In this document: positions 1-54,803 of the stretch, piece by piece
How the letters are laid out: every line of letters starts with the position of its first letter
Numbering within the stretch: position 1 is the first letter of the stretch
Virus record (IMG/VR): IMGVR_UViG_3300037313_001570
Coordinates: 1-54,803 of that record
Strand: one strand, 5' to 3'
DNA: 54,803 nt
DNA from: a virus
Position numbers and translations under genes: made by a program
The notes under the pieces: model-generated
The model's database searches: none
What the model was told of the DNA's origin: nothing
The model's input: only the letters and a program-made list of their open reading frames with translations

Positions 1-127
1 AAAAAAAAATAAAAATGGCACAGAATAATTCAAAGAATGAATTAAAAATGAAAATTTATTTAGAATTAAAAAAACAGAAGAATGACGCTAAACCAAGTAA
101 TAAATCGGATACAACAAATAAGTCTCA
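1..127. repeat. terminal direct overlap, copy 1; implies a circular or circularly permuted genome of 54,676 bp
   Basis: nt 1-127 (AAAAAAAAATAAAAATGGCACAG...AAATAAGTCTCA) read identically to nt 54677-54803. An overlap of 127 nt looks like an assembler k-mer overlap. Confidence 0.95.
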
Positions 128-531
128 ATCATCGCCAAATAAGAAATTTTTTCTACGGTAAGCCTACCGATTTTCTTACAGATAAGACTACATTGTATCC
201 TTCTGTTTTTTTACAAGAAAATGGTGGCTCTATTGATTCTAAAACTAAATCAACAACTTTTAAATTCATTCTATATATTGTAGATTTAGTACATGTTAGT
301 GAAGATCAAAAAGCAAATGAAACAGATGTTCAAAGCGATTGTACAAGTATTGGAGAAGATTTTCTCGCCGAATTTTCTCATAGCCAATTTACAGATTGGG
401 ATTTCTCAACATCGGCAGATTTTGTTTTTGTAGAAGAAGAACAAGATGATATGTATGCAGGAATCGCAATTAATTTATCAATTCGAACCCCTTATCAAAA
501 AGATATTTGTCAAGTTCCTAATTTTTCTTAA
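82..531 (+). CDS. hypothetical virion-module protein (149 aa)
   Basis: ATG ORF lying between the connector-like gene 54060-54662 (across the circular junction) and the fibre-like gene 541-2988. No motif recognised. Confidence 0.6.
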   Translation: MTLNQVINRIQQISLNHRQIRNFFYGKPTDFLTDKTTLYPSVFLQENGGSIDSKTKSTTFKFILYIVDLVHVSEDQKANETDVQSDCTSIGEDFLAEFSHSQFTDWDFSTSADFVFVEEEQDDMYAGIAINLSIRTPYQKDICQVPNFS

Positions 532-540
532 AACTAAAAT

Positions 541-2988
541 ATGAAAAGATTTATTTTAATTCTTCTTTTTTCTATACCCACTATTACAACTATCGCACAG
601 ATTACAAACGATTCTACAAAATATACATGGTACAAGACACAATATGGAATAAGAATTCCAAGATTATGGCCGGATAGTTTTTCTCATATTCCTTACGGAG
701 ATACAACGCAATACCATCCAGGGCCAAGTAAGTCTTATTTAATGATGCATACGGATAAAAAGATTTATGATTGGGATTCTACAAAATGGGTTCCCGTGAA
801 TCGTGCAACTCAATTAAATGACAGCGCATTTATCGTTGGTAAGGATACAATAATAATCAGAGGAACAGGTGGTTCCCAAAATTTACAACAAGTTACAGAT
901 AGGGGGTTAAAAACTACCGATTCTGTTTCACTAGGAGGATTACGAACAAAAAATATATTAACAGATACGTCTAATCAAAACGATTATACATGGGCTGTTC
1001 TTCCTGATTTACAATACATGACTTATCAGGATCAAAATGTATTGTATTCAATGTTTGATTTCTTAAAGAATAAAAAAGACAGCTTAAATCTTCAATCCGT
1101 ATTTCAGGTAGGAGATTTGACAGAATATGCTGGTGATGCAGAGTTTAGGCTAATAGACACGATGCTAAAAAAACTAGACACGGCTGGTATACCATGGACG
1201 GCTGCAATAGGTAATCATGATTTTAACGGTGGACTTACTTGTTCTGGTTCGAGTCAATGGAATGTATATATGCCTCAATTTTTATCATTGAATCCATTTT
1301 TTGGCGGAAATTATAATGGACTTTATAATAATTATTACACGAGGTTTTCATCCGGTGGTAAAGATTATATTGCCATTGCAACCGATTTAATGCCAGATGA
1401 TAGTGCATTAGCATATGGTCAAAGGATAATTGATTCGAATTTGAATAGACATGCTATAATAGTAACGCACGCCTATATAACATATTTCGGTGAAAAATCA
1501 AATGATACATCCGCATTTAATGCATTGGGTTATTGCAGAACTGGCGGTAATAATGGACAGGCCATGTGGGATAAGTTTGTAAAAAAGAATAAAACAATTG
1601 ATTTTGTTTTTTCTGGCCATTTCATAAAACCAACTTTTACATTAGGTGTGCCAGCGCCTCCGAAAGGTATATTTCAAACTGGCGAAAATGGTAATATAGT
1701 TTATCAAATGTTCCAAAACTGGCAGGATGATAGTTTGGGAGGCAACGGATATATGACATTAATAAATTTTCATCCGCGTCAAGGGACAGCCGATGTAACT
1801 TATTATAGTCCATATTTAAATAAATACGATAGCAGGTTTTTAGGATATTCAATCGATTACCCTGCGACGAATGCAAATACTGCACTGGGCGTTGCAAGAA
1901 ATTATGGCATGCTTTCAGTTGGCGGAAGAGCGACTTTTGAGGATAGTGTTTTCTTATCTCGATTTCCACGTGGCCGTGTACTTAGGACAAATAGAAACGG
2001 CATAATAGATACTGTTTCAAATGTTATGTGCGAAAACGGAAATATAGGTTTTGGAACATATTCGCCATCGTTTAAGATCGATGTTGTAGGAGAAATAAAA
2101 ACAGATTCAATAACAGGCGGCAACACTGCTTCAGACAGCCTAATATTATCATCTACATCGAACGCGGCTAAAGGATTTATTGGACTTGGCCCAAATGTGG
2201 CTATTACGGAATCTACAGGAAATATAGGTATAGGAACGAGAACACCGGGTGATGCAATGGTGCTTAATAGGGGCAATGCTACTTGGGGAATCAAATTAAA
2301 TAATAGTACCGCTGCTTCGGGTAATGCCACGCGATTCTATATGACAAATGATGGTGGTGAAACCGCGCAATTTTATCAGGGTTGGACAGGAAATACTTTT
2401 CTTGCTCATGGAGCAGTAGTTGGTGGCGGCGGAACAGGGGGGTTTGGAATCGCAACCAATGGTGGCCCGATTTACTTTTCAAAAAGTTTCGCAGTATCAG
2501 GTACAAATATATGGGCTACCATTGCAACAAATGGAAATTTTGGGATAGGGGCAGGATTAATAACCCCACTAGATAAATTACATGTTACCGGTACCGTAAG
2601 GATAACAGATACGCTCAAATTGCCTAATATAATTCAAAAAAGCATAGATACAACTAATCAAAAAATTGTCGTATCAGATGCAAGCGGGAATATATTAAAA
2701 AGTTATTGGCCGAGTTCTCCAACAACACTTAAAGGCATCTTATCTTCATATACGTTTCCATCCATATCTGGCGGAACAAGTACATCTACAACGGCTACAA
2801 TTACGGGAGCGGTTGCAGGTGATATGGTATTAATACAGGACTCGAGTGGCGGCGCTTTTACAGATGGAGAATTTTATGATGCAAGAGTTTCGGCTAATGA
2901 TACAGTAACTATACGAAGATCTTATACAGTGGCTGGCACTATTGCATCTTCTACTAGAACTTTTAATATCATGGTATTTAAATATTAA
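541..2988 (+). CDS. signal-peptide protein with calcineurin-like metallophosphoesterase domain and C-terminal fibre-type repeats
   Basis: Hydrophobic leader MKRFILILLFSIPTITTIAQ. Phosphoesterase motifs occur in the canonical order: GDLTEY, GNHDF, VTHAY, SGHF. Three repeats are present: GNIGFGTYSPSFKIDVVG, GNIGIGTRTPG, GNFGIGAGLITPLDKLHVTG. Confidence 0.75.
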   Translation: MKRFILILLFSIPTITTIAQITNDSTKYTWYKTQYGIRIPRLWPDSFSHIPYGDTTQYHPGPSKSYLMMHTDKKIYDWDSTKWVPVNRATQLNDSAFIVGKDTIIIRGTGGSQNLQQVTDRGLKTTDSVSLGGLRTKNILTDTSNQNDYTWAVLPDLQYMTYQDQNVLYSMFDFLKNKKDSLNLQSVFQVGDLTEYAGDAEFRLIDTMLKKLDTAGIPWTAAIGNHDFNGGLTCSGSSQWNVYMPQFLSLNPFFGGNYNGLYNNYYTRFSSGGKDYIAIATDLMPDDSALAYGQRIIDSNLNRHAIIVTHAYITYFGEKSNDTSAFNALGYCRTGGNNGQAMWDKFVKKNKTIDFVFSGHFIKPTFTLGVPAPPKGIFQTGENGNIVYQMFQNWQDDSLGGNGYMTLINFHPRQGTADVTYYSPYLNKYDSRFLGYSIDYPATNANTALGVARNYGMLSVGGRATFEDSVFLSRFPRGRVLRTNRNGIIDTVSNVMCENGNIGFGTYSPSFKIDVVGEIKTDSITGGNTASDSLILSSTSNAAKGFIGLGPNVAITESTGNIGIGTRTPGDAMVLNRGNATWGIKLNNSTAASGNATRFYMTNDGGETAQFYQGWTGNTFLAHGAVVGGGGTGGFGIATNGGPIYFSKSFAVSGTNIWATIATNGNFGIGAGLITPLDKLHVTGTVRITDTLKLPNIIQKSIDTTNQKIVVSDASGNILKSYWPSSPTTLKGILSSYTFPSISGGTSTSTTATITGAVAGDMVLIQDSSGGAFTDGEFYDARVSANDTVTIRRSYTVAGTIASSTRTFNIMVFKY

Positions 2989-3028
2989 TCATTTACTTCT
3001 TAATCCGGCCGAATTTAAATCGCCAAAA

Positions 3029-3298
3029 ATGAACATTTTTGTTATGGCAATGACACAAGAGCAGATGGAGAAAAAATTAATAGGTGTAGACGAAAAAGTA
3101 TCGACTATTCTCGATTTGTTGCAAGGAAATAAAATTAATAAAAATGATACAGGAATGGTTGGGGTAGTCGATGACCACGAAGAAAGGTTAACAACTTTAG
3201 AAAGATCTTATGATCGTTTAAAATGGATGATTATAGGGATGGGAGCTCCTGCTGGTATAGGGATTATAGAAATGCTCAAAAAAATATTCATTAAATAA
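3029..3298 (+). CDS. small C-terminally membrane-anchored protein (lysis-cassette candidate)
   Basis: Track ORF 2942-3298 overlaps the upstream gene; the first ATG clear of it is at 3029. C-terminal TM segment WMIIGMGAPAGIGII. Confidence 0.5.
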   Translation: MNIFVMAMTQEQMEKKLIGVDEKVSTILDLLQGNKINKNDTGMVGVVDDHEERLTTLERSYDRLKWMIIGMGAPAGIGIIEMLKKIFIK

Positions 3299-3316
3299 AT
3301 AAAAGAATATAATTGT

Positions 3317-3559
3317 ATGTGGCAAAAGCTAAGTAAATTACCGGTTCAAATTATTGCCGGGATTATAATTGTTATCTTTTCGTATGGTATTTTATACCTT
3401 CTGGCATTCAAAGAAATTCCAGAAAAAAATCATGATGTAATAATCGCATTAATTTCTGGTGTTATAGGTCAATGTCTAACTCCTGTTATGGGTTGGCTGT
3501 ATACTATTAGCAAAGGGAATATGCAACAACAAAAAAACGAAAATGAAAATCAATCTTAA
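3317..3559 (+). CDS. holin-like two-TM protein (80 aa)
   Basis: Two hydrophobic helices (VQIIAGIIIVIFSYGILYLLAF and VIIALISGVIGQCLTPVMGWLY) and a polar tail, located upstream of the endolysin. Confidence 0.5.
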   Translation: MWQKLSKLPVQIIAGIIIVIFSYGILYLLAFKEIPEKNHDVIIALISGVIGQCLTPVMGWLYTISKGNMQQQKNENENQS

Positions 3560-4244
3560 AATTATAAAAAATATATCGCAACTATTCTTAGTTGCGATTA
3601 TTGTTTTGAGCTATATTATATTCATGACTGATAGTTGTAAAAAACATTCGTATATTAAAATACCAGAAGTAAATACCACGCAGAAAATAATTGATAGCAT
3701 AACAATTATTTCTAAAATTAAGGATGAAAAACATATTCAAGATAGTATATATTATTCGTTAGAGAAGGAAAAGTTTTCAAAACAATTGGATAGTACAAAA
3801 AAATTATTATTTGCTTCTCGTGATAAGATAAATTATTATAATAATCAATTAAAAATTGCTGATCTAAAATTAGATACAAGTTCTTTTTATAATTATTGTG
3901 ATAGTTTAGCAAATGAATCATATTTAATGTCCGAGAAATTAACTTATTTTATTTTTCAAAACGATAGTCTAAAAAAAATAAACGATAGCATAAGTATAAC
4001 ACAACAACAAAGACTCGAAGAAAGGAATTATATAATAAGTGTTATGCATAATGCGCAGGCTAATTTTAATCTAAAATACGACTCTCTTGCTTCTGCATAT
4101 AATAAAGCTATAGAAAAAAATAATATGCAATATAATATAGGAATTGGTGGTGCGATTGGATTAACAAATATTGGTACACCTGGAGCAGTTGTTGGGATAG
4201 TGGTTAGTAAAAATATAGCTCGGTTTTCATTATCTAAAAAATAA
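3543..4244 (+). CDS. N-terminally anchored coiled-coil protein (spanin-like candidate)
   Basis: N-terminal TM segment ISQLFLVAIIVLSYIIFM followed by Cys, a long polar/coiled region, and a Gly-rich hydrophobic C-terminus. Confidence 0.5.
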   Translation: MKINLKIIKNISQLFLVAIIVLSYIIFMTDSCKKHSYIKIPEVNTTQKIIDSITIISKIKDEKHIQDSIYYSLEKEKFSKQLDSTKKLLFASRDKINYYNNQLKIADLKLDTSSFYNYCDSLANESYLMSEKLTYFIFQNDSLKKINDSISITQQQRLEERNYIISVMHNAQANFNLKYDSLASAYNKAIEKNNMQYNIGIGGAIGLTNIGTPGAVVGIVVSKNIARFSLSKK

Positions 4245-4254
4245 ATTAAATTTT

Positions 4255-4584
4255 ATGTCTAACACAAGAAAAGAATGGGCAAATATGTCCTCCGATGAAA
4301 AATTTGTACAAATTTTTGTAAATATCTTTTGCAATTTCGTCTGGGTGTTTGCGTTGCATTTTATGTATTTCGATTCAACAAGTGATGCATGGGCTATTGT
4401 TCATCCAACAACATTCGCAGATATTATAGGAACAGCATTCTTAATATGGTGCTGCTTCTGGCTTTCTGGTGTTTGGGGATATGTAATAAAGGCGGAAGAC
4501 GACGACAACCCTATTTTAGGAACCATTACAAAAGTTTCTTGGGCATTGGGCGTTATTGGAGTATTTTTAATTTGTTTACTTTGA
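4255..4584 (+). CDS. membrane protein (about 3 TM)
   Basis: ATG ORF with three hydrophobic segments, inside the lysis cassette. Confidence 0.55.
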   Translation: MSNTRKEWANMSSDEKFVQIFVNIFCNFVWVFALHFMYFDSTSDAWAIVHPTTFADIIGTAFLIWCCFWLSGVWGYVIKAEDDDNPILGTITKVSWALGVIGVFLICLL

Positions 4585-5015
4585 TTCGATTTTTCATAAA
4601 CCAATTCATTCTTGCCTGCTTTAATCTTCTTAATGCAAAGATTGATGCAGGCAAGATATTTAAGAATATTCATATTGTGCATGGTTTAAATGGAGCTGCG
4701 TATATTTCTTTCACGTGCATTTTGTATTATCTTTCAAACAAACCAGAATTAAACTGGCATCTTTTCCCATATATCGATTTTATTCTTTTCTTATTTAGTT
4801 CTTTTTTTCAAAGACAAATAACTTTTGATATCCCATTAAATTTAGATCGTGGATTAGATTGGGATTACGTAACTCCAGAAAAACCACCAAAGGCAATAAT
4901 GGATAGGATAGAAATTAGGGTATTTGGATATAATGGCAGAGCTCCTATTTTTATTTATTCTTTATGCTGGTTATCGATTTCAATCATTTATATATGCACC
5001 CAATTATATTCATAG
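4581..5015 (+). CDS. membrane protein, probable TTG start overlapping the upstream stop (TTGA)
   Basis: Track ORF 4389-5015 overlaps 4255-4584 out of frame. The in-frame TTG at 4581 overlaps the TGA at 4582-4584. There is no in-frame ATG until far downstream. Several TM segments are present. Confidence 0.4.
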   Translation: MIRFFINQFILACFNLLNAKIDAGKIFKNIHIVHGLNGAAYISFTCILYYLSNKPELNWHLFPYIDFILFLFSSFFQRQITFDIPLNLDRGLDWDYVTPEKPPKAIMDRIEIRVFGYNGRAPIFIYSLCWLSISIIYICTQLYS

Positions 5016-5060
5016 GCATAATGGATTTAATTTCTTTTGTAACTTTTTTAATTCTTCTTT

Positions 5061-5663
5061 ATGGTAGACGGAAAATACAATAATAAAATCTTCTTCGATA
5101 AAATCTCCCAACTATTCCAACATGGTTTTTTGGAAAGCCAAGTAGAAGGAATAGGAACAATTATTGAAGGTTTTTTTAAATTCGGCCTTACAGATGAAAG
5201 ATGGTTGGCTTATATGCTAGGAACCGTATATCATGAAACATCAAAAACAATGTTCCCATTACAAGAATATGGTAAAGGGGCTGGGCATAATTACGGGAAG
5301 AAAATAAAAATGTCTGGCAGAGCATATGCGTCGCCGGATGAGATTTATTTTGGCCGTGGTTTTATTCAGCTTACTTGGTATGAAAATTATGAGATGATGG
5401 GAAGGCTTTTAGGAATCGATTTATTAAACAATCCAGAGCTTGCATTACATCCAAGTATATCCGCGCAAATCATGTTTGAAGGAATGACAAAAGGCCATAG
5501 CTCTTTTGGCGATTTCACTGGGAAATGCTTAGAGATGTATTTTAATGAAGAAGTATGCGATTGGGTTAATGCAAGAAAAATTATTAATGGGTTAGATTGC
5601 TCTGAAAAAATCGCAGAATATTCTAAAATATTCTATACAGCATTAACAGAATCAAAAATATAA
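5061..5663 (+). CDS. endolysin, glycoside hydrolase family 19-like
   Basis: AYMLGTVYHETSKTM ... YFGRGFIQLTWYENY matches the GH19 catalytic Glu region and the GRG-IQLT-x-NY signature. The gene follows the membrane-protein cassette. Confidence 0.85.
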   Translation: MVDGKYNNKIFFDKISQLFQHGFLESQVEGIGTIIEGFFKFGLTDERWLAYMLGTVYHETSKTMFPLQEYGKGAGHNYGKKIKMSGRAYASPDEIYFGRGFIQLTWYENYEMMGRLLGIDLLNNPELALHPSISAQIMFEGMTKGHSSFGDFTGKCLEMYFNEEVCDWVNARKIINGLDCSEKIAEYSKIFYTALTESKI

Positions 5664-5708
5664 AAAAACTCTTTTCTGGTTTGCGGATTGTCTTGTTTTT
5701 AATTTGAA

Positions 5709-5739
5709 GTTGTTGCATTTCCATGCGACAACTTTTTTT
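5709..5739 (+). terminator. rho-independent terminator after the endolysin
   Basis: GTTGTTGC (5709-5716) pairs with GCGACAAC (5725-5732) with one G-U pair, an 8-nt loop, then T7 (5733-5739). Confidence 0.7.
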
Positions 5740-5799
5740 ATCCATTTTCTTTTTTATTTGTGTTACAAATGTATGTACCTTTAATATAAATGTAACACG

Positions 5800-5979
5800 A
5801 TGGCAACAGTGAAAAAAACAGATCATGTATCCGGAAGAGTTAGCGCAGATGCTGTAAAAAATATTACAATGATAAGCGAAGTAATGAAATGGAGTTTTAA
5901 TCAAACTTTAGAGGAGGCAATGCTTCGATTAAAATTAGAAGATATAGTTATTGAAATCTCAAAACAAAACAAGAAATAA
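5800..5979 (+). CDS. small ORF (59 aa), possibly a ribbon-helix-helix-type regulator
   Basis: ATG at 5800, TAA at 5977-5979, below the ORF-track cutoff. Translates to MATVKKTDHVSGRVSADAVKNITMISEVMKWSFNQTLEEAMLRL (strand-helix-helix pattern). Its stop abuts the next ATG at 5981. Confidence 0.35.
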   Translation: MATVKKTDHVSGRVSADAVKNITMISEVMKWSFNQTLEEAMLRLKLEDIVIEISKQNKK

Positions 5980-5980
5980 T

Positions 5981-6832
5981 ATGCAACTTCAAAAAGCATC
6001 TCGAAAGAAGGTAAAAATAAAAATGTCTATCTCTTCTCCAACAGGTTTTGGGAAAACATATTCTGCTCTTCTTTTGGCATATGGCATAACAAATAACTGG
6101 GAAAAAATTTGTGTAATCGATACAGAAAATCGGTCTGCTGCATTATACGAACATTTAGGTTCTTTTTATACAATTGAAATGAACCCGCCTTTTAACATTA
6201 ATGAATTAGAAAAGGCGTTTAGAATGTGTATCGATGCAGGAATTGAAGTTATAATAGTGGATAGCGCATACCATTTCTGGCAATCTGTTTTAGATTATGT
6301 AGATTCGCTTGGAAGCGGATATCAAAATTGGAAAAAAGGTAGTCCTGTTTGGCAGAAATTTATTAACCTTATTCTTCAAACAGACATACACGTTATTTCC
6401 ACGATTAGAAAAAAACAGGCATACGCGATGGTTCAAGATGGAAATAAAACAAAAGTGGAAAAGAAAGGTCTGGAAGATCAAGTACGGGATGGTTTTGATT
6501 ACGAAATGACAATTGCATTTGATTTAATAAATGATATGCACCTTGCTAAAGCAATGAAAGATAGAACAAGGTTATTTGATGGAAAGCAAGAGTTTATTAT
6601 TACAGCCGAAACTGGAAAACAAATACGAGAGTGGTGCGAACTTTGCAAAGAGCCAGAAAAACAAAAACCTACGATAAGCGACAATGCATTTGCACAAGCT
6701 ATTGCAAGAATACAAAAAGGAGAATCTTTATTTGATAAATTAAACGAATCTTTTAATTTATCAGATGAACAAAAAACTCTAATTGCAGAAGAGATGGATA
6801 AATACCTTAAAAGACAAGCAGGGGAGGATTAA
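5981..6832 (+). CDS. AAA/RecA-like ATPase (Sak4/AAA_24-like)
   Basis: Walker A SSPTGFGKTYS and Walker B-like VIIVDSAYHFW. The ATG at 5981 is preferred over the TTG at 5951. Confidence 0.7.
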   Translation: MQLQKASRKKVKIKMSISSPTGFGKTYSALLLAYGITNNWEKICVIDTENRSAALYEHLGSFYTIEMNPPFNINELEKAFRMCIDAGIEVIIVDSAYHFWQSVLDYVDSLGSGYQNWKKGSPVWQKFINLILQTDIHVISTIRKKQAYAMVQDGNKTKVEKKGLEDQVRDGFDYEMTIAFDLINDMHLAKAMKDRTRLFDGKQEFIITAETGKQIREWCELCKEPEKQKPTISDNAFAQAIARIQKGESLFDKLNESFNLSDEQKTLIAEEMDKYLKRQAGED

Positions 6833-6922
6833 TTATGGGTAGCGAAGAATTATACCACTATTACAACGAGTTAGAATATAACCAACGATTGCCAAAACAT
6901 CTTCAAAATAAAAATCAAAACA

Positions 6923-7918
6923 ATGAAGAAGAAAACTATAGAAAAAGTATTAAACCAAAAGTTCAGCAATTGGATAGAAACGATAAAGGACGAGAGTGTG
7001 AAAAAACTTGTCCAAAGTAATACAATCATTACAGGCGGTTGTATTGCTTCTATGTTATTAAAAGAACAAATAAATGACTTTGATATTTATTTTACAAATA
7101 AGGAAACGGTGATAGCTGTTGCGAAATATTATGTAGCTCAATTTAAAAATTCACCACATCTTCATAAAGAAGGGAAAGAAATAACAATTGAAGTTATTGA
7201 TTGCGATAATGCAAATCAAAGACAGCAAAATGTAATCGGTGTTTCAAATACAGATCCAGGACGCGTTAAAATTCATATTAAGAGTGCTGGTATTGTTGGA
7301 GCGAAATGGGAAGATAATTATCAATATTTCGAGAATAGGCCACAAGAAGAAGCTGATGATTATGTCGATTCAATTACTGGGCAAATTTCGGAACAAGATG
7401 AAATTATAATTAATACAGAATCCCAAGAGAAATATCGTCCGGTTTTTCTTTCTGCAAATGCAATTACTCTTAGTAATCAAGTTCAAGTGGTGTTGCGCTT
7501 CTATGGAGATCCAGAAACAATACATCAGCATTATGACTACATACATTGCACGAATTACTGGTTGAGTTCTACAGGAAAATTAACTTTGAAACAAGCTGCA
7601 TTAGAATCATTGTTTGCAAAAGAGCTTGTCTATGTTGGTAGCAAATATCCAATCTGTTCTATAATTCGTACAAGAAAATTTATTAAACGTGGTTGGACAA
7701 TTAATGCGGGCCAATATCTTAAAATGTGCTTCCAGATTAGCAAACTTGATTTAGAAAATTTGGATGTATTAGAAGATCAATTAATAGGAGTAGATGCTGC
7801 ATATTTTGGGCAATTAATTGACGGTTTAAATAATCATGCAGAAAATTTAAAATCGGATGGTAAAGAATTTAAGCTAGATTACGGATATCTTGCTACTATA
7901 ATTGATAAGATATTTTGA
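6923..7918 (+). CDS. hypothetical protein, possible nucleotidyltransferase-fold N-terminus
   Basis: ITGGCIASMLLKEQINDFDIYF resembles a GG...DxD pol-beta-type NTase motif. This is a weak call. Confidence 0.55.
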   Translation: MKKKTIEKVLNQKFSNWIETIKDESVKKLVQSNTIITGGCIASMLLKEQINDFDIYFTNKETVIAVAKYYVAQFKNSPHLHKEGKEITIEVIDCDNANQRQQNVIGVSNTDPGRVKIHIKSAGIVGAKWEDNYQYFENRPQEEADDYVDSITGQISEQDEIIINTESQEKYRPVFLSANAITLSNQVQVVLRFYGDPETIHQHYDYIHCTNYWLSSTGKLTLKQAALESLFAKELVYVGSKYPICSIIRTRKFIKRGWTINAGQYLKMCFQISKLDLENLDVLEDQLIGVDAAYFGQLIDGLNNHAENLKSDGKEFKLDYGYLATIIDKIF

Positions 7919-8166
7919 TGTCGCATAAAATTATTCAATACTTTAAATCTATTGGTATAAACGAATTCAAGGTAATGTTTGCGCTATATAATATAGAGGA
8001 TAGCGAAGATTGGCCTTGGATTCGTTTATATAATAGAGTTATCCCAATTACAAAGAATGAATTTATTCATAAACGTTGGAATGATTTTTGCGCTTATGTA
8101 AATAATCATAAAGAACTTTATTATAAATATTTCAGCAATGACAAAAGTAAAATCGATCTTCGTTAA
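7915..8166 (+). CDS. hypothetical protein (83 aa)
   Basis: ATG ORF whose ATGA overlaps the upstream stop. Confidence 0.55.
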   Translation: MMSHKIIQYFKSIGINEFKVMFALYNIEDSEDWPWIRLYNRVIPITKNEFIHKRWNDFCAYVNNHKELYYKYFSNDKSKIDLR

Positions 8167-9358
8167 AAATCTTCGCGCAATAAACAGCGAGAATCTACAA
8201 TTAAATGGCTGTACTGCTATTATATTGGGCGGTAATAATAAAGGTAAGACAACTCTTACTAAAGCATTAATCGAACGTTTGCGCGGCATTAAACCAGAAC
8301 ATATATTAAAACAAGGAGAAGCAAATGGAATGTATGTAATGGAGCTTACGAATGGGGATAAATTAGAATGGACTGTAAACGGAACGAAAGAAAAATTAAA
8401 ATTAATCACTCCTAATAACGTAACGCATTCTATTACAAAAGAAATTTCTTCTTACTATTTCCCTAAAGGGTTTGATGTTGATAAGTTTCTTAATGAAACT
8501 CCAAGCGAGCAAAGAAAAGCACTTCAACGAATTTCAGGTTTAGACTTCAGCGATGTTGATAAACGTTATAAAGAAGCATATGAAAATCGAACATATGCAA
8601 ACAAGCGTCTGCAAGAAGAAAAGGCAAAGGAAATTCTTTTCGAACCGCATTGGGCAGAAACACTTAATGAAGAAGAAATATTGAATTTAGAAAAAGAAAT
8701 TAATAGTATTGAAGCTCATAATCTTCAATATAAAAACATCCAGGAGAAAGTTGAAGAAAAAAAGTCCAATTGCATTGCAGCAGAAAAATTAATAAGAGAA
8801 TATGAAGAAAAAATTGCCGCAATACAAATTGGGTTATCAGAGACAAAATTGGAAATTAAGAAAGGAGAAGAATGGCTCAACAGAGAAGATAAAAAACCGA
8901 AAGACGAAAAATATAAAAACGATCTAAAAGAAAAGCTCATTGATAAAATCGAAAACGAAGAAGCAATTAAGCGAAAAAAAGAATTAGAAAAAGCAGAACA
9001 AAATGCGATTGTTTGCGAGGAAGAAATACAAACAATATTGCGAGATAAAGACGAAATGATTCGCCTTGCAGATATGCCTGAAGGTTTTGAATTTGATGAT
9101 ATTACAGGAGGAATTAAATACAATGGATTCCCTTTTGATAAGAAAAATCTATCCAGTTCTGCGATATATATAGGGGCGCTTAAGCTCGCAGCAAAAACAC
9201 TCGGCGAAGTTCGTACAATCCATTTTGACGCGAGTTATTTGGACAAAAATAGCTTATCGCAGATTGCGGATTGGGCTGAAAAAAATAACTTGCAATTATT
9301 AATTGAGCGGCCAGATTACGAAGGCGGAGAAATAAGATACGAAATTATTGAAGATTAA
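8138..9358 (+). CDS. SMC/Rad50/SbcC-like coiled-coil ATPase
   Basis: Walker A ILGGNNKGKTTL, a long central E/K-rich coiled coil, and C-terminal IHFDASYLD (Walker B/D-loop-like). Confidence 0.65.
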   Translation: MTKVKSIFVKNLRAINSENLQLNGCTAIILGGNNKGKTTLTKALIERLRGIKPEHILKQGEANGMYVMELTNGDKLEWTVNGTKEKLKLITPNNVTHSITKEISSYYFPKGFDVDKFLNETPSEQRKALQRISGLDFSDVDKRYKEAYENRTYANKRLQEEKAKEILFEPHWAETLNEEEILNLEKEINSIEAHNLQYKNIQEKVEEKKSNCIAAEKLIREYEEKIAAIQIGLSETKLEIKKGEEWLNREDKKPKDEKYKNDLKEKLIDKIENEEAIKRKKELEKAEQNAIVCEEEIQTILRDKDEMIRLADMPEGFEFDDITGGIKYNGFPFDKKNLSSSAIYIGALKLAAKTLGEVRTIHFDASYLDKNSLSQIADWAEKNNLQLLIERPDYEGGEIRYEIIED

Positions 9359-9947
9359 AAATAAGATAAAAATTATGTTGCACAATAATGAGGATATTAA
9401 TAATTATGTGAAAGAAAATTTTGCTCAATACGATGTAAAAAGTATTCTTGAATTTATTGGTGAAAATGTAGACAGAGAAGGATTAAAAGATACACCTAAA
9501 CGGTACATTAAATTCTTGCAAGAATTTTTAAATCCACAAAAGTTCGAAATGACATCTTTTAATAGCGAGGGAATGAACGAAATGGTTATTGTAAAGGATA
9601 TTCAATTCTATTCCCTGTGCGAACATCACCTCGCTCCTTTCTTTGGCATTGCTTCTATTGCATATATTCCGAATGGTAGAATAGTGGGGATAAGTAAATT
9701 GCCCCGACTTGTTGATCATTACAGCAGAAGATTACAAAATCAAGAGCGTATTACTTCTCAAGTTGCCGAACATTTAATGGATGCAACGAATGCCATAGGA
9801 GTCGCAGTTGTTTTAAATGCACGGCATATGTGCATGGAAATGCGTGGAATTAAAGCTTCTGGAGCAAATACAACGACGAGTAAAATGCTAGGTGTTTTTT
9901 CAACAGATGTAAATGCAAGACAAGAATTTTTAAATTTGATAAAATAG
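9348..9947 (+). CDS. folE: GTP cyclohydrolase I
   Basis: FYSLCEHHLAPFFG and the ISKLPRLVDHYSRRLQNQERIT motifs. An alternative ATG lies at 9375. Confidence 0.9.
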   Translation: MKIKNKIKIMLHNNEDINNYVKENFAQYDVKSILEFIGENVDREGLKDTPKRYIKFLQEFLNPQKFEMTSFNSEGMNEMVIVKDIQFYSLCEHHLAPFFGIASIAYIPNGRIVGISKLPRLVDHYSRRLQNQERITSQVAEHLMDATNAIGVAVVLNARHMCMEMRGIKASGANTTTSKMLGVFSTDVNARQEFLNLIK

Positions 9948-9953
9948 CAATTC

Positions 9954-10094
9954 GTGAAAAAGTTAATAACTTATTTGAATCCACAAACATCGAAAGCATT
10001 AACTGAACAAAAGCAGTTAGAACAATTAGAAAGACAATCAAAATTAATGCAAGAGCAAAATATCCAGCTAAAAAGAATTGCAGACCGCTCTTGA
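9954..10094 (+). CDS. possible small coiled-coil ORF (46 aa, GTG start)
   Basis: Open frame in phase with folE directly after its TAG. GTG at 9954, TGA at 10092-10094. Confidence 0.3.
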   Translation: MKKLITYLNPQTSKALTEQKQLEQLERQSKLMQEQNIQLKRIADRS

Positions 10095-10121
10095 CTCTAT
10101 GAATAATAAAAGAAAATAAAT

Positions 10122-10934
10122 ATGAAATACTATGCCGCCATTGCTAGCGAAGAAGAGGGGCGCGCTCCAACAATACAACCTCCGTATTGTATGTTGCTTT
10201 CTTACCATTATTTTAAAAAGAAAGCAGAACTTGTTAAATCGTATATCGCTAAAGGCTTCGATATATTTATTGATAGCGGAGCGTTTAGTGCAGAAACAAA
10301 AGGTGTTCCAATAAATATCGACGAATTCTGTGAATTTATTATTGAAACAGGTGTGGCAACATATGCTGGATTGGATGTAATAGGCAATGCAAAAGCAACG
10401 ATTGAGAATATTCGATATATGGAAAATTGTTATAAATTATCCCCTATTCCAACATTTCATTTAGGCGGTAATTTAGATGATTTATATCATCTTCTTAACA
10501 GGGGTAATACATATATCGCATTAGGTGGCCTTGTGTTTAGCACTAATATAATGCGGTATTGTGATGAAGTATGGAGTATTATTTTAAAGGAAGCTCCAGA
10601 AATTCGTGTTCATGGGTTTGGAATGACAAACTTTGAAATGATGGAACGTTATCCATGGTATTCTGTTGATAGCTCGACTTATAAGAGCGGTAGAAGATTT
10701 GGCAGAATTCCAATTCTTTGGGATGGTTTTAATTTTAAAACATTTCAAGAAGAAGAATTTTGCGAATATTTAAAACAGCTTGGTTTCGATATGGATAATA
10801 TTGAGAATAAACAACGCTGGTTTTTATATGATTATTTTTCTGTCGAATCTTATAAAAAATTCGGTTCTCACCTTAATGATGTAAATAAGATAAAAGATTT
10901 TTCTTACCTTACTGCACAATTAAAATTTTTCTAA
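10122..10934 (+). CDS. dpdA: DpdA-like DNA-guanine transglycosylase (TGT superfamily)
   Basis: LLSYHYF, IDSGAFS and ALGGLV motifs, of the kind I recall in phage DpdA proteins. The gene is embedded among preQ0 synthesis genes. Confidence 0.7.
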   Translation: MKYYAAIASEEEGRAPTIQPPYCMLLSYHYFKKKAELVKSYIAKGFDIFIDSGAFSAETKGVPINIDEFCEFIIETGVATYAGLDVIGNAKATIENIRYMENCYKLSPIPTFHLGGNLDDLYHLLNRGNTYIALGGLVFSTNIMRYCDEVWSIILKEAPEIRVHGFGMTNFEMMERYPWYSVDSSTYKSGRRFGRIPILWDGFNFKTFQEEEFCEYLKQLGFDMDNIENKQRWFLYDYFSVESYKKFGSHLNDVNKIKDFSYLTAQLKFF

Positions 10935-10936
10935 TT

Positions 10937-11171
10937 ATGCAAACAAAAAAAAATTATCACTATTGGCGGGATCGATTTCGATTTTACAAAACGAGAAATT
11001 CTTCGTCTTGCAAAAATTCGCCAAAGATCAAGAAATAGGATTTATCATATAAGCCAATCTAAATTCTTTACAATAAACACTCTTAACTTTATTAGAGAGG
11101 AATTGGATAATATAAAGGATTTAGAAGCAAGAATAAAAATTTTGCAAGATGGGGAACTGGTCGAGAGCTAA
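10937..11171 (+). pseudogene. ORF interrupted at an A9 run (needs a +1 shift or an A8 tract); 75-aa product if corrected
   Basis: The ATG at 10937 hits a stop after 33 codons. A 78-codon open frame (10935-11168, stop 11169-11171) is reached if the A9 tract at 10945-10953 is read as A8. Confidence 0.35.
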
Positions 11172-11499
11172 ACGCGAGCAAATGGAAAATAATAAACGAA
11201 AACAAGAGCTTGAAAAAATTTGCGGTGAAGTTAAAAACTTTAAAGAGGGAGAGGGGGAAGAATTTGAAGTAAAAGTTAAAAAAGTCTCTAACGGTTATAT
11301 CATAGAAAAAGCAGATGGTGTAGACTCTCTTGTATTTAATGATGAAAAATACCCATCTGCAATTGAGTTTATTATCTCTCGCCGCCTTATTAAAATGAAA
11401 CCGGGCGAAGAAATTTATTTAAGAATCGAACAACGTTTCACAAAAATTATAAAAGATGATAAACATAGTACAACCGAGTGCGATGTCAATAACCCGTGA
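11149..11499 (+). CDS. hypothetical protein (116 aa; alternative ATG at 11182)
   Basis: ATG ORF, E/K-rich at the N-terminus. Confidence 0.55.
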   Translation: MGNWSRAKREQMENNKRKQELEKICGEVKNFKEGEGEEFEVKVKKVSNGYIIEKADGVDSLVFNDEKYPSAIEFIISRRLIKMKPGEEIYLRIEQRFTKIIKDDKHSTTECDVNNP

Positions 11500-12085
11500 A
11501 CATGAAATATGCATGGGACATAGAGTTTATGGACATGAGAGTAAATGCTCGAATCTTCATGGACATAATTATAAATTTCTTTTCACTGTTAAACCAAAGC
11601 AATGTTTGGATGGTGTTGGGAGAGTTACTGATTTTAGTGAGGTAAAAAATGTTCTTTGCGAATGGCTGGAAAAAAATTGGGATCATAAGACAATTCTTTG
11701 GGATAAAGACCCTTTGGCGATGGAATTTGAACATATTTTCCCACATGAAGATTTGGTTATAGAAACTGTGCATGTTCCATTTAATCCAACAGCCGAGAAT
11801 ATTGCGAATTATTTTCTTACGGTCATTGCATCAGGATTAACAAAGACAACGGGTTGGTATTTGTATTCGCTTACATTATTTGAGACATCAAAATGTTCTG
11901 CGACCGTTACACTTACAAAAGAGCAAGAGATATTAAAGACTCAGGAAAATCCAATAGTTAAAATGCCGGAAGGTTATTATTGTTCAAAGCAATGCGGGAA
12001 TGAAAGAAATTGTAGATGTGGAGAAAAAGATGATTTTTTTAAGATAAATAATTGTTTACATTGCTATCAAGATTTACCATTCTAA
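11456..12085 (+). CDS. queD: 6-carboxy-tetrahydropterin synthase with a Cys-rich C-terminal extension ending in DLPF
   Basis: GHRVYGHESKCSNLHGHNYKF (QueD HGH motif). An extra roughly 50-aa tail reads CSKQCGNERNCRCGEKDDFFKINNCLHCYQDLPF. The likely true start is the ATG at 11483. Confidence 0.85.
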   Translation: MINIVQPSAMSITREHEICMGHRVYGHESKCSNLHGHNYKFLFTVKPKQCLDGVGRVTDFSEVKNVLCEWLEKNWDHKTILWDKDPLAMEFEHIFPHEDLVIETVHVPFNPTAENIANYFLTVIASGLTKTTGWYLYSLTLFETSKCSATVTLTKEQEILKTQENPIVKMPEGYYCSKQCGNERNCRCGEKDDFFKINNCLHCYQDLPF

Positions 12086-12098
12086 AAAATAAATTCAA

Positions 12099-12779
12099 AT
12101 GAAAAAAGCAATCGTTCTTTTAAGTGGTGGACAAGATTCTACTACTTGCCTCTATTGGGCAAAAGCGAACTTCGATGAAGTAACTGCAATCGGTTTCGAT
12201 TATGGCCAAAAACACAGAAAGGAACTTTTTCAGGCAAAGAAAATAGCCGAAGAAATGGCTAAAGTTCCATATATTATTTTTCCATGTGCTGGTCTATTAG
12301 GAGGCAGCAGCTTAACGGATCATCATTTAAACCACAATCATTCTCACGAACAAAACTCGAATCTTCCAGCATCGTTTACTGCCGGTCGTAATGCCTTGTT
12401 CTTAACTGTAGCAGCGAGCTACGGCCATAAACTCGGCATTACTGATATAGTAACAGGCATTTGTCAGACTGATTATTCTGGATATCCGGATTGTAGGGAA
12501 GAGTTTATTAATGCAATGGAAATGTCATTAAGCTTAGGTATTTACGGAATGTATAAAGGGATGGTTAAAATCCATACCCCATTAATGTATCTTACAAAAG
12601 CAGAAACATTTAAACTTGCAAAAGAACTTGGTTGCTTGGAAATTGTTTTGGAACATACGATGACAGATTATAACGGAAATGATCACAGGAACGAATGGGG
12701 TATGGGAAAAGAAGACAACCCTGCATCAATTATTCGCGCAAAAGGATATCGCGAAGCAAAAGAACGTGGATGGGTATAG
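12099..12779 (+). CDS. queC: 7-cyano-7-deazaguanine synthase
   Basis: PP-loop motif LLSGGQDSTT, DYGQKH and DYSGYPDCREEF. The C-terminal Zn-cysteine cluster is absent (see findings). Confidence 0.85.
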   Translation: MKKAIVLLSGGQDSTTCLYWAKANFDEVTAIGFDYGQKHRKELFQAKKIAEEMAKVPYIIFPCAGLLGGSSLTDHHLNHNHSHEQNSNLPASFTAGRNALFLTVAASYGHKLGITDIVTGICQTDYSGYPDCREEFINAMEMSLSLGIYGMYKGMVKIHTPLMYLTKAETFKLAKELGCLEIVLEHTMTDYNGNDHRNEWGMGKEDNPASIIRAKGYREAKERGWV

Positions 12780-12809
12780 GATAAAATATTTTTTGGAAGA
12801 CAAAAATTA

Positions 12810-12842
12810 TTTGTTCGTTAAAAAAGACACTTCGTATATTTA
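12810..12842 (+). promoter_or_regulatory. candidate Bacteroidota-type promoter
   Basis: TTTG at 12810-12813 and TATATTTA at 12835-12842 with a 21-nt spacer, upstream of the ATG at 12877. Confidence 0.4.
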
Positions 12843-12876
12843 CATTCTATTAAATAAAAAAACCAAATATTTAATC

Positions 12877-13365
12877 ATGGCAAAGAAATCAAAAGCAGAA
12901 TTACAAAAAGAACTCTCAGCTGGTAAAAGTGTTGCAGAAGTTGCAGCCGAAAATAATCCAGAAACTATTGATGCAAATGTAGCAATTGAAAATTCTAAAG
13001 CTACCGAAGCGCCTAAAGAAACCCCGAAGGCACCCGGCAAGATTAAACAAATCTTGGATGCATTTAAATCAGGAAAAACAAATAAAGAAATCGCTGCAAT
13101 GTATGTTTTGGATGCAGATGGTAAGCAAATTCCGACAGGAGAAAATGATAAAGATGGCAATCCCATCTTTGAAACATTTCACCCAACTACAATCAGCATT
13201 CAGGTTTCAAAATACAAAAAAGCAAATCCGGATCTTTATCCTCCTCAACCTCCAGCCCCAACTAAGAAAGAACTCGCAGAAAAAGCAAAAGCAGAAAAAG
13301 CGGCTGCAGAAGCCACTAAGCAATCGGCAAGTGCAGAAGCCGATGTTGCTAACGTTCAAGGATAA
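12877..13365 (+). CDS. Lys/Ala/Pro-rich protein with HTH-like segment (162 aa)
   Basis: The ATG at 12877 (MAKKSKAELQ) is preferred over track start 12679, which overlaps queC. GKIKQILDAFKSGKTNKEIAAMY resembles the HTH of the 25715/27857/28329 family. AEKAKAEKAAAEA tail. Confidence 0.6.
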   Translation: MAKKSKAELQKELSAGKSVAEVAAENNPETIDANVAIENSKATEAPKETPKAPGKIKQILDAFKSGKTNKEIAAMYVLDADGKQIPTGENDKDGNPIFETFHPTTISIQVSKYKKANPDLYPPQPPAPTKKELAEKAKAEKAAAEATKQSASAEADVANVQG

Positions 13366-13890
13366 ATGAAAATTAAATTTCTGATTCTACTTTATTTTAT
13401 TTCTATCATAAGCGCCAATTTACTTATTCAGTTTTTTGGCGTTTATGCTCTTTTAGCTAGTAGCTTTATTCTTATCCCTTTTGATTTTGTAATAAGATGT
13501 ATTTTGCATGAAAAATGGAAAGGGAAACAACTTATAATACGCTTATTCTTGCTTACATTTCTTGCATGCATAACGACTTATGTAATTAATCAAAAGAGCG
13601 AAGATATAGCTTTGGCTTCAATTCTTGGTTTTACTTCTGCACAAGTAATTGCAGGAATTTTCTATCAAATAAATAAGAGTAGATCTTGGTTTATGAAAGT
13701 AAACATAAGCGATTTATTAGCTATTATATTCGATAGTATTGTTTTCCAGCTAACAGCTTTTTCACACATAAATCCTTTAGTAATATTCTTCCAAATAAAT
13801 ATAAAATTCGCTGGCGGTTTATTATGGTTCTTCATCTTATTTAAATTCTTCAAAATTCAAAATTCCTTAATTAATGAAAGAAATATATAA
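13366..13890 (+). CDS. YhhQ/VUT-like membrane protein (queuosine-precursor transporter family candidate)
   Basis: Polytopic membrane protein inside the preQ0 cluster; IFDSIVFQLTAF is a DS..F-type motif. Assignment is from context and memory of the family. Confidence 0.5.
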   Translation: MKIKFLILLYFISIISANLLIQFFGVYALLASSFILIPFDFVIRCILHEKWKGKQLIIRLFLLTFLACITTYVINQKSEDIALASILGFTSAQVIAGIFYQINKSRSWFMKVNISDLLAIIFDSIVFQLTAFSHINPLVIFFQINIKFAGGLLWFFILFKFFKIQNSLINERNI

Positions 13891-14578
13891 ATTAATTGTA
13901 AGTGAAGTTTTTTATTCGATACAAGGTGAAGGTCAAACAATAGGTATACCATCTGTTTTTCTAAGACTCGCAGGTTGCAATCTTCTATGCAAATCTGCTG
14001 ATTGGATTTGCGATACAATAGAAGTTTGGAAGAAGGGTAGGGTTAAATCATTTGAGAATATATTTAACGAGGAACAAATCTATTATCTTGCACATGGCGC
14101 TCATTTAGTTATAACAGGGGGCGAACCTTTAATGCATCAAAATACTATAATTCTTTTTCTTAATTGGTTTAGGAACAATTATAAATTCACTCCTATTATT
14201 GAAATTGAAACTAATGGTACCATTATACCATATCCAATTCTTTTAGATAAAGTTGATTACTGGAATGTTTCACCAAAGCTACCGAATAGTGGCATGAGTT
14301 TTAATAGGAGGGTTAATGAAGTAGCCTGTAATACCATTCAAACATACGGCAGAAAGAAGATTTTCAAATTTGTTATAAGTAAAGAAGAAGATCTTATCCC
14401 TATGCTTGAGGAATATAACTTCATCCAGCCTTCTAATATTATGCTTATGCCTGCCGGAGATAGCGTGGAATCATTAGCCATAACAAGAAAATTAGTTGTT
14501 GAACTCTGCAAACAAAATCAATATCGTTTTAGCGATCGCCTGCATATATCCATATGGAATAAAAAGACTGGTGTTTAA
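13874..14578 (+). CDS. queE: 7-carboxy-7-deazaguanine synthase (radical SAM)
   Basis: EVFYSIQGEGQTIGIPSVFLRLAGCNLLCKSADWICDT, i.e. the QGEG and Cys-cluster N-terminus typical of QueE. Confidence 0.85.
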   Translation: MKEIYKLIVSEVFYSIQGEGQTIGIPSVFLRLAGCNLLCKSADWICDTIEVWKKGRVKSFENIFNEEQIYYLAHGAHLVITGGEPLMHQNTIILFLNWFRNNYKFTPIIEIETNGTIIPYPILLDKVDYWNVSPKLPNSGMSFNRRVNEVACNTIQTYGRKKIFKFVISKEEDLIPMLEEYNFIQPSNIMLMPAGDSVESLAITRKLVVELCKQNQYRFSDRLHISIWNKKTGV

Positions 14579-14614
14579 AATATTATTCCAAAAAAAATAA
14601 ATCCTTCATATTAT

Positions 14615-14806
14615 ATGTTACGAGAAATAACTCCTCCTGTTGTTCGGCAATTTCTAGGCCATTACGAAGATTCTGTTTTTACTGTTATACCAGATGGCTT
14701 CGGTACTTATATTGTTATTTTTCATGATGCTTATGCAGATGCAAAAATTCAAGAACTTCATATCTCAAAAGAAGAAGTTGAACAAAAATTCAATATTAAA
14801 CTATGA
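14615..14806 (+). CDS. hypothetical protein (63 aa)
   Basis: ATG ORF whose stop overlaps the next start (ATGA). Confidence 0.5.
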   Translation: MLREITPPVVRQFLGHYEDSVFTVIPDGFGTYIVIFHDAYADAKIQELHISKEEVEQKFNIKL

Positions 14807-15069
14807 CAGAACAGCAATATAAAGAACTTCAAAAATGGTGCGCGAGCCATTATAATAAAGGTACGGAAGAATATAAAAATAAAGTTGCACTACGAAATGC
14901 TGCCACATCTATTAGGCGAAATATAATCTTTTATAAGAAGAAGATAAAAGATGCAATGTTTGTCTTAGAGGCATGTAAAGAAAAAGAAAAAATAAATAAG
15001 TGGACTATTTATATCAATGAATATAAAGATGCCAGAGATTTATTAATGAAAAAATTTGAACAACTTTAA
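14803..15069 (+). CDS. hypothetical protein (88 aa)
   Basis: ATG ORF, tightly packed. Confidence 0.55.
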   Translation: MTEQQYKELQKWCASHYNKGTEEYKNKVALRNAATSIRRNIIFYKKKIKDAMFVLEACKEKEKINKWTIYINEYKDARDLLMKKFEQL

Positions 15070-15071
15070 TT

Positions 15072-16121
15072 ATGCAAGCAAGAATAAAAAGGATCGATAT
15101 AGAATCGTTTAAAAAAAATGCTTCTGCGATTACGAAAGCAGATCAAGTTAATCCAGTTCTTTCGTTTATTAAAATTGAAGTTAAGGGAGATTTTTGTTGC
15201 ATGACAAAAAGCAATTTGAAAGCGTTTGTAATGCAAACAACACCAAACGATAGCGAAGATTGCATTTTCTTAGTAGATGAAAATACACTCTTTAGCTTTA
15301 CGGAACTAAGCGATGCAGAATTTATAAATTTTCAAATTTCTGGTCTTCGGATTACAATTGAGGATGGAAGACATAAAACTCAAAGCCCAACAGAAAATTC
15401 AAATATGTATCCTCGATTAGAATTGGAGATGATTCAAAAATGGCATTCTATTTCAAAAGGGGTTTTAGACGCGATTGGAACATGTGCCGAGATTGTTTTT
15501 GATGATGAAATCTCTGGTTTAAGGAATAGCGTTTTTGTTGGCCGCGGCTCTGTGGCAGGGAGCGATGCGAGTGTAGGATATTGGAAATTTTTTGAAGAAG
15601 ATTTGCCAACAATTGTTTTAAGAAAACAGGTAGCAATGTCTGTTTCAAAACTACCTGCATGCGAATATTCTAATAATTCAAGCTATGATCTTTTTAAAGT
15701 AAATACAACCCTTTTTGGTTTTAGTAAAAGCGAAATTCAATTTGTCGAATTACCACCTAAGTTTGAATTACCAGAATTTGAGAAAGGCGTTTCCTTCTAT
15801 ATAAATAAATCTCTCTTAATTAAATGGAATACTTATTGCATTAATACATGTAAGAGCAAAGCATTAGAAGCAACATGGAATGCGAATTTGTATAGGTTAG
15901 AATTAAAAATTATCGATAGCAAATACGAAGTAAATACAGATAGTTATTTGGACATTGTTGATGGTTCGGGAAATTTTAAATTTAACCCTGAAACAATTAA
16001 TCGTATTCTTAAAGTTCTTCCAAGTGAACAGATTCATTTTTATCCAGGAAAAAAGAACGATCGTTATTATATGACAGATAATAACAAAACTTTCATGGCA
16101 GCTATAATGTTGATTAATTAA
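15072..16121 (+). CDS. sliding-clamp (DnaN beta)-like protein
   Basis: 349 aa. The N-terminus (IKRIDIESFKKNASAITKADQVNPVLSFIKIEVKGDFCCMTKSNLKAFV) follows the DnaN pattern (P-x-L ... tatdle). Confidence 0.55.
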   Translation: MQARIKRIDIESFKKNASAITKADQVNPVLSFIKIEVKGDFCCMTKSNLKAFVMQTTPNDSEDCIFLVDENTLFSFTELSDAEFINFQISGLRITIEDGRHKTQSPTENSNMYPRLELEMIQKWHSISKGVLDAIGTCAEIVFDDEISGLRNSVFVGRGSVAGSDASVGYWKFFEEDLPTIVLRKQVAMSVSKLPACEYSNNSSYDLFKVNTTLFGFSKSEIQFVELPPKFELPEFEKGVSFYINKSLLIKWNTYCINTCKSKALEATWNANLYRLELKIIDSKYEVNTDSYLDIVDGSGNFKFNPETINRILKVLPSEQIHFYPGKKNDRYYMTDNNKTFMAAIMLIN

Positions 16122-16134
16122 AAAAAGTAAAATT

Positions 16135-16464
16135 ATGAACAAAGAACAGCAACAAGCTCTTGAAACTTTAAAGTCTTTATTTAAGGAATCAAAAAACAGA
16201 ATAGATGCAGTAAGACAACTATTGTCAGATAAAGGGGATGATGTGATTGAATCTTTACAACAAACTGTAGATGAATTAGAAGATGAATTGGAAGATGTTA
16301 AAAAAATGAAATGCGACAATAGAATTTATTGCGGAATTGGAAAAATTGACTTCAAAACTCCATCCAATCTTCAACTTCAGTTATTAATGGAGGCTTTTGA
16401 ATCTTCAATTAATAAACAGGGTTCTTTTTTTATCCTCCAAGCATTACAAATCTTAAGCGAATAA
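16135..16464 (+). CDS. hypothetical acidic coiled-coil protein
   Basis: ATG ORF of 109 aa. Confidence 0.55.
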   Translation: MNKEQQQALETLKSLFKESKNRIDAVRQLLSDKGDDVIESLQQTVDELEDELEDVKKMKCDNRIYCGIGKIDFKTPSNLQLQLLMEAFESSINKQGSFFILQALQILSE

Positions 16465-16466
16465 TT

Positions 16467-18005
16467 ATGGCTTTATTCGAAGATCAAATAATTTTCATAG
16501 ATAAAATACGACCATGTTTACGCGAAAAAAAATGGATGATCGCATGTGCCGCAACTGGTTTCGGAAAAAGTAAAGTCTTCATCAATATTGCTCAAAGCGC
16601 AATTTTAAAAGGAAAGACTGTTCTAATTTGTACAGAGTCGAAAAAAATATTTAACCAGATTTCTAATGAAACAGATGCAAAATTAATAAATCCCGAAAAC
16701 CATCATATCTATATTCATAGAAATTCGATCTATATTGCGATGGCGCAAACCCTTTCTAATAGAACAGAATTAATAGATCAACTTTTAGAAATTGGGGAAG
16801 ATTTATTAATTATTTGCGACGAAGCGCACATGGGACATTTTACCAAACTATTAAAACCTTTTAAAGAAAAAAATTCTTCTTTTGCCATAGGGTTTACTGC
16901 AACTCCGGATGCAAGATGGGCAAAACATTTACCAGAGTTATATAATGATATAATTGTCGGGCCTCAACCTCATGAATTAATTATAAGTGGAAGATTATGT
17001 GGCTATAAACATTTTGCACGTGTTGGAGCAGATTTTAATAAACTTGTGATACAAAATGGAGATTTTACAGAAGCATCCCAGGAAGCGGCTTTTCAAAATG
17101 CAAAAGTATTTGAAGGACTTATCGAAGATTTAAAAAATGCAAATTACGATAAATGCATGATTTATACTGCTTCTGTAAAAGATTGCAATATTGTCGCTAA
17201 TGAGCTTAACAGGAATGGGTTTAAATGTGTGGCATTACATAAGAATAGCAAAGATTATAAATGCAATGATAAAGAATTCGATTTGCGTTTAAAGAAATTT
17301 CACCCAGAGCTTTCTAAAATCCAAATACCAAAAGAAGAGCAGGTTAGTATAGCTGTTTCTGTCGGCACAATGACTAAAGGTTACGATTACGATAGAATTG
17401 ATTTAATTGTTCTTCGACGCGCAACAACTTCATTACCACTTTATTTACAAATGATTGGGCGCGGAGGGAGGGTTTTAGATTGCGAAAGGCATTTGCCAAT
17501 CGAAGAAAGAATAAAAAAATATTTTACTGTCTTAGATTATGGAGCGAATTATCTTCGATTTGGATTATGGGATAGCGACAGAGAATGGGATGAATTATGG
17601 AAAATGCCAAAGAAAAGTAAAGAAGGGGTTGCTGCTGTGAAGATGTGTCCTCAATGTGAATTTATTGTAAACGTATCAATTTCAAAATGTCCTAATTGTG
17701 GATACGAATTTGAGAAGAAGGATATACCATTAGAGGTAGGTCAATTAATCGAAATTACTGAGACATATTCTAAACTTGTTGAAGCAAAAAAACGAATAGG
17801 CGAATTAACACCGGCAGAGCTCGCTATATATGCAAAGTTGAAAAATAAGAAAAATTTCGCTGCTAGGATTGCAAGAACTAGAGAAGAACAACAACCCGGT
17901 TACCTTATGGAATATGCGAAGGAAATGGATTACAAACCTGCATGGGTAGATTGGCAATTAAAGAGCGATGGCGGAATTGGATTTACTAATTTTGTCCTCA
18001 ATTAA
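16467..18005 (+). CDS. SF2 DEAD/DEAH-box helicase with C-terminal zinc ribbon
   Basis: ATGFGKSKV (motif I), ICDEAH (II), GFTATP (III), QMIGRGGR (VI), and CPQCEFIVNVSISKCPNC. Confidence 0.85.
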   Translation: MALFEDQIIFIDKIRPCLREKKWMIACAATGFGKSKVFINIAQSAILKGKTVLICTESKKIFNQISNETDAKLINPENHHIYIHRNSIYIAMAQTLSNRTELIDQLLEIGEDLLIICDEAHMGHFTKLLKPFKEKNSSFAIGFTATPDARWAKHLPELYNDIIVGPQPHELIISGRLCGYKHFARVGADFNKLVIQNGDFTEASQEAAFQNAKVFEGLIEDLKNANYDKCMIYTASVKDCNIVANELNRNGFKCVALHKNSKDYKCNDKEFDLRLKKFHPELSKIQIPKEEQVSIAVSVGTMTKGYDYDRIDLIVLRRATTSLPLYLQMIGRGGRVLDCERHLPIEERIKKYFTVLDYGANYLRFGLWDSDREWDELWKMPKKSKEGVAAVKMCPQCEFIVNVSISKCPNCGYEFEKKDIPLEVGQLIEITETYSKLVEAKKRIGELTPAELAIYAKLKNKKNFAARIARTREEQQPGYLMEYAKEMDYKPAWVDWQLKSDGGIGFTNFVLN

Positions 18006-18014
18006 TAAAATTTA

Positions 18015-18047
18015 TTTGCACGAATATTTTTTAAAATATTACTTTTA
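18015..18047 (+). promoter_or_regulatory. candidate Bacteroidota-type promoter
   Basis: TTTG at 18015-18018 and TACTTTTA at 18040-18047 with a 21-nt spacer. Confidence 0.3.
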
Positions 18048-18067
18048 TAATCTGCTAAAACAAATTT

Positions 18068-18259
18068 ATGGGACAATATATATTCTATCATAACATTACT
18101 CAGCAAAAATTTAATCTTGATTTAGAAGATTTATGCGATTCTATTTTAGAAAATAATAACGATATTATAATGCATTCTATTGCAGGGAATGCTTGTATCT
18201 TACCTCTTGACGCAAGCCAAAAAGAAGAAATTGATATTTATTTAAAAGAAAATTATTAA
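18068..18259 (+). CDS. hypothetical protein (63 aa)
   Basis: ATG ORF. Confidence 0.5.
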   Translation: MGQYIFYHNITQQKFNLDLEDLCDSILENNNDIIMHSIAGNACILPLDASQKEEIDIYLKENY

Positions 18260-18261
18260 GA

Positions 18262-18732
18262 ATGTTCCAAAAAAAAATAATCACACGCGAAGATGGTACG
18301 CCATATTTAATTCGTACATATCTTATTAAATGCAAGCTCTTCCAAATTGTCCTCCACAAAATTCTTCTTAGTGATAATGATTGCTTGCATGATCATCAAT
18401 GGAATTTTCTTAGCATCATATTAAAAGGCGGTTATTGGGAATGCACAGATCCGGAACAAGTTTTGAGCGGGCCGGAATTGGAATGGTTTAAGGAAAAGTA
18501 TCCTAATCAAAAATATTGCCGATGGTTTGGAGCTGGCAATATTTTGTTCAGGTTTGCAGAATGGAAACATAGCTTAACGCTTGATACAAATAGAGTTGCA
18601 AAAGAATTTTGGAAAGAAAAACCATGCACAACACTTGTGATTATGTTTCGCAAGAAAAGAGAATGGGGTTTTTGGACGAAGCAAGGTTGGTTACATTGGA
18701 CAAAATATAGATCAACTCAAAAATGCGATTAA
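18262..18732 (+). CDS. hypothetical protein, possible cupin-like metal site
   Basis: CLHDHQWNF ... WKHSL. This is a weak call. Confidence 0.5.
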   Translation: MFQKKIITREDGTPYLIRTYLIKCKLFQIVLHKILLSDNDCLHDHQWNFLSIILKGGYWECTDPEQVLSGPELEWFKEKYPNQKYCRWFGAGNILFRFAEWKHSLTLDTNRVAKEFWKEKPCTTLVIMFRKKREWGFWTKQGWLHWTKYRSTQKCD

Positions 18733-18733
18733 T

Positions 18734-19114
18734 ATGTTTCGTGTAATTATTTGTGGAAGCAGGTGGTTTAACGATATGTCTTTTATTTATAAGAAATTAG
18801 ATGCATTATTAATAAATCAAAAAGATGTAGAAATTATTGATGGCGGATGTCCAGGAGTAGACCAAGTAGCAGAAATGTATGCTCATGATCGCGAATTAAA
18901 AAACACAATCTTTCATGCAAAATGGCAAAAATATGGCAAAGGTGCAGGGCCAAAAAGAAATGAAGAAATGGCTGTAAGTTCGCCTACTCCGGATGGTTGT
19001 GTTGCTTTCTGGGATGGGGAAAGCAGAGGAACTTTAAATATGATTGCTATCGCAAAAGCAAAAAATATTCCTGTCAAAATTATTAAAATTTCAAAACAAA
19101 ATAAAATAAAATGA
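18734..19114 (+). CDS. SLOG-superfamily protein (DUF2493/YspA-like)
   Basis: VIICGSR ... EIIDGGCPGVDQVAEMYA ... GKGAGPKRNEEM. Confidence 0.65.
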   Translation: MFRVIICGSRWFNDMSFIYKKLDALLINQKDVEIIDGGCPGVDQVAEMYAHDRELKNTIFHAKWQKYGKGAGPKRNEEMAVSSPTPDGCVAFWDGESRGTLNMIAIAKAKNIPVKIIKISKQNKIK

Positions 19115-19521
19115 GTTGTAAAATTCCGAATGAAATAGAAATGGTAGAAATTTTTCATAACGCTTACGGATGTCCAGTTTATGCCTACCCTGTTCTCCCG
19201 CCAACAGAACGTGTATTATTGCGCGAAAAACTTATGCGTGAAGAATTAAACGAATTATGCGCAGCGATGCAGTTAGGGGATAAGGTTGGGATAGTGGATG
19301 GGTTGTGCGATCTTCTTTATGTTATTTATGGCACGGCATTGGAACATGGCATGGGCGGATTATTAAAAGAGGCATTTTCTGAAGTTCATCGTTCTAATAT
19401 GTCGAAGCTTGACCAAGATTGTAAACCTATCTATCGAGAAGATGGGAAAGTTCTAAAAGGGCCATATTTCACCCCGCCGAATCTATTGAATATTATTAAA
19501 AAATACACTCCATCTTATTAA
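19111..19521 (+). CDS. MazG-like nucleoside triphosphate pyrophosphohydrolase
   Basis: REKLMREELNELCAAM ... VDGLCDLLYVIYGT ... EVHRSNMSKL (all-alpha NTP-PPase pattern). Confidence 0.65.
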   Translation: MSCKIPNEIEMVEIFHNAYGCPVYAYPVLPPTERVLLREKLMREELNELCAAMQLGDKVGIVDGLCDLLYVIYGTALEHGMGGLLKEAFSEVHRSNMSKLDQDCKPIYREDGKVLKGPYFTPPNLLNIIKKYTPSY

Positions 19522-19542
19522 TACCATAAACAAAGTTCTTCT

Positions 19543-19573
19543 TCCGGTTCCACTTCTATGAACCGGATTTTTT
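19543..19573 (+). terminator. rho-independent terminator just before the primase gene
   Basis: TCCGGTTC (19543-19550) pairs with GAACCGGA (19560-19567), 9-nt loop, then T6 (19568-19573). Confidence 0.7.
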
Positions 19574-19577
19574 GTCT

Positions 19578-22076
19578 ATGCAGAATACGATGTCGAACCT
19601 ATGGAACCAATGTAAGAAACTTCTTGCAGATGGTATATCTGTTATTCCTATACGTGATAAAGATGAAACTTCGCCAGATGGTAAAGTATATACAAAGAAA
19701 AGCCCTTTTAAAATGCGTTGGCAAGAATATCAACAACGCATTTGTAGCGAAAGTGAATTATTTTTTCTTCTTGAAAAATTTGAGACAACAGCTATTGCGA
19801 CTATATGTGGGAAGATTAGTAAGAATATGGAAGGAATTGATGTTGATAGTAAATATAATACAGAAATTCTTAAACCATTATTCGAAGCAATAAAGCAACA
19901 ATTCCCAGACATTAAATTTAAGATTGCAAAAACTCCAAGTGGCGGTTACCACATAATCTACCGTATTCAAGAAGGAGTTATCCCACCAAATAAAAAACTT
20001 GCTCTACGTCTAGCAACTGAAGAAGAGCTTGCAATTAATCCTAAAAGCAAGACAAGATGCTTTATTGAAACGAGAGGCGAAGGCGGATATTTGGCAGCTT
20101 ATCCGACAGATGGATATGAGCTTATTAACGATGTGCCAATCCCTATTCTAACATGGCAGCAAAGAGAAGATTTAATAAGTATCTGCACGTCTTTTAATCA
20201 GGTTTTAAAAGAAGATGCTTATAAGCCAAGTAAGCAGGATAATATCTATTATAGCGAAAATCCATTCGAATCATTTAATAAGAGCAATGATGCGGAACAA
20301 GTGCTTTTAAAAAATGGCTGGACATTTCATAGTAGGAATGCAGAAAGAATTTTCTTCAGCCGTCCAGGCAGCAAAAGTAAGGGAATACATGCTGTTTTTT
20401 TTACAAAGACGATGCTGTATCAATTCTTCACAACGAATTGCGAATTTGAAAACGAAAGACGGTATAATGCATCAACTGTTCGCGCTCAATTAGAATTTAA
20501 TGGAGATAAGAAAAAATTATTTATCGAATTAGTTAATTCTGGTTATGGAAAGATTAAAGCGAATAAAGAAAAAGAATTAGTTAAACATGCTGTTATTAAT
20601 AACCAACCATTACCGGCAAATATTAGCCAGAATGCAAAAGAGTCGCTGCAACAATTGCAGGAGAATTTAATAGTTAATATGCCATATGGCATATTTTGGG
20701 AATATAACGAAAAGGGGAATATTGAAATTAATAGGGAAGATTTAAAGAATGTTCTTTCTGGTTTAGGATATAGATTCTATTTAGGTGATCTAATACAAAT
20801 AGAAGGGAAATTTATTCATAAGCGAAAATCTCGTCACCTATATGATGCGATTAGGGAGTATATTAAAGACGAAGATTATAAAGAAATTGCAAATTCCTTT
20901 GATGCATTTCATGAAAAGCATGGCAAGCATACGATTGAACACCTTCCATTATTGGATGAAAATTTATTATTAAAAGACACCAGAACAGAATGCTATAAAT
21001 TTTTTCAAAATGGATTTGTAAAAATCACTAGCGAAAGGATGGAATTAAAAGAATACGAAGATTTAAAAGGGTTAATTTTTTATGAAAGAATCCAGCAAAG
21101 AGATTTCCGTTTCGGGGAGGTAAGCGGGAAATATATTGAATTTCTAGAACTCGCATGTAGGTATAATCAATGCGAAGATTACATACAGAAAATACTTGGT
21201 TATCTTTCGCATGAATATAAAGATTCTACAACCGGTTATATTATTGTCCAGGTAGAAGAATGCCCAGATCCAAAACAAGGTGGCGGCAGTGGGAAAAATC
21301 TATTTGTTAATCTTCTCGGTTTAACAACTACTTTCTGTAGTAAGCCGGGAGAGCAAGTTAAATTTGATGAGAAATTTTTGCAAGCGTGGAATGGAGAAAG
21401 AATATTTAATGTTAGCGATGTGCCACAAAACTTTTCTTTTCTTTTCTTAAAAGACTTAAGCACAGGAACAGCAACTTTAAAGAAATTATATAAAGACGAA
21501 GTAATAATCCCTTGCGAAAATATGTGCAAATTTATAATGAGCACTAATTACAGTTACGAGACAAAAGATGGAGGATTGAAGCGTAGGATTATACCGATAG
21601 AATTCACGCAATTTTTTACTTTAAATGGAGGAATTGATAATTACTTTGGCGGGATGTTCCCTACTATTTGGGAAGAAAAAGATTGGATTGGATATGATAA
21701 TTTAATTTTGCTCTGCATTCAAAATTGGATTAAAGGGGGGCTTAAATTAAAACCAATGACATTAAGCGATGGAGGTAAGATTAAACAATTCGAGCAAACA
21801 TTTGGGAAAATCATGTCCGGTTATATAAAAGAGAATTACGAAAATTGGTTAAGTATAGGAACTATCGAAAATGATGAATTTAAAAAGATGTATGATAATT
21901 ATTGCAATGAAAATAATTTCCCTCACAACATGCGAGGTAACATGATTAAATTAAATAAGGCGATAGACGAATGGAGCGATTTAATTGGGTTTATTTTTAT
22001 CAAAGATAAATTAATAAAAGAAAATGGCATCAACAGGCGTGCAAAATATTTCGAGCGCAAGAATTTACCATTCTAA
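19578..22076 (+). CDS. bifunctional primase-polymerase / SF3 helicase (P4 alpha / D5-like)
   Basis: N-terminal prim-pol-like region (GISVIPIRDKDE..KSPF..W) and Walker A PKQGGGSGKNLFVNLL in the C-terminal half. The ATG at 19578 is preferred over the TTG at 19572. Ends in NLPF. Confidence 0.8.
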   Translation: MQNTMSNLWNQCKKLLADGISVIPIRDKDETSPDGKVYTKKSPFKMRWQEYQQRICSESELFFLLEKFETTAIATICGKISKNMEGIDVDSKYNTEILKPLFEAIKQQFPDIKFKIAKTPSGGYHIIYRIQEGVIPPNKKLALRLATEEELAINPKSKTRCFIETRGEGGYLAAYPTDGYELINDVPIPILTWQQREDLISICTSFNQVLKEDAYKPSKQDNIYYSENPFESFNKSNDAEQVLLKNGWTFHSRNAERIFFSRPGSKSKGIHAVFFTKTMLYQFFTTNCEFENERRYNASTVRAQLEFNGDKKKLFIELVNSGYGKIKANKEKELVKHAVINNQPLPANISQNAKESLQQLQENLIVNMPYGIFWEYNEKGNIEINREDLKNVLSGLGYRFYLGDLIQIEGKFIHKRKSRHLYDAIREYIKDEDYKEIANSFDAFHEKHGKHTIEHLPLLDENLLLKDTRTECYKFFQNGFVKITSERMELKEYEDLKGLIFYERIQQRDFRFGEVSGKYIEFLELACRYNQCEDYIQKILGYLSHEYKDSTTGYIIVQVEECPDPKQGGGSGKNLFVNLLGLTTTFCSKPGEQVKFDEKFLQAWNGERIFNVSDVPQNFSFLFLKDLSTGTATLKKLYKDEVIIPCENMCKFIMSTNYSYETKDGGLKRRIIPIEFTQFFTLNGGIDNYFGGMFPTIWEEKDWIGYDNLILLCIQNWIKGGLKLKPMTLSDGGKIKQFEQTFGKIMSGYIKENYENWLSIGTIENDEFKKMYDNYCNENNFPHNMRGNMIKLNKAIDEWSDLIGFIFIKDKLIKENGINRRAKYFERKNLPF

Positions 22077-22080
22077 TGCA

Positions 22081-22465
22081 AGAGGGCACAAGCTTTTAAA
22101 AAAGGTAACAAACTTTGGTAGACACATTTTTTGCTTATATTTCTTTAAGAATAAACAAGATATTTTAGGAGGCTACAAGGTAACAAAGTGTCCCTACATA
22201 CGTTATTTACTTTATACACAACTTTTTTATGCATGTGCTTTTTTACATGCAGGGCATTAAAATGCTTTTTAAAATCCTATACGCAATAGTTTGTTACAAT
22301 CATTTGTTCCCATGTTACTTTACTACCATTCGCATTGATTCTTATATACAATTATGTGTCTACTAAAGTTTGTTACCAAATGTTCCCAATGTTCCCTCGT
22401 TTTTTTAAACTATTAGTTCTTAATAATTCATGTAAGTATAAAAGTGTCTAAAAAGTTTGTGCCCT
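22081..22465. repeat. iteron-rich, nested inverted-repeat noncoding region (putative replication origin)
   Basis: Ten copies of (A/T)TGT(T/G)(A/C)C(C/A/T): three reverse at 22083, 22103, 22178 and seven forward at 22290, 22303, 22311, 22369, 22379, 22388, 22456. A 22-nt inverted repeat joins 22103-22124 to 22355-22376 (1 mismatch), and an outer inverted repeat joins 22081-22096 to 22450-22465. Central hairpin at 22229-22250. Confidence 0.55.
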
Positions 22466-22502
22466 CGACTTTTTGTATCGATTAACAATAAAAATTTAAA
22501 TA

Positions 22503-22769
22503 ATGAGCTATTTGCATAAACACCATCACCGTTACGAAAAAGAATTCATACAAGAAGATTATGATTTAGCGGAAAGGATTTATAATGAATTTTATTACGT
22601 AGAGCAATGGGACTTCTATGAAGTGCAGAACCCAACCCTATTCAAACGGTATATGTTTCGTATAATGAAGGAGAATAAAGACGAAAAGGTTTTTAGTATT
22701 TATAGGCTAGAAGAACAATCCAATAAAGTTCGTGTAATGCTCACAGGTATTAATAACATCAAAAAATAA
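22503..22769 (+). CDS. hypothetical protein (88 aa)
   Basis: ATG ORF. Confidence 0.55.
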   Translation: MSYLHKHHHRYEKEFIQEDYDLAERIYNEFYYVEQWDFYEVQNPTLFKRYMFRIMKENKDEKVFSIYRLEEQSNKVRVMLTGINNIKK

Positions 22770-22772
22770 CTT

Positions 22773-23231
22773 ATGAAATTTTATAAATCCGAAGCGGAAT
22801 TTTTTCTTGATAATTTGGAAAGAGTTTTTGAGCGAGAAGATTTATTACAAGAATGTTGCTTTTATTGGAGCTGGCAATTTCTCCCAGAAACTCGTCGTGT
22901 AATATGGCATGTTCCAAATGGCGGCGATCGTAAAATTGTGCAGGCTGCACAATTTAAAGCAATGGGTGTTATACCGGGTGTATGCGATATGCATTTTAAT
23001 TGGGCGAATCGGCTTTATATAATAGAATTAAAGGTTGGCGTTAACCTTATAACAGATGCGCAGGAACAGTATATACGTGCAGCGACAAAACAGGGTGCTA
23101 TATTCTATGAATGCCGGACATTTAAAAAATGGGTTTCGATAATAGGAAGGATTTTAGCAGGCGAACCTTTGTCATGCGAAGCGGAAATGTTAATTAAAAT
23201 TCGAGAGAATGGCTGGATGGTTCGGCCGTAA
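22773..23231 (+). CDS. VRR-NUC domain nuclease
   Basis: WHVPNGG ... GVIPGVCDMHF ... LYIIELKVG (D...ExK core). Confidence 0.75.
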   Translation: MKFYKSEAEFFLDNLERVFEREDLLQECCFYWSWQFLPETRRVIWHVPNGGDRKIVQAAQFKAMGVIPGVCDMHFNWANRLYIIELKVGVNLITDAQEQYIRAATKQGAIFYECRTFKKWVSIIGRILAGEPLSCEAEMLIKIRENGWMVRP

Positions 23232-23315
23232 CCCCCTATCCCAACATTGGATAAAATTAATCGCTTGTTGCGATTTGATAAATTTGTTTATTTATATTCG
23301 TACAAAATTAATTTT

Positions 23316-23597
23316 ATGGCCGAATTATTTCTTACTATGCCACATTTAATAGGGCTTGTTTCGAGGCATGCATTTTTATTCGAAATTGAGCACGAAATAG
23401 ATTTACATGAAGAAAGCTTGTTAGATAAATGGTTCCCTAAGATAATAGAACGGATGATTGAAAATGGAATGATGGTTATACATGGTGTTAACGAAGAAGG
23501 CGAGCTCGATTATGGTGTTTCTGAAAAATTATCATTTGGGAAGGCAGACCATGAAGTTTCGATTATTGTAAAGGATGTTTTGAAAAATGAATTATGA
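23316..23597 (+). CDS. hypothetical protein (ATG at 23316; track TTG start at 23247)
   Basis: Open frame. ATG MAELFLTMPH is preferred. Confidence 0.5.
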   Translation: MAELFLTMPHLIGLVSRHAFLFEIEHEIDLHEESLLDKWFPKIIERMIENGMMVIHGVNEEGELDYGVSEKLSFGKADHEVSIIVKDVLKNEL

Positions 23598-23950
23598 AAA
23601 CACATTGCCTGATAAATCTTGGTGGAACATTTGCAACTAATGATGCAGATAAGGTAGCGAAATATATTGATCGTTTAGACGGGGACGTTATAGCATTTAC
23701 ATATGCTCGCATGCATCTCGAAGAAATAAATATGTACGAATGGCATGCTATTCATATATATGCATGCGAATATGATAAGAAAAGAATTACAGCTATATCA
23801 AACTTATTAACCACCATCACCAAAAAACCAAAAGAAGTTTATTTTATTGGGAATGCGAAGTTGGGCGGTATTGGTTATGATATGTTTATGGCGATACGCG
23901 AGCAGTGGCCTACGGCTAAAGTATTCACAGAAAAGCAAATATTAAGCTGA
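23594..23950 (+). CDS. hypothetical protein (118 aa)
   Basis: ATG ORF overlapping the upstream stop (ATGA). Confidence 0.55.
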   Translation: MKTHCLINLGGTFATNDADKVAKYIDRLDGDVIAFTYARMHLEEINMYEWHAIHIYACEYDKKRITAISNLLTTITKKPKEVYFIGNAKLGGIGYDMFMAIREQWPTAKVFTEKQILS

Positions 23951-23984
23951 TACCATATTATATATATGGTTCCTAATACATTTT

Positions 23985-24012
23985 GCCACCCGGAAAGGTG
24001 GTTTTTGCTTTT
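23985..24012 (+). terminator. rho-independent terminator
   Basis: GCCACC-cggaaa-GGTGGT followed by TTTTGCTTTT. Confidence 0.75.
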
Positions 24013-24053
24013 ATGATGGCGTTTTGGTATTTTCGAAAAAAGCAGTAAAAATG

Positions 24054-24085
24054 TTTGGAGTGTGCGAATATGCGATGTATATTTG
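24054..24085 (+). promoter_or_regulatory. Bacteroidota sigma-A-type promoter (TTTGGAG class)
   Basis: TTTGGAGT at 24054 and TATATTTG at 24078-24085, with an exact 20-nt spacer. Confidence 0.6.
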
Positions 24086-24106
24086 TTCTAACAAAAACGG
24101 TTAACA

Positions 24107-24349
24107 ATGTCACACACAAATTATACTACTTCGCAGCTCGAACCGATAATGGCCCAACTTAAACAAATGTTTCCGGTTGGTAGTATCGCTAGACACATTA
24201 GCCATAATGGTAAAAAGATTACAGAGGTTATGATACGCAACCATAAGCGTTTTAATATTGTGAACGATCCTAACTTTCCAATGCAGGGTGTTTGCTATGG
24301 TAATCGGTTCTTTTGGGCATGTGGTGAATTTTGTGTTGAGATTAAATAA
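24107..24349 (+). CDS. hypothetical protein (80 aa)
   Basis: ATG ORF downstream of the promoter. Confidence 0.55.
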   Translation: MSHTNYTTSQLEPIMAQLKQMFPVGSIARHISHNGKKITEVMIRNHKRFNIVNDPNFPMQGVCYGNRFFWACGEFCVEIK

Positions 24350-24353
24350 TTAC

Positions 24354-24406
24354 AGGGACGTACAGGGTTTGGCCGACAGTTTGGCTGTGTCCGCTCCCTA
24401 TTTTTT
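24354..24406 (+). terminator. G+C-rich hairpin plus T6 (terminator or attenuator)
   Basis: AGGGA(CG)...(CGC)TCCCT encloses the ACAG/CTGT hairpin, then TATTTTTT (T6 at 24401-24406). A TACAGGG direct repeat occurs at 24351 and 24361. Confidence 0.5.
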
Positions 24407-24427
24407 AACCATTTTAAATTAAGATAT

Positions 24428-24661
24428 ATGACACGCGAAGAATTTTTAAGTGGTAAACCATTCAATCCAAATAATTTTGGCAACAATCGTGCATATGTTT
24501 TTGTAGAAGACAAAACAAAAACAACCATAGGATTTGTAACCTATCTCGGTCTGCACGATTCAAATATTAGGAAAGTTACAAATACTTTCGTTTATGGCTA
24601 TAGCTCTATACTCGGCAAGACCGTGGATGTTAAAATCCGCCTAAGCGATTTGCATTGCTAA
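24428..24661 (+). CDS. hypothetical protein (77 aa)
   Basis: ATG ORF. It is followed by the perfect 12-bp palindrome TTCCACGTGGAA at 24664-24675. Confidence 0.55.
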   Translation: MTREEFLSGKPFNPNNFGNNRAYVFVEDKTKTTIGFVTYLGLHDSNIRKVTNTFVYGYSSILGKTVDVKIRLSDLHC

Positions 24662-24705
24662 AGTTCCACGTGGAAACAATTTTGTCACCAATAAACCATT
24701 AAAAT

Positions 24706-25185
24706 ATGTCACAAAAACTCATACCTTCTGCCGACGAATTATTACGAATGTATAATCGGCTATCCGCCGCAAATTTTCGCCCCGCTTTTATACCAGAAAA
24801 TGCATTCTGGTTTGTTAACGATGTAGCCATATCATTTGATATAAGCATTAATGAAGCAGCTCCTATTGTTGCGCAAATGATAAAAATAGCTATGGGTGAA
24901 TATGAGGCAGAAGTTTCTAATAACCAAGTAGTTGGACAAATAATGGCTTCCTTAAAATGCAGCGAAGAAACCATTGCTATGCCTGTTAGCAAAAACGAAC
25001 TCATGTTAATAGCAATATGCATTCGAGAATACCGTAGCTATTTATTTAGCATAGAGAGAAGGGAGGGGAAAAAGGCATGGACAAAGACATTAATCGATCA
25101 ATGTAATGCATTAGAACAGAAGGTTTTATCTAATGAAATTAGCCATGATAGTATTTTTGGTAGACCTGTGCTAAAAATTCGATAG
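24706..25185 (+). CDS. hypothetical protein (159 aa)
   Basis: ATG ORF. Confidence 0.6.
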   Translation: MSQKLIPSADELLRMYNRLSAANFRPAFIPENAFWFVNDVAISFDISINEAAPIVAQMIKIAMGEYEAEVSNNQVVGQIMASLKCSEETIAMPVSKNELMLIAICIREYRSYLFSIERREGKKAWTKTLIDQCNALEQKVLSNEISHDSIFGRPVLKIR

Positions 25186-25196
25186 CAAGTGTTCGT

Positions 25197-25238
25197 AACT
25201 TGCCTCCAATATATTCAAAAAATATTTGGAGGCAAGTT
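25197..25238 (+). terminator. long hairpin whose 3-prime arm is the -33 box of the next promoter
   Basis: AACTTGCCTCCAA (25197-25209) pairs perfectly with TTGGAGGCAAGTT (25226-25238); 13 bp, extendable through ATAT with one bulge. Confidence 0.5.
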
Positions 25239-25256
25239 GTATCGAGCTTATCTTTG
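25225..25256 (+). promoter_or_regulatory. Bacteroidota sigma-A-type promoter (TTTGGAGG class)
   Basis: TTTGGAGG at 25225 and TATCTTTG at 25249-25256, 20-nt spacer. Shares TCGAGCTTATCTTTGGTATA with the promoter at 27629. Confidence 0.6.
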
Positions 25257-25273
25257 GTATACAATTAAAGCAT

Positions 25274-25507
25274 ATGACAAAAACAAATTTTAGGCCCGCT
25301 TATTTTAACTCAAATCTGTTAAAAGTTAATTCTGTTTTTACATTCTGCTATGAAGATTATACTGTTACATCTTTTACAAAAAGACATATCGTTGCCAAAA
25401 ATAGCAAAGAAGAAGTTTGTTATTTTACTCCTTACGATTTCGAGGGTTATATTTACCACGGCTCTTTGACTATCAAATCGGTAGAAAATATTTCAAAATA
25501 TTTGTGA
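25274..25507 (+). CDS. hypothetical protein (77 aa)
   Basis: ATG at 25274. The track start at 25226 lies inside the promoter. Confidence 0.55.
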   Translation: MTKTNFRPAYFNSNLLKVNSVFTFCYEDYTVTSFTKRHIVAKNSKEEVCYFTPYDFEGYIYHGSLTIKSVENISKYL

Positions 25508-25512
25508 TAAAG

Positions 25513-25544
25513 TTTGGAGGTTAATAAATTCGAGCCTATATTTA
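25513..25544 (+). promoter_or_regulatory. Bacteroidota sigma-A-type promoter (TTTGGAGG class)
   Basis: TTTGGAGG at 25513 and TATATTTA at 25537-25544, 20-nt spacer. Confidence 0.55.
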
Positions 25545-25548
25545 CACC

Positions 25549-25707
25549 ATGAAACAAACATCGATACAAAACGCAATTAAAAGAATTAAAAATAATTGCA
25601 AAGATATGGGTAAAAAAATTAGTAAGGAAGAACTTGCCAAAACACTTTGGATTGGCGGATTTACGAAAAAAGAAATCAAAAAAGAATTAGGTATAGAATT
25701 AAAATAA
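25549..25707 (+). CDS. small ORF (52 aa) with HTH-like C-terminus
   Basis: ATG at 25549, TAA at 25705-25707, below the track cutoff. GGFTKKEIKKELG resembles the paralog-family motif. Confidence 0.45.
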   Translation: MKQTSIQNAIKRIKNNCKDMGKKISKEELAKTLWIGGFTKKEIKKELGIELK

Positions 25708-25714
25708 TATAATT

Positions 25715-26113
25715 ATGTCAGGCGCAAAATTAATAATCGAAACTGGCGTTAAGCCGGGAGCAGGTAAGCAAGTTAAGCCAGCCAGCAATAAAAAAATAAC
25801 CTGTGAGGAATACCTTGCAAGGTTGGCGGATCGTGCAGAAGAAGGGGAAGAAGAAGGCTCTGGTAAGATTGTAACCATACTTCGGCTATACCGTGCTGGT
25901 TATACGCGAAGCGAAATTGTAAAGGCAGGTTTTAATCGAAGTACAGTATACAGGCAATGTGGCGAATACGAAAAGTTGCGTAGGGCACCCGCGACCTCCT
26001 ATTATGGATTTGAGCTTTACGAAGCACGTGTGCAGCGTGTTATGAAAAAGAAAGGTCTTACACGGGACAAAGCGATTGAATTTATTACCGAACAAGATAT
26101 CAAAAATGACTAG
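25715..26113 (+). CDS. HTH DNA-binding protein, paralog A (resolvase/Hin-type HTH-like)
   Basis: GKIVTILRLYRAGYTRSEIVKAGFNRSTVYRQ. Confidence 0.65.
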   Translation: MSGAKLIIETGVKPGAGKQVKPASNKKITCEEYLARLADRAEEGEEEGSGKIVTILRLYRAGYTRSEIVKAGFNRSTVYRQCGEYEKLRRAPATSYYGFELYEARVQRVMKKKGLTRDKAIEFITEQDIKND

Positions 26114-26115
26114 GA

Positions 26116-26358
26116 ATGCATAAGAATAGAACCGCCAAAGGTCTTGCATTGCAAGAAAAACACAATCTTTCTTATAAGAAAAGATTAATAGGAAAGCAGC
26201 ACATAGACGGCAGAAAGGTTATTAATTGCGAATATATTGGCAATAGTGTTTATGGAATTATTAAGGTCTATTTCGAAGATAATAGTAATATACTCATTGG
26301 ATCTCAAAGTTTTAGACCAACTAATAAGGATATCTTAAACAATGGCATTATTCTTTAA
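26116..26358 (+). CDS. hypothetical protein (80 aa)
   Basis: ATG ORF. Confidence 0.55.
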   Translation: MHKNRTAKGLALQEKHNLSYKKRLIGKQHIDGRKVINCEYIGNSVYGIIKVYFEDNSNILIGSQSFRPTNKDILNNGIIL

Positions 26359-26360
26359 TT

Positions 26361-26446
26361 GACCGCATAGCTCAAGGGTAGAGCGTTGACATAAGTTTGT
26401 AGCTATTTTTAATGCGAAGATATCGGTTCGACCCCGATTGCGGTTA
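26361..26446 (+). tRNA. tRNA-like element or possible pseudo-tRNA (86 nt) lacking a canonical anticodon stem
   Basis: Acceptor stem GACCGCA/TGCGGTT (G1-U72). D arm GCTC-AAGGGTA-GAGC. T arm ATCGG-TTCGACC-CCGAT. Discriminator A, no encoded CCA. The central 36 nt do not form a 5-bp anticodon stem by hand folding. Confidence 0.5.
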
Positions 26447-26476
26447 CTCATTCTAAAAAAATAAAAAACAGAATTT

Positions 26477-26686
26477 ATGAAACGCATTTTTATCTCATTC
26501 ATTATTGTAACCACTATTACAACCTCTTGTCAAAAAGAAACTCTGCCGACTCCTATAACCATTATTATCGACAATAAACCATTCCCGGCAGATAGTTTCC
26601 CTAACCCAATAAATTTAGATTCATTGGTTAAAAAACACAAGGGAACCTATAACCCAAGTGGTACATCCATTGTGAAGCACCATTAA
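26477..26686 (+). CDS. small lipoprotein
   Basis: MKRIFISFIIVTTITTSC: a signal peptide with a lipobox-like Cys. Confidence 0.6.
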   Translation: MKRIFISFIIVTTITTSCQKETLPTPITIIIDNKPFPADSFPNPINLDSLVKKHKGTYNPSGTSIVKHH

Positions 26687-26733
26687 ACCAGCGGAGTTAT
26701 TATTTATTCATAAAAAAATCAAAATTCACAATT

Positions 26734-27018
26734 ATGCCAAGAAAAGAAAAACAACATGCCGAACCAAGTACTAACGATGAAGTTACACAGGAACTTCCAA
26801 AAAAGCACATGGTTGAAGTGTATACCGATCAAGGCTATCAGGGCGAATGCATATTTGATAGCGAGGAAGATGCAAGACTATATTATGATCAGCGTTTACT
26901 CACAGCAGTTAAAATTGGTTTGAAAGAAGACAAGCAAACAAATTTCAGTATTCATTGGTATGTGGATGGCGAACTTAAGCGCGAGTATGCTATCGAGCAT
27001 AGCGTGTACGAAATTTAA
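26734..27018 (+). CDS. hypothetical acidic protein (94 aa)
   Basis: ATG ORF. It shares a conserved 5-prime leader with gene 27857. Confidence 0.55.
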   Translation: MPRKEKQHAEPSTNDEVTQELPKKHMVEVYTDQGYQGECIFDSEEDARLYYDQRLLTAVKIGLKEDKQTNFSIHWYVDGELKREYAIEHSVYEI

Positions 27019-27024
27019 TTAATC

Positions 27025-27059
27025 ATTGGCCGTATTATATAAGGGTATAAGCGGCCAAT
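27025..27059 (+). terminator. hairpin after gene 26734-27018 (no clear U-tract)
   Basis: ATTGGCCG (27025-27032) pairs with CGGCCAAT (27052-27059), with an inner TTATA/TATAA pairing. Confidence 0.4.
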
Positions 27060-27130
27060 AAATTCTGCCCTTATGAACTTAACAAAAGAGCAAGCATTAT
27101 TTGCTATTCGAAGATTTAATATTTTCCTTT

Positions 27131-27316
27131 ATGAAAAAAGTAAATTGGGATAATCCGCCTTCTCATGCATTAATGAATAGAATACTTCTATTTTGGGTAT
27201 TCATTCTAACTGTTATGCTTATCATAACTTATTGTATGCTTAAGGATGATAATTTATTTTCTAATCAAAAAATACAACAACATGGATCTTCACCAGTTAA
27301 ACAAGCAGGAAATTGA
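27131..27316 (+). CDS. small membrane protein (61 aa)
   Basis: ATG at 27131. TM segment ILLFWVFILTVMLIITYCML. Confidence 0.5.
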   Translation: MKKVNWDNPPSHALMNRILLFWVFILTVMLIITYCMLKDDNLFSNQKIQQHGSSPVKQAGN

Positions 27317-27533
27317 TTTATTAATCGAAGGATTAGGCGAATTACCAATCGCCTCAAAGGAGCACAGCCAGAAATTTTTATCTAACATGTTAAAGCATGT
27401 TACAGATAAGACAACAACTCAAGATGATATAGAAAAATTGTGCAAAGAAGACGAAAAGGCATTGAAGAAACGCGAGGAAGATGTTTCTTTACTTAAAGCG
27501 AAATTAATTAACCATCGTCGATCTTTGGCATAA
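27282..27533 (+). CDS. hypothetical coiled-coil protein (83 aa)
   Basis: ATG at 27282 (MDLHQLNKQEIDLL). Confidence 0.5.
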   Translation: MDLHQLNKQEIDLLIEGLGELPIASKEHSQKFLSNMLKHVTDKTTTQDDIEKLCKEDEKALKKREEDVSLLKAKLINHRRSLA

Positions 27534-27542
27534 AAAATGCTA

Positions 27543-27594
27543 TTCCCGGCTCGCATTAAGGCGTATGGTTGAACCTAAACCGGGAACCATAAAA
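27543..27594 (+). ncRNA. G+C-rich pseudoknot-capable element carrying the GAACCTAAACCGGG motif
   Basis: TTCCCGG (27543-27549) pairs with CCGGGAA (27580-27586), and ATGGTT (27565-27570) pairs with AACCAT (27585-27590), in an interleaved arrangement. The motif recurs at 28192-28224. Confidence 0.4.
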
Positions 27595-27628
27595 TGTTCA
27601 TAATTTTGAACAAAAAGTTTTCTAAAAA

Positions 27629-27660
27629 TTTGGAATATATTGATTTCGAGCTTATCTTTG
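27629..27660 (+). promoter_or_regulatory. Bacteroidota sigma-A-type promoter with no ORF downstream (orphan or tandem)
   Basis: TTTGGAAT at 27629 and TATCTTTG at 27653-27660, 20-nt spacer. Confidence 0.55.
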
Positions 27661-27726
27661 GTATAATAAAACTCTGGCGTGTATTATTAAAATGTTCATA
27701 ACTTATTCAAATTTATTAGAAATAGA

Positions 27727-27758
27727 TTTGGAGGCAATTAAAAAAGTTCTTATCTTTA
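27727..27758 (+). promoter_or_regulatory. Bacteroidota sigma-A-type promoter (TTTGGAGG class)
   Basis: TTTGGAGG at 27727 and TATCTTTA at 27751-27758, 20-nt spacer. Confidence 0.55.
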
Positions 27759-27773
27759 ATATATCAAACAAAC

Positions 27774-27822
27774 GCAGGGGCAGCTGACAAGGACTGCTAA
27801 GCATATCCCTCGAAACCCCTGC
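27774..27822 (+). promoter_or_regulatory. structured 5-prime leader hairpin of gene 27857
   Basis: GCAGGGG (27774-27780) pairs with CCCCTGC (27816-27822), enclosing a G+C-rich 35-nt insert between the promoter and the ATG. Confidence 0.45.
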
Positions 27823-27856
27823 AATTTTTATTTATTCATAAATTAAAAATTCACTT

Positions 27857-28060
27857 ATGTCACAAGCTCAAAAAACTCGTAAAGGTCGCATGACTGCGAA
27901 AGAATTCGCCAAGAAAACTTTCAAGGGTAAAAACCTTGGAACCATTGAACAGATTGTTAAACTTGGTATGAAAGGGTTTACACAAAAAGAAATTATCGAC
28001 GCAGGTTATAACAGAAACACAGTGTACCGCCAGTACCGCGAACAGGTAGCCAACGCGTAG
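27857..28060 (+). CDS. HTH DNA-binding protein, paralog B (67 aa)
   Basis: GTIEQIVKLGMKGFTQKEIIDAGYNRNTVYRQ. Confidence 0.65.
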   Translation: MSQAQKTRKGRMTAKEFAKKTFKGKNLGTIEQIVKLGMKGFTQKEIIDAGYNRNTVYRQYREQVANA

Positions 28061-28328
28061 TGATCCCATACCAACAAAGGGCCGAACCTTAAACCTCTGG
28101 GTATGTAGGAAAGGCAAGGCTGGTTAATCCGGTGACGTACTACATAACTGACCGAATAAAGGTAGCAACCGAACAAAGGTTGTTATGTAGGGGCGTGGGT
28201 CGAACCTAAACCGGGTTCATAAAACTACATAGTTCGCAGAAATGTCAGGCATGGCATTCGTTAGGCGTAGCATCAAAAGCAGGCTATGTAGTTTTTAGCT
28301 CTTTTAAATAACCTCATAATCTACCGCT
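28061..28328 (+). ncRNA. candidate structured noncoding or cis-regulatory RNA (268 nt)
   Basis: No ORF. G+C is about 50% by hand count. Alternating TATGTAG (28102, 28184, 28285) and CTACATA (28140, 28225) arms. The last helix is followed by T5 at 28292-28296. Confidence 0.45.
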
Positions 28329-28766
28329 ATGGCAAGACCAAATCGAATTATCGTTACACATGTACAGTCTGTTAAGATTCAAACACTATTAAAAGCGGAT
28401 AACGGCAAAGCACCCGTCCAGGAATTAATTGACACTATTGTTAAAGATGCCGAAGTGGAAGAATGGGTGGCTAAGCGTTTCGCCGATGCATGGCGTTGGA
28501 ACCACAGGAATGATAACGATAATATTGAACCTAAACCTGAAAAAAAGGAGGAGCTTTTCTACACAAGTAGGCCATTACCTGAGATGAAAAAGAAAGGCAC
28601 AACAAGCAACCCGGAAAACGGAACTGGTAAAGTAGCACAAATTATTCAGCTCGCACAGCAAGGCAAGAGTGTACAGGAAATAATTGAAATGGGATTCAAC
28701 AAAAGCACAGTTTACAGGCAGGTTAGCGAATGGCGTAAACGCACTAAAGAACAACAACACGCGTAA
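28329..28766 (+). CDS. HTH DNA-binding protein, paralog C (145 aa)
   Basis: GKVAQIIQLAQQGKSVQEIIEMGFNKSTVYRQ. Confidence 0.65.
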   Translation: MARPNRIIVTHVQSVKIQTLLKADNGKAPVQELIDTIVKDAEVEEWVAKRFADAWRWNHRNDNDNIEPKPEKKEELFYTSRPLPEMKKKGTTSNPENGTGKVAQIIQLAQQGKSVQEIIEMGFNKSTVYRQVSEWRKRTKEQQHA

Positions 28767-28821
28767 AATTGCTTTAATGCTCATGCCTGCAAAATTCTTG
28801 TTCTGGCTAATATGCAGGCAA

Positions 28822-28850
28822 ACCGGATATTCTCTATATCCGGTTTTTTT
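28822..28850 (+). terminator. strong rho-independent terminator
   Basis: ACCGGATAT (28822-28830) pairs with ATATCCGGT (28836-28844), 5-nt loop, T-run to 28850. Preceded by hairpin GCCTGCA...TGCAGGC. Confidence 0.85.
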
Positions 28851-28887
28851 ATTTACATTATTCATCCATCACCAAAATCAAAAATAC

Positions 28888-29139
28888 ATGAACAAGCAAA
28901 CAGAATACCTTATTAAGGTATACCTTCGAAACGTTAATTTTCATTCTACCGCTATCGGCATGGCTATTGGTATTGCTATGGAAAATTGTACTGATGAAAT
29001 GTTTAGACAATTAATAATTTGGCTGAAAAAAGAAATAGATGGTAATGAATTATTAGTTTCGACAATTATTGGCCCGGTATGCACCGATCTTATAAAAAGA
29101 TATTCTTTAAATAAAAATGAACACGCATGCACACACTAA
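28888..29139 (+). CDS. hypothetical protein (83 aa)
   Basis: ATG at 28888, downstream of the terminator. The track start at 28684 runs through the terminator. Confidence 0.5.
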   Translation: MNKQTEYLIKVYLRNVNFHSTAIGMAIGIAMENCTDEMFRQLIIWLKKEIDGNELLVSTIIGPVCTDLIKRYSLNKNEHACTH

Positions 29140-29328
29140 GAACCTTCTATAAATCAGCCCGGTAAATGGGATGTTGTTTTTGAAGATAATCATTCGAGCA
29201 GAAAAATAGAAGAAGGGATTAACAAGAGCCGGGCAATGGCTCTTGTTAATTATCTTAATGGCGGAACAGGGCAACCAAATGGCGAGCCAATAAAACATTC
29301 ATTCTTATGCAAAAGAATATTAGGATAA
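29140..29328 (+). CDS. 62-codon open frame with no canonical start, in phase with and abutting the upstream TAA
   Basis: Codons read one by one from 29140 (GAA CCT TCT ...) to GGA at 29323-29325, then TAA at 29326-29328. The only in-frame ATG is at 29236. A terminator follows at 29361. Confidence 0.3.
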   Translation, partial: EPSINQPGKWDVVFEDNHSSRKIEEGINKSRAMALVNYLNGGTGQPNGEPIKHSFLCKRILG

Positions 29329-29360
29329 TATATTTTTAAATCCATTTGGTCTTTATTTAA

Positions 29361-29392
29361 ATGTTGCTGTATATTTACAGCGACATTTTTTT
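29361..29392 (+). terminator. rho-independent terminator
   Basis: ATGTTGCTGT pairs with ACAGCGACAT (one G-U pair), loop ATATTT, then T6 (29387-29392). Confidence 0.75.
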
Positions 29393-29418
29393 GTCTATAA
29401 CATTAAACGTTCACGTAT

Positions 29419-29631
29419 ATGCGAAATTCACTTGCAAAACAATTAAGGCGCAAAGCAGAACAAGAAACCGTGGGAAGACCAAAAGTGCAAACGAGGAAAC
29501 TGTATAAACGACTTAAGGCGATGTTTAAGAAAATGAATTGTGTACAAAAGTTTGAAACATTGCAGTTTTTTAATAAACCGAAGCCAATTGAATTAACCGA
29601 ATCAAATTCTGGCTTATCAAAACTTTTTTAA
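29419..29631 (+). CDS. hypothetical basic protein (70 aa)
   Basis: ATG ORF, K/R-rich. Confidence 0.55.
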   Translation: MRNSLAKQLRRKAEQETVGRPKVQTRKLYKRLKAMFKKMNCVQKFETLQFFNKPKPIELTESNSGLSKLF

Positions 29632-29655
29632 TTATTCAACCATATATTTATTTTT

Positions 29656-30084
29656 ATGATTAAGATGTTTTTAATTGGCAATCTCGGTAAAGACGCAATT
29701 GTAAATACATTACAGAGCGGGAAAACTGTTATAAATTTTTCCTGCGCACATACCGAAACGTTCAAAGATGCTCAGGGCGAAAAAAAAGAAAAAACTACAT
29801 GGGTTGATTGTGCATGGTGGACTGATTCAACTGCAATTGCTCCATACCTTAAGAAGGGTACTAAGGTATTTTTGGAAGGAACACCTGATTTAAAAATGTT
29901 TGATCGCCAGGATGGCAGCAAAGGCGCGACTCTTACTCTGCGTGTATTTGCTTGCCAGCTATTAGGTGGTAATAATTCGCAACAGAGTCAACAAGCTCCA
30001 GTACAGGAACAGGCAACAACAACTAATATAAGTTACCAGAAACAAGCAGATCAATTCGAATGTGCAGACGATTTACCATTCTAA
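29656..30084 (+). CDS. ssb: single-stranded DNA-binding protein
   Basis: OB-fold pattern FLIGNLGKDA...TTWVDCAWW...KKGTKVFLEG, a Q-rich linker, and the acidic tip ADDLPF. Confidence 0.9.
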   Translation: MIKMFLIGNLGKDAIVNTLQSGKTVINFSCAHTETFKDAQGEKKEKTTWVDCAWWTDSTAIAPYLKKGTKVFLEGTPDLKMFDRQDGSKGATLTLRVFACQLLGGNNSQQSQQAPVQEQATTTNISYQKQADQFECADDLPF

Positions 30085-30140
30085 AAAATAATTCATTAAC
30101 CATTAATCTATCCTAACCTTATCCTATAATTTTTTATCTT

Positions 30141-30632
30141 ATGGCAAACGAAGGAAATAAATGGTGGGAACGTCGATGCAAACATGGAAGAGGCATGCTA
30201 TTCTCCTCCCCTCATTTAATGTGGGAAGCTGCCTGCGAATACTTTAAAGCAGAAGACGAAGCTACTTATTTACAAAGACGCGATGTCGTTGGAACTTATC
30301 AAGGAACAGTTATTGCAGATACAGTGACGTGCAAAGTCCCATATACATGGGAAGGTCTTTGTCTCTACATGCATTGCAGTACAGGTTACTTTCGAAACTT
30401 CCGTGCAAAGCTAAGGAAGGAACTTGCTGAGGGAATTAATGTCGAAGTAAACGAAGATTTCAAGACGGTCGTCGAAACAATTGAGGATACAATACGAAAA
30501 CAACAAATGGACGGAGCTCATGCTGGTCAACTTAAGGAAGGACTTGTTACTCGTTACTTAAAGATCGCAGACAAGACAGAAATAAGTACGCCAGAAGATC
30601 AATCGTTTAACGTGACTTTAAAACTTGATTAA
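30141..30632 (+). CDS. terminase small subunit-like protein
   Basis: GRGMLFSSPHLMWEAACEYF ... VPYTWEGLCLYMHCSTGYFRNF matches the common TerS N-terminal pattern (F-x-SPEEL..EYF ... PxTxxGL). Confidence 0.55.
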   Translation: MANEGNKWWERRCKHGRGMLFSSPHLMWEAACEYFKAEDEATYLQRRDVVGTYQGTVIADTVTCKVPYTWEGLCLYMHCSTGYFRNFRAKLRKELAEGINVEVNEDFKTVVETIEDTIRKQQMDGAHAGQLKEGLVTRYLKIADKTEISTPEDQSFNVTLKLD

Positions 30633-30891
30633 TATGAATTACGATCCATATGGAGAAATGAAAAGGGAAGGGAGAGCTATCTTGTTAGGATTAGTAATAG
30701 GAACTCTAGTTCTTATTATCTGTTCTATTTTCGCAAGTTGTCAAGAAAACGAAAAGAATCATTGCGTCGTAAATATTCCAACAGGCGAAAATGAAGTATG
30801 TTGCTCCCGCAACCAGATGGATCAATTGTTCAAATCTATTACCCTACATAATAAAGAAATCGATACGTGTGTGCATATCCGTCAGAAATAA
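30625..30891 (+). CDS. small membrane protein (88 aa)
   Basis: TM segment AILLGLVIGTLVLIICSIFASC. Confidence 0.5.
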   Translation: MINMNYDPYGEMKREGRAILLGLVIGTLVLIICSIFASCQENEKNHCVVNIPTGENEVCCSRNQMDQLFKSITLHNKEIDTCVHIRQK

Positions 30892-30943
30892 AATCATTGA
30901 GGAATTGTTTAAGAGCAAAGACTTCAACGATTGCATTAAGAAG

Positions 30944-31465
30944 ATGCAGCCAGTTGAATTGCAGGATGATTTAAAAGCAGAAGTAACCCTAACCCTATTA
31001 GAACTTGACCATAATAAACTTATTCAAATCCATAATTCCGGAGGGTTAAAATATTATGCAGTTCGAATAATCCTTAATTCTATTCAAAGTAAAACGAGTC
31101 CATTCTATAAGAAGTACCGTTCTCGCACATACGAATTCTTTGAAAACAATATTCAATCTATCGCATATGATTTCTCAGACGATCATTATGCAGATAAAGA
31201 AAAAATAAAATGTGATTCAAATAATCCAGATGAAGAACAAGAGCAATTTAACAACCGCCTATGCAATGAATTAAAAGAGTTGAAAGTAATGGATATTATT
31301 AATGGACTGTATTGGTATGATAAAGAGATGGTAAGATTGTATATCGAACTTGGTTCATACCGTAAAATCGAAGAAGCTACTGGGATTGCATGGAGAAGTT
31401 GTTATGATACTATACAATCAGCATTTTCAAAAATTAAATATGAACTACGAAGACAACACAATTAA
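30944..31465 (+). CDS. sigma-70/ECF-like sigma factor (alternative TTG start at 30905)
   Basis: Region-2-like DLKAEVTLTLLEL...YYAVRIILNSIQSKTSPFYKKYR and region-4 HTH EMVRLYIELGSYRKIEEATGIAWRSCYDTIQSAFSKIK. Confidence 0.55.
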   Translation: MQPVELQDDLKAEVTLTLLELDHNKLIQIHNSGGLKYYAVRIILNSIQSKTSPFYKKYRSRTYEFFENNIQSIAYDFSDDHYADKEKIKCDSNNPDEEQEQFNNRLCNELKELKVMDIINGLYWYDKEMVRLYIELGSYRKIEEATGIAWRSCYDTIQSAFSKIKYELRRQHN

Positions 31466-31778
31466 GATTATCGTATATGCTTTGGCGTGTGCATTCTTTT
31501 TGAAGACAGAGACAATGCCAATAATTCGTTCTTTTCTATTGACAAGGTTAAGAACTTACTGGTATAAGAAGTATAAAGAGTTTAATAATAGATACGATAA
31601 GATTAAAAATAGGATTATAACACCTTTTAGACCATTTGACTGTCTTGGTTGTATGACATTTTGGTCTAGTATCGCATTAAATTATTCTTTGCATTATAGA
31701 CACGATTATATACCTGTTGGGATAGTGGGGTTCTTTGTGGGAAGTATCGTAGAAGGTATTATGATGCGATGGCTATAA
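31440..31778 (+). CDS. membrane protein (112 aa)
   Basis: ATG at 31440. TM segments and a CLGCMTFW motif. Confidence 0.5.
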   Translation: MNYEDNTIKIIVYALACAFFLKTETMPIIRSFLLTRLRTYWYKKYKEFNNRYDKIKNRIITPFRPFDCLGCMTFWSSIALNYSLHYRHDYIPVGIVGFFVGSIVEGIMMRWL

Positions 31779-31872
31779 CTTTTTCTTGGGTAGGATTTTT
31801 CATAAACGTAAGGTAACTCGTCCGGCGATTTCTATTGCTGGACTTCTTTTAAAAATTAAAACACAAAATAAA

Positions 31873-32103
31873 ATGAGCAACGAAAAACAACAGGAAGCAA
31901 AAGAGCACGAGTTAACAGAAGAACAAATAAAACAGTTAACAGAGTCGCAACAAATAAAACAGTTAACAGAGTCGTATAATCGAGATTCTGTTCTCCCTCC
32001 CCGTTCTAATACTCGCAAACGCACTCGCGGAAGATTATTGCAAGTAATCCATTTAAAAAATGGTACGCAAAAATTCATTAAACATAAGAAGTATGCCAAT
32101 TAA
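31873..32103 (+). CDS. hypothetical protein with an in-frame 27-nt tandem duplication
   Basis: ATG at 31873 (MSNEKQQEAK). Contains EEQIKQLTES/QQIKQLTES. Confidence 0.5.
   Translation: MSNEKQQEAKEHELTEEQIKQLTESQQIKQLTESYNRDSVLPPRSNTRKRTRGRLLQVIHLKNGTQKFIKHKKYAN
31924..31974 (+). repeat. tandem direct repeat (24-nt unit, 27-nt period)
   Basis: CAAATAAAACAGTTAACAGAGTCG occurs at 31924-31947 and 31951-31974. Confidence 0.9.
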
Positions 32104-32377
32104 CTTTCAAGATATCGGCGTACACAAAGGAGTATACTCAATCGTGTTTGGTGCAGGAGATGTTATAATGACAAATGCAAAACGTGCAGATGGCGATAGA
32201 ATGTTATTGTTTTATTCGGCAGAGAATGGTAAAGCAGGAGAAGTAATAGAATACGAGCAAGGTACAACGACAGACGATTTGCCATTCCCAGAAGCTGCAT
32301 TTATATTCAATCACCCAATGGACATTTCTTTGCTGATTCAAATGTTGATTGAAATCCAAAAAACAATGTTAGTATGA
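32093..32377 (+). CDS. hypothetical protein carrying an internal SSB-tip-like DDLPF
   Basis: ATG at 32093. GACGATTTGCCATTC at 32273-32287 differs at 1 of 15 nt from the ssb 3-prime end. Confidence 0.5.
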   Translation: MPINFQDIGVHKGVYSIVFGAGDVIMTNAKRADGDRMLLFYSAENGKAGEVIEYEQGTTTDDLPFPEAAFIFNHPMDISLLIQMLIEIQKTMLV

Positions 32378-32529
32378 CGTATTACGTTTGGATAGTTAAG
32401 CTTAAGCAGTGGCGCGAGATAGGCGTTACTGATTTTTATTTTCTTCAAACGAGCAATGGAGGTAATTATGGGTTCAAACAATTACTCGCAGAAAATTCAC
32501 AACTAAAAATTACAATAAGACTAAAATGA
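32374..32529 (+). CDS. small ORF (51 aa), translationally coupled on both sides
   Basis: The ATG at 32374 overlaps the upstream TGA (ATGA), and its TGA at 32527-32529 overlaps the next ATG at 32526. Below the track cutoff. Confidence 0.5.
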   Translation: MTYYVWIVKLKQWREIGVTDFYFLQTSNGGNYGFKQLLAENSQLKITIRLK

Positions 32530-32756
32530 CTTATCTAATTGATGGCGGTGGTGGACATTACGTTCATGTCAGTGAAGAAACATTTAAAAATGAATTAGAT
32601 AAAGCTATTAAAAGAGATTGCCCAACTGTTCTAGGAATCTGCCATAATGGTTTAATGATTCATATGTATGTTCCAAAAGATAGATGGTATTTTAAATTAC
32701 TAGGAAATTCGCAAGTTCGCGGATGGTTTATAAAACCAAGAACAACTAATATATGA
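32526..32756 (+). CDS. hypothetical protein (76 aa)
   Basis: ATG ORF. Confidence 0.55.
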   Translation: MTYLIDGGGGHYVHVSEETFKNELDKAIKRDCPTVLGICHNGLMIHMYVPKDRWYFKLLGNSQVRGWFIKPRTTNI

Positions 32757-33802
32757 TATTCGGTTTAATAAATAAGAATAGTGGCCCGGGATTTCATCGC
32801 ATACACGTTCCTTTATTATTAATGAAAGATACAGACGTATTCATTACGAACGCTGTTGAAGAAAAGCATTTTGAAGAAAAACAACCAACAACAATCTTCT
32901 ATAACCGAACTATTAGCGACGATATATTAAAGCTTCAAAGCAAATATCAATTTAAGATTGCCGTAGATGTCGACGATCATTGGTATTTAAACCCATCACA
33001 TATTCTTTACGAATACCACATGGCTAATAGAATGCCAGAGCATCATATTAAACATATCCGATTAGCGGATGTTGTTACAACAACTCACGAACGATTGGCT
33101 GAAAAGATTTATCCAATTAATCGAAATGTAGTCGTAATCCCAAACGCTATTCCAACACACGAACAATTTTTCCCTACGAAACGTATTCGTGCATCAAGAG
33201 ACGTTAGACGTATTTTCTGGCAGGGAAGTTCAACGCATGCGGAAGATATTGCTTTGCTTAAAGGGCCAATGAAGCGGCTGGATAAAAATAAATTTATGGC
33301 AATTATGGCTGGTTATACGCGTGAACAAGAATGGCAGAATGTGAATTTGCAAACAAGATCTGGATTGAATTTAAATTTTGATTATTCAAAAGGATTTACA
33401 AAGACGGAACAGGTATGGGATAGGATGGTAACGATGTTTACTAATGGTCTTCGGTTGCCCGGTTTAATTCTTCAGGGAACTTCTGTTGAAAAGTATTATA
33501 AGAATTATAGAGTCGCAGATATATGCGTAGCACCTTTAGTAGATAACGAATTTAATAGCATGAAAAGTAACTTGAAGATACTGGAAGCTGCGCATATGGG
33601 ATTGCCTGTTATAGCAAGCCATGTTAATCCATATCTTAATATGCCGGGTGTTATGTATGCAGAAAAGCAGAGCGATTGGAATAGATGGTTCAATGCAGAG
33701 ACGGCAGTATTAGAAGCTGCTGCGAACGAATTAAAACGTTTCTGCGACGAACATTATAACTTTGATAAGATTAATGAATTAAGAAAAAATGCGATTATAT
33801 GA
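32753..33802 (+). CDS. glycosyltransferase (GT-B, GT4/GT1-like)
   Basis: C-terminal KSNLKILEAAHMGLPVIAS (E-x7-G-x-PVI signature). Confidence 0.6.
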   Translation: MIFGLINKNSGPGFHRIHVPLLLMKDTDVFITNAVEEKHFEEKQPTTIFYNRTISDDILKLQSKYQFKIAVDVDDHWYLNPSHILYEYHMANRMPEHHIKHIRLADVVTTTHERLAEKIYPINRNVVVIPNAIPTHEQFFPTKRIRASRDVRRIFWQGSSTHAEDIALLKGPMKRLDKNKFMAIMAGYTREQEWQNVNLQTRSGLNLNFDYSKGFTKTEQVWDRMVTMFTNGLRLPGLILQGTSVEKYYKNYRVADICVAPLVDNEFNSMKSNLKILEAAHMGLPVIASHVNPYLNMPGVMYAEKQSDWNRWFNAETAVLEAAANELKRFCDEHYNFDKINELRKNAII

Positions 33803-34038
33803 AACAATCGAATATTGATTTTCTTAATGCTAATCGTCACCATTACGAAATGTGGGTTAAGGCGCAAATAGTTAATCATCTCGATCAGGCAACTCGTCAA
33901 CGCATGTTAGATGTTATACGCGATGAATGGGATGGAAGATATTTAGCCAATTTGTGGTGTTCGCCTTGCGTTGTATCAATGCTCGTCTATGCATATACGC
34001 AATACGATAAATGGTTGTTGCAACAAAATGTCCAATAG
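33799..34038 (+). CDS. hypothetical protein (79 aa)
   Basis: ATG ORF overlapping the upstream stop. Confidence 0.55.
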   Translation: MKQSNIDFLNANRHHYEMWVKAQIVNHLDQATRQRMLDVIRDEWDGRYLANLWCSPCVVSMLVYAYTQYDKWLLQQNVQ

Positions 34039-34087
34039 AAATGCAAAGGATAATTAAGACTTTTGTTAACTTGTTCCAAAATTAATT

Positions 34088-34903
34088 ATGGCACTTATTG
34101 CAATGGCCGTATATGATACGAAAGAAAACGGCAGGACAGAATTTACAAGACGTACTATAAAGTCTTTACTTAATACGGTTGATTTTTCTAATCATCGTCT
34201 TATAATAGTTGATAATAACAGTTGCGCAGAAACATGCTCCTTTTATAACGATTATGTATATCGTCAAAATCTTATTTTGCAAGAACACGGTAAAAATAGA
34301 ATTGAAGTTATTCATCTTGATAAAAACTATGGGACTGCTGCTGCTATTAATCAAGCTATGTTCGAAAGAGAAAAAGACGAATACTTTATTAAAATGGATA
34401 ATGATGTTGAGTTTAATAAAGTCGATTGGGTTGAAGAGATGGAAGATGCAATGAGGCGAATGCCGAAGTTGGGAGTTCTTGGTTTAAAACGGAAAGATGT
34501 ATGCGAATCAACTTATTCTTTAAATCCAGATCAGCGTTCTAGATTAATCGAAGTCCCACATTTTATTGGCGAGAAATGGTATGTGATAGAAGAATGTAAA
34601 CATGTAATGGGAACTTGTACAATGTTATCACATGCATTAATTGAAAAGATTGGTTACTTCTATCAAATGGATGGGATATATGGATTCGATGATTCGCTTA
34701 TGTGTATTCGTTGTTCTAAGGCTGGTTTTATTAATGCATTTCTTCACGGAATCGAAATTGATCATATAGATCCAGGAGGCGGAGATTACCAGAAATGGAA
34801 GGAAGAGTATGCGCAGAAAATGATTCATCAATATGCAGAATGCCAACGCATGTACGAGAATGGAACAATGAGTATATATTATAATCCTTTTGAAAAATGT
34901 TAA
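34088..34903 (+). CDS. family 2 glycosyltransferase (GT-A)
   Basis: LIIVDNNSCAET, NYGTAAAINQ, and the DxD motif MDNDVEF. Confidence 0.75.
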   Translation: MALIAMAVYDTKENGRTEFTRRTIKSLLNTVDFSNHRLIIVDNNSCAETCSFYNDYVYRQNLILQEHGKNRIEVIHLDKNYGTAAAINQAMFEREKDEYFIKMDNDVEFNKVDWVEEMEDAMRRMPKLGVLGLKRKDVCESTYSLNPDQRSRLIEVPHFIGEKWYVIEECKHVMGTCTMLSHALIEKIGYFYQMDGIYGFDDSLMCIRCSKAGFINAFLHGIEIDHIDPGGGDYQKWKEEYAQKMIHQYAECQRMYENGTMSIYYNPFEKC

Positions 34904-35103
34904 TAAAGAATGATTTTAATTTTGAAGAAACAGTCTACTTAAAGACTGATATAAATCAGTATCCAAGAATTATAACAGGTATTTGCGTTCGACCTACTGG
35001 TGGTATTACTTATGAATTATCTAGCGGAGGCGCAACCACTTGGCATTATGGATTCGAATTGGATAAAGAGAAGAATGTTTTAATGAAGAATGAAAATTAT
35101 TAA
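34897..35103 (+). CDS. hypothetical protein (68 aa)
   Basis: ATG ORF. Confidence 0.5.
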   Translation: MLIKNDFNFEETVYLKTDINQYPRIITGICVRPTGGITYELSSGGATTWHYGFELDKEKNVLMKNENY

Positions 35104-35105
35104 TC

Positions 35106-35462
35106 ATGAAAAAATCAAAAGTCGTAAAAATAGAATCAGAGCAAATTTTATTTGATAATGGTATTAAATTGTCTTCTAATCATAATCAGGATTGCTGCGA
35201 AAGTCGTTATTTGCAATTTGAGCATCTAACGTTATCTGATTTTGATGGGCTTGAATTTGATTTAACAGGAGACGATTTCTTTAAACGTATTGAAGGATAT
35301 GGAATTGAGTTAATACCAATTAAAGGATTCTCTGTTAGAGTTCCAGGTTATGCTTCAAACAATGGTTATTATTCGGATAATTTAGATCTTGTGCTGACAG
35401 ATGCCAATGGGAAGTTAATAAGAGAATATGACATTACGGAATGTCAGAAATATGAAGACTAA
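35106..35462 (+). CDS. hypothetical protein (118 aa)
   Basis: ATG ORF. Confidence 0.55.
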   Translation: MKKSKVVKIESEQILFDNGIKLSSNHNQDCCESRYLQFEHLTLSDFDGLEFDLTGDDFFKRIEGYGIELIPIKGFSVRVPGYASNNGYYSDNLDLVLTDANGKLIREYDITECQKYED

Positions 35463-35470
35463 AATTTCAC

Positions 35471-35518
35471 GTGCGCGGAACCGTTGGGCAGTTGAGCAAT
35501 ACGGAGAATGCCGCGCAC
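35471..35518 (+). terminator. G+C-rich stem-loop (8 bp, 32-nt loop) after 35106-35462
   Basis: GTGCGCGG (35471-35478) pairs with CCGCGCAC (35511-35518), with an inner CCGT/ACGG pairing. No strong U-tract. Confidence 0.4.
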
Positions 35519-35540
35519 ATTTCTTTAAATTGATTTAAGA

Positions 35541-36227
35541 ATGGTTGTAATAACATATATCTATTCTAAGAATGAACGTACGCAACAAATGATCGATTCG
35601 TTTAAACGTTTTGGTTATGAAGTTGCAATAGTTGATGCAGATACGCATAGAGGCAATGGAACCGCGCTTCGACTCTTATATGAATGTTATAAACGTGCAG
35701 CAACCGGCCATACTTCATTCATGTATGCAGATGCAGCCGATTCTTTTTGTCAACGAAAATTCTTTAGCCCATACGATAAGATAATCTACCAAACAGAAAA
35801 GGCTTGTTACCCTCATACTTGGGTTGCTAACCACTACCCTAACTTGCCATCGCCATACTCTACATCTCCATGGAAGTATCTTAACGGGGGTGGTTATTGC
35901 GGTTCTCCTTCTCTTATGGTGGAATTTATGGAACGGTATGGTCTAAACGATTTACCACCGGAAGCAAATGGCCAACACGAGCAAATGATGGCATATATAC
36001 AAGCTCGTAAAGACGGCTTTCCGATTGAATTGGATTTGAGTTGTGAATTATTTCAAAGTATGGCATTTGCAGAGCAGGAAGATTTTTGCATAAAAGAACC
36101 ATTAAGACCAATCGAAGATAATAAAAAATATTCAAAATATCTTTTCAACACTATAACAAAAAACATTCCGGCAGTATTGCATTTTAACGGACTAACAGAT
36201 ATGTCTATACTTAAGGAATTAAAATAA
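35541..36227 (+). CDS. putative GT-A-like glycosyltransferase (weak)
   Basis: YADAADSF and LNGGGYCGS resemble PLOD/GT25-type motifs. Located in the sugar island. Confidence 0.35.
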   Translation: MVVITYIYSKNERTQQMIDSFKRFGYEVAIVDADTHRGNGTALRLLYECYKRAATGHTSFMYADAADSFCQRKFFSPYDKIIYQTEKACYPHTWVANHYPNLPSPYSTSPWKYLNGGGYCGSPSLMVEFMERYGLNDLPPEANGQHEQMMAYIQARKDGFPIELDLSCELFQSMAFAEQEDFCIKEPLRPIEDNKKYSKYLFNTITKNIPAVLHFNGLTDMSILKELK

Positions 36228-36272
36228 GTTTTTCTGGATACCAATTTACAGTCAATAATTGTTAAGCTTTTC

Positions 36273-36303
36273 CCCGGTTGTTTTTACAACTGGGTTTTCT
36301 TTT
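36273..36303 (+). terminator. rho-independent terminator
   Basis: CCCGGTTG pairs with CAACTGGG (one G-U pair), loop TTTTTA, then TTTTCTTTT. Confidence 0.7.
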
Positions 36304-36323
36304 AAAAAATTAAATCTAGTCAT

Positions 36324-37073
36324 ATGGCACAAGGAGCACACAAGATTACGGAACAATTTGAACAGGAGCTTTGTAAATATACCACAGCTCCTTATTGCAT
36401 CGCGGTTGATAATTGCAGTAATGCATTATTCTTAGCATTGTATTATGAGTTATGGATTAACAAATCAATTCCTTTTAATAAATATAATATTACTAAAGGA
36501 ATATATCAACCAGTTATTACAATTCCGCGCCACACATATCCTTCTGTCGCTTGCGAAATAATACATGCAGGCGGGAAGATAGAATGGGTTGATAATCTTT
36601 ATCATAAAGATAAAATAGAAGGCGCATATCAACTCTTTCCAACTAAAGTTATTGATTCGTCATTGCATTTTACAAATAATATGTACAATTCAGGAAAGCA
36701 CATGTGCTTATCCTTTACAGGCCCTTATAAGCATTTGAAGTTAGGGAAGGGCGGAGCAATAATTACAGACGATTTAAGATTCTCAATGTGGGCGAAACGA
36801 GCAAGATTCAGCGGACGTAACGAATGCAGTTATTTTGAAGATGATTTCGATTGTACAAAAACATTAGAATACGAGTACTTTGAGGATAAAGATCCTGAAC
36901 CAATAAATCGCGCAGCTATTGCCGGTTGGAATTTCTACATGATGCCAGAAATTGCTGCGCGAGGAATTCTATTATTGCAACAATTCTACGACCGAGATGG
37001 AAAACCGAAATCAAACGAAGACCTTTGTATGGCATATCCTGATTTGTCAAAGTTTAAAATATTTAATCAATGA
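36324..37073 (+). CDS. DegT/DnrJ/EryC1-like sugar aminotransferase (short form)
   Basis: IAVDNCSNALFLAL, ITIPRHTYPSVACEIIHAGGKIEWVD and SFTGPYKHLKLGKGGAIITDD (candidate PLP Lys). 249 aa, against about 370 for typical members. Confidence 0.55.
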   Translation: MAQGAHKITEQFEQELCKYTTAPYCIAVDNCSNALFLALYYELWINKSIPFNKYNITKGIYQPVITIPRHTYPSVACEIIHAGGKIEWVDNLYHKDKIEGAYQLFPTKVIDSSLHFTNNMYNSGKHMCLSFTGPYKHLKLGKGGAIITDDLRFSMWAKRARFSGRNECSYFEDDFDCTKTLEYEYFEDKDPEPINRAAIAGWNFYMMPEIAARGILLLQQFYDRDGKPKSNEDLCMAYPDLSKFKIFNQ

Positions 37074-37444
37074 TAGATACAAGAAAGAAATGTCCTTGTT
37101 GCGGCCAATATATTCTTCCAAATGGCAATGAAGAGGTAGAAAATATAAAAAAACTATACCAAGAAGTTTGCGAAATTTGGGGAATAAAAATCGAATGGCT
37201 GAGAGGAAGAGGAAGGAAAGAAGATAAACCTATAATGAAAAAGATTCTATGGATGTTAGCTGAGAAGAAATATCCATTCGTGCCTTATAGAATTCTTGGA
37301 ATTTTATCAGGTAATAAAGATCATTCTGGTGTTATTAAAGGAATTGAAGTTGCTAATAATTGGCTATCCGTGAAAGACGAAAAATTTATGAATTATTATA
37401 ATCAAGTTAAATATTTAATCGAATATGATACAAATAATCGGTAA
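37070..37444 (+). CDS. DnaA domain IV-like HTH protein with N-terminal CxxC
   Basis: KKILWMLAEKKYPFVPYRILGILSGNKDHSGVIKGIEVANNWL parallels DnaA ...LAKELT..SLPEIG..FGGRDHTTVLHA.RKIE. Confidence 0.55.
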   Translation: MIDTRKKCPCCGQYILPNGNEEVENIKKLYQEVCEIWGIKIEWLRGRGRKEDKPIMKKILWMLAEKKYPFVPYRILGILSGNKDHSGVIKGIEVANNWLSVKDEKFMNYYNQVKYLIEYDTNNR

Positions 37445-38090
37445 GGGAGGATTTGGAAGAGAGCTTGCAGCATATTGCGAAGCGTTTAATATTCCATCGT
37501 TTCAATTTGAAAAAGAATGTAATGGCATGCATAGAGGCGCGGACGCTGTTATTGCGATTGGGAATGAAGAAATAAGAACAAAGGTAACAGAACAATTCCC
37601 TAATCAATCTTGGGGCGTAATAAATTTTGGAAAGAATTACGGTTTCCCATATAATAAAATTAATCGAGGTTGTATTATTTGTCCAGGCACAATTATAACC
37701 GTTAACGTCACACTTGGAATGCATTGCCTTGTAAACATTAATTGCACTATAGGCCACGATGTTTTTATTGGCGATTTCTGTACTATAAATCCAGGAGTCA
37801 ACATTTCTGGTAATGTAAGCATAGGGGCAAACTGCAATATAGGAAGTAATGCTGTCATTAAGAATGGAATTAAAATTTGTGATGATGTTATAATTGGGGC
37901 TGGCGGAGTTGTTGTTAAGGATATAACTGAACCGGGCATATATGTCGGTAATCCAGTTGAAAGATTGGACAGGCGATATTTAAAATCAATTGAATTGGAT
38001 ATTAAATTACTTCGCCATGATACAGATTTATTAATTAAAAAGACAACAAAACTCGACGCAGAAAATTCATTACATCGTCCAATCAAATAA
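37425..38090 (+). CDS. hexapeptide-repeat sugar N/O-acetyltransferase (NeuD/PglD-like)
   Basis: N-terminal IIGKGGFGRELAAY Rossmann-like start. Left-handed beta-helix repeats IGDFCTINPGVNISGNVSIGANCNIGSNAVI. Confidence 0.75.
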   Translation: MIQIIGKGGFGRELAAYCEAFNIPSFQFEKECNGMHRGADAVIAIGNEEIRTKVTEQFPNQSWGVINFGKNYGFPYNKINRGCIICPGTIITVNVTLGMHCLVNINCTIGHDVFIGDFCTINPGVNISGNVSIGANCNIGSNAVIKNGIKICDDVIIGAGGVVVKDITEPGIYVGNPVERLDRRYLKSIELDIKLLRHDTDLLIKKTTKLDAENSLHRPIK

Positions 38091-38092
38091 TC

Positions 38093-39307
38093 ATGGCATC
38101 TATATCCTATACTCGTCCGCCTCTTTATGATTACCAAAAAGCAATTCTAAATTCTCCTGCTCGTTTTACTATATGCGAAGCATCGACGAAAGTTGGAAAG
38201 ACTGCTTCGCATATAGTATGGTTATTTGAGCAGGCACTCCAATGCGTCGCAAATCAATCTGTATGGTGGGTTGCGCCGACATTTAATCAGGCGAAAATCG
38301 CATTTAATAGAATGAAAATTCAAGTTACGTACTCTGGAATATTTAAGAAGATAAATGAAACAAATTTAATAATCGAATTAATTACAGGTGCGAAGATTGA
38401 ATTTAAAACAGCAGAAAAACCAGACAACTTATACGGGGACGATGTATATGCTTTCGTATTTGACGAATTTACACGCGCGCGAGAAGCTGCTTGGTTTGCA
38501 TTGCGTTCGACAATTACTTCTACAGGCGGGAAAGGAAAATTTATTGGGAACGTTAAAGGAAAGAAGAATTGGGGTCACCGCATGGCTATGCGCGCAAAAA
38601 CCGGTGATGATAAAAATTATGCTTACTTCAAAATCACAGCTTACGATGCAGCAAATGCAGGTATGCGGACAAAGGATGGAAGGCCATTCTTAGAAGAAAT
38701 AGAAGAGGCTAAAAGAGATTTACCAGAAAATGTATTTAAGGAATTATACCTTGCCGAAGCAAGTGAAGACGGTAGCAATCCATTCGGCATACAATATATT
38801 GCTCAATGTACATATGAAAAAAGCGATAGAGAAGCCGTCGCATATGGAGTTGATTTAGCGAAGAAAAAAGACTGGACAGTCGAAACTGGTTTAGATAGGT
38901 TTTGTTCCGTGTGTCATGCGAATCGTTATCAAAAGGATTGGAGACAAACGACTCTGTCTATTCTTTCGTTACCACAAAAACCAACAGCGATTGATAGTAC
39001 AGGTGTTGGAGATCCAATTGGAGAAGATCTTTGTAGGAAAAGAGACGATGTTGAATTATTTATTTTTACTCAACGTTCAAAGCAACAACTTCTCGAAGGT
39101 CTTGCAATGGCAATCCAAAAACGCGAAATAACATTCCCAGAAGAATATGCACACGAACTAGAACAGATGGAATTTGTGTATACAAGAACAGGAGTTATAT
39201 ATTCTGTTCCAGAAGGAGAAACAGATGATAGAATTATGTCCCTAGCTCTTGCAAGAAGAAAATGGGAAGCAATTATAACAAGTCTGGGAGGAACTTCCGT
39301 ATGGTAA
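38093..39307 (+). CDS. terminase large subunit
   Basis: YDYQKAILNS...CEASTKVGKTAS (Walker A-like), YAFVFDEFTRA (Walker B), and C-terminal nuclease-like AIDSTGVGDPIGEDL. Confidence 0.85.
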   Translation: MASISYTRPPLYDYQKAILNSPARFTICEASTKVGKTASHIVWLFEQALQCVANQSVWWVAPTFNQAKIAFNRMKIQVTYSGIFKKINETNLIIELITGAKIEFKTAEKPDNLYGDDVYAFVFDEFTRAREAAWFALRSTITSTGGKGKFIGNVKGKKNWGHRMAMRAKTGDDKNYAYFKITAYDAANAGMRTKDGRPFLEEIEEAKRDLPENVFKELYLAEASEDGSNPFGIQYIAQCTYEKSDREAVAYGVDLAKKKDWTVETGLDRFCSVCHANRYQKDWRQTTLSILSLPQKPTAIDSTGVGDPIGEDLCRKRDDVELFIFTQRSKQQLLEGLAMAIQKREITFPEEYAHELEQMEFVYTRTGVIYSVPEGETDDRIMSLALARRKWEAIITSLGGTSVW

Positions 39308-39594
39308 CAAAGAGAACATACGAATTATTATATTTTCTTTATGAAGGAGGTCTTGATTTTATAAGCTGTTCTAGAGGATTAGATATTTCATTACAGAATA
39401 AATTCACAAGAGAAAAAGCAAGAGAAAATATTACTATATTTTTAGAACGTTATGGAACAAACGATCAAAGAGGCAAAATTCATCCAATCTATCTTCTTGA
39501 GCCACGACTAATAAAAGAGCTTATAGAATCACTTCAGCAAGAGGCTCTAACAGGAACCAAACCATATTCCAACAATGGCCCGGCTGTGTGGTAA
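39301..39594 (+). CDS. hypothetical protein (97 aa)
   Basis: The ATG at 39301 overlaps the TerL stop. Confidence 0.5.
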   Translation: MVTKRTYELLYFLYEGGLDFISCSRGLDISLQNKFTREKARENITIFLERYGTNDQRGKIHPIYLLEPRLIKELIESLQQEALTGTKPYSNNGPAVW

Positions 39595-39632
39595 CTATCC
39601 AACACTTATTAATTACCTATATTTATTTATGT

Positions 39633-40289
39633 ATGAAAAGAATTACATGGGATAATATTACTGTATCTCAATTTATTCGATTAAATCAAATTGGAAAAGA
39701 AAAAGAAATAGATGACGCTACAAGAGCCGAAGAGACAATTAAAATTCTTTTTGATTTAACAGATATGCAGTTAGACGAAATGTCGATAAAAGAATTTAAT
39801 CAATATTCGAAATCATGTGCAGATGTTCTAACAGTAAATTTTGATTCTAATATTAAACCAAAGAAAATCATTAAAGGGAAGAATAAAAAATATTTTATCA
39901 TCTATGATCCGTGTAAATTAACACACAGGCAATTTGCTGAGATTCAATTTTTTTCTACCGATATGATTAATAATATCCACATGATTCTTGCATCTATCGT
40001 GCAACCAATTGGGAAATTCGGTAGAAGATTAAAGAATACAGCAGAACAACATGAATCGATAAGCGAAGACTTATTGGACGCAAAAATAATTGATGTATAT
40101 GGATCTTGTGTTTTTTTTTGCAAGCTCTATCGCAATTCATTGAATCATATAAAGGATTATTTAATAAACAGAATGATGAAGATGGGAGCGAAGAAGGAGC
40201 AAGCTCTACTTTTATTAGAAACTTCAATAAACAGTTTGGATGGCTCTATAATACAAAAGAGGTCGCAGAATTTGAAGGAATTAGTTTAG
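39633..40289 (+). CDS. tail-assembly-chaperone-like protein, zero-frame product
   Basis: ATG at 39633 (MKRITWDNITVSQFIRLNQI...). Reads through the T9 tract to a stop at 40287-40289. Confidence 0.55.
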   Translation: MKRITWDNITVSQFIRLNQIGKEKEIDDATRAEETIKILFDLTDMQLDEMSIKEFNQYSKSCADVLTVNFDSNIKPKKIIKGKNKKYFIIYDPCKLTHRQFAEIQFFSTDMINNIHMILASIVQPIGKFGRRLKNTAEQHESISEDLLDAKIIDVYGSCVFFCKLYRNSLNHIKDYLINRMMKMGAKKEQALLLLETSINSLDGSIIQKRSQNLKELV

Positions 40290-40411
40290 AGTTAGCATGG
40301 GAACTTCCTATACGTCAATCCCTAAATGATTTAAGTTATTTGAAAGCAAGAAAATTACACGATAAAGAACAAATGCGACTTTATAACGAACGTCAAAGAT
40401 TAAGATTATAA
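39633..40411 (+). CDS. -1 frameshift fusion product of the same gene (slip in the T-run 40111-40119)
   Basis: The -1 frame is open from 40106 to 40411, and its stop lies 2 nt before the next ATG (40414). U_UUU_UUU heptamer in the zero frame. Confidence 0.45.
40110..40120 (+). promoter_or_regulatory. candidate -1 programmed frameshift (or homopolymer miscall) site
   Basis: G TTT TTT TTT G, with T9 at 40111-40119 and zero-frame codons GTT TTT TTT TGC. Confidence 0.45.
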
Positions 40412-40413
40412 CT

Positions 40414-41046
40414 ATGGCAAAATCAATAGAAAAAGCTCAGGCAGATTTACTTTCTACTAATTTCTTAGATAAGATAGGAAGCAAAGAAAGTTTTAAGCCA
40501 GAGAAATCTTTATCTGCGATTTTGCAAATAGCTGGAACGATTGTTCAAGAAGCTCAAAATAATTTAAATAAGAGTGATAGAATTGCAACTGGTAAATTAA
40601 GCGAGTCGTTGACGATATTAGATCCAATTAAAACAGGAAACGAAATTGTTTGCGAAATAACTGCTTTGTATTATTGGAAGTTTATTGATAAAGGCGTAAA
40701 CGGAAATAAGAAATCACGTGGTTCTCAATATTCTTTTAAGAATTATCCCCCCGGAGAAAAAATGATTAATGCAATAGAGACATGGATAAAAAGCGAAGGC
40801 GGTAAATTTAGAGCAACTGGGCAAGGCAAAACAATAACAAAAAGAGAAAAAAGAAGAAAAGCATTTAATGAAACGAAAGATAAAAATTCATTAGCTTGGG
40901 CAATTTCTGTTTCTATTAAACAGAAAGGTTTAAAGAAGACTAATTTCCTAACCGATGCAATTAAGAAAGGAAATTCTAAATCAAAAGAATTATTAGGAAA
41001 GGCTTTAAAGATTGATATACTAGAATCATTACCAAAAGAAATTTAA
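40414..41046 (+). CDS. hypothetical virion protein (210 aa)
   Basis: ATG ORF in the structural block. Confidence 0.6.
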   Translation: MAKSIEKAQADLLSTNFLDKIGSKESFKPEKSLSAILQIAGTIVQEAQNNLNKSDRIATGKLSESLTILDPIKTGNEIVCEITALYYWKFIDKGVNGNKKSRGSQYSFKNYPPGEKMINAIETWIKSEGGKFRATGQGKTITKREKRRKAFNETKDKNSLAWAISVSIKQKGLKKTNFLTDAIKKGNSKSKELLGKALKIDILESLPKEI

Positions 41047-41047
41047 A

Positions 41048-42247
41048 ATGGCATTAACTATCAAATATAATCCTGTTGATTATTCTAGCGCCCACGAAGA
41101 TGTCCTATTTGTTTTATTAGAAGACACAAAGCCTTTCGATTCGACAACATACCCAGATTATAAATACGTATGCGATATTTATATTTATGGAATTCTTCAG
41201 GCAAGATTAAAAGCTTTCCCGCGTCCAGATGATAAATTAGGAATTTTCAATATTGGGAATATTGTACGAAATTATCTATATACAATTTTTCAACCATTAC
41301 CGAATCAAATAATATCTCAAAGATTAGGGGAGAATGCTTTCTACGTGAATGTCATTTGTAGATTTGGAGAAGAATATGGATTTACAACATACACAAATTT
41401 AATCGTTGATTCGCAGAGGTCATATTTTAATCATTACAATGGAAGACAATTTGGCACCAACACTATTCTAACAAGTGTTTTGGATAAAACAATGACTAAT
41501 CGTCCATATGCAACTCCTGTTGATATTAATTCAAAATTTTGTTTTATTCCTTTTCTTGCAAGCGACGATACTACTTTTCAAGTCCAAGTAAAATGTTATA
41601 ATAGTAATGGGCTTGTTCGTTCTGTGAATTATAATGTCTCTCCGACTACTGGTTCTTTTAATGAGTTACAACAAATTAATCTTGCTCCTCAAAATATAAA
41701 TGCAGTAAGTCCTGGAACGATAGATGGATTAGTCGAATATTATACAGTTACTTTTAACACGACGAATATAATAGACGATACGACATTGCGTTTCAATTTA
41801 ACATGCGAATCAAAGTATGATGTTTGGACGATTCATTTCTTAAATAAATATGGCGGATTCGAAAGTAAAGATTTTTCAAAAGTATCTAGAAGCACAATAG
41901 ATATAACAAAATCGAATTTCGGACAGAGCGCATATCTTGTAAAAAATGATGGAACTGTTTCTAGATTCGATTCTTCGAGTAATGTTTATAGAGAACAAGT
42001 AGCGACTTATGCGAGTGTGTGGAATGAAAAGATGCAATTAAATTCAAATTTTCTTACAGATTCGGAATATGTCTGGTTAAGCGAATTAATAAAATCTCCA
42101 TTAGTCTATATTGAATATAATGGTTATTTCTTTCCTATCAATATTACTAATACTAATTATGAAAATAAAAAAAGTATAAATGATCATTTAACAAATCTTA
42201 TGCTCAATATTCAATTTGGGGAAAATTATAATACTCAGTATAGATAA
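41048..42247 (+). CDS. hypothetical virion/tail protein (399 aa)
   Basis: ATG ORF, tightly coupled to its neighbours. Confidence 0.6.
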   Translation: MALTIKYNPVDYSSAHEDVLFVLLEDTKPFDSTTYPDYKYVCDIYIYGILQARLKAFPRPDDKLGIFNIGNIVRNYLYTIFQPLPNQIISQRLGENAFYVNVICRFGEEYGFTTYTNLIVDSQRSYFNHYNGRQFGTNTILTSVLDKTMTNRPYATPVDINSKFCFIPFLASDDTTFQVQVKCYNSNGLVRSVNYNVSPTTGSFNELQQINLAPQNINAVSPGTIDGLVEYYTVTFNTTNIIDDTTLRFNLTCESKYDVWTIHFLNKYGGFESKDFSKVSRSTIDITKSNFGQSAYLVKNDGTVSRFDSSSNVYREQVATYASVWNEKMQLNSNFLTDSEYVWLSELIKSPLVYIEYNGYFFPINITNTNYENKKSINDHLTNLMLNIQFGENYNTQYR

Positions 42248-44928
42248 TGATTACAGAATTATATATTGAAAATTACAGATTAGATATTACAGATGACATT
42301 AGCGCATTAATGACATTTGCGATTGATGATATAAAAGATTTCGGTTCAAGATCGACAACATGGAGCAAGACAATCGTATTACCCGGCACTCAAAATAATA
42401 ATAGGATATTTGGGAGTATCTTTCAAGTTGGCCACGCAAATTCGTATAATTCAGGATATCCTAATGCAAATTTTAATTTTAATGCTTCCGTATCTGCGAA
42501 TGTTATAATATTTCAAGATAGAATGCAAACTTTTCGAGGCATTCTAAGATTAATGGAAGTGGATTATACTAATGGCTTATGGGGACAAATAGAATATGAA
42601 GTATCTGTATTTGGGAACTTAGTTAACCTTAATGCAGCATTAACTGGAAAACTTTTAGAGAATATAGATTTTAGTATTTACGATCACATATACAACGATA
42701 CAAATATTGTACAGAGTTGGGATAATCCTGGAGGAAGTGGTATTTTTTATCCATTGATTGATTATGGAACTTATTCAACAGATAAACACGATTGGGATAT
42801 ACATACTTTCCGTCCTGGATTATATGCAAGAGAATATATCGATAAAATTTTTTCTGGTGCAAACTACCGTTACGATGCTCCTCTTTTTGATACACCAAGA
42901 TTTAAATCTTTAATTATTCCTCATAATAAAAAAATCCTAACAACAAATCAAAGCAATCTTGTTGATGGGAATAATTATTCTCGAGGTATCTTAAATGGAG
43001 TTCCTATTACTCAAGATTATGGGCAACCGCCTACAGAAGGTTTAACATGGACAGCAGGCACCCCACCAAATGATGGAATACTTTTAAATTGGACATTTAG
43101 TAAAGGATCTGGATTTACAACAACAGACGGGAAGGTATATAAGTATCAAGGAACATCCACAACAAATATTCAAATAACTTTTTCGATTTCTGGAAGTTTT
43201 GGTACATCTGCCGGTAGTCCGTTTACTACTTATTGTGAATTATATTTAAACTTGTGGAAGAATGGAGAAGGGAATACTTTAGTCGGAAGATGGACACAGC
43301 CGAATTTTAGTTGGCCTAATCGCCAGAATTTTAATTTTGGAACAAATGTTACAGTGACAATAAGCGTAGCCCCAAATGATACATTAGAATTTCGTTGGAC
43401 TCAAGGGAATTTTGCAGGTATTTTAATTACAGATGTAAAAACAATTGGAGGTAATTTTAATATTAAATCTGCGAATGGAACAGTTGGAGTGCCAATTCTT
43501 TTCGGGGATACTGTAAAAATGAATGATCAAATACCACAGAATATACGTCAAATTGATTTCTTAGTTTGGATAGTTAGGCTCTTTAATTTATATGTTCTGG
43601 AAGATAAAAACGATCCATATTTAATTCATATAACACCATATGTTGATTTCTATAGCAAGAATACAGCGAACTCTATCGATTGGACATACAAGCTAAATAG
43701 AAAGAAAAAGATTTCTGTTAAACCAATGTCCGAGCTAAATGCTAAGATTTATAATTTTAAATTCAAAAGCGATAGTGATTACTATAATGATCTTTATAGA
43801 AAACGCTATAACGAAGGCTATGGAGACAGAATCTATGATAGCCAAAGCGAATTTATTCAAACTTCACAAGATATCGAAATAGGGTTTAGCTCAACACCTC
43901 TTGTTGGGTATGGTGGCGAAGAGAAAATATATCCAACAATCTTTAAAAGAACTGGTACAGATAATGACCCAAAAGAAGAAAATACGGATAGCAATATACG
44001 AATTCTTCAAACAAAAAAAATTACAGGTATACCTTCTTGGAATATTAAGAATAATGAAACAATCATAAATACGCAAACTCAATACGGATATGCAGGTCAT
44101 TTAAACGATCCAGACGCGCCATCTGACGATATAAATTTTGGAGCTCCAAAAGAATTATTTTTTATTCTCCTTACTGGAAATCTTTCTAATAACCAATTTA
44201 ATATTTATTGGTCGCCATATATGGCAGAAGTCACAGATAAGGATAGTAAATTATTAACTGCATCGTTCTGGCTTAATCCAAAAGACATAATCGCACTTGA
44301 TTTCTCAAAATATATTTATTTAGAAGGGATTGCTTATAGATTAAACGCTATAAGGAATTATAATGCTACCAAACCAGACGATTGTATAGTCGAATTATTA
44401 AAAATTAATTTCACAGATTATACAGAATCTGCTGCGAATAGCGGCCCGCCTAATGGATGCTTCTTGCTATGGAGTGACGAACAAACTTTAGATTATGATA
44501 CAAGTCTGCCTCTAGTATATAGCGATTGTACTAATCCAGGCGATGGTGATACAACAGGAGGCGGAGCTGGTTCTGGTGGTAGTGGTGGGTCTGGAGGAGG
44601 AGTCACACCACCACCACCACCACCTACAATCTTCTATTTAAATTGGTCTTTTACTCGTACTGCAATATTTGGAACATTAAAAATATATCAAAATAGTGGT
44701 TTGCAAGGATTTGCAACATCTAATAAGACCGGTTCGTTTGTAATTAATTCGGGAGACGCGATCGAGATTGATATATCCGGAACATTTGGAAAGCCAAAAA
44801 GAATCCAAATAACGAATGATATAGATGGGGTTATTTATGATAATACGACAACACTTGTAACAAATACTCATACAATAACTATCCTCGCAAATAGAAATTA
44901 TAATATAATAGCGACTGCATCAAATTAA
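42247..44928 (+). CDS. large tail/baseplate-associated protein with Gly/Ser-Pro hinge
   Basis: 893 aa. GGGAGSGGSGGSGGGVTPPPPPP linker before a C-terminal domain of roughly 100 aa. Confidence 0.6.
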   Translation: MITELYIENYRLDITDDISALMTFAIDDIKDFGSRSTTWSKTIVLPGTQNNNRIFGSIFQVGHANSYNSGYPNANFNFNASVSANVIIFQDRMQTFRGILRLMEVDYTNGLWGQIEYEVSVFGNLVNLNAALTGKLLENIDFSIYDHIYNDTNIVQSWDNPGGSGIFYPLIDYGTYSTDKHDWDIHTFRPGLYAREYIDKIFSGANYRYDAPLFDTPRFKSLIIPHNKKILTTNQSNLVDGNNYSRGILNGVPITQDYGQPPTEGLTWTAGTPPNDGILLNWTFSKGSGFTTTDGKVYKYQGTSTTNIQITFSISGSFGTSAGSPFTTYCELYLNLWKNGEGNTLVGRWTQPNFSWPNRQNFNFGTNVTVTISVAPNDTLEFRWTQGNFAGILITDVKTIGGNFNIKSANGTVGVPILFGDTVKMNDQIPQNIRQIDFLVWIVRLFNLYVLEDKNDPYLIHITPYVDFYSKNTANSIDWTYKLNRKKKISVKPMSELNAKIYNFKFKSDSDYYNDLYRKRYNEGYGDRIYDSQSEFIQTSQDIEIGFSSTPLVGYGGEEKIYPTIFKRTGTDNDPKEENTDSNIRILQTKKITGIPSWNIKNNETIINTQTQYGYAGHLNDPDAPSDDINFGAPKELFFILLTGNLSNNQFNIYWSPYMAEVTDKDSKLLTASFWLNPKDIIALDFSKYIYLEGIAYRLNAIRNYNATKPDDCIVELLKINFTDYTESAANSGPPNGCFLLWSDEQTLDYDTSLPLVYSDCTNPGDGDTTGGGAGSGGSGGSGGGVTPPPPPPTIFYLNWSFTRTAIFGTLKIYQNSGLQGFATSNKTGSFVINSGDAIEIDISGTFGKPKRIQITNDIDGVIYDNTTTLVTNTHTITILANRNYNIIATASN

Positions 44929-44933
44929 ATTAT

Positions 44934-45296
44934 ATGAGTAAGAAAATAAACCAATTAGACGCAGCTACAGATACAGAATCTTTAAATGATAGTTGGGTAC
45001 TTGCTCAGGCAGACCCAACGAATGGTATAGCAAAGAAGGTAACAGTCGCCCAATTAAAAGAAGCATATGGGACGAAAAAATATACGTACACGGCATCTGG
45101 GTTAGAAGGTAATACCCTCACTATTCCAACAATTGCAGGTAAGCAAGTCTTAATAATAGGGAGGGGATTAGGGTTTATTTATGAAACAGGAAGTTCACCA
45201 GAAAGCGACGAATATACTTGGGATGATGTGAATTTAGTTTTAGGGGCTGTAACAAATCCGGGTGAACGTTTTTTAATTCTTTATAGAAATTATTAA
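44934..45296 (+). CDS. small fibre-like protein
   Basis: KINQLDAATDTESLNDSWVLAQADPTNGIAKKVTVAQLKE is a typical N-terminus of phage fibre/spike proteins. Confidence 0.5.
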   Translation: MSKKINQLDAATDTESLNDSWVLAQADPTNGIAKKVTVAQLKEAYGTKKYTYTASGLEGNTLTIPTIAGKQVLIIGRGLGFIYETGSSPESDEYTWDDVNLVLGAVTNPGERFLILYRNY

Positions 45297-45300
45297 AATT

Positions 45301-47760
45301 ATGGCAGATCAGGAAGTAGTAGCGAAACTTAAACTCGATAGTAGCGAAGCGGAAACTAAAATAAAATCATTTAAATCTCAATTAAGAGAGGCAACTCAAG
45401 AGATGATTTCGATGGCAGAAAAGTTTGGAGAAACTTCTGCCGAAGCTCGTAACGCTGCACAACGTGTTGCCGAATTAAAAGACAAAATAGGCGATGCAAA
45501 AAATCTTTCAGATGCATTTAACCCGGATAAAAAGTTTCAAGCATTCGCAACTGTTTTACAGGGAGTCGCTGGAGGGTTTGCGGCTGTACAAGGCGCAATG
45601 GCTTTAGTTGGCGTCGAAGGAGAAGATGTACAAAAAACTCTAACTAAAGTTCAAGCTGCATTAGCATTCTCGCAAGGGGTAAATAGTATTACCGGGTTAA
45701 AGGACGCTTTTAGAGATCTCGGAGTATTTATTAATTCGTCCACAACAATTCAAAAAGCAAACACCGCTGCAACGAGTACAGCATCATCTATTCAGAAATT
45801 ATTTACTGGAGCTGTAGACGAAACTTCAACTTCATTCAAAGTTCTTAAAGGCGCGATTGCAGCTCTCGGAATCGGTTTACTAATTATTGCAATAGGCGAA
45901 TTAATTGCTAATTGGGATAAAATAAAGGTTGCAATATCTGGCGTAACAAAAGAACAAGAAGCATTAAATCAAGTTAATGCGAAAGCGATTGACGGGTATG
46001 TAAAAGAAGAAATTCACATTCAATCATTACAACGCGAAGTCGAAAACGAAAACACAAGTAAGCAAAGGAAGAAAGAAATAATTGTAGAGCTTAATAGAAT
46101 TTCTCCTACATATTTTGGAAATATAAAGACAGAGACAGATTTACAAGAAAAACTCAATGCGCAAATCTCAAAATATATTCAGGCTATCGAATTAAAAGCT
46201 AAGATACAAGCCGGTGAACAATTATTGCAGGAAGGACAAAAGAAAATAATAGAAGAGCAATTAGAAGGACAAAAGAAAATAAACGAAGAGAATGATAGAA
46301 TAAATTACGAAGGAGCAGAAAGAGTAAAGAAAAATCAAGAAATATTTGCATACTCTACTCAAAAAAATATAGAGAAGATTCAAAAAGAATTAAAACCATT
46401 AACAGACATTATTGACGATGCGAATAAAAAACTTCAAGGATTAGGCGGTGATCCGGATGGATCTGGAGTTCGTGTAATGGAAGATCAAAATAAGAAAATT
46501 CTTGAGCTTCAAAAAATAAGATTAAATGAAATAATCGATACAAACCAACGCATTCTTGCAGATACAAACAATACAGAACAATCAAGATTCGCAGCTATTT
46601 CAAAATTAGAAAATGCTCAATTGCAATTAATTGATGTAAATAGAAAACAACAATTACAGAATGCAACTTTAACAGAAGAGGATATACAAGTTATAGAAGC
46701 GCAGAGCAATGCATCGAGAAAAAAATTAAGTGAAGATTTTTATAAACAAAGAGAAGATTTAGCTAAAGAATATTATCAACAACAATTAGCCGGTGAAGAA
46801 GAAGTTTCTAAATCATCTCAAGCGATTCAAATTCTTCAATTAAATAATGAAAGACAAATTGCAAGACAGAAAATTATAGACGATGCAGCAAACGAATCAA
46901 AGAGGATAAATGATTTAAAAATATCTAGCGAATTAAGATTACAATTACAGATTCAATTAAGGCAAAGAGAAAGATTAGAATTAGAAAAAGTTGATAAAGA
47001 ATATGATGAAAAACAAAAAGAAAAAGACGCAGAAAGATTAAAAACAAATCTTGATAATATGCTCGGTTTATTAAAAATAAATGAGGATATGGTTAAAGCA
47101 CAAAATGAATTAAGAAAAGAAATAAGGCAAAAAGAAGAAGATGAATTTCAAATACAATTAGATCAATTAGGCGAATGGTATAAACAGAAAATTGAATTAG
47201 CTAATGGAAACGAACAATTAATTAATGATATAACAGCTTCTTATGAAAGACAAAGGACAAGAATAGTACAAGCTGAAAATAATATGCGTCTTACTATTGT
47301 TTCCGATGTTCTTGGAAAAGCTGCTGATCTTTTTGGGAAACAGACGGCAGCAGGGAAAGTCCTTGCGATTGCTCAGGCAACCATAAATACTTATACAGGA
47401 GCTACTGAAGCATTACGAGCTAAAGTGCCATTCCCAGAACCAATCGCAACAGGCATTCGTATTGCTCAGGCGGCTGTTATAATAGCGGCTGGATTAAAGA
47501 GCATAAAAGAGATTGTAAAGACAAAGGTTCCAGGAGGAGATGGTGGTGCAGGAACAGCGGCATCCGCAAGTCTTACAAGCGTAGCAAGTGCTACAGCACC
47601 AATAACACCGACTCCGCAAGTTCAAACAACAGCTTTAGATCAAGCGACATTAAATAATATTGGTAATGCTACCGTTCGAGCATTTGTCGTAGAAAGTGAT
47701 GTAACAGATAACCAAGAAAGGATAACAAGATTAAATCGGGCTGCTCGACTTGGCGGGTAA
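45301..47760 (+). CDS. tape-measure-like protein (long coiled coil with hydrophobic segments)
   Basis: 819 aa. E/K/Q-rich coiled coil and hydrophobic stretches LKGAIAALGIGLLIIAIGELIANW and IRIAQAAVIIAAGL. Confidence 0.5.
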   Translation: MADQEVVAKLKLDSSEAETKIKSFKSQLREATQEMISMAEKFGETSAEARNAAQRVAELKDKIGDAKNLSDAFNPDKKFQAFATVLQGVAGGFAAVQGAMALVGVEGEDVQKTLTKVQAALAFSQGVNSITGLKDAFRDLGVFINSSTTIQKANTAATSTASSIQKLFTGAVDETSTSFKVLKGAIAALGIGLLIIAIGELIANWDKIKVAISGVTKEQEALNQVNAKAIDGYVKEEIHIQSLQREVENENTSKQRKKEIIVELNRISPTYFGNIKTETDLQEKLNAQISKYIQAIELKAKIQAGEQLLQEGQKKIIEEQLEGQKKINEENDRINYEGAERVKKNQEIFAYSTQKNIEKIQKELKPLTDIIDDANKKLQGLGGDPDGSGVRVMEDQNKKILELQKIRLNEIIDTNQRILADTNNTEQSRFAAISKLENAQLQLIDVNRKQQLQNATLTEEDIQVIEAQSNASRKKLSEDFYKQREDLAKEYYQQQLAGEEEVSKSSQAIQILQLNNERQIARQKIIDDAANESKRINDLKISSELRLQLQIQLRQRERLELEKVDKEYDEKQKEKDAERLKTNLDNMLGLLKINEDMVKAQNELRKEIRQKEEDEFQIQLDQLGEWYKQKIELANGNEQLINDITASYERQRTRIVQAENNMRLTIVSDVLGKAADLFGKQTAAGKVLAIAQATINTYTGATEALRAKVPFPEPIATGIRIAQAAVIIAAGLKSIKEIVKTKVPGGDGGAGTAASASLTSVASATAPITPTPQVQTTALDQATLNNIGNATVRAFVVESDVTDNQERITRLNRAARLGG

Positions 47761-47806
47761 TTAAAAAATAAATCAAACATCCACTATAAAAACAATATTT
47801 AAATTC

Positions 47807-48406
47807 ATGGATTTCCCAGTTTATAAATGTATTATTGATCCTAATGTTGATAGCGAATTAGGAATTGATTTTATCGCATTGGTAGATAAGCCTGCGATAG
47901 AAAAAAATTTCATGGCTTTTAATAAAGAGAAATTAAGGTTTTCTATCGACGAAGACAGAAGAATAGTAAGTGGCCCTGCAATGATCGCAGATATGCTTAT
48001 ATATAGGAATATGGATCCAATTGGGGAATTCTATACTGTATTTGATAAGCAAACTATTTTTCAAATAGTACAGAAGTTTTTTAAGAAGGGATTAATTCAT
48101 AGCTTTAATTTAATGCATGATGATAAACAGCAAGTTCCTGGAATAACAATTTACGAATCGTTTATTACAGATGAAGTAAGAGGGATTAAGCCAATGAATG
48201 GATTTGAAGATGTAGCAGATGGAAGTTGGTTTATAAGTGCATATGTCGACGACGATTCTGTATGGAAAGGAATAAAGGATGGAACTTATAAAGGCTTTAG
48301 CGTAGAGGGTCTATTCCAACAAATTCCCATCAAGATTATAAAATTTAATGCAGAAGATATTTTAAATAAATTAAAGACTCTGCTCGAATGTTGGGATGGT
48401 AATTAA
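47807..48406 (+). CDS. XkdF-like putative prohead protease
   Basis: RIVSGPAMIADMLIYR...FNLMHD pattern recalled from the XkdF family. Located upstream of the scaffold-like and capsid genes. Confidence 0.45.
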   Translation: MDFPVYKCIIDPNVDSELGIDFIALVDKPAIEKNFMAFNKEKLRFSIDEDRRIVSGPAMIADMLIYRNMDPIGEFYTVFDKQTIFQIVQKFFKKGLIHSFNLMHDDKQQVPGITIYESFITDEVRGIKPMNGFEDVADGSWFISAYVDDDSVWKGIKDGTYKGFSVEGLFQQIPIKIIKFNAEDILNKLKTLLECWDGN

Positions 48407-48445
48407 ATCAATTCGCACAAAACAAAAACCATTATATTTAATTAT

Positions 48446-49270
48446 ATGAAGACAGAAGCAATAAATTTAATTAATAAGATCAAGCAATTATTTGCAGATA
48501 TGCCGATTCCAGCAGCTCCGGTAGAATCAAACGAGCCTACAAATTCGGTAGTTATGAATACTACTGATGGAGTAGAGGTAGTTGTCGATAAACTCGCTAC
48601 AGGAGGGAAAGCTACGATCGCAGGACAACCAGCTGCCGCTGGAACCTATGTCTTCACAGATGGAAGTTCTATTGTTGTAGACACGACAGGAACAATAACA
48701 ACTTATACTGCTCCTGCTGTACCCGCAACACCACCACCAACCATTCCAGACCCAACTTTAGACGCAAAACAAAATGCTCCCGCTCAGGTTACACAACCAA
48801 ATCCAGCAAAAATGTCCAAACAGTTTAAATTCTCTGACATTAAAAAAACAGAAGAAATTGAAACTATGTTTGCTGCATTTGCAACCGGTACACCAGAAGA
48901 AAGAATCTCCAATTTAGAACTTGTTTGCAAGGCTTTAATGGAATATAATTTTGGATGGGAAATTCGTCAGGCAAAAGAAAATACGGACAAGCAAGCTGCA
49001 ATTTCGATCTATACAAATGAACTGTCTACAGTTCAGGCACAAATGAAATCGCAAAAAGAAACAATCGAAAAACAGCAAGGTATTATCGTACAAATGTTCG
49101 CTCTAATGGAAGAGTTTTCAAAAGAACCAGTTGCAAATCCTCCCGGCGAAACAAAAAAATCATTTAAGTTTAATGAAGTACTAGGCAAGAAAAAAGGAAA
49201 TTCTAGTATTAACAAATACGCCGAAGCTGCTCAAAAAATTAAAGAAGAACAAGAAGCAGCATCAAAATAA
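48446..49270 (+). CDS. scaffold-like or head-decoration-like protein
   Basis: Ala/Thr/Pro-rich N-terminal half and a coiled C-terminal half, directly upstream of the capsid gene. Confidence 0.4.
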   Translation: MKTEAINLINKIKQLFADMPIPAAPVESNEPTNSVVMNTTDGVEVVVDKLATGGKATIAGQPAAAGTYVFTDGSSIVVDTTGTITTYTAPAVPATPPPTIPDPTLDAKQNAPAQVTQPNPAKMSKQFKFSDIKKTEEIETMFAAFATGTPEERISNLELVCKALMEYNFGWEIRQAKENTDKQAAISIYTNELSTVQAQMKSQKETIEKQQGIIVQMFALMEEFSKEPVANPPGETKKSFKFNEVLGKKKGNSSINKYAEAAQKIKEEQEAASK

Positions 49271-49328
49271 AAGCACCCGTTTTTAAATCCAAATATTTTT
49301 TGAAAAACTTTTTTAAAATCCAAATACT

Positions 49329-50285
49329 ATGGCATTCAATGTTGCAGCCTTAACTGATTACACCGAACAGAACGAGTCGATGCTCGTTATGAAATCTTTG
49401 TTTGGCGCAAGGACGCAAGAAATTATACAAGCCGAAGGTAATATTCAGACAGGTATAAAATCGAGCGAAACAGTAAATATCCTAGACACAGATGCCACAT
49501 TTCAAACCGGTGGTACTTGTGGATTCCTTTCGAGCGGAACAACAACCTTTAGTCAACGAACATTAACTGTTGGAAAGATTAAAGTCAATGAGGCACTCTG
49601 TCCAAAAGCACTTGAAGCAAAGTACACTCAAAAGGCTTTGCAGATTGGTAGCAGATATGAAAATATTCCATTCGAACAACAGTATACTGATTTAAAATCA
49701 GGTACTATTGCAGAGCAGATGGAGATTGGAATATGGCAGGGAGATACAGCAAGCGCGAATGCAAACCTGAATAAATTCGATGGTTTAATTAAAATTGTCG
49801 ATGCATCTGGTGCAGCAGCGCAAGGCAACCCGACAGGAATTACAACCGGTACCGGAATTACGACTTCGAATGTCCGCGGTATTGTTTCTGGCATGTATCT
49901 TGCATTGCCTGCGAATGTTCAAGGGAAAAAAGACGTTCGCGTATTTTGCGGATGGGATACTTTTCAAAAATTTATCTCTGCATACACAGATGCAAACTTG
50001 TTTAATTTCGCACCAAAGGGAAGTGAAATAAGTGCCGAAAATGGAGAAGTAATCATTCCCGGAACTTTCTATAAATTAACTGCCGTGCATGGCCTAGATG
50101 GGACAAATCGTCTATTTGCTATGCGTACTTCTAATATGTATTTCGGTACAGATTTAGAAAACGAGGAAGAACGTTGGGAAATCTTTTTCGCAAAAGAGGC
50201 AGACGAAATACGTTTCGTTGCAGAATGGAAAGCAGGTGTTCAGGTTGCCTTCCCTAATGAAATTGTATCGTTTAAACTTGTTTAA
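49329..50285 (+). CDS. major capsid protein (predicted from context)
   Basis: 318 aa. Follows the protease-like and scaffold-like genes, and is followed by an 11-bp-stem terminator. Confidence 0.6.
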   Translation: MAFNVAALTDYTEQNESMLVMKSLFGARTQEIIQAEGNIQTGIKSSETVNILDTDATFQTGGTCGFLSSGTTTFSQRTLTVGKIKVNEALCPKALEAKYTQKALQIGSRYENIPFEQQYTDLKSGTIAEQMEIGIWQGDTASANANLNKFDGLIKIVDASGAAAQGNPTGITTGTGITTSNVRGIVSGMYLALPANVQGKKDVRVFCGWDTFQKFISAYTDANLFNFAPKGSEISAENGEVIIPGTFYKLTAVHGLDGTNRLFAMRTSNMYFGTDLENEEERWEIFFAKEADEIRFVAEWKAGVQVAFPNEIVSFKLV

Positions 50286-50301
50286 CCTATGAATAACTGT
50301 T

Positions 50302-50333
50302 ATTAGAGCCGATGCAAAAAATTCGGCTCTAAT
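50302..50333 (+). terminator. strong hairpin terminator after the capsid gene
   Basis: ATTAGAGCCGA (50302-50312) pairs perfectly with TCGGCTCTAAT (50323-50333). Confidence 0.7.
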
Positions 50334-50362
50334 ACTTTTAAAAACTCTTTAAATTTAATCAG

Positions 50363-50899
50363 ATGGGCTGTGCATTAACTCAAGGACTCAATTTAGATTG
50401 TCGCGAAGGGATAGGCGGAATAAAAGAGGTTTATATAATTGAGCTCGCAAATGTCACCGCAATAACTGAATCGAGTGGGGTTGTTACGGCGATTACAAAA
50501 GCAACCGGGACAAGATTTTGGAAATACCAATTAACCCGTGAAACATCGAGTGCAACAGAAACAATTACAGGTAATGAACAAAATGGAACTCTTTTCTATG
50601 CTCAACAAGCAGTCGTGGTGATAAATAAAAGACAAGCTAGTGTAAGAAATGAAATCATGCTCTTAGCAAAGAATAGATTATTATTTGTAGTTGTAGAAAA
50701 TCAACTCGATTCAAATAATCAAAATAAAGCGTGGTTATACGGAAGAACACAGGGGCTTCTCTTAAATACAGGGAATAGCGAAACAGGAACCGGTTGGGGA
50801 GATAGAAATGGTTATTCGTTAACATTTACAGGAAATGAAGAAGAACTAGCACCTCAGGTTCAATATAGTTTACTTGCTTCATTAGAAACTCCCGGTTAA
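50363..50899 (+). CDS. abundant virion protein candidate (major tail/tube-like?)
   Basis: 178 aa, bracketed by two strong terminators. GGIKEVYII...NGYSLTFTGNEE pattern. Confidence 0.4.
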   Translation: MGCALTQGLNLDCREGIGGIKEVYIIELANVTAITESSGVVTAITKATGTRFWKYQLTRETSSATETITGNEQNGTLFYAQQAVVVINKRQASVRNEIMLLAKNRLLFVVVENQLDSNNQNKAWLYGRTQGLLLNTGNSETGTGWGDRNGYSLTFTGNEEELAPQVQYSLLASLETPG

Positions 50900-50949
50900 T
50901 AAATATATTTTTTGATTGCTTTAAAATCGCTTGTGAATTTTTAATTTTT

Positions 50950-50978
50950 CCTCGTACGTATTGCGTACGAGGTTTTTT
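50950..50978 (+). terminator. rho-independent terminator
   Basis: CCTCGTACG (50950-50958) pairs with CGTACGAGG (50964-50972), then T6 (50973-50978). Confidence 0.85.
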
Positions 50979-51016
50979 ATTTTTCCAACAAAAAAACATT
51001 CTATATATTTAATATT

Positions 51017-51415
51017 ATGCTGGAATTTTTTCAAAATGCACCGACTCAAAGAATAATCGTAACCTTAACGGAAACAACTATGCTTACGATTAATCCAGTA
51101 TACTATCTCTTTTATTTCAAACATATCGAGACAAAACAGACAGTGGCCTTTATTAAAAATTCTAATGAAGATCTAAGTCAATTCGTTTGGCGCTATAATA
51201 TGTTTGATATAGATGTTGATTCTAATTTTATACAGCCAGATAAGCCGGTTGGAAATTGGAATTATGAGATTTATGAACAGACAAGTAATTCGAATTTAGA
51301 TCCAACCCTATCTCAACATCTTGTCGAAAAAGGCAAAATGATTTATTATAGCGTAAATGAATTTAATTATTCTAAATACAATCCTTTAACTTCATATAGT
51401 TCATACAATGGATGA
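51017..51415 (+). CDS. hypothetical protein (132 aa)
   Basis: ATG ORF. Confidence 0.55.
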   Translation: MLEFFQNAPTQRIIVTLTETTMLTINPVYYLFYFKHIETKQTVAFIKNSNEDLSQFVWRYNMFDIDVDSNFIQPDKPVGNWNYEIYEQTSNSNLDPTLSQHLVEKGKMIYYSVNEFNYSKYNPLTSYSSYNG

Positions 51416-53711
51416 AAATAAGAAAAGCGAATTTGATATAGTTATTTTAAAATTCGCCGATAGTGAAATACCAGAATTTAAGGAAGTTAAGAACAAAGAT
51501 TATATTTTGTTCGGGAAGGATAATAATTATCCAGAATACCTAACATATCTTTATAATAAATCTTCAAGACATAATGCGATTATAAATGGTAAGACGAATT
51601 ATATTTGTGGGAGTTGCATAAATAGAAGATCTAAACAACCTTACGGATGGGCCGAGATTGAGATAAAGAACCAAGATGGATCTAAAACAATAATTCCTGC
51701 AAAACCAGTTAACAAGAAAGGAGAGACTATTTTTGATATTCTTAAAAAATCAGTTAAGGATATCGAAATCTATGGCGGCTTCAGATGGTCGATTATCAAA
51801 GATAGACTTGGGAGAATTGCAGAAATTTACCATGTAGATTTTTATAAATTTAGAAAGGCTAAAAATGATTCAGGTTATTTCTATAAAGAAGATTGGTCGA
51901 AATTTAATAAAGATGAAGCTATTTATTATAACGAATTCGATCCGAATTTTTTTGAATATCGGGCACAAATTTTTGCTTATGATGAATATAGACCCGGATG
52001 CGATTATTATCCATTACCCGGATATATAGGCGCAAATAATTATATTGATACAGATATTGAAATTAGTAAATTCCATTTAAGTAGTATAAAGAATGGAATG
52101 ATGCCAAGTAAGATGATTCAGTTTTATACCGGCGAACCGGACGAATCAAAAAAGAAAGCAATCGAAAAAAGATTTCAACAGAAATTTGGAGGGAGCGAGA
52201 ATGCTGGCAGGATTATTCTTGTCTTTAATAATAGTAAAGAAAAGTCAGTCGATGTAAACGATTTAAGCGGGAGTGAATTAGATAAGCAATTTGACCTCTT
52301 AAATAGAACCTGCGAGCAACATATAATCACAGGTCATCAAATAGTTTCAGGGATGCTGTTTGGTATAAAGACAGAGGGACAACTTGGTGGTACTCAAGAA
52401 TTAAAAACAGCATACGAATTATTCATTAATACTTATGCGAAACCAAAGCAAGCAGATTTAATCAAGATAATAAATTATTTCGGTGATCTTATGGGAATGG
52501 GCTGCGATTACGAAATTAAACAGCTCGAGCCTGTTGGGATAGTGGTTACTGACGATATGTTAAAAGGAGTTCTTCAGCCAGATGAAATTCGAGAACTCTC
52601 TGGTTTGCCTAAAATAGATAAACCACAAGACGATTCGACAACGAAAATATTAAATATTCTTTCTACTGTTTCCCCTTTAATCGCTACGAAAATTCTTGAT
52701 AGTTTAAGTCCAAATGAAATTAGAGCTTTGGCAGGAGCGGCACCAGTGCAGGGAGGCAATGCTATCTTGGAACCAACAAAAGACGCACCAATTCCCGGAA
52801 GTAATGCTCCTATTCTTCCGCCTTTGCAAGACGGTCAAGGAAGCCAAATTAATTCTCATCTAAAAAACCTAACAGGATCTCAGCAGATTAATTTGGATAG
52901 AATAGTAAGGAAGTATAAGAAGGGAGTTTATACTTTAGATCAAGCAATACTTATGCTCACTGCTGCATTTGGTTTCGATGACGAGGAGGCAAAGATAATG
53001 CTAGGAATTGTAGAAAATAACCCAACTATCCCAACGGCTACGGAACCAATACAACAATCGACTCAGCAATATAAACAGCAATTCACTGAAGACGAAGTTG
53101 TGCATATGTTTAATAGTTGCGGCGATTTAAAAAATGATTTTCATATTATAACATCAAAACGTAAACAGAAATTTAATCAACAAAGTGCAGCAGATTACGA
53201 AGCGACATTCTATACAAATTTAATGTTTGCAACAGAGGTGACAAATGCAGAAGCGAATATTATTGATTTAATTAGGAAAGATAATAAAATAACTCCTGAA
53301 GTAATTGCTGAGACTTTGGGAACCACAGAAGAATATGTGACTTCTAAAATAGCTTCTTTAGTTAAGCGAGGTGTATTAAGTCAAAGCGAAGATTATATTG
53401 GAGACGATGTCGAAGTAACCAGAACAATAAAAGAAAAAGTAAAGTCTCCGGATAAGCCAGAAACAACACAAGTCTTTATTAAATATAGTTACGAACCGAT
53501 TCCAGGACAAAAACCAATAATCCCAACAACGCGACCATTCTGTCGAAAACTAATTCAATTAGATCGTTTATATAGCAGAGCAGAAATTGAAAGTATTAGT
53601 CAACGATTAGGATATAGCGTTTGGGATCGTAGAGGTGGTTGGTGGGGTGATTCGCCAACATGTAGGCATATTTGGGTATCTCATATTGTTGTAAAGAAAG
53701 GTAAAAAATAA
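51408..53711 (+). CDS. portal protein fused to a MuF/SPP1 gp7-like head-morphogenesis C-terminal domain
   Basis: 767 aa. Portal-sized N-terminal region of about 450 aa, and a C-terminus RPFCRKLIQLDRLYSRAEIE...GDSPTCRHIW resembling the gp7/MuF Cys motif. Confidence 0.55.
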   Translation: MDENKKSEFDIVILKFADSEIPEFKEVKNKDYILFGKDNNYPEYLTYLYNKSSRHNAIINGKTNYICGSCINRRSKQPYGWAEIEIKNQDGSKTIIPAKPVNKKGETIFDILKKSVKDIEIYGGFRWSIIKDRLGRIAEIYHVDFYKFRKAKNDSGYFYKEDWSKFNKDEAIYYNEFDPNFFEYRAQIFAYDEYRPGCDYYPLPGYIGANNYIDTDIEISKFHLSSIKNGMMPSKMIQFYTGEPDESKKKAIEKRFQQKFGGSENAGRIILVFNNSKEKSVDVNDLSGSELDKQFDLLNRTCEQHIITGHQIVSGMLFGIKTEGQLGGTQELKTAYELFINTYAKPKQADLIKIINYFGDLMGMGCDYEIKQLEPVGIVVTDDMLKGVLQPDEIRELSGLPKIDKPQDDSTTKILNILSTVSPLIATKILDSLSPNEIRALAGAAPVQGGNAILEPTKDAPIPGSNAPILPPLQDGQGSQINSHLKNLTGSQQINLDRIVRKYKKGVYTLDQAILMLTAAFGFDDEEAKIMLGIVENNPTIPTATEPIQQSTQQYKQQFTEDEVVHMFNSCGDLKNDFHIITSKRKQKFNQQSAADYEATFYTNLMFATEVTNAEANIIDLIRKDNKITPEVIAETLGTTEEYVTSKIASLVKRGVLSQSEDYIGDDVEVTRTIKEKVKSPDKPETTQVFIKYSYEPIPGQKPIIPTTRPFCRKLIQLDRLYSRAEIESISQRLGYSVWDRRGGWWGDSPTCRHIWVSHIVVKKGKK

Positions 53712-53724
53712 AAATCGATATCTT

Positions 53725-54045
53725 ATGATAAAAGAATTATTAGAATTAAAAGAGAAAAAATTAGAAAAATACAAAAAGGCACTTGAAGAAATTTTTGGCG
53801 CCCCGGGAAGCGGGAGGCATGCAGAAGGCGAAAGCGAAAATAATGATTCAAATTTGTCAATTGCAGATCACGAGAAAGCGATTAACGAATTAAGAAGACA
53901 AAAAAATAAAAATATGCAGAATGCTGCAAAAACTCAAACACAACGTGATCCAAAGTATAGAAAAAAACAAGAACAATTAAATAAAGAAATTAGAAAACAT
54001 ATGGACGCGATAGATGAAAAGAAAAAAAATGCTGAAAAAAAATAA
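53725..54045 (+). CDS. hypothetical K/E-rich protein (106 aa)
   Basis: ATG ORF. Confidence 0.5.
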   Translation: MIKELLELKEKKLEKYKKALEEIFGAPGSGRHAEGESENNDSNLSIADHEKAINELRRQKNKNMQNAAKTQTQRDPKYRKKQEQLNKEIRKHMDAIDEKKKNAEKK

Positions 54046-54059
54046 CGAATAAAAACCCT

Positions 54060-54662
54060 ATGAGTAAAAATATTCTCCTATTAAGCGATCAAGTATTAAA
54101 AGATAGATCTATTATTCACGGCAATATGGATCCTAAACTTTTATATAATGATATAAAACTTGCACAGGACAAATATATTCATCCTCTTTTAGGAACTGCA
54201 TTATTTATTCGCTTACAAACAGAAGTCGATACAAAAATTATAGCCGGAGATTATAAAGATTTACTCGATGATTATATAATTGATACTTTAATCAATTATA
54301 CATTAAGTGAATTACCTACTAGCATTTCATATCAATTTTGGAATAAAGGTATCGTGAGGAAGAATGGAGAAAATACAGAACTTCCATCAATGTCCGAATT
54401 ACTTGATATTTCTGCGAAATATAAAAATAATGCAGAATTTTATGCAAGAAGATTGGAAAGATATTTAAAGCAATATGCACCAACGAAATTTCCAGAATAT
54501 TTGAATCCGGGAACAGGAATTGATACAGTACGACCAATTAATCGTCCATTCTCCATGCCTGTATTTCTTGGGGACGAATATCCTTGTCAAAATACAGATC
54601 CGCATAGGTTTGAAAAAAAATATCAAGGCAACCGGCCATTTTGTGATGACGACTGCTGGTAA
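54060..54662 (+). CDS. head-tail connector/adaptor-like protein
   Basis: The N-terminus LSDQVLKDRSIIHGNMDPKLLYNDIKLAQDKYIHPLLGTALF resembles gp6-type connector N-termini. Confidence 0.4.
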   Translation: MSKNILLLSDQVLKDRSIIHGNMDPKLLYNDIKLAQDKYIHPLLGTALFIRLQTEVDTKIIAGDYKDLLDDYIIDTLINYTLSELPTSISYQFWNKGIVRKNGENTELPSMSELLDISAKYKNNAEFYARRLERYLKQYAPTKFPEYLNPGTGIDTVRPINRPFSMPVFLGDEYPCQNTDPHRFEKKYQGNRPFCDDDCW

Positions 54663-54676
54663 AATTTTTAAACGAT

Positions 54677-54803
54677 AAAAAAAAATAAAAATGGCACAGA
54701 ATAATTCAAAGAATGAATTAAAAATGAAAATTTATTTAGAATTAAAAAAACAGAAGAATGACGCTAAACCAAGTAATAAATCGGATACAACAAATAAGTC
54801 TCA
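54677..54803. repeat. terminal direct overlap, copy 2
   Basis: Identical to nt 1-127. It contains the start of the ORF annotated at 82-531. Confidence 0.95.

Follow-up and report, generated by a model that had tools for sequence, protein, structure and literature searches.

Genes and features of the locus

The window, by which we mean the whole 54,803-nucleotide stretch of viral DNA analyzed here (IMG/VR record IMGVR_UViG_3300037313_001570), encodes a 7-deazaguanine pathway on the + strand, the strand of all other features described below. It comprises FolE (GTP cyclohydrolase I; 9348-9947; phrog_2197, 3.7e-63), which catalyzes the first step of preQ0 synthesis, a DpdA-like DNA guanine transglycosylase (10122-10934; phrog_887, 4.5e-44; phrog_7068, 5.3e-29), QueD (6-carboxy-tetrahydropterin synthase; 11483-12085; PF01242, 4.3e-25; phrog_2389, 5.6e-44), QueC (12099-12779; PF06508, 9e-61) and a QueE-like radical SAM enzyme (13874-14578; phrog_2076, 1.2e-56). 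The same DNA encodes a Sak4-like AAA_24 protein (5951-6832; PF13479, 5.4e-13), a candidate phage reader of SSB-type tips, and a beta-clamp-like protein (15072-16121; PF00712, 1.7e-6; phrog_947, 3e-9), which the initial annotation had raised as an alternative receptor. An SF2 helicase with a UPF0547 zinc ribbon (16467-18005), itself a candidate receptor, occurs together with a primase-helicase in most related elements. The latter (19590-22076; 828 aa; PF09250, PF19263, phrog_19930) joins a PrimPol (AEP) domain to a D5-type SF3 helicase. The phage SSB (29656-30084; 142 aa; PF00436, 2.3e-19; phrog_44) has an OB fold and a Gln/Thr-rich linker.

Among the scanned ORFs, which are part of those of this phage, no DNA polymerase of any family was detected. 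A megablast of 20 kb against GenBank phages gave no match, and tblastn searches of the same collection with QueD and with the primase-helicase found neither a record that includes the QueD tail nor a relative of the primase-helicase over its full length; the lineage thus has no cultured model. Scanning IMG/VR with the primase-helicase as a single protein also gave no match, whereas an alignment-based metagenome scan did find relatives.

QueD and its Cys-rich tail

QueD is 200 aa long when read from the ATG at 11483, and the resulting N-terminus (MSITREHEIC) agrees with those of homologs; the longest ORF begins at 11456 and the gene caller chose 11513. Its membership of the QueD/PTPS T-fold family (PF01242) is supported by the profile match, by structural matches and by the sequence KCSNLHGHNY, in which C-SNL-HGH corresponds to CxxxHGH, the QueD motif with zinc-binding histidines (PMC10516641). 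The AF2 model has a mean pLDDT of 90.7, and Foldseek matches it to QueD2 (7v0f) and to E. coli QueD (4ntm/4ntk). The best structural matches are long QueD paralogs, QueD2 of Acinetobacter baumannii (7v0f) and WS1659 (3jyg), which are also C-terminally extended.

Behind the catalytic fold lies the Cys-rich tail (11963-12070) that the initial annotation had described, with C-SKQ-C, C-R-C and C-LH-C in that order. Its pattern, MP..YC...Q.G..R.C.C.......K...C..C, is limited to one QueD clade; across 13 tails M, P, Y, C22, Q, G, R, C32, C34, K and C46 are invariant and C49 nearly so. The tail is modeled with confidence (pLDDT 86/91/79/94/86 for the residue blocks covering 141-190) and is probably a small zinc-binding knuckle or mini-domain that presents the residues following it. 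Searched against 1.84 billion representative proteins, the tail profile, which spans the Cys-rich tail and the tip, matched only the QueD cluster P0006. The long paralogs 7v0f and 3jyg therefore lack this Cys-rich tail, and the idea that the tail is a mobile module found on other proteins was ruled out.

The protein ends in the tip D-L-P-F (12071-12082; stop codon at 12083-12085), [D/N]LPF being kept in homologs. In the AF2 model the tip stands only three residues beyond the confidently folded tail, with no disordered linker, so that it could pack in cis or between subunits.

Three gene ends share a C-terminal peptide

The sequence L-P-F-stop is common to three gene ends, those of QueD (12085), the primase-helicase (22076) and SSB (30084). 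They read ...HCYQDLPF, ...ERKNLPF and ...ECADDLPF, each directly 5' of TAA, with the SSB tip DDLPF at 30067-30081 and the NLPF of the primase-helicase at 22062-22073. Both the gene identities (PF01242, Prim-Pol/D5-like and PF00436) and the common peptide bear out the initial annotation, which had named these three proteins. LPF occurs four times in the 79-gene proteome and three of the four occurrences are C-terminal, against an expectation of 0.01 C-terminal occurrences (P(>=3) = 1.8e-7). Chance as the origin of the three LPF ends is excluded at the peptide level. An in-frame DDLPF does exist at 32273-32287, as reported, but it lies inside a 105-aa ORF (32060-32377; aa 72-76), away from the C-terminus, and is probably unrelated to the tips.

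The three ends resemble the SSB C-terminal tip to different degrees. All present a terminal Phe with a free carboxylate, and the combination of Pro-Phe with an aliphatic residue (I/L) at -3 is found in the QueD tails, while position -3 varies among primase-helicases. The acidic residues that precede the tip number two in SSB (DD) and one in the QueD of this phage (QDLPF), and its primase-helicase has none (KNLPF). The disordered linker typical of SSB tails is missing from QueD and the primase-helicase, whose AF2 models are folded until 3-5 residues before the end.

The phage SSB is 48-63% identical to the chromosomal SSBs of Niabella, Terrimonas and other Chitinophagaceae. All 23 of the chromosomal SSBs fetched from Chitinophagaceae/Bacteroidota end in DDLPF, and the QueD tip thus matches the SSB tip of the probable host.

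Conservation of the tip in relatives

Among the best 120 QueD homologs, [D/N]LPF is kept in 23, across at least three different tail types. The tip-bearing homologs are about 20 metagenomic proteins with 50-63% identity, and the tail ahead of [D/N]LPF varies. Homologs P0002-P0017 (50-63% identity) keep both the Cys-rich tail and DLPF, while others (P0016, P0018, P0025, P0036, P0043, P0048, P0076 and P0270) end in [D/N/E]DLPF after low-complexity tails that are unrelated and in part acidic. A second QueD clade (P0091, P0241 and P0242) has long acidic tails ending in DDEWPPF, TDDIPF and DDDSPF, and sits in phages with PolA, RecA, DnaB and QueF, that is, with a different replication module. Judged by composition, a disordered linker is present in P0036, P0076, P0241 and P0242. 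Within 13 QueD tails L53, P54 and F55 are invariant and D occupies -4 in at least 90%; several relatives have DD or more before LPF, and the residue preceding DLPF is variable (Q, A, N, T, D, E, L or V).

The tip was found at one of 80 IMG/VR QueD loci, L018, a member of the same Sak4/DpdA module lineage; in L072 the gene module is the same, and the QueD tail has no tip. Since the tip-bearing QueDs come mostly from one lineage, many of these counts are phylogenetically dependent. Sequence comparison shows the QueD tip as having arisen in at least two phage lineages, and the peptide appears to be under purifying selection on QueD. The codons of the tip in QueD orthologs showed no significant excess of conservation (codon identity at conserved residues 0.38-0.53, p about 0.02-0.08, four codons). 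The initial annotation had asked whether the QueD homologs of related phages carry the same tail: the tip recurs among them, whereas the Cys-rich tail does so in a single clade. That relatives keep the peptide while their tails change agrees with its suggestion of a selected, SSB-like peptide as opposed to a generic gene-end cassette.

The primase-helicase comprises Prim-Pol and DUF5906/D5-like helicase domains and is modeled with a pLDDT of 93.6, its last five residues forming a coil after a winged-helix-like hairpin; Foldseek matches it to ASFV PrimPol, poxvirus D5/E5 and the SaPI5 primase-helicase. Of its 120 homologs (42-63% identity), 103 end in x-P-F, mostly APF, TPF or PPF, with F821, P827 and F828 nearly invariant and position -3 variable (A, T, P, I, V, S or L). 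Many have DD or EE before the tip, whereas the tail in this phage is basic (ERKNLPF). Distant homologs from elements that lack que genes end in EDDDGIPF, KIDDEIPF and VEEDDYPF. The x-P-F end of primase-helicases is family-wide and old.

Tips of this kind were also met on primase-helicases of two architectures, an ERF recombinase and SF2 helicases, among them that of Escherichia phage slur01 (...DDPDYVPF). Further carriers were small proteins containing Cys, an enzyme resembling phosphoribosyltransferases and the QueC of another phage.

A candidate SSB-type docking peptide on QueD

We somewhat favor a model in which the terminal [D/N]-L-P-F of QueD, maintained by purifying selection and matching the DDLPF of the probable host, serves as a docking peptide like the C-terminal tip of SSB. 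The bacterial SSB tip (DDDIPF in enterics, DDDLPF in Gram-positives; PMC5531588) and the QueD tip share their position at the extreme C-terminus, the Pro-Phe, a Leu or Ile at -3 and an Asp at -4, and the last four residues of QueD are identical to those of the phage SSB and of all 23 host-lineage SSBs. The SSB tip also has an interactome that provides a precedent for docking (PMC5531588). QueD differs from SSB, however, in that the carrier is a small-molecule biosynthetic enzyme without an OB fold, and in that the tip has one acidic residue and stands on a folded Cys-rich tail in place of a disordered linker. The literature searched contains no report of SSB-type tips on QueD.

According to this model, the QueD tip would plug into the SSB-tip-reading pockets of host SSB-interacting proteins, or might alternatively be read by a protein of the phage itself, for instance its Sak4-like ATPase or SF2 helicase. 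Multimeric QueD would gather at sites of SSB, the primase-helicase and newly made DNA, and the supply of 7-deazaguanine precursors (FolE-QueD-QueE-QueC, then DpdA) would be coupled to replication or recombination centers. Such tethering of 7-deazaguanine synthesis to replication through the QueD tip is plausible, and the retention of the tip by relatives suggests that it is probably an address label to a replication or repair hub. Because the product of QueD is diffusible and QueE, QueC and DpdA have no tip, channeling would not obviously be achieved.

In bacterial genome maintenance the SSB tail serves as the main hub peptide, and a tip on an enzyme of the 7-deazaguanine pathway offers a link, open to testing, from the hypermodification of phage DNA to the machinery of replication and repair. 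A study of 7-deazaguanine modification is silent on how the modification keeps pace with phage DNA synthesis (PMC10516641). More tentatively, and with a probability that we would place short of even, grafting of SSB tips may be a general phage strategy, in which a portable C-terminal label of 4-6 residues is matched to the SSB dialect of the host and would connect many phage proteins, otherwise unrelated, to the network of host SSB interactions. If so, tips on QueD and QueC could wire DNA hypermodification to replication or recombination centers or to SSB condensates; alternatively, multimeric tip-bearing enzymes could have a second role as competitors, removing host repair factors from SSB. 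The wider pattern of tips points to a simple rule by which the phage proteins directed to SSB hubs could be predicted, and may bear on defense systems that respond to phage SSB-like proteins (10.64898/2026.04.29.721553) as well as on the matching of recombinases to host SSB tails (PMC13490951).

Comparison with known tip-dependent systems

In phage T7 the gp4 helicase-primase and the SSB, gp2.5, have in common acidic C-terminal tails that finish in Phe and bind T7 DNA polymerase, and the terminal Phe of gp2.5 is essential. Binding of the polymerase is documented for the gp4 tails (PMC8472574). The present phage is similar in that its primase-helicase and SSB carry one kind of C-terminal peptide, a hint that both dock at a common site. 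Each of these two proteins ends in Phe, and an acidic tail is found in the SSB and in many primase-helicase homologs, whereas the primase-helicase of this phage has a basic one. The helicase here is moreover of the SF3/D5 type and is combined with an AEP primase, unlike the DnaB/DnaG type of T7. With no phage DNA polymerase found among the scanned ORFs, the target of the tip would be a host protein or another phage protein, again unlike T7.

Phage proteins that read SSB tips are known. Sak4 of HK620 depends on the six C-terminal residues (NDYPPF) of the SSB that is its cognate partner (PMC5928155), and a matching of RecT/RecET to the host SSB tip has been described, with phage recombinases again as the readers (PMC13490951). 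The phage studied here resembles the HK620 system in encoding a Sak4-like AAA_24 protein. A tip-carrying phage protein has also been described: Bas52_0087 ends in the host-type tip FDDDIPF and is proposed to perturb host SSB partners (2026 preprint, 10.64898/2026.04.29.721553). Bas52_0087 is itself SSB-like, with OB folds, whereas QueD is a metabolic enzyme. Compared with Sak4 and RecT, which are readers, the additional tip carrier is new.

In T4, the dNTP synthetase complex is linked to the replisome through gp32, and enzymes have been reported to bind gp32. The idea of physically coupling the enzymes that make precursors of modified DNA to replication through an SSB hub is the same, but QueD would imitate the SSB tail rather than bind gp32. 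QueD also feeds a post-replicative base exchange by DpdA, not dNTP pools (PMC10516641).

Alternative roles for the tip

One alternative is that QueD acts as a decoy, its oligomer displaying host-like SSB tips that would soak up host SSB-interacting nucleases, helicases and repair proteins. The phage DNA would then be protected or favored, and QueD would not be localised. The match of the tip to the SSB dialect of the host is compatible with this, and QueD-family proteins are oligomeric in the solved structures matched by Foldseek, which would make the tip multivalent. Competition with ExoI/SbcB has been proposed for a phage SSB-like protein whose tip is FDDDIPF (10.64898/2026.04.29.721553). 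A decoy would, however, give no reason for the carrier to be an enzyme of one pathway (QueC in another phage), and competing tips are already supplied by the phage's own SSB. We consider this role unlikely.

We regard as similarly improbable a structural or catalytic role within QueD and, separately, within the primase-helicase, with the Pro-Phe packing on the protein's own fold or on another subunit and the likeness to SSB being coincidental. The placement of the tip 3-5 residues after a confidently folded element in both AF2 models would suit such a role, as would the pLDDT of the last block (86 in QueD, 82 in the primase-helicase) and the existence of long QueD paralogs with C-terminal extensions (3jyg, 7v0f). 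But in other QueD lineages the tip comes after long acidic or low-complexity stretches that are unrelated in sequence, and the PF of many primase-helicase homologs is preceded by an extended acidic tail. The tip also follows the SSB dialect (DLPF versus DDIPF), and most QueDs function without any tail.

The tip could also be a degradation tag, a C-terminal LPF read by ClpXP (with an adaptor) that would determine when SSB, QueD and the primase-helicase are turned over. The same tripeptide serves as a signal at the C-terminus of Streptococcus mutans SsbA, where in some strains LPF suffices for degradation by ClpXP, even on GFP (PMC5143411), and LPF is present in all three phage proteins. That degron, though, comes from a Firmicute and is strain-specific, and the same report describes the motif as unrecognised by the ClpXP of other bacteria. 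Changes to the tripeptide impede degradation (PMC5143411), and while QueD relatives keep LPF, primase-helicase relatives mostly have APF, TPF or PPF, which misfit a strict LPF degron. We give this role a small probability.

Hydrophobic C-terminal peptides are a known mode of clamp binding, and the C-terminal peptides of T4 and RB69 clamp clients dock on their clamps. The initial annotation had pointed to the phage beta-clamp-like protein, and the clamp-like gene adjoins the que genes in all relatives. Clamp-binding motifs, however, follow a QL[SD]LF-like consensus with a conserved initial Gln and an L-x-F or L-F hydrophobic core. The residue before DLPF is variable, with no conserved Gln, and the invariant core is a Pro-Phe with Pro at -2, a hallmark of SSB tips, rather than the L-F of QLxLF; SSB, moreover, is no known clamp client. 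Given these differences and the match of the tip to the DDLPF of host-lineage SSBs, clamp docking fits worse than mimicry of the SSB tip, and we think it has little chance of being the explanation.

A 22-base identity between the queD and ssb ends

The 22-mer GATTTACCATTCTAAAAAATAA is identical at the QueD end and the start of the QueD-QueC spacer (12071-12092) and at the SSB end plus 7 bases after the stop (30070-30091), just as the initial annotation had reported. No third site exists even with up to 3 mismatches, and none of 100 shuffled controls had two matches. The primase-helicase end shares TTACCATTCTAA, which encodes L-P-F-stop (22065-22076); the recurrence of ATTTACCATTCTAA there also holds, although its range had been given one base off, as 22062-22075, and is correctly 22063-22076. 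Given the shared peptide, the probability of the same D-L-P-F-stop codons is 0.027 and that of the same 7 post-stop bases 3e-4 to 1.3e-3, for a joint probability of about 1e-5 to 4e-5 under independent codon choice.

The match breaks off on the upstream side, and extending it downstream requires a gap. At their SSB ends, relatives L010, L009 and L211 have not kept the 22-mer, and the SSB genes of L010 and L211, which lack the QueD-SSB sharing, have other codons and other downstream sequence; the QueDs of L005 and L008 keep the tip peptide with different codons. The 22-mer also occurs in 15 AT-rich IMG/VR contigs, each time in frame and closing the gene of an unrelated D(D)LPF protein, so that it largely reflects codon usage and A-rich post-stop context. 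The excess identity is seen in this genome only, and a terminator or other gene-end cassette, or a mobile sequence that incidentally encodes LPF, is largely refuted and of negligible probability despite the exact match. Concerted evolution of the three gene ends, or a cassette common to them, was likewise ruled out by the relatives and the IMG/VR contigs.

The initial annotation had proposed that the nucleotides of the SSB tip were copied onto QueD and the primase-helicase. This does not hold, as x-P-F is family-wide in primase-helicases, DLPF is clade-wide in QueD, and the SSB codons of L010 and L211 differ. The 22-base identity is secondary and stems from AT-rich codon choice and an A-rich post-stop context, possibly sharpened by a short patch of gene conversion in this genome. 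Relative L001 has the identical 22-mer where its QueD gene ends, and if any copying took place within the genome studied here, it went from the QueD end to the SSB end.

Gene content and probable host

The window (54,803 bases, 33.9% G+C), in which nearly every gene lies on the + strand, is probably a whole phage contig. Its left part holds a 7-deazaguanine DNA-modification cluster, with replication and recombination genes interleaved. The cluster comprises FolE (9348-9947), a DpdA-like transglycosylase (10122-10934), QueD (11483-12085), QueC (12099-12779), a Vut_1/YhhQ-like membrane protein (13366-13890) and QueE (13874-14578). The replication and recombination set includes a Sak4-like AAA_24 protein (5951-6832), a beta-clamp-like protein (15072-16121), an SF2 helicase (16467-18005), a MazG-like protein (19111-19521), a PrimPol with a D5-type helicase (primase-helicase, 19590-22076) and SSB (29656-30084), whose gene is followed by that of the small terminase subunit. 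Despite the clamp-like, primase-helicase, SF2 helicase, SSB and Sak4-like genes, the window ORFs scanned yielded no match to a DNA polymerase family, and the phage probably relies on the host polymerase or on its PrimPol domain.

No near DNA match to the window was found among GenBank phages. Chromosomal SSBs of Niabella, Terrimonas and other Chitinophagaceae share 48-63% identity with its SSB, and Mucilaginibacter and Pedobacter contigs carry primase-helicase homologs, both of which point to a host that is probably a member of the Bacteroidota.

A 228-aa ORF without Pfam or PHROG match (12679-13365) overlaps the QueC end by ~100 bases; in relatives, an unannotated 148-203-aa gene separates QueC from the Vut_1-like gene here, and the ORF could encode a further modification enzyme. 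Two conserved unknowns adjoin the Sak4-like gene: 6923-7918, whose counterparts in relatives carry PF26128 (Gad2), and 8138-9358, whose counterparts have a weak AAA_15 match. Two genes lie between the SF2 helicase and MazG: 18262-18732, whose product matches a PHROG annotated 'cysteine dioxygenase', and 18734-19114, which encodes a YspA/SLOG-family protein.

A C-terminal peptide shared by three proteins

The initial annotation proposed that the SSB C-terminal tip, together with its nucleotide sequence, had been copied onto QueD and the primase-helicase. The 22-mer at the QueD and SSB gene ends, GATTTACCATTCTAAAAAATAA, is exact at 12071-12092 and 30070-30091, and L-P-F-stop also ends the primase-helicase at 22065-22076; the coordinates first given for this copy are one base off. 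LPF occurs four times in the 79-gene proteome of the window, three times as the final three residues (P = 1.8e-7 for at least three by chance). An internal DDLPF listed with these (32273-32287) is in frame but lies inside its protein, and we set it aside because a free C-terminal carboxylate matters for SSB tips.

Given the shared peptide, the probability of the same D-L-P-F-stop codons is 0.027 and that of the same seven post-stop bases 3e-4 to 1.3e-3, jointly about 1e-5 to 4e-5, so that the identity within the window exceeds the prediction from independent codon choice. Nonetheless, other contigs and the primase-helicase homologs described below do not support nucleotide copying. L010 ends its QueD gene with AATTTACCATTCTAA and its SSB gene with GATTTGCCATTTTAA followed by GCTG, the SSB end of L211 is GACCTGCCGTTCTAA followed by ATT, and that of L009 differs again; the QueD-SSB identity is not a conserved feature. 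L001 has exactly the same QueD-end 22-mer, and L007, L010 and L004 have nearly the same one; no special explanation is called for, given a codon identity of 0.38-0.53 at conserved residues of QueD orthologs. The exact 22-mer occurs in 15 IMG/VR contigs (31-41% G+C), always in frame at the end of D(D)LPF proteins: two SSB families, a small OB-like protein and a 1312-aa DnaG-type primase fused to a P-loop helicase (L209, match at 5773-5794, - strand; ending KPVDLPF), none related to window proteins. This recurrence at unrelated ends indicates that an AT-rich phage with A-rich post-stop context would most likely write DLPF-stop as this 22-mer. That it occurs twice in the window may also reflect a short conversion patch from QueD to SSB; in an alignment of the two gene ends there is no similarity upstream of GAT, and a gap is needed downstream.

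Conservation of the QueD tip

The QueD start is ambiguous, with the longest ORF beginning at 11456 and a gene caller choosing 11513, but homology favours the ATG at 11483, which is most likely correct because the resulting N-terminus (MSITREHEIC...) agrees with homologs. An ORF without family match (11149-11499) overlaps the start region.

Pro-Phe ends 23 of the 120 best QueD homologs, nearly always as [D/N]LPF, and about 15 of these 23 (50-63% identity) share the Cys-rich tail that precedes the tip. An alignment of 13 tails shows M, P, Y, C, Q, G, R, C, C, K, C and L-P-F without variation; the Asp at -4 and a fifth Cys hardly vary. In eight homologs (P0016, P0018, P0025, P0036, P0043, P0048, P0076 and P0270) the tail is unrelated and lacks the Cys pattern, and in some it is acidic with low complexity, yet the end is IDNLPF, PEDLPF, YEDLPF, DDDLPF, IDDLPF, LDDLPF, VDDLPF or IEDLPF. 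A second QueD clade (P0091, P0241 on 21 contigs, and P0242) has acidic tails of 30-45 residues ending GDDEWPPF, NTDDIPF and ESDDDSPF; it belongs to a different phage type, with PolA, a clamp-loader-like ATPase, RecA, DnaB, SNF2 and QueF, and a neighbour-joining tree of T-fold cores places it outside the main tip-bearing cluster. The sharing of the tip by unrelated tails, and the separation of the second clade in tree and phage type, show that the tip was retained while tails were replaced and was gained at least twice. The QueD tip is under selection, and its retention across tail replacement supports and strengthens the initial view of the shared peptide as SSB-like.

A tail profile searched against 1.84 billion representative proteins matched the QueD cluster alone, so that the Cys-rich tail is specific to this clade; none of the GenBank phage QueDs covers it. 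The AF2 model of QueD (117 sequences; mean pLDDT 90.7; tail blocks 86/91/79/94/86) has no regular secondary structure in the last four residues, and its first Foldseek matches are long QueD paralogs (3jyg, QueD2 7v0f), followed by canonical QueD and PTPS. The tip lies three residues past the last Cys of a compact knuckle, which probably binds zinc. QueD is probably active, since its defining CxxxHGH motif (PMC10516641) is intact.

Homologs of QueD and of the primase-helicase led us to syntenic relatives (L001, L004, L005/L008, L007/L010 and L011), whose common gene order is Sak4-like, Gad2-like, FolE, DpdA, QueD, QueC, QueE, clamp-like, SF2 helicase, MazG and PrimPol-helicase, and whose QueDs bear the tip. 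Among 80 more distant IMG/VR QueD loci, the tip occurs in L018 alone, which is of the same module lineage. L072 (IMGVR_UViG_3300050821_007131) has the module as in the window and a 182-aa QueD that ends ...FSNMLKEEE, a natural tip-less comparison.

The primase-helicase ending

An x-P-F end is present in 103/120 primase-helicase homologs (42-63% identity), as APF (38), TPF (23), PPF (13), IPF, VPF and SPF (6 each) or LPF (5); P827 and F828 hardly vary. More remote homologs (35-50%), from elements that lack que genes, often have a textbook SSB end (EDDDGIPF, KIDDEIPF, VEEDDYPF, AEDEEIPF). This distribution indicates that the ending is not a recent copy. In the AF2 model (pLDDT 93.6), the final five residues are coil directly after a winged-helix-like C-terminal hairpin; fold matches are ASFV PrimPol, poxvirus D5/E5 and the SaPI5 primase-helicase. 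In the elements L141 and L143, the primase-helicase ends KDLPF and the SSB homolog ...KDEF, so that a single element need not carry matching tip variants on both proteins.

The terminal Phe of T7 gp2.5 is essential. T7 resembles the window in that its primase-helicase and SSB have a C-terminal peptide in common, and the acidic gp4 tails bind basic patches on T7 polymerase (PMC8472574).

Possible function of the QueD tip

DDLPF ends every one of the 23 chromosomal SSBs retrieved, which come from Chitinophagaceae and other Bacteroidota; this indicates that the QueD tip is the SSB tip of its host, itself probably of the Bacteroidota. The second QueD lineage has I-P-F and P-P-F variants that resemble the enterobacterial SSB tip DDDIPF (PMC5531588) and the HK620 SSB end NDYPPF (PMC5928155).

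The reading with the best support is that an SSB-type docking peptide was grafted onto QueD. What the data show is that the tip is conserved, arose convergently, matches that of the host and occurs alongside two other tip-bearing replication proteins; a docking function for this SSB-Ct-type tip, carried by a base-modification enzyme, is a well-founded hypothesis. The tip would bind SSB-tip readers, and oligomeric QueD would thereby be recruited to centres of replication and recombination. Four candidate readers can be named: host SSB partners, plausible given that no polymerase gene was found in the window; the Sak4-like protein, by comparison with HK620 Sak4, which requires the final six residues of its SSB (PMC5928155); the SF2 helicase, companion of the primase-helicase in most related elements; and the SSB OB fold itself. 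Counting against simple channeling, the QueD product is diffusible, the QueE, QueC and DpdA of the window have no tips, and L072 manages without one. Rivals to a docking peptide are a decoy, a structural role, a ClpXP degron and clamp binding.

Full-text literature searches on QueD, 7-deazaguanine and SSB tails found no report of an SSB-type tip on QueD, and a 2023 survey of phage 7-deazaguanine pathways makes no mention of SSB or QueD tails (PMC10516641). A phage SSB-like protein whose FDDDIPF tip resembles that of the host is described in a 2026 preprint, which proposes competition with ExoI (10.64898/2026.04.29.721553).

Other tip carriers

Pro-Phe is the C-terminus of 138 (1.8%) of the 7,823 ORFs with 60 aa or more in the complete set of fetched loci, L001-L171, by a rough estimate about ten times the expectation from composition, and most are replication, recombination or nucleotide-metabolism genes. 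SSB-like tips (IIDDIPF, FVDDIPF, LDDDIPF, DDPDYVPF) end SF2 helicases of Queuovirinae-like phages that are homologs of the window helicase (L023 30-1232, L028 4320-6146, L058 1341-3227, L060 1113-3089; L195, Escherichia phage slur01, LN881725, 1113-3089). One of them, the annotated helicase CUL01126.1, comes from the cultured E. coli phage slur01 and could be an experimental model. On a short IMG/VR contig, a 248-aa QueC homolog (L027 3452-4198) ends ...KSLDDIPF and is a second preQ0-pathway enzyme with an SSB-type tip.

An ERF-family annealing protein (L070 2765-3307; PF04404, 6e-24) ends EEDDRIPF, and a phosphoribosyltransferase-like protein (L092 247-879; weak PF00156) ends SDEMPF. A small-protein family, phrog_23504 (65-79-aa ORFs a few kb upstream of QueD), has [DE]-[IV]-P-F or a similar motif as its C-terminus in 13 viral contigs that contain QueD (L017, L022, L025, L044, L052, L053, L054, L065, L078, L079, L080, L087 and L091); the three sequences examined have C-x-N-C, one more C, and G-C. 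Upstream of PrimPol-helicases, a ~340-390-aa family without Pfam or PHROG match ends ...EPLPF or ...DKLPF (L125 5119-6210, L127 3770-4945, L138 4261-5361, L147 4757-5875, L136 5562-6587), and its neighbours are 122-aa probable ssDNA-binding proteins ending DDDDLPF.

Follow-up and report, generated by a model that had tools for sequence, protein, structure and literature searches.

What does a phage carry in 268 untranslated nucleotides between two small regulatory genes? The locus lies in a tailed-phage genome of about 55 kb, analysed here as one stretch of 54,803 nucleotides (hereafter the window), which has nearly all of its long open reading frames (ORFs) on the + strand and encodes a helicase, a primase-polymerase, a large terminase, and a portal protein. 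The spacer (28061-28328) separates the stop codon (28058-28060) of gene B, encoding a 67-aa helix-turn-helix (HTH) protein with a Lys/Arg-rich N-terminus (27857-28060, +), from the ATG of gene C, encoding a 145-aa protein with a C-terminal homeodomain-like HTH (28329-28766, +), with the genes for SSB (29656) and the small terminase (30141) just downstream. An earlier note on this DNA had called the spacer devoid of ORFs and rich in G+C, which is correct on both counts: no + strand ORF of at least 30 aa occurs between the gene B stop and the gene C ATG, each + frame contains 3-10 stop codons, and the G+C content is 0.444 against 0.339 for the window, only 1.4% of the window's 268-nt windows being as G+C-rich (the hand count of 31/60 for positions 28081-28140 was reproduced exactly). 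The note had also remarked on alternating heptamers, TATGTAG on the + strand at 28102, 28184, and 28285 and CTACATA (the - copies) at 28140 and 28225. This series is real, since 5 of the 11 copies found in 54.8 kb fall in the spacer, within 190 nt, a clustering of five sites never seen in 200,000 random placements. Likewise, the proposed strand-specific structured RNA region is apparent from folding, the + strand being better than its shuffles (z = -2.9) and the - strand no better (z = -1.1). The question is therefore which structure the spacer contains and what it does. We found that its conserved feature is a 92-nt three-way-junction (3WJ) RNA at 28126-28217, not a five-arm switch.

A conserved three-way junction

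The relatives used for comparison were the contigs of 17 gene C homologs (41-62% identity) from a large protein collection. Those with enough upstream DNA have a gap of ~290-650 nt upstream of the C homolog, without any called + strand gene, and the same neighbourhood order (B, gap, C, ..., SSB, small terminase), with gene B homologs of 60-72% identity at the same position. A first alignment of these gaps contained one invariant block, GGCGT(G/T)G(G/T)TCGAA(A/C)C, which corresponds to the 3' half of the 3WJ. In the window, the 5' strand of the closing helix P1, AAUCCGGU (28126-28133), pairs with the 3' strand ACCGGGUU (28210-28217), as indicated by both covariation and the minimum free energy (MFE) fold. 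It is followed by a single junction G (28134) and the 5' base of P2, ACGU (28135-28138), which together carry the 'GACG' box; this base pairs with GCGU (28193-28196) across a variable P2 extension (28139-28192). In the MFE fold, the extension forms a helix between CUACAUAAC (28140-28148) and GUUAUGUAG (28182-28190), the distal part comprising 28150-28181. P3 follows directly as a hairpin of 4 bp and a triloop, GGGU-CGA-ACCU (28197-28207), and the junction AA (28208-28209) leads back into P1, past which lies a conserved 3' tail (28218-28221), CAUA in the window and CUAA in most copies. All these elements are on the + strand, the helix order is P1-P2-P2'-P3-P3'-P1', the junction strands are 1, 0, and 2 nt long, and the MFE structure of the window copy (-33.5 kcal/mol) is identical to the consensus structure.

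Our sample comprises 23 copies from ~12 related uncultured phages, ranging from 43 to 109 nt. Across these copies, P1 has 7-9 bp and always ends in GG, with a partner strand that begins with CC, and is followed by one junction G. P2 starts with ACGY and ends with RCGU, its insert varying from ~5 to ~85 nt in other copies, and P3 comes directly after as GGUU-CGA-AACU, UGGU-CGA-ACCA, or GGGU-CGA-ACCU, followed by the junction AA, the P1 3' strand, and the CUAA tail. At the base of P2, alignment A3 shows the pairs C11-G89 and G12-C88 to be invariant and A10-U90 to persist in 18 of 20 copies; the 3' base of P2 together with P3 (28193-28207) makes up the most conserved 20-mer in all relatives. Standard pairs occupy 96.9% of pair cells in a MAFFT alignment of 21 copies, against 26-41% with slid partners, and 97.4% against 24-39% in a model-based alignment of 23 copies. 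Two-sided changes affect 11 of the 16 pairs, including three of the four in P3, and covariation extends to every one of the eight P1 pairs, with as many as five pair types. In either alignment, four of the five measures had observed values that none of 500 shuffles reached. Folding of single sequences recovered all three helices in 12 of 16 copies, the window copy included, and the covariance model detected copies outside its seed (L011 3826 and L020 1167). The 3WJ structure is well supported, and the covariation of this small RNA is unusually clean. G·U pairs are frequent (14 at the P3 base, 10 at the final P2-base pair) and establish the folded strand as the + strand, namely the mRNA. A pseudoknot between UAG, just 5' of GCGU, and the CUAA tail was rejected, as it would pair in only ~9 of the 23 copies.

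The 3WJ gives the heptamers another meaning than that of five equivalent, partner-swapping arms proposed earlier. Only the pair 28140/28184 belongs to the conserved 3WJ, as the lineage-specific P2 extension (the CTACATAAC/GTTATGTAG pair of the earlier note); 28225/28285 is part of the terminator-like stem discussed below, and 28102 has no conserved partner. The heptamer repetition is therefore specific to this lineage, and the architecture that had been overlooked is that of P1 enclosing P2 and P3 around a conserved junction sequence. The complementary stretches behind the smaller hairpins listed in the note do exist, but GAACC/GGTTC (28202-28218) and TAGCAACC/GGTTGTTA compete with the conserved fold, and inspection of the relatives revealed neither GAACC/GGTTC nor CATACC/GGTATG. 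The latter (28068-28073/28100-28105) is located in the non-conserved linker upstream of P1 (28061-28125, +), which has no covariance-model match. The TATGTAG without a partner (28102) is in this linker too, as is a stretch resembling P3, GGGCCGAACCTTAAACC (28079-28095). In the relatives L007, L011, and L013, a full second 3WJ copy occupies the linker position of the B-C spacer. A decayed duplicate could be the source of the extra heptamer arms, with similarity tests that are non-significant (p = 0.07 and 0.28): the linker resembles the intact element only marginally (p ~0.07), a third, degenerate copy at 28066-28105 was rejected for this reason and because the covariance model did not support it, and the reading of the terminator-like hairpin as a decayed P2 duplicate did not reach significance (p = 0.28).

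Other copies and searches for a known identity

An unfiltered model search of the whole window retrieved exactly two credible copies, the main one (matched over 28126-28225 at 57-60 bits) and a short form (27543-27595, 35-38 bits). The latter, a 'CGC-type' copy at 27543-27586 (+), lies 9 nt past the stop of the ORF 27246-27533, has covariance-model scores of 35.4 and 37.9 bits (E ~1e-8 to 1e-10), and recovers all three helices in its MFE fold, with P3 reduced to 3 bp. The 11-mer common to both copies, GAACCTAAACC, has a third exact occurrence within the gene C coding sequence (28527-28537, +), probably by chance, as three or more matches occurred in 4 of 100 shuffles.

Among the relatives, the 3WJ is found in two settings: in B-C spacers with an adjoining helix, and between cistrons without a terminator. 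The intercistronic copies (L001 2088, L008 443, L009 1552, L007 1257, and two in L017) begin 5-9 nt past a stop codon and end 15-22 nt ahead of the next ATG, upstream of small, mutually unrelated ORFs. The P2 insert sequence GTTATTGTTTGTTTAGGGTATGC is conserved across lineages (L001 2088-2160, L008 443-515, L009 1552-1627, and L015 1651-1727), and the conserved insert of the intercistronic copies suggests an extra function of that arm. Outside this phage group, the exact core was present in one other phage-like contig of a different lineage, L017 (11.5 kb), where we detected no homologs of the HTH paralogs A, B, and C. Its copies are minimal, with 43 nt (8949-8991) and 46 nt (9134-9179), and lie between small membrane-protein ORFs, flanking a 41-aa hydrophobic ORF and preceding a lipoprotein-like one.

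The earlier note had recognised no named RNA family here, and Rfam 15 agrees. At gathering score, the whole window yielded only a tRNA (26361-26446) and nothing at the 3WJ; with E values up to 10, no match over 27300-29000 overlapped the 3WJ and 28050-28335 had none; the minimal L017 copies gave only noise-level matches (E 0.43-5.3), far below gathering score. GenBank phages had no blastn match, and IMG/VR, searched by protein and with three DNA patterns, contained no relatives; its matches to GGACG...GCGTGGTTCRAAAC were low-scoring and without P1, at least some of them resembling tRNA T-arms. Two matches in GTDB genomes were both attributed to chance, as was one of the four core matches in JGI metagenomes (L018, within an integrase ORF). 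A literature search by core sequence string and by keyword found no description of the 3WJ. A tRNA or tRNA-like identity was discarded, ARAGORN and the Rfam tRNA model finding nothing at the spacer, and a T-arm/T-loop reading of GGUUCGAAAC is contradicted by the covariation of columns 94 and 100 (U-A in 13 copies, G-C in 7), which indicates a triloop hairpin instead. The known self-cleaving ribozymes (hammerhead, twister, twister-sister, pistol, hatchet, and HDV-like) had no Rfam match, lax thresholds included; moreover, a hammerhead core is incompatible with junction strands as short as 1, 0, and 2 nt, and the nested pseudoknot of HDV with the helix order. The 3WJ is a new RNA family, absent from Rfam 15.

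The adjoining hairpin and the early genes around it

The last helix of the spacer had been described as terminator-like and 8 bp long. The first part stands, as the stem runs into T5 (28292-28296) and its position is conserved in relatives; the length does not, because AAAACUACAUAG (28221-28232) and CUAUGUAGUUUU (28284-28295) form a 12-bp perfect inverted repeat, 100% complementary, within the hairpin 28221-28296 (+). This hairpin and its equivalents in relatives have the G+C-containing stem and U run of intrinsic terminators but not their short loop of 3-8 nt, the loop measuring ~50 nt in the window and 8-61 nt in relatives; the distance of ~50 nt between the arms is why a consensus terminator scanner omits the window hairpin. 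The B-C spacers of 9 out of 11 lineages checked have a helix of 10 bp or more that begins 1-3 nt past P1'. This adjoining helix is A-rich in its 5' arm and ends U-rich; its position is conserved, and its arm sequences are unrelated between lineages (AAAACUACAUAG, AAUAACAACAC, AAUAACUGCGAAC, AAUGAUAACGC, and others); that of L007 is a textbook terminator with an 8-nt loop. The canonical terminators of the window at 28820-28846 and 29359-29388 have the same style of A-tract and U-tract arms as the hairpin.

Directly past the U run there is a boxA-like box, AGCUCUUUUA (28297-28306, +), with the core GYUCUUU. In all scanned regions upstream of gene C homologs, AG(T/C)TCTTT (28297-28304 in the window) was present. 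The boxA consensus is GYTCTTTAANA (PMC5725501), and the rrn and lambda boxA sequences are UGCUCUUUA and CGCUCUUA, respectively (PMC2724277). The core of the window box, GYTCTTT, equals the first seven positions of that consensus, a 7-nt match to a consensus that may not be that of the host.

The only canonical promoter type in the window is Bacteroidota-type, TTTG-N17-21-TAnnTTTG, and there are only four such promoters on the + strand (24054-24085, 25225-25256, 27629-27660, and 48924-48953), three of them at 24-27.7 kb. Four canonical promoters for a one-strand genome of 54.8 kb imply either long read-through transcription or unrecognised phage-specific promoters. Gene B and the spacer are served by tandem promoters, 27629-27660 (TTTG-N-TAtcTTTG, +) and 27722-27753 (a TTTA variant, +), and the promoter upstream of gene B is conserved in relatives. 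No canonical Bacteroidota-type promoter was detected between B and C, so that polymerases reaching C most likely crossed the hairpin. The box AGTTCTTT was discarded as a general promoter element, this 8-mer being far too common in the window (one mismatch allowed) and not conserved in gene B promoters. A canonical intrinsic terminator follows gene C (28820-28846, +), and strong terminators separate the early region from the SSB and small-terminase genes. Both copies of the 3WJ, two per genome, are in early transcripts upstream of terminator-like hairpins.

Several further features accompany these promoters. Those at 25225 and 27629 have TCGAGCTTATCTTTG in common. The box TAAAATGTTCATAA(T/C)TT occurs twice (27590-27606 and 27688-27704, +), each time ~20-25 nt upstream of a promoter TTTG, and L001, L004, L013, and L021 retain the same AAATGTTCATAACTT box ahead of the B promoter; this box is possibly an operator or UP-like. 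The gene B leader (window 27773-27822, +; also L004, L013, and L021) contains another structured motif, distinct from the 3WJ, with a covarying closing helix of 7-8 bp (GCAGGGG/CCCCUGC, GAUGCAGC/GUUGCAUC, and GCAGGUC/GAUCUGC) around a conserved interior, GACAAGGnCU...AUAnCCCUCGAAA, that has inner compensatory pairs; a U-rich run comes next in the window, and the motif is not in Rfam. A tRNA gene (26361-26447, +; Rfam 44.3 bits) lies inside the early operon and has a 26-nt insertion in the anticodon region. ARAGORN could assign it no anticodon, and it could be intron-bearing or otherwise odd.

Genes B and C belong to a set of three HTH paralogs, A (25715-26113), B (27857-28060), and C (28329-28766), all on the + strand and with G(F/Y)N(K/R)(S/N)TVYRQ in common. 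Sequence and fold searches with B and C returned only non-significant homeodomain-like DNA-binding folds; the gene C model has two three-helix bundles whose best, non-significant fold matches are homeodomains, and the name 'phasin' given to gene C by one source is unsupported. The genes of the window have A/U-rich leaders and no Shine-Dalgarno motif.

Possible roles and comparison with known systems

From the sequence arrangement and by analogy with known phages, we tentatively prefer to regard the 3WJ and the hairpin as a cis-acting module that controls read-through, by antitermination or attenuation, in the early transcript. The spacer would be part of an early mRNA initiated at the promoters upstream of gene B, and the folded 3WJ would act on the transcribing polymerase when the latter meets the adjoining terminator-like hairpin, either unaided, in the manner of HK022 put RNA, or by way of a host or phage factor, as in lambda nut. 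A Nus-type complex on the boxA-like box would possibly help, and the outcome would set the amount of transcription into gene C and the genes beyond. Several observations are consistent with such a module: a conserved 3WJ with a terminator-like helix that abuts P1' and whose lineage-unrelated arms have the style of canonical terminators; nearly all long ORFs on one strand, a scarcity of canonical promoters, and strong terminators that precede the SSB and small-terminase genes; two early copies per genome, upstream of terminator-like hairpins; and the boxA-like core upstream of every gene C homolog scanned. On the other hand, a loop of ~50 nt (8-61 nt in relatives) is atypical of an efficient intrinsic terminator, the boxA match is 7 nt long and relates to a consensus that may not be the host's, and gene C might own an unrecognised promoter at the AGTTCTTT box, in which case the 3WJ would belong to the 3' UTR of B. 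L017 carries the 3WJ without the HTH paralogs A, B, and C, which also makes gene B unlikely to be a dedicated partner and weakens its candidacy as an N-like protein. Finally, the intercistronic copies, which have no adjoining terminator, are no less compatible with a role in translation or processing.

Those copies, located 5-9 nt past a stop and 15-22 nt before an ATG with neither terminator nor promoter between, argue for the 3WJ being a processing or stability element, either a signal for cleavage by a host RNase or a self-cleaving ribozyme of a new type, that would punctuate the polycistronic early mRNA and leave a structured 5' end on the downstream cistron. The mutually unrelated downstream genes agree with this role, and a variable closing helix, a conserved junction, a P2 of free length, and tandem copies are typical of small ribozymes. 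Nevertheless, we consider it rather improbable: no Rfam ribozyme matched, even short slices at lax thresholds, junction strands of 1, 0, and 2 nt leave few unpaired conserved bases for a catalytic core, and the terminator-like helix abutting P1 in the B-C spacers would go unexplained. In six copies, P1' stands at a constant 15-22 nt from the ATG and a CUAAAA-type A/U-rich leader comes next. This spacing could also point to an operator, enhancer, or insulator that acts on translation of the next ORF, in a host whose initiation is not led by Shine-Dalgarno pairing, as suggested by window genes that have A/U-rich leaders only and lack that motif. Placed at the 5' edge of the ribosome-binding region, the 3WJ would bind a repressor or the 30S subunit, or merely keep the A/U-rich initiation region unpaired. 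Yet the main window copy is 111 nt from the gene C ATG, with a long hairpin between, and no credible ORF follows the copy at 27543, so that we hold this role to be quite unlikely.

The model of the earlier note, a ligand- or protein-sensing attenuator with mutually exclusive helices, seems unlikely as well. Binding would stabilise the 3WJ and let the terminator form; otherwise, the 3' arm of P2 (28184-28190) would pair with 28225-28231 as an antiterminator. In the window this alternative duplex reaches -8.1 kcal/mol, a value matched by only 2.3% of shuffled arms (p ~0.02), and the aptamer-like junction is conserved and occurs as tandem copies in some lineages. However, in 7/7 relatives tested the corresponding pairing between these two arms is no better than in controls, P1 and the terminator stem do not overlap, and the associated genes are unrelated small phage ORFs rather than a metabolic set. 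A DNA-level element, whether operators for the flanking HTH paralogs or an origin or a packaging site close to the small-terminase gene, recognised in double-stranded or extruded single-stranded DNA, is highly improbable in spite of its location between HTH genes, with SSB and the small terminase ~2 kb downstream, and of the near-palindrome GTTCGAAAC in the core. P1 is completely different between copies and always pairs, which recognition of a duplex cannot explain, and these unrelated P1 sequences argue that the 3WJ is not a duplex-DNA site; in addition, the other strand would have A·C mismatches in place of the frequent G·U pairs, folding of the - strand is no better than that of its shuffles, and all copies are on the coding strand.

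Little is known about the timing of gene expression in phages of Bacteroidota-type hosts. If the 3WJ does control read-through, it would be a lambda-like early/delayed-early switch put together from unrelated components, in a group of hosts whose promoters and translation signals differ. A bolder proposal, which we regard as doubtful though worth stating, is that the 3WJ may be the founding member of an undescribed functional class of RNA in phages of Shine-Dalgarno-poor Bacteroidota-type hosts: a factor-independent antiterminator, a self-cleaving ribozyme with a minimal form of 43 nt, or a riboswitch that reads a host signal before the delayed-early commitment. The minimal size of 43 nt makes direct synthesis and testing for antitermination, self-cleavage, and ligand binding possible and, even with a modest role, the 3WJ is a new RNA family fit for Rfam and for the annotation of uncultured phages.

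The logic of the 3WJ family resembles that of known leader and antiterminator systems. In lambda, the gene order is cro - nutR - tR1 - cII, and nutR or putR lies between cro and tR1 in lambdoid phages. The B-C region similarly presents a small HTH gene, an RNA signal, a terminator, and a second HTH regulator in an early operon, with a linear box carrying the boxA core GYUCUUU nearby and two sites per genome. In lambda-type nut sites, boxB is bound by the arginine-rich N protein. Here, the structured element is a three-way junction of 43-109 nt instead of the 15-nt boxB hairpin of lambda, lacks a GNRA-like pentaloop, and precedes the boxA-like box, as in rrn operons, whereas in lambda boxA comes before the hairpin; no N-like protein was identified in the window phage and there is no sequence similarity to lambda nutR. 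The put RNA of HK022 binds the zinc domain of the RNA polymerase beta' subunit and suppresses termination in cis, independently of other factors. Like the 3WJ, putL and putR are multi-helix RNAs (~70 nt), two per genome, that are part of nascent early transcripts and lie ahead of the first terminators, and protein-free action of this kind could fit the presence of the 3WJ in L017 without A, B, and C. In contrast, put consists of two stacked stem-loops and the window element of a predicted closed three-way junction, there is no sequence relation between them, and the host of HK022 is enterobacterial. With riboswitches coupled to terminators, the 3WJ shares a conserved, aptamer-like junction of covarying helices, a variable closing P1, a terminator-like helix immediately 3', and occasional tandems, but it has no conserved antiterminator alternative (the mutually exclusive pairing is above chance only in the window), no overlap of P1 with the terminator, and no common metabolic function among the downstream genes. 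The rrn leader (boxB hairpin - boxA - boxC) has the same succession of a hairpin and a GYUCUUU box, AGCUCUUUUA in the window and UGCUCUUUA in rrn, although the window box is in a phage mRNA leader, has one extra U, and is not followed by a recognisable boxC, and the boxA of the host may differ.

Follow-up and report, generated by a model that had tools for sequence, protein, structure and literature searches.

A near-core glycosyltransferase gene and a hypervariable sugar cassette at the terminase locus of Bacteroidota phages

What do sugar-modifying enzymes act on when their genes lie between the two terminase genes of a phage? The question is raised by IMGVR_UViG_3300037313_001570, whose whole 54,803-nt sequence (the window) forms a complete circular assembly, its first 127 nt being repeated identically at its end. 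The source is an uncultured phage that infects Bacteroidota of soil or freshwater and has a genome of ~54.7 kb, and the host families of its clade are Chitinophagaceae and Sphingobacteriaceae. A preliminary description had recognized five sugar enzymes, regarded their genes as an island inserted between TerS and TerL, and named virion proteins, DNA, and the host envelope as candidate targets. All ORFs of the island were confirmed on the plus strand (Table 1), profile searches with Pfam, PHROG, and NCBIfam agree with all five enzyme assignments, and the TerS and TerL matches place the genes in the late packaging context that had been described. The view that there is no lysogenic-conversion context also holds, and none of the ORFs scanned in the complete genome matched an integrase. 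Among the three candidate targets, virion proteins are the best supported, and in the likeliest reading the cassette would coat the particle with a glycan specific to the strain.

Table 1. Features of the terminase locus in the window
Feature	Position	Strand	Evidence and distribution
TerS, terminase small subunit	30141..30632	+	phrog_606 1.5e-28; homologues in relatives carry Pfam GP3_package
Clade-conserved ORF upstream of GT-B	30791..31465	+	homologue in 41 related loci and in prophages L087-L093
GT-B glycosyltransferase (GT4-like, retaining-type fold)	32753..33802	+	phrog_7162 'glycosyltransferase' 3e-54; PF13692 2e-6
Small conserved ORF after GT-B, 79 aa	33799..34038	+	homologues in 22 loci and in Mucilaginibacter, Ferruginibacter, and Chitinophaga prophages
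GT2 (GT-A) glycosyltransferase	34088..34903	+	PF00535 3e-14; VDNNS and DNDVEF motifs in translation
Small ORF, 68 aa	34897..35103	+	homologue at the same position in L087
DUF7448 protein	35106..35462	+	PF24240 3.4e-7; singleton cluster C60
LH3/R699-type (GT_PLOD) GT-A glycosyltransferase	35541..36227	+	PF25342 4.2e-13, 49.5 bits (cut-off 27 bits)
Terminator-like GC hairpin and T-run	36273..36294	+	consensus scan only; within the 97-nt GT_PLOD/DegT gap
Miniature DegT-family PLP sugar aminotransferase, 249 aa	36324..37073	+	PF01041 2e-10
DnaA-C-like HTH protein, 124 aa, pI 9.1	37070..37444	+	PF08299 2e-6, below cut-off; TIGR00362 DnaA C-terminus 5e-5; singleton cluster C61
NeuD/PglB/VioB-class left-handed beta-helix N-acetyltransferase, nucleotide-linked 4-amino sugar (predicted)	37425..38090	+	TIGR03570 1.5e-43; 148.7 bits, just under the 160.8-bit cut-off
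TerL, terminase large subunit, conserved anchor of the locus	38093..39307	+	phrog_2 1.4e-27

The GT-B gene beside TerL

The AF2 model of the GT-B protein (pLDDT 90) bears out the expected fold, and its best PDB matches by Foldseek are the retaining GT4/GT20 enzymes GlgM, MshA, BshA, PglA, OtsA, and PimA, with TM-scores of only 0.55 to 0.68; WaaG/RfaG-like enzymes are among its viral fold matches. The same comparisons (PDB and viral folds) showed no specific likeness to DNA glycosyltransferases. The family comprises 868 homologues of ~320 aa with the invariant motifs DVDDxW, FWQGSxTH, and FNxxKSNLKxLEA, and the window copy carries a unique disordered insertion of ~28 aa (about residues 194 to 221).

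A GT-B homologue lies upstream of TerL in 75 of 85 TerL-anchored loci, counts that are not independent because many of the 80 IMG/VR loci in the set are closely akin. In 37 of the 75, its stop codon overlaps the TerL start by 10 to 46 nt, which implies co-transcription with the late genes and makes coupled translation probable. The gene is thus a near-core member of the packaging/structural module across the phage clade, and it is about as frequent in the loci as conserved structural genes. It is not strictly essential, since about five relatives have no GT-B gene upstream of TerL. The order GT-B, small ORF, and then TerL is also found in integrated prophages of Mucilaginibacter pedocola, Ferruginibacter, and Chitinophagaceae, and in some relatives (e.g., L017) TerS lies between GT-B and TerL. 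TerL has more than 4,500 homologues, with 62 to 77% identity among the matches listed. The 79-aa ORF that follows GT-B gave no family match in Pfam, PHROG, or NCBIfam; neither did the clade-conserved ORF upstream of GT-B, in which a possible C-terminal HTH was noted by eye only.

Because the GT-B gene is coupled to TerL across the whole clade, the proposal of an inserted island is not supported as stated. No GC anomaly was found over the island, a Pseudobacter-binned relative (L087) has the same four-enzyme cassette at backbone-like divergence, and the part of the proposal that stands is the variability of the stretch from GT-B to TerL. The conservation also bears on whether the genes are auxiliary metabolic morons that lie in a recombination hot spot beside TerL, have no dedicated phage acceptor, and raise or skew the nucleotide-sugar and polysaccharide metabolism of the host. 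Glycosyltransferases are commonly reported as auxiliary metabolic genes in soil and aquatic viromes, and the junction of GT-B and TerL is evidently such a hot spot, which also takes DNA methyltransferases (in some distant relatives), a homing-endonuclease-like ORF, and an HTH gene. However, the GT-B proteins are 46 to 70% identical across the clade, with invariant catalytic-type motifs and synteny that spans relatives on 31-kb contigs through to prophages, and, as noted, the four-enzyme cassette is kept in L087 with a divergence like that of the backbone. These features point to purifying selection on a coherent pathway, and morons of this kind appear very doubtful.

Enzymes of the variable cassette

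Only the segment from GT-B to TerL is hypervariable, and it is a mix-and-match cassette. Across the relatives it holds GT2, one to three LH3-type glycosyltransferases, the acetyltransferase, mini-DegT, and TylF/CmcI/MT24 sugar O-methyltransferases, with an NDP-sugar 4,6-dehydratase/epimerase, a transketolase pair, and an ATP-grasp enzyme as further modules; a SprB-repeat protein occurs in some cassettes. The commonest module is GT2 (17 loci), in which both of the motifs described earlier are readable and which shows weak NCBIfam matches to the polysaccharide glycosyltransferases WcaA, TuaG, and EpsE and to a rhamnosyltransferase. The third glycosyltransferase, formerly a weak call, proved to be solid: its Pfam score is above the cut-off, and its best PDB sequence match is mimivirus R699 (9dyt, 3.4e-5), with the LH3 GT domain at 0.022. 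In this comparison with R699/LH3, PAVLHFNG aligns to PIVVHGNG, and a DxxD-like DAAD motif is readable in the translation. GT_PLOD is present in 10 loci, in up to three copies or in forms of 420 to 460 aa. Its characterized relatives, LH3 and mimivirus R699, are reported to extend protein-linked sugars (PMC9546862, PMC12279948).

Mini-DegT is short in comparison with canonical DegT enzymes (360 to 400 aa). Its Lys136 aligns with the catalytic Lys of the solved enzymes 8vr3 and 8vr5, and neither Lys136 nor Asp111 varies among 28 family members of 209 to 258 aa. The top Foldseek matches of the AF2 model (pLDDT 77) all belong to the DegT family (sugar aminotransferases and dehydratases), in agreement with the original assignment, and metagenomic homologues number in the thousands. 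The acetyltransferase (6 loci) matches VioB (7txp, 3e-27), PglD (about 1e-20), and PerB (about 1e-14), and GHD in its catalytic region aligns to EHE of PglD. These nearest enzymes act on C-4 amines, which supports the suggested logic that the aminotransferase and the N-acetyltransferase make an acetamido-deoxy sugar. The pair would convert a host-supplied NDP-4-keto-6-deoxyhexose to one donor, an NDP-4-acetamido-4,6-dideoxyhexose of the N-acetyl-viosamine, Fuc4NAc, or bacillosamine type. The DnaA-C-like HTH gene between them is a window-specific insertion that is absent from L087, where the DegT gene abuts the acetyltransferase gene, and its product is probably outside the glycan pathway. The DUF7448 protein likewise has no counterpart in the other loci compared, and the 68-aa ORF gave no family match in Pfam or PHROG.

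DNA, the host envelope, and defence as targets

The 7-deazaguanine pathway reported for the genome was confirmed (FolE, DpdA, QueD, QueC, and QueE), and the glycosyltransferases might modify a 7-deazaguanine derivative or a hydroxylated pyrimidine at or shortly before packaging, as in T-even and TET-associated systems, a step that the position of GT-B beside TerL would fit. DNA glycosyltransferases are GT-A and GT-B enzymes repurposed from LPS and teichoic-acid enzymes, sometimes near terminase genes (bioRxiv 10.1101/2023.12.21.572611), and the window GT-B protein is mildly basic (pI 8.8; family median 7.8). On the other hand, the 7-deazaguanine cluster is 20 kb from the island, amid replication genes, none of the related loci has a 7-deazaguanine gene within 10 kb of its TerL gene, and the product expected without QueF is preQ0, a nitrile that, we infer, offers no glycosylatable group. 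No thymidylate-synthase (ThyS-like), TET/5mYOX, or C5-methyltransferase match was obtained with Pfam in the ORFs scanned (for the structural module, PHROGs were the only profiles used). With no hydroxypyrimidine pathway found in these scans, the DNA has no known hydroxyl acceptor. The DNA alpha-glucosyltransferase is only 16th among the viral folds for GT-B (TM 0.53). Flavobacterium phage immuto has the closest cultured aminotransferase/acetyltransferase pair (mini-DegT homologue 50.6% identical), yet despite this homologous DegT/acetyltransferase/GT cassette its DNA nucleosides are only dA, dC, dT, and fdPreQ1, with no sugar adducts (PMC10516641). DNA, including the suggested link to 7-deazaguanine, is the least likely target of all.

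No transmembrane segment was found in any island protein, and neither a flippase nor a polymerase nor a Gtr-type gene came to light, so the chemistry appears to be cytoplasmic. Such soluble enzymes could modify inner-leaflet precursors of host LPS, capsule, or EPS, whether linked to undecaprenyl phosphate or not; the surface change, late in infection or from a prophage, would block superinfection, keep progeny from re-adsorbing to debris, or divert sugar pools. The envelope is a possible target: PglA and PimA use lipid-linked acceptors, the WaaG/RfaG-like viral matches and the GT2 matches to polysaccharide enzymes are in line with it, the gene content of the cassettes mirrors O-antigen/CPS loci, some clade members are prophages, and Bacteroidota surfaces are glycan-rich, with the SprB-repeat protein present in some cassettes. 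However, the locus also has no initiating phosphoglycosyltransferase, ligase, or GtrABC-type membrane protein, and its genes belong to the late packaging operon, with translational coupling of GT-B to TerL inferred in the 37 overlapping loci; they are not placed, with a promoter of their own, next to an integrase or attachment site. The complete genome has no detected integrase, and a gene kept beside TerL in about 90% of the clade would be unusual for a conversion moron. Envelope remodelling is thus possible though improbable.

The tight coupling of GT-B to TerL would also suit an anti-defence role, in which a non-structural protein (e.g., TerL, the portal, or another phage protein recognized by a sensor) or a host defence molecule is glycosylated and the variable glycan mirrors an arms race inside the cell. 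MshA, BshA, OtsA, and GlgM, among the best solved folds, glycosylate small molecules, and the DNA methyltransferases at the junction in some distant relatives are typical anti-restriction morons. We know of no precedent for anti-defence glycosylation of this kind, and a rare acetamido-dideoxy sugar and chains built by several glycosyltransferases typify glycans exposed on surfaces rather than enzyme inactivation; this role is quite unlikely.

Virion proteins and known systems

We tentatively favour late cytoplasmic glycosylation of virion proteins, in which the conserved GT-B enzyme primes the glycan and the variable cassette diversifies it and adds a 4-acetamido-4,6-dideoxyhexose. During assembly, GT-B would attach the initial sugar to a conserved acceptor of the phage, with one or more virion proteins the likeliest candidates, and the cassette glycosyltransferases (here GT2 and the LH3/R699-type GT-A) would lengthen it. 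Swaps of cassette genes between relatives would alter the glycan and give rise to phage 'glycotypes', analogous to O-antigen serotypes, and the coat would shield the particle, alter its recognition, or change its adhesion. The late-module position of the genes is circumstantial support. Several points argue against a virion-protein target. Ser/Thr-rich C-terminal extensions of the type that is glycosylated in mycobacteriophages are not obvious in the capsid or putative tail-tube proteins, and only Pro/Thr/Ala-rich linkers were seen, in the portal, the tape-measure-like protein, and two proteins of 274 and 893 aa. The solved enzymes closest to GT-B in fold have small molecules or lipid-linked sugars as substrates rather than proteins, and the DegT/acetyltransferase pair of immuto sits among non-structural genes.

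To our knowledge, glycan decoration of virions has so far been shown only for mycobacteriophages and giant viruses. No mycobacteriophage homologues were found for the island proteins searched (GT-B, GT_PLOD, and mini-DegT). According to two papers that cite Freeman 2023 (PMC12619734, PMC11256854), mycobacteriophage capsid and tail-tube subunits bear glycans from phage glycosyltransferases. In the unrelated actinophage Zuko of Streptomyces, a homologous GT-B gene and a nucleotide-sugar enzyme gene immediately precede an HTH gene and TerL, where the structural operon begins. The chemistry predicted here is the same as that of mimivirus fibrils, for which a 4,6-dehydratase, a PLP aminotransferase, and a PglB-like acetyltransferase yield Vio4NAc, accompanied by glycosyltransferases and an O-methyltransferase (PMC9614988).

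Gene content of the island and its genomic setting

Nucleotides 1 to 127 of the window are identical to nucleotides 54677 to 54803; the window is thus a circularly closed assembly and represents the complete genome, which is 54,676 bp in length. All nine ORFs of the island lie on the plus strand with exactly the boundaries of the preliminary description, and its assignments of TerS and TerL were both borne out. The observation made there is confirmed, its interpretation is partly supported, and we hold the enzyme-level annotation of the island with high confidence. The GC content over the island is unremarkable, no cultured phage matched the 30 to 40 kb region by megablast, and scans for sigma-70 promoters, terminators, and a Bacteroidota-type promoter pattern returned nothing significant within the island. 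Elsewhere in the genome, a near-identical pair of promoter-like elements of Bacteroidota type (TTTGGA...CGAGCTTATCTTTG) and a third similar element are possible phage promoters by sequence, the pattern overall being not above chance. Two small proteins encoded between TerS and the GT-B gene are predicted to lie in the membrane and may be lysis or holin-like proteins.

Features of the genome and of related loci discussed in the text
Feature	Positions	Strand	Remarks
406-aa protein, phrog_1499 (function unknown)	8138-9358		directly upstream of FolE; weak SMC-like and PtuA-like ATPase matches
7-deazaguanine genes	9.3-14.6 kb		FolE, DpdA, QueD, QueC, QueE
228-aa ORF	12679-13365		within the 7-deazaguanine cluster; no family match
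174-aa ORF	13366-13890		within the 7-deazaguanine cluster; weak Vut_1/YhhQ-type (queuosine-precursor transporter family) match
YspA/SLOG-family protein, then MazG-like PRA-PH pyrophosphohydrolase	18734-19521		replication module; PF10686, 1.4e-16; PF01503, 1.8e-12
Promoter-like element	24054		similar to the pair below
Promoter-like pair	25225-25256; 27629-27660	+	near-identical
2.2-kb stretch	26113-28329		no ORF of at least 100 aa; contains the tRNA gene
tRNA gene	26361-26447		86-87 nt; 44 bits in Rfam; anticodon not named by ARAGORN
TerS	30141-30632
Predicted membrane protein	30625-30891		19-residue hydropathy 2.9
Predicted membrane protein	31350-31778		19-residue hydropathy 1.9; conserved in relatives
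GT-B glycosyltransferase	32753-33802	+
Insertion in GT-B	33332-33415		about residues 194-221
GT2 glycosyltransferase	34088-34903	+
DUF7448 ORF	35106-35462	+
LH3/PLOD-type GT-A (GT_PLOD)	35541-36227	+
Mini-DegT aminotransferase	36324-37073	+	249 aa
DnaA-C-like HTH ORF	37070-37444	+
Hexapeptide N-acetyltransferase	37425-38090	+
TerL	38093-39307
DNA N6/N4-methyltransferases at the GT-B/TerL junction of three related loci	L008:8155-9654; L042:6014-6640; L083:4371-5120		one fused to a ParB N-terminal domain
Sugar cluster of Flavobacterium phage immuto	49.1-60.0 kb of NC_055915.1

The 7-deazaguanine genes noted in the preliminary description are present. No QueF was seen in the window, so that preQ0 would be the expected DNA base. 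The 406-aa protein encoded next to FolE could be part of this DNA-modification module.

Enzymes of the island and the expected sugar

The first gene of the island had been called a GT-B glycosyltransferase, and it matches PHROG 7162 (3e-54) and PF13692 (28.5 bits against a cut-off of 27 bits). Its AlphaFold (AF2) model, built on 37 homologues, has a pLDDT of 90 and a pTM of 0.87, and the best solved folds are those of the retaining GT4/GT20 enzymes GlgM, MshA, BshA, PglA, OtsA, and PimA (Foldseek probability 1.0, TM-scores of 0.55 to 0.68). The two Rossmann-like domains of the model and the C-terminal nucleotide-sugar-binding motif point to a GT4-like retaining enzyme of the GT-B fold; on visual inspection, the canonical E-x7-E spacing is not readily apparent. 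Members of the family share 46 to 70% identity and the invariant motifs DVDDxW, FWQGSxTH, and FNxxKSNLKxLEA and, to judge from this alignment, the family evolves under constraint. The protein of the window carries an insertion of approximately 28 aa, predicted to be disordered, that none of the 36 aligned homologues has. A 260-aa fragment on another JGI contig (P0241) is 100% identical to the window's protein over the fragment's own length. The isoelectric point was uninformative as a clue to DNA binding. An apparent link to Campylobacter phages was dropped: the records of "Campylobacter phage A145" and "B15" (MG065645.1 and MG065650.1; 146 to 151 kb) contain a phi92-type glycosyltransferase whose identity equals that found in coliphages; they resemble phi92-type coliphage genomes and thus do not tie the GT-B to the Campylobacter 7-deazaguanine phages.

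The GT2 assignment also stands (PF00535, 3e-14, 53.8 bits against a cut-off of 23.3 bits). The motifs VDNNS and DNDVEF are present in the translation, and the Pfam domain together with the DxD-type metal/donor motif places the protein among the GT2/GT-A enzymes. The next glycosyltransferase had been listed as a possible third GT-A; it is a GT-A, and the doubt attached to the call can be removed, since it is clearly of the LH3/PLOD type (PF25342, 49.5 bits against a cut-off of 27 bits). Residues 64 to 67 read DAAD in the translation, which we take from LH3 to be the metal motif (DxxD), and PAVLHFNG aligns with PIVVHGNG of LH3 in the region of the C-terminal His metal ligand. The domain score above the curated cut-off, the DxxD, and the C-terminal His assign the protein to the LH3/PLOD-type GT-A enzymes. 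Among solved structures the closest is mimivirus R699 (3.4e-5), a glucosyltransferase that acts on the galactosyl-hydroxylysine of collagen (PMC9546862, PMC12279948). A collagen-like hydroxylysine acceptor was considered for GT_PLOD and rejected, as no collagen (G-X-Y)n run of at least five repeats occurs in any frame of the window except one Gly/Ser linker at 44560, and no 2OG-oxygenase (lysyl hydroxylase) was found in any scanned ORF. By analogy, GT_PLOD may work like the LH3/R699 enzymes on another acceptor. It has no homologue among cultured phage records.

The short DegT-type aminotransferase of the preliminary description was recovered with PF01041 (2e-10). Lys136 in SFTGPYKHLKLGKGG aligns with the catalytic Lys in SFHPRKTLTTGEGG of 8vr3/8vr5, and both Lys136 and Asp111 are invariant in 28 family sequences of 209 to 258 aa. 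The PLP-binding catalytic Lys and the pyridine-nitrogen Asp of DegT enzymes are thus both represented, with Asp111 as the residue that would pair with the pyridine nitrogen. Foldseek with the predicted model (pLDDT of 77) returned exclusively sugar aminotransferases and dehydratases of the DegT family, with a TMt (target coverage) of only approximately 0.33 to 0.37, i.e., about one-third of the targets' length-normalised structure. Relative to the full two-domain DegT architecture (approximately 360 to 400 aa), the protein lacks the greater part of the C-terminal small domain. The conserved Lys136 and Asp111 and the fold matches confined to the DegT family make it probable that the protein serves as a PLP sugar aminotransferase. 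Rather than a canonical DegT/DnrJ/EryC1/StrS member, it represents a miniature subfamily of its own. Its homologues number in the thousands (metagenomic), and the best 120 are 54 to 68% identical and 207 to 258 aa in length, except for one 317-aa fusion.

The last enzyme is a hexapeptide N-acetyltransferase, as had been proposed, probably of the PglD/VioB/NeuD class (VioB, 3e-27; PglD, approximately 1e-20). The TIGR03570 match (1.5e-43, 148.7 bits) is below the curated cut-off of 160.8 bits and begins at model position 42; the PglD_N match is marginal, and the N-terminal (nucleotide-binding) domain is shortened. The His in TIGHD, in the catalytic region, aligns with IEHE of PglD. The closest characterised relatives (VioB, PglD, PerB, and PglB) all acetylate the C-4 amine of nucleotide-linked 4-amino-4,6-dideoxyhexoses, and from these sequence relationships the expected product of the mini-DegT and the acetyltransferase is an NDP-4-acetamido-4,6-dideoxyhexose. 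The complete genome yielded no SDR-type 4,6-dehydratase, so the 4-keto-6-deoxy substrate must be supplied by the host, e.g., by the RmlB or PglF step; certain relatives have a dehydratase gene of their own.

Conservation and variation of the TerL-anchored locus

TerL has more than 4,500 metagenomic homologues, with 62 to 77% identity among the matches listed, and the contigs listed are up to approximately 58 kb in length, save one 172-kb NCBI record. That record (GCA_048223095.1, JBAMKS010003843.1; 171,720 bp) contains the same TerL at three similar places and is approximately three times the length (~57 kb) of the longest contigs among the relatives, an indication that the assembly may be concatemeric. 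For comparison, 85 TerL-anchored loci were collected; it took a TerL alignment to retrieve the relatives in IMG/VR, where scans with a single TerL or DpdA sequence came back empty. Of these 85 loci, which are not independent observations because many of the IMG/VR loci are closely related to one another, 75 have a GT-B homologue upstream of TerL; the gene is thus about as frequent as conserved structural genes. Its stop overlaps the TerL start by 10 to 46 nt in 37 loci, and the two genes are separated by 36 to 192 nt in 13 and by 0.5 to 6 kb in 25 (4.3 kb in the window). Of the 10 loci without a match, approximately five truly lack the gene and one is ambiguous; in the other four the upstream DNA is too short or the contig ends within the cassette.

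The segment from GT-B to TerL is a modular, hypervariable cassette. Its modules include a small conserved ORF (18 loci), GT2 (17 loci), LH3-type glycosyltransferases (10 loci, in up to three copies or as 420- to 460-aa forms), the acetyltransferase (6 loci), the sugar O-methyltransferases TylF, CmcI, and MT24, NDP-sugar 4,6-dehydratase/epimerases, a transketolase pair, an ATP-grasp enzyme, and an SprB-repeat protein. The mini-DegT occurs in only one of the 85 loci (L002), in the window, and in L087, a Pseudobacter-binned contig from the genome scan. In more distant relatives the GT-B/TerL junction is usually empty, and in three loci DNA N6/N4-methyltransferases take the place of the sugar genes. 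The junction serves as a hot spot for accessory genes in general.

The preliminary description had regarded the genes as an inserted island. L087 has the same order (GT-B, small ORF, small ORF, GT2, LH3-type glycosyltransferase, DegT, acetyltransferase, TerL), and its cassette has diverged from that of the window to a degree comparable to the backbone. The DUF7448 and DnaA-C-like ORFs are absent from L087 and are thus additions specific to the window. Together with the conservation of GT-B, this synteny shows that the locus is ancestral rather than recently inserted, its 5' gene being fixed and its 3' part exchangeable.

GT-B homologues were found in genomes or bins of Mucilaginibacter pedocola, Ferruginibacter, Chitinophaga, a Chitinophagaceae genome, Pseudobacter, and Sphingobacteriaceae. 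In M. pedocola the locus is integrated beside an HTH repressor in the order GT-B, 82-aa ORF, TerL. The clade infects Chitinophagales and Sphingobacteriales, and some of its members are temperate.

Proposed target of the glycans and comparison with known systems

The most fitting description of the locus is that of a glycosylation locus, linked to the terminase and serotype-like in its organisation, in a large clade of uncultured Bacteroidota phages. The preliminary description had named virion proteins, DNA, and the host envelope as possible targets. In the island proteins the maximum 19-residue hydropathy is 1.56 or less, so that they have no transmembrane segment and are all soluble; no flippase, polymerase, or Gtr-type gene is present in the window, and the chemistry is thus cytoplasmic. 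Modification of the host envelope is less probable: it fits poorly with the lack of these membrane components and with the probable translational coupling of GT-B to TerL in 37 loci. We likewise see no context of lysogenic conversion by O-antigen modification: membrane proteins near int/att, as in GtrABC/Oac, are not found, the genes belong to the late operon, and no integrase was detected in the window.

Glycosylation of DNA, suggested by a genome that also makes 7-deazaguanine, is unlikely. No thymidylate-synthase-like, TET, or C5-methyltransferase protein (PF00303, PF12851, and PF00145 type) was detected among the Pfam-scanned ORFs, the structural ORFs having been searched with PHROGs only; it is by enzymes of these kinds that DNA-glycosylating clusters are defined (bioRxiv 10.1101/2023.12.21.572611; PMC13326640). 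GT-B has no specific fold likeness to DNA glucosyltransferases, the 7-deazaguanine cluster is far from the island, and no 7-deazaguanine gene lies within 10 kb of TerL in the related loci. In addition, Flavobacterium phage immuto encodes the closest mini-DegT of a cultured phage (50.6% identity), with the gene of a homologous acetyltransferase (29% identity, 2e-20) directly downstream, and only dA, dC, dT, and fdPreQ1 were reported from its DNA (PMC10516641). Besides five or six glycosyltransferases, the 11-kb cluster of immuto encodes two DegT proteins, one full-length and one miniature, together with an acetyltransferase, an epimerase, and a methyltransferase.

Glycosylation of virion proteins fits best, although we rate its chance as slightly short of even. 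It is favoured by the late-operon position, the near-core status alongside structural genes, the O-antigen-like diversification, the protein-glycan relatives of GT_PLOD, the mimivirus and mycobacteriophage precedents, and the gene order of Streptomyces phage Zuko; the absence of a Ser/Thr-rich C-terminal extension from the candidate capsid and tail-tube proteins counts against it. On virion proteins, the three glycosyltransferases would build up an oligosaccharide. Priming on a conserved acceptor would most naturally fall to GT-B, which is itself conserved and has a conserved N-terminal (acceptor) domain, and the variable cassette glycosyltransferases would extend the primed sugar as R699 and LH3 extend protein-linked galactose. 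More speculatively, GT-B could glycosylate TerL or the portal to escape host sensors of these proteins.

To our knowledge, virion glycosylation of tailed phages has been established experimentally in mycobacteriophages only. In the literature searched, we found no earlier description of this arrangement of DegT, glycosyltransferase, and terminase genes. We tentatively propose, as a minority expectation, that the clade, with thousands of metagenomic members, combines a terminase-linked core glycosyltransferase with an O-antigen-like cassette to give heritable, exchangeable virion "glycotypes", a tailed-phage coat outside Actinobacteria built partly by an uncharacterised mini-DegT of approximately 210 to 255 aa. 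If so, particle glycosylation would be widespread among environmental Bacteroidota phages, and its genes would have the organisation of a serotype locus, in which a conserved enzyme primes and the other modules can be swapped. Such loci could readily be spotted in sequence data, since the glycosyltransferase gene adjoins TerL. Glycosylation of this kind would have consequences for evasion of recognition, sticking to polysaccharide matrices, and diversification of phages, and would add new enzymes, namely LH3-type glycosyltransferases that act on acceptors other than collagen and a sugar aminotransferase of minimal size. Such cassettes should not be annotated by default as DNA-modification genes or host "auxiliary metabolic genes". 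Cultured handles are the prophage in M. pedocola TBZ30, at approximately 301 to 323 kb of MBTF01000037, the prophage in Chitinophaga sp. sic0106, and phage immuto, the last being a ready experimental system for the glycosyltransferase/DegT/acetyltransferase cluster.

Capsid and tail glycans of mycobacteriophages (Che8, Rita, and others) were reported by Freeman et al. (2023, Cell Host Microbe), according to the accounts in PMC11256854 and PMC12619734. As described there, soluble glycosyltransferases of a tailed phage are thought or shown to glycosylate capsid or tail subunits in the cytoplasm, and the glycan serves as a shield. On the other hand, no mycobacteriophage was among the tblastn matches of GT-B, GT_PLOD, or mini-DegT, the F1-cluster glycosyltransferase genes are placed near the right genome end rather than beside TerL in the account of PMC11256854, and the host phylum here is Bacteroidota. 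The present, putative glycosylation locus also differs in its clade-wide core glycosyltransferase and its hypervariable cassette with amino-sugar synthesis of its own.

The fibril-glycan cluster of mimivirus (R141 dehydratase, L136 aminotransferase, N-L142 PglB-like acetyltransferase, several glycosyltransferases, and an O-methyltransferase) is likewise a viral route from a 4-keto-6-deoxyhexose through the 4-amino to the 4-acetamido sugar for virion surface glycans. The aminotransferase and the PglB-like acetyltransferase make Vio4NAc for the fibrils, and the cluster content varies by clade (PMC9614988). Of the collagen glycosyltransferases R699 and L230, the former is the nearest solved structure to GT_PLOD. 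The window differs in being a 55-kb tailed phage without a dehydratase, collagen-like repeats, or a lysyl hydroxylase, and in its truncated aminotransferase of approximately 250 aa. The Campylobacter/Neisseria Pgl (PglF/E/D and PglA) and VioA/VioB pathways share a DegT aminotransferase, a PglD/VioB-like acetyltransferase, and a GT4 enzyme with the island, and PglA is among the fold matches of GT-B; however, the window lacks a dehydratase, phosphoglycosyltransferase (PglC), flippase, and oligosaccharyltransferase, and its genes are all phage genes in a late operon with low identity to the cellular enzymes.

Phage DNA glycosylation (T4 alpha-/beta-GT, T6 TAGT, RB69/DLP3 arabinosylation, and TET/5mYOX clusters) also uses GT-A/GT-B and sugar-nucleotide enzymes in variable clusters, sometimes near the terminase, whereas the hydroxylated-base pathway was not detected in the scanned ORFs of the window, specific fold likeness is lacking, and the DNA of the closest cultured cassette relative is unglycosylated. 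The closest GT-B homologues of cultured phages, all of PHROG 7162, are in phi92-like coliphages (gp163-166, approximately 33% identity) and Zuko (gp4-5, approximately 27% identity), whose clusters have no other gene in common with the island. In phi92 the glycosyltransferase cluster adjoins the DNA polymerase rather than the terminase; in Zuko, as here, a sugar enzyme, the homologous GT-B, an HTH gene, and TerL head the structural operon.
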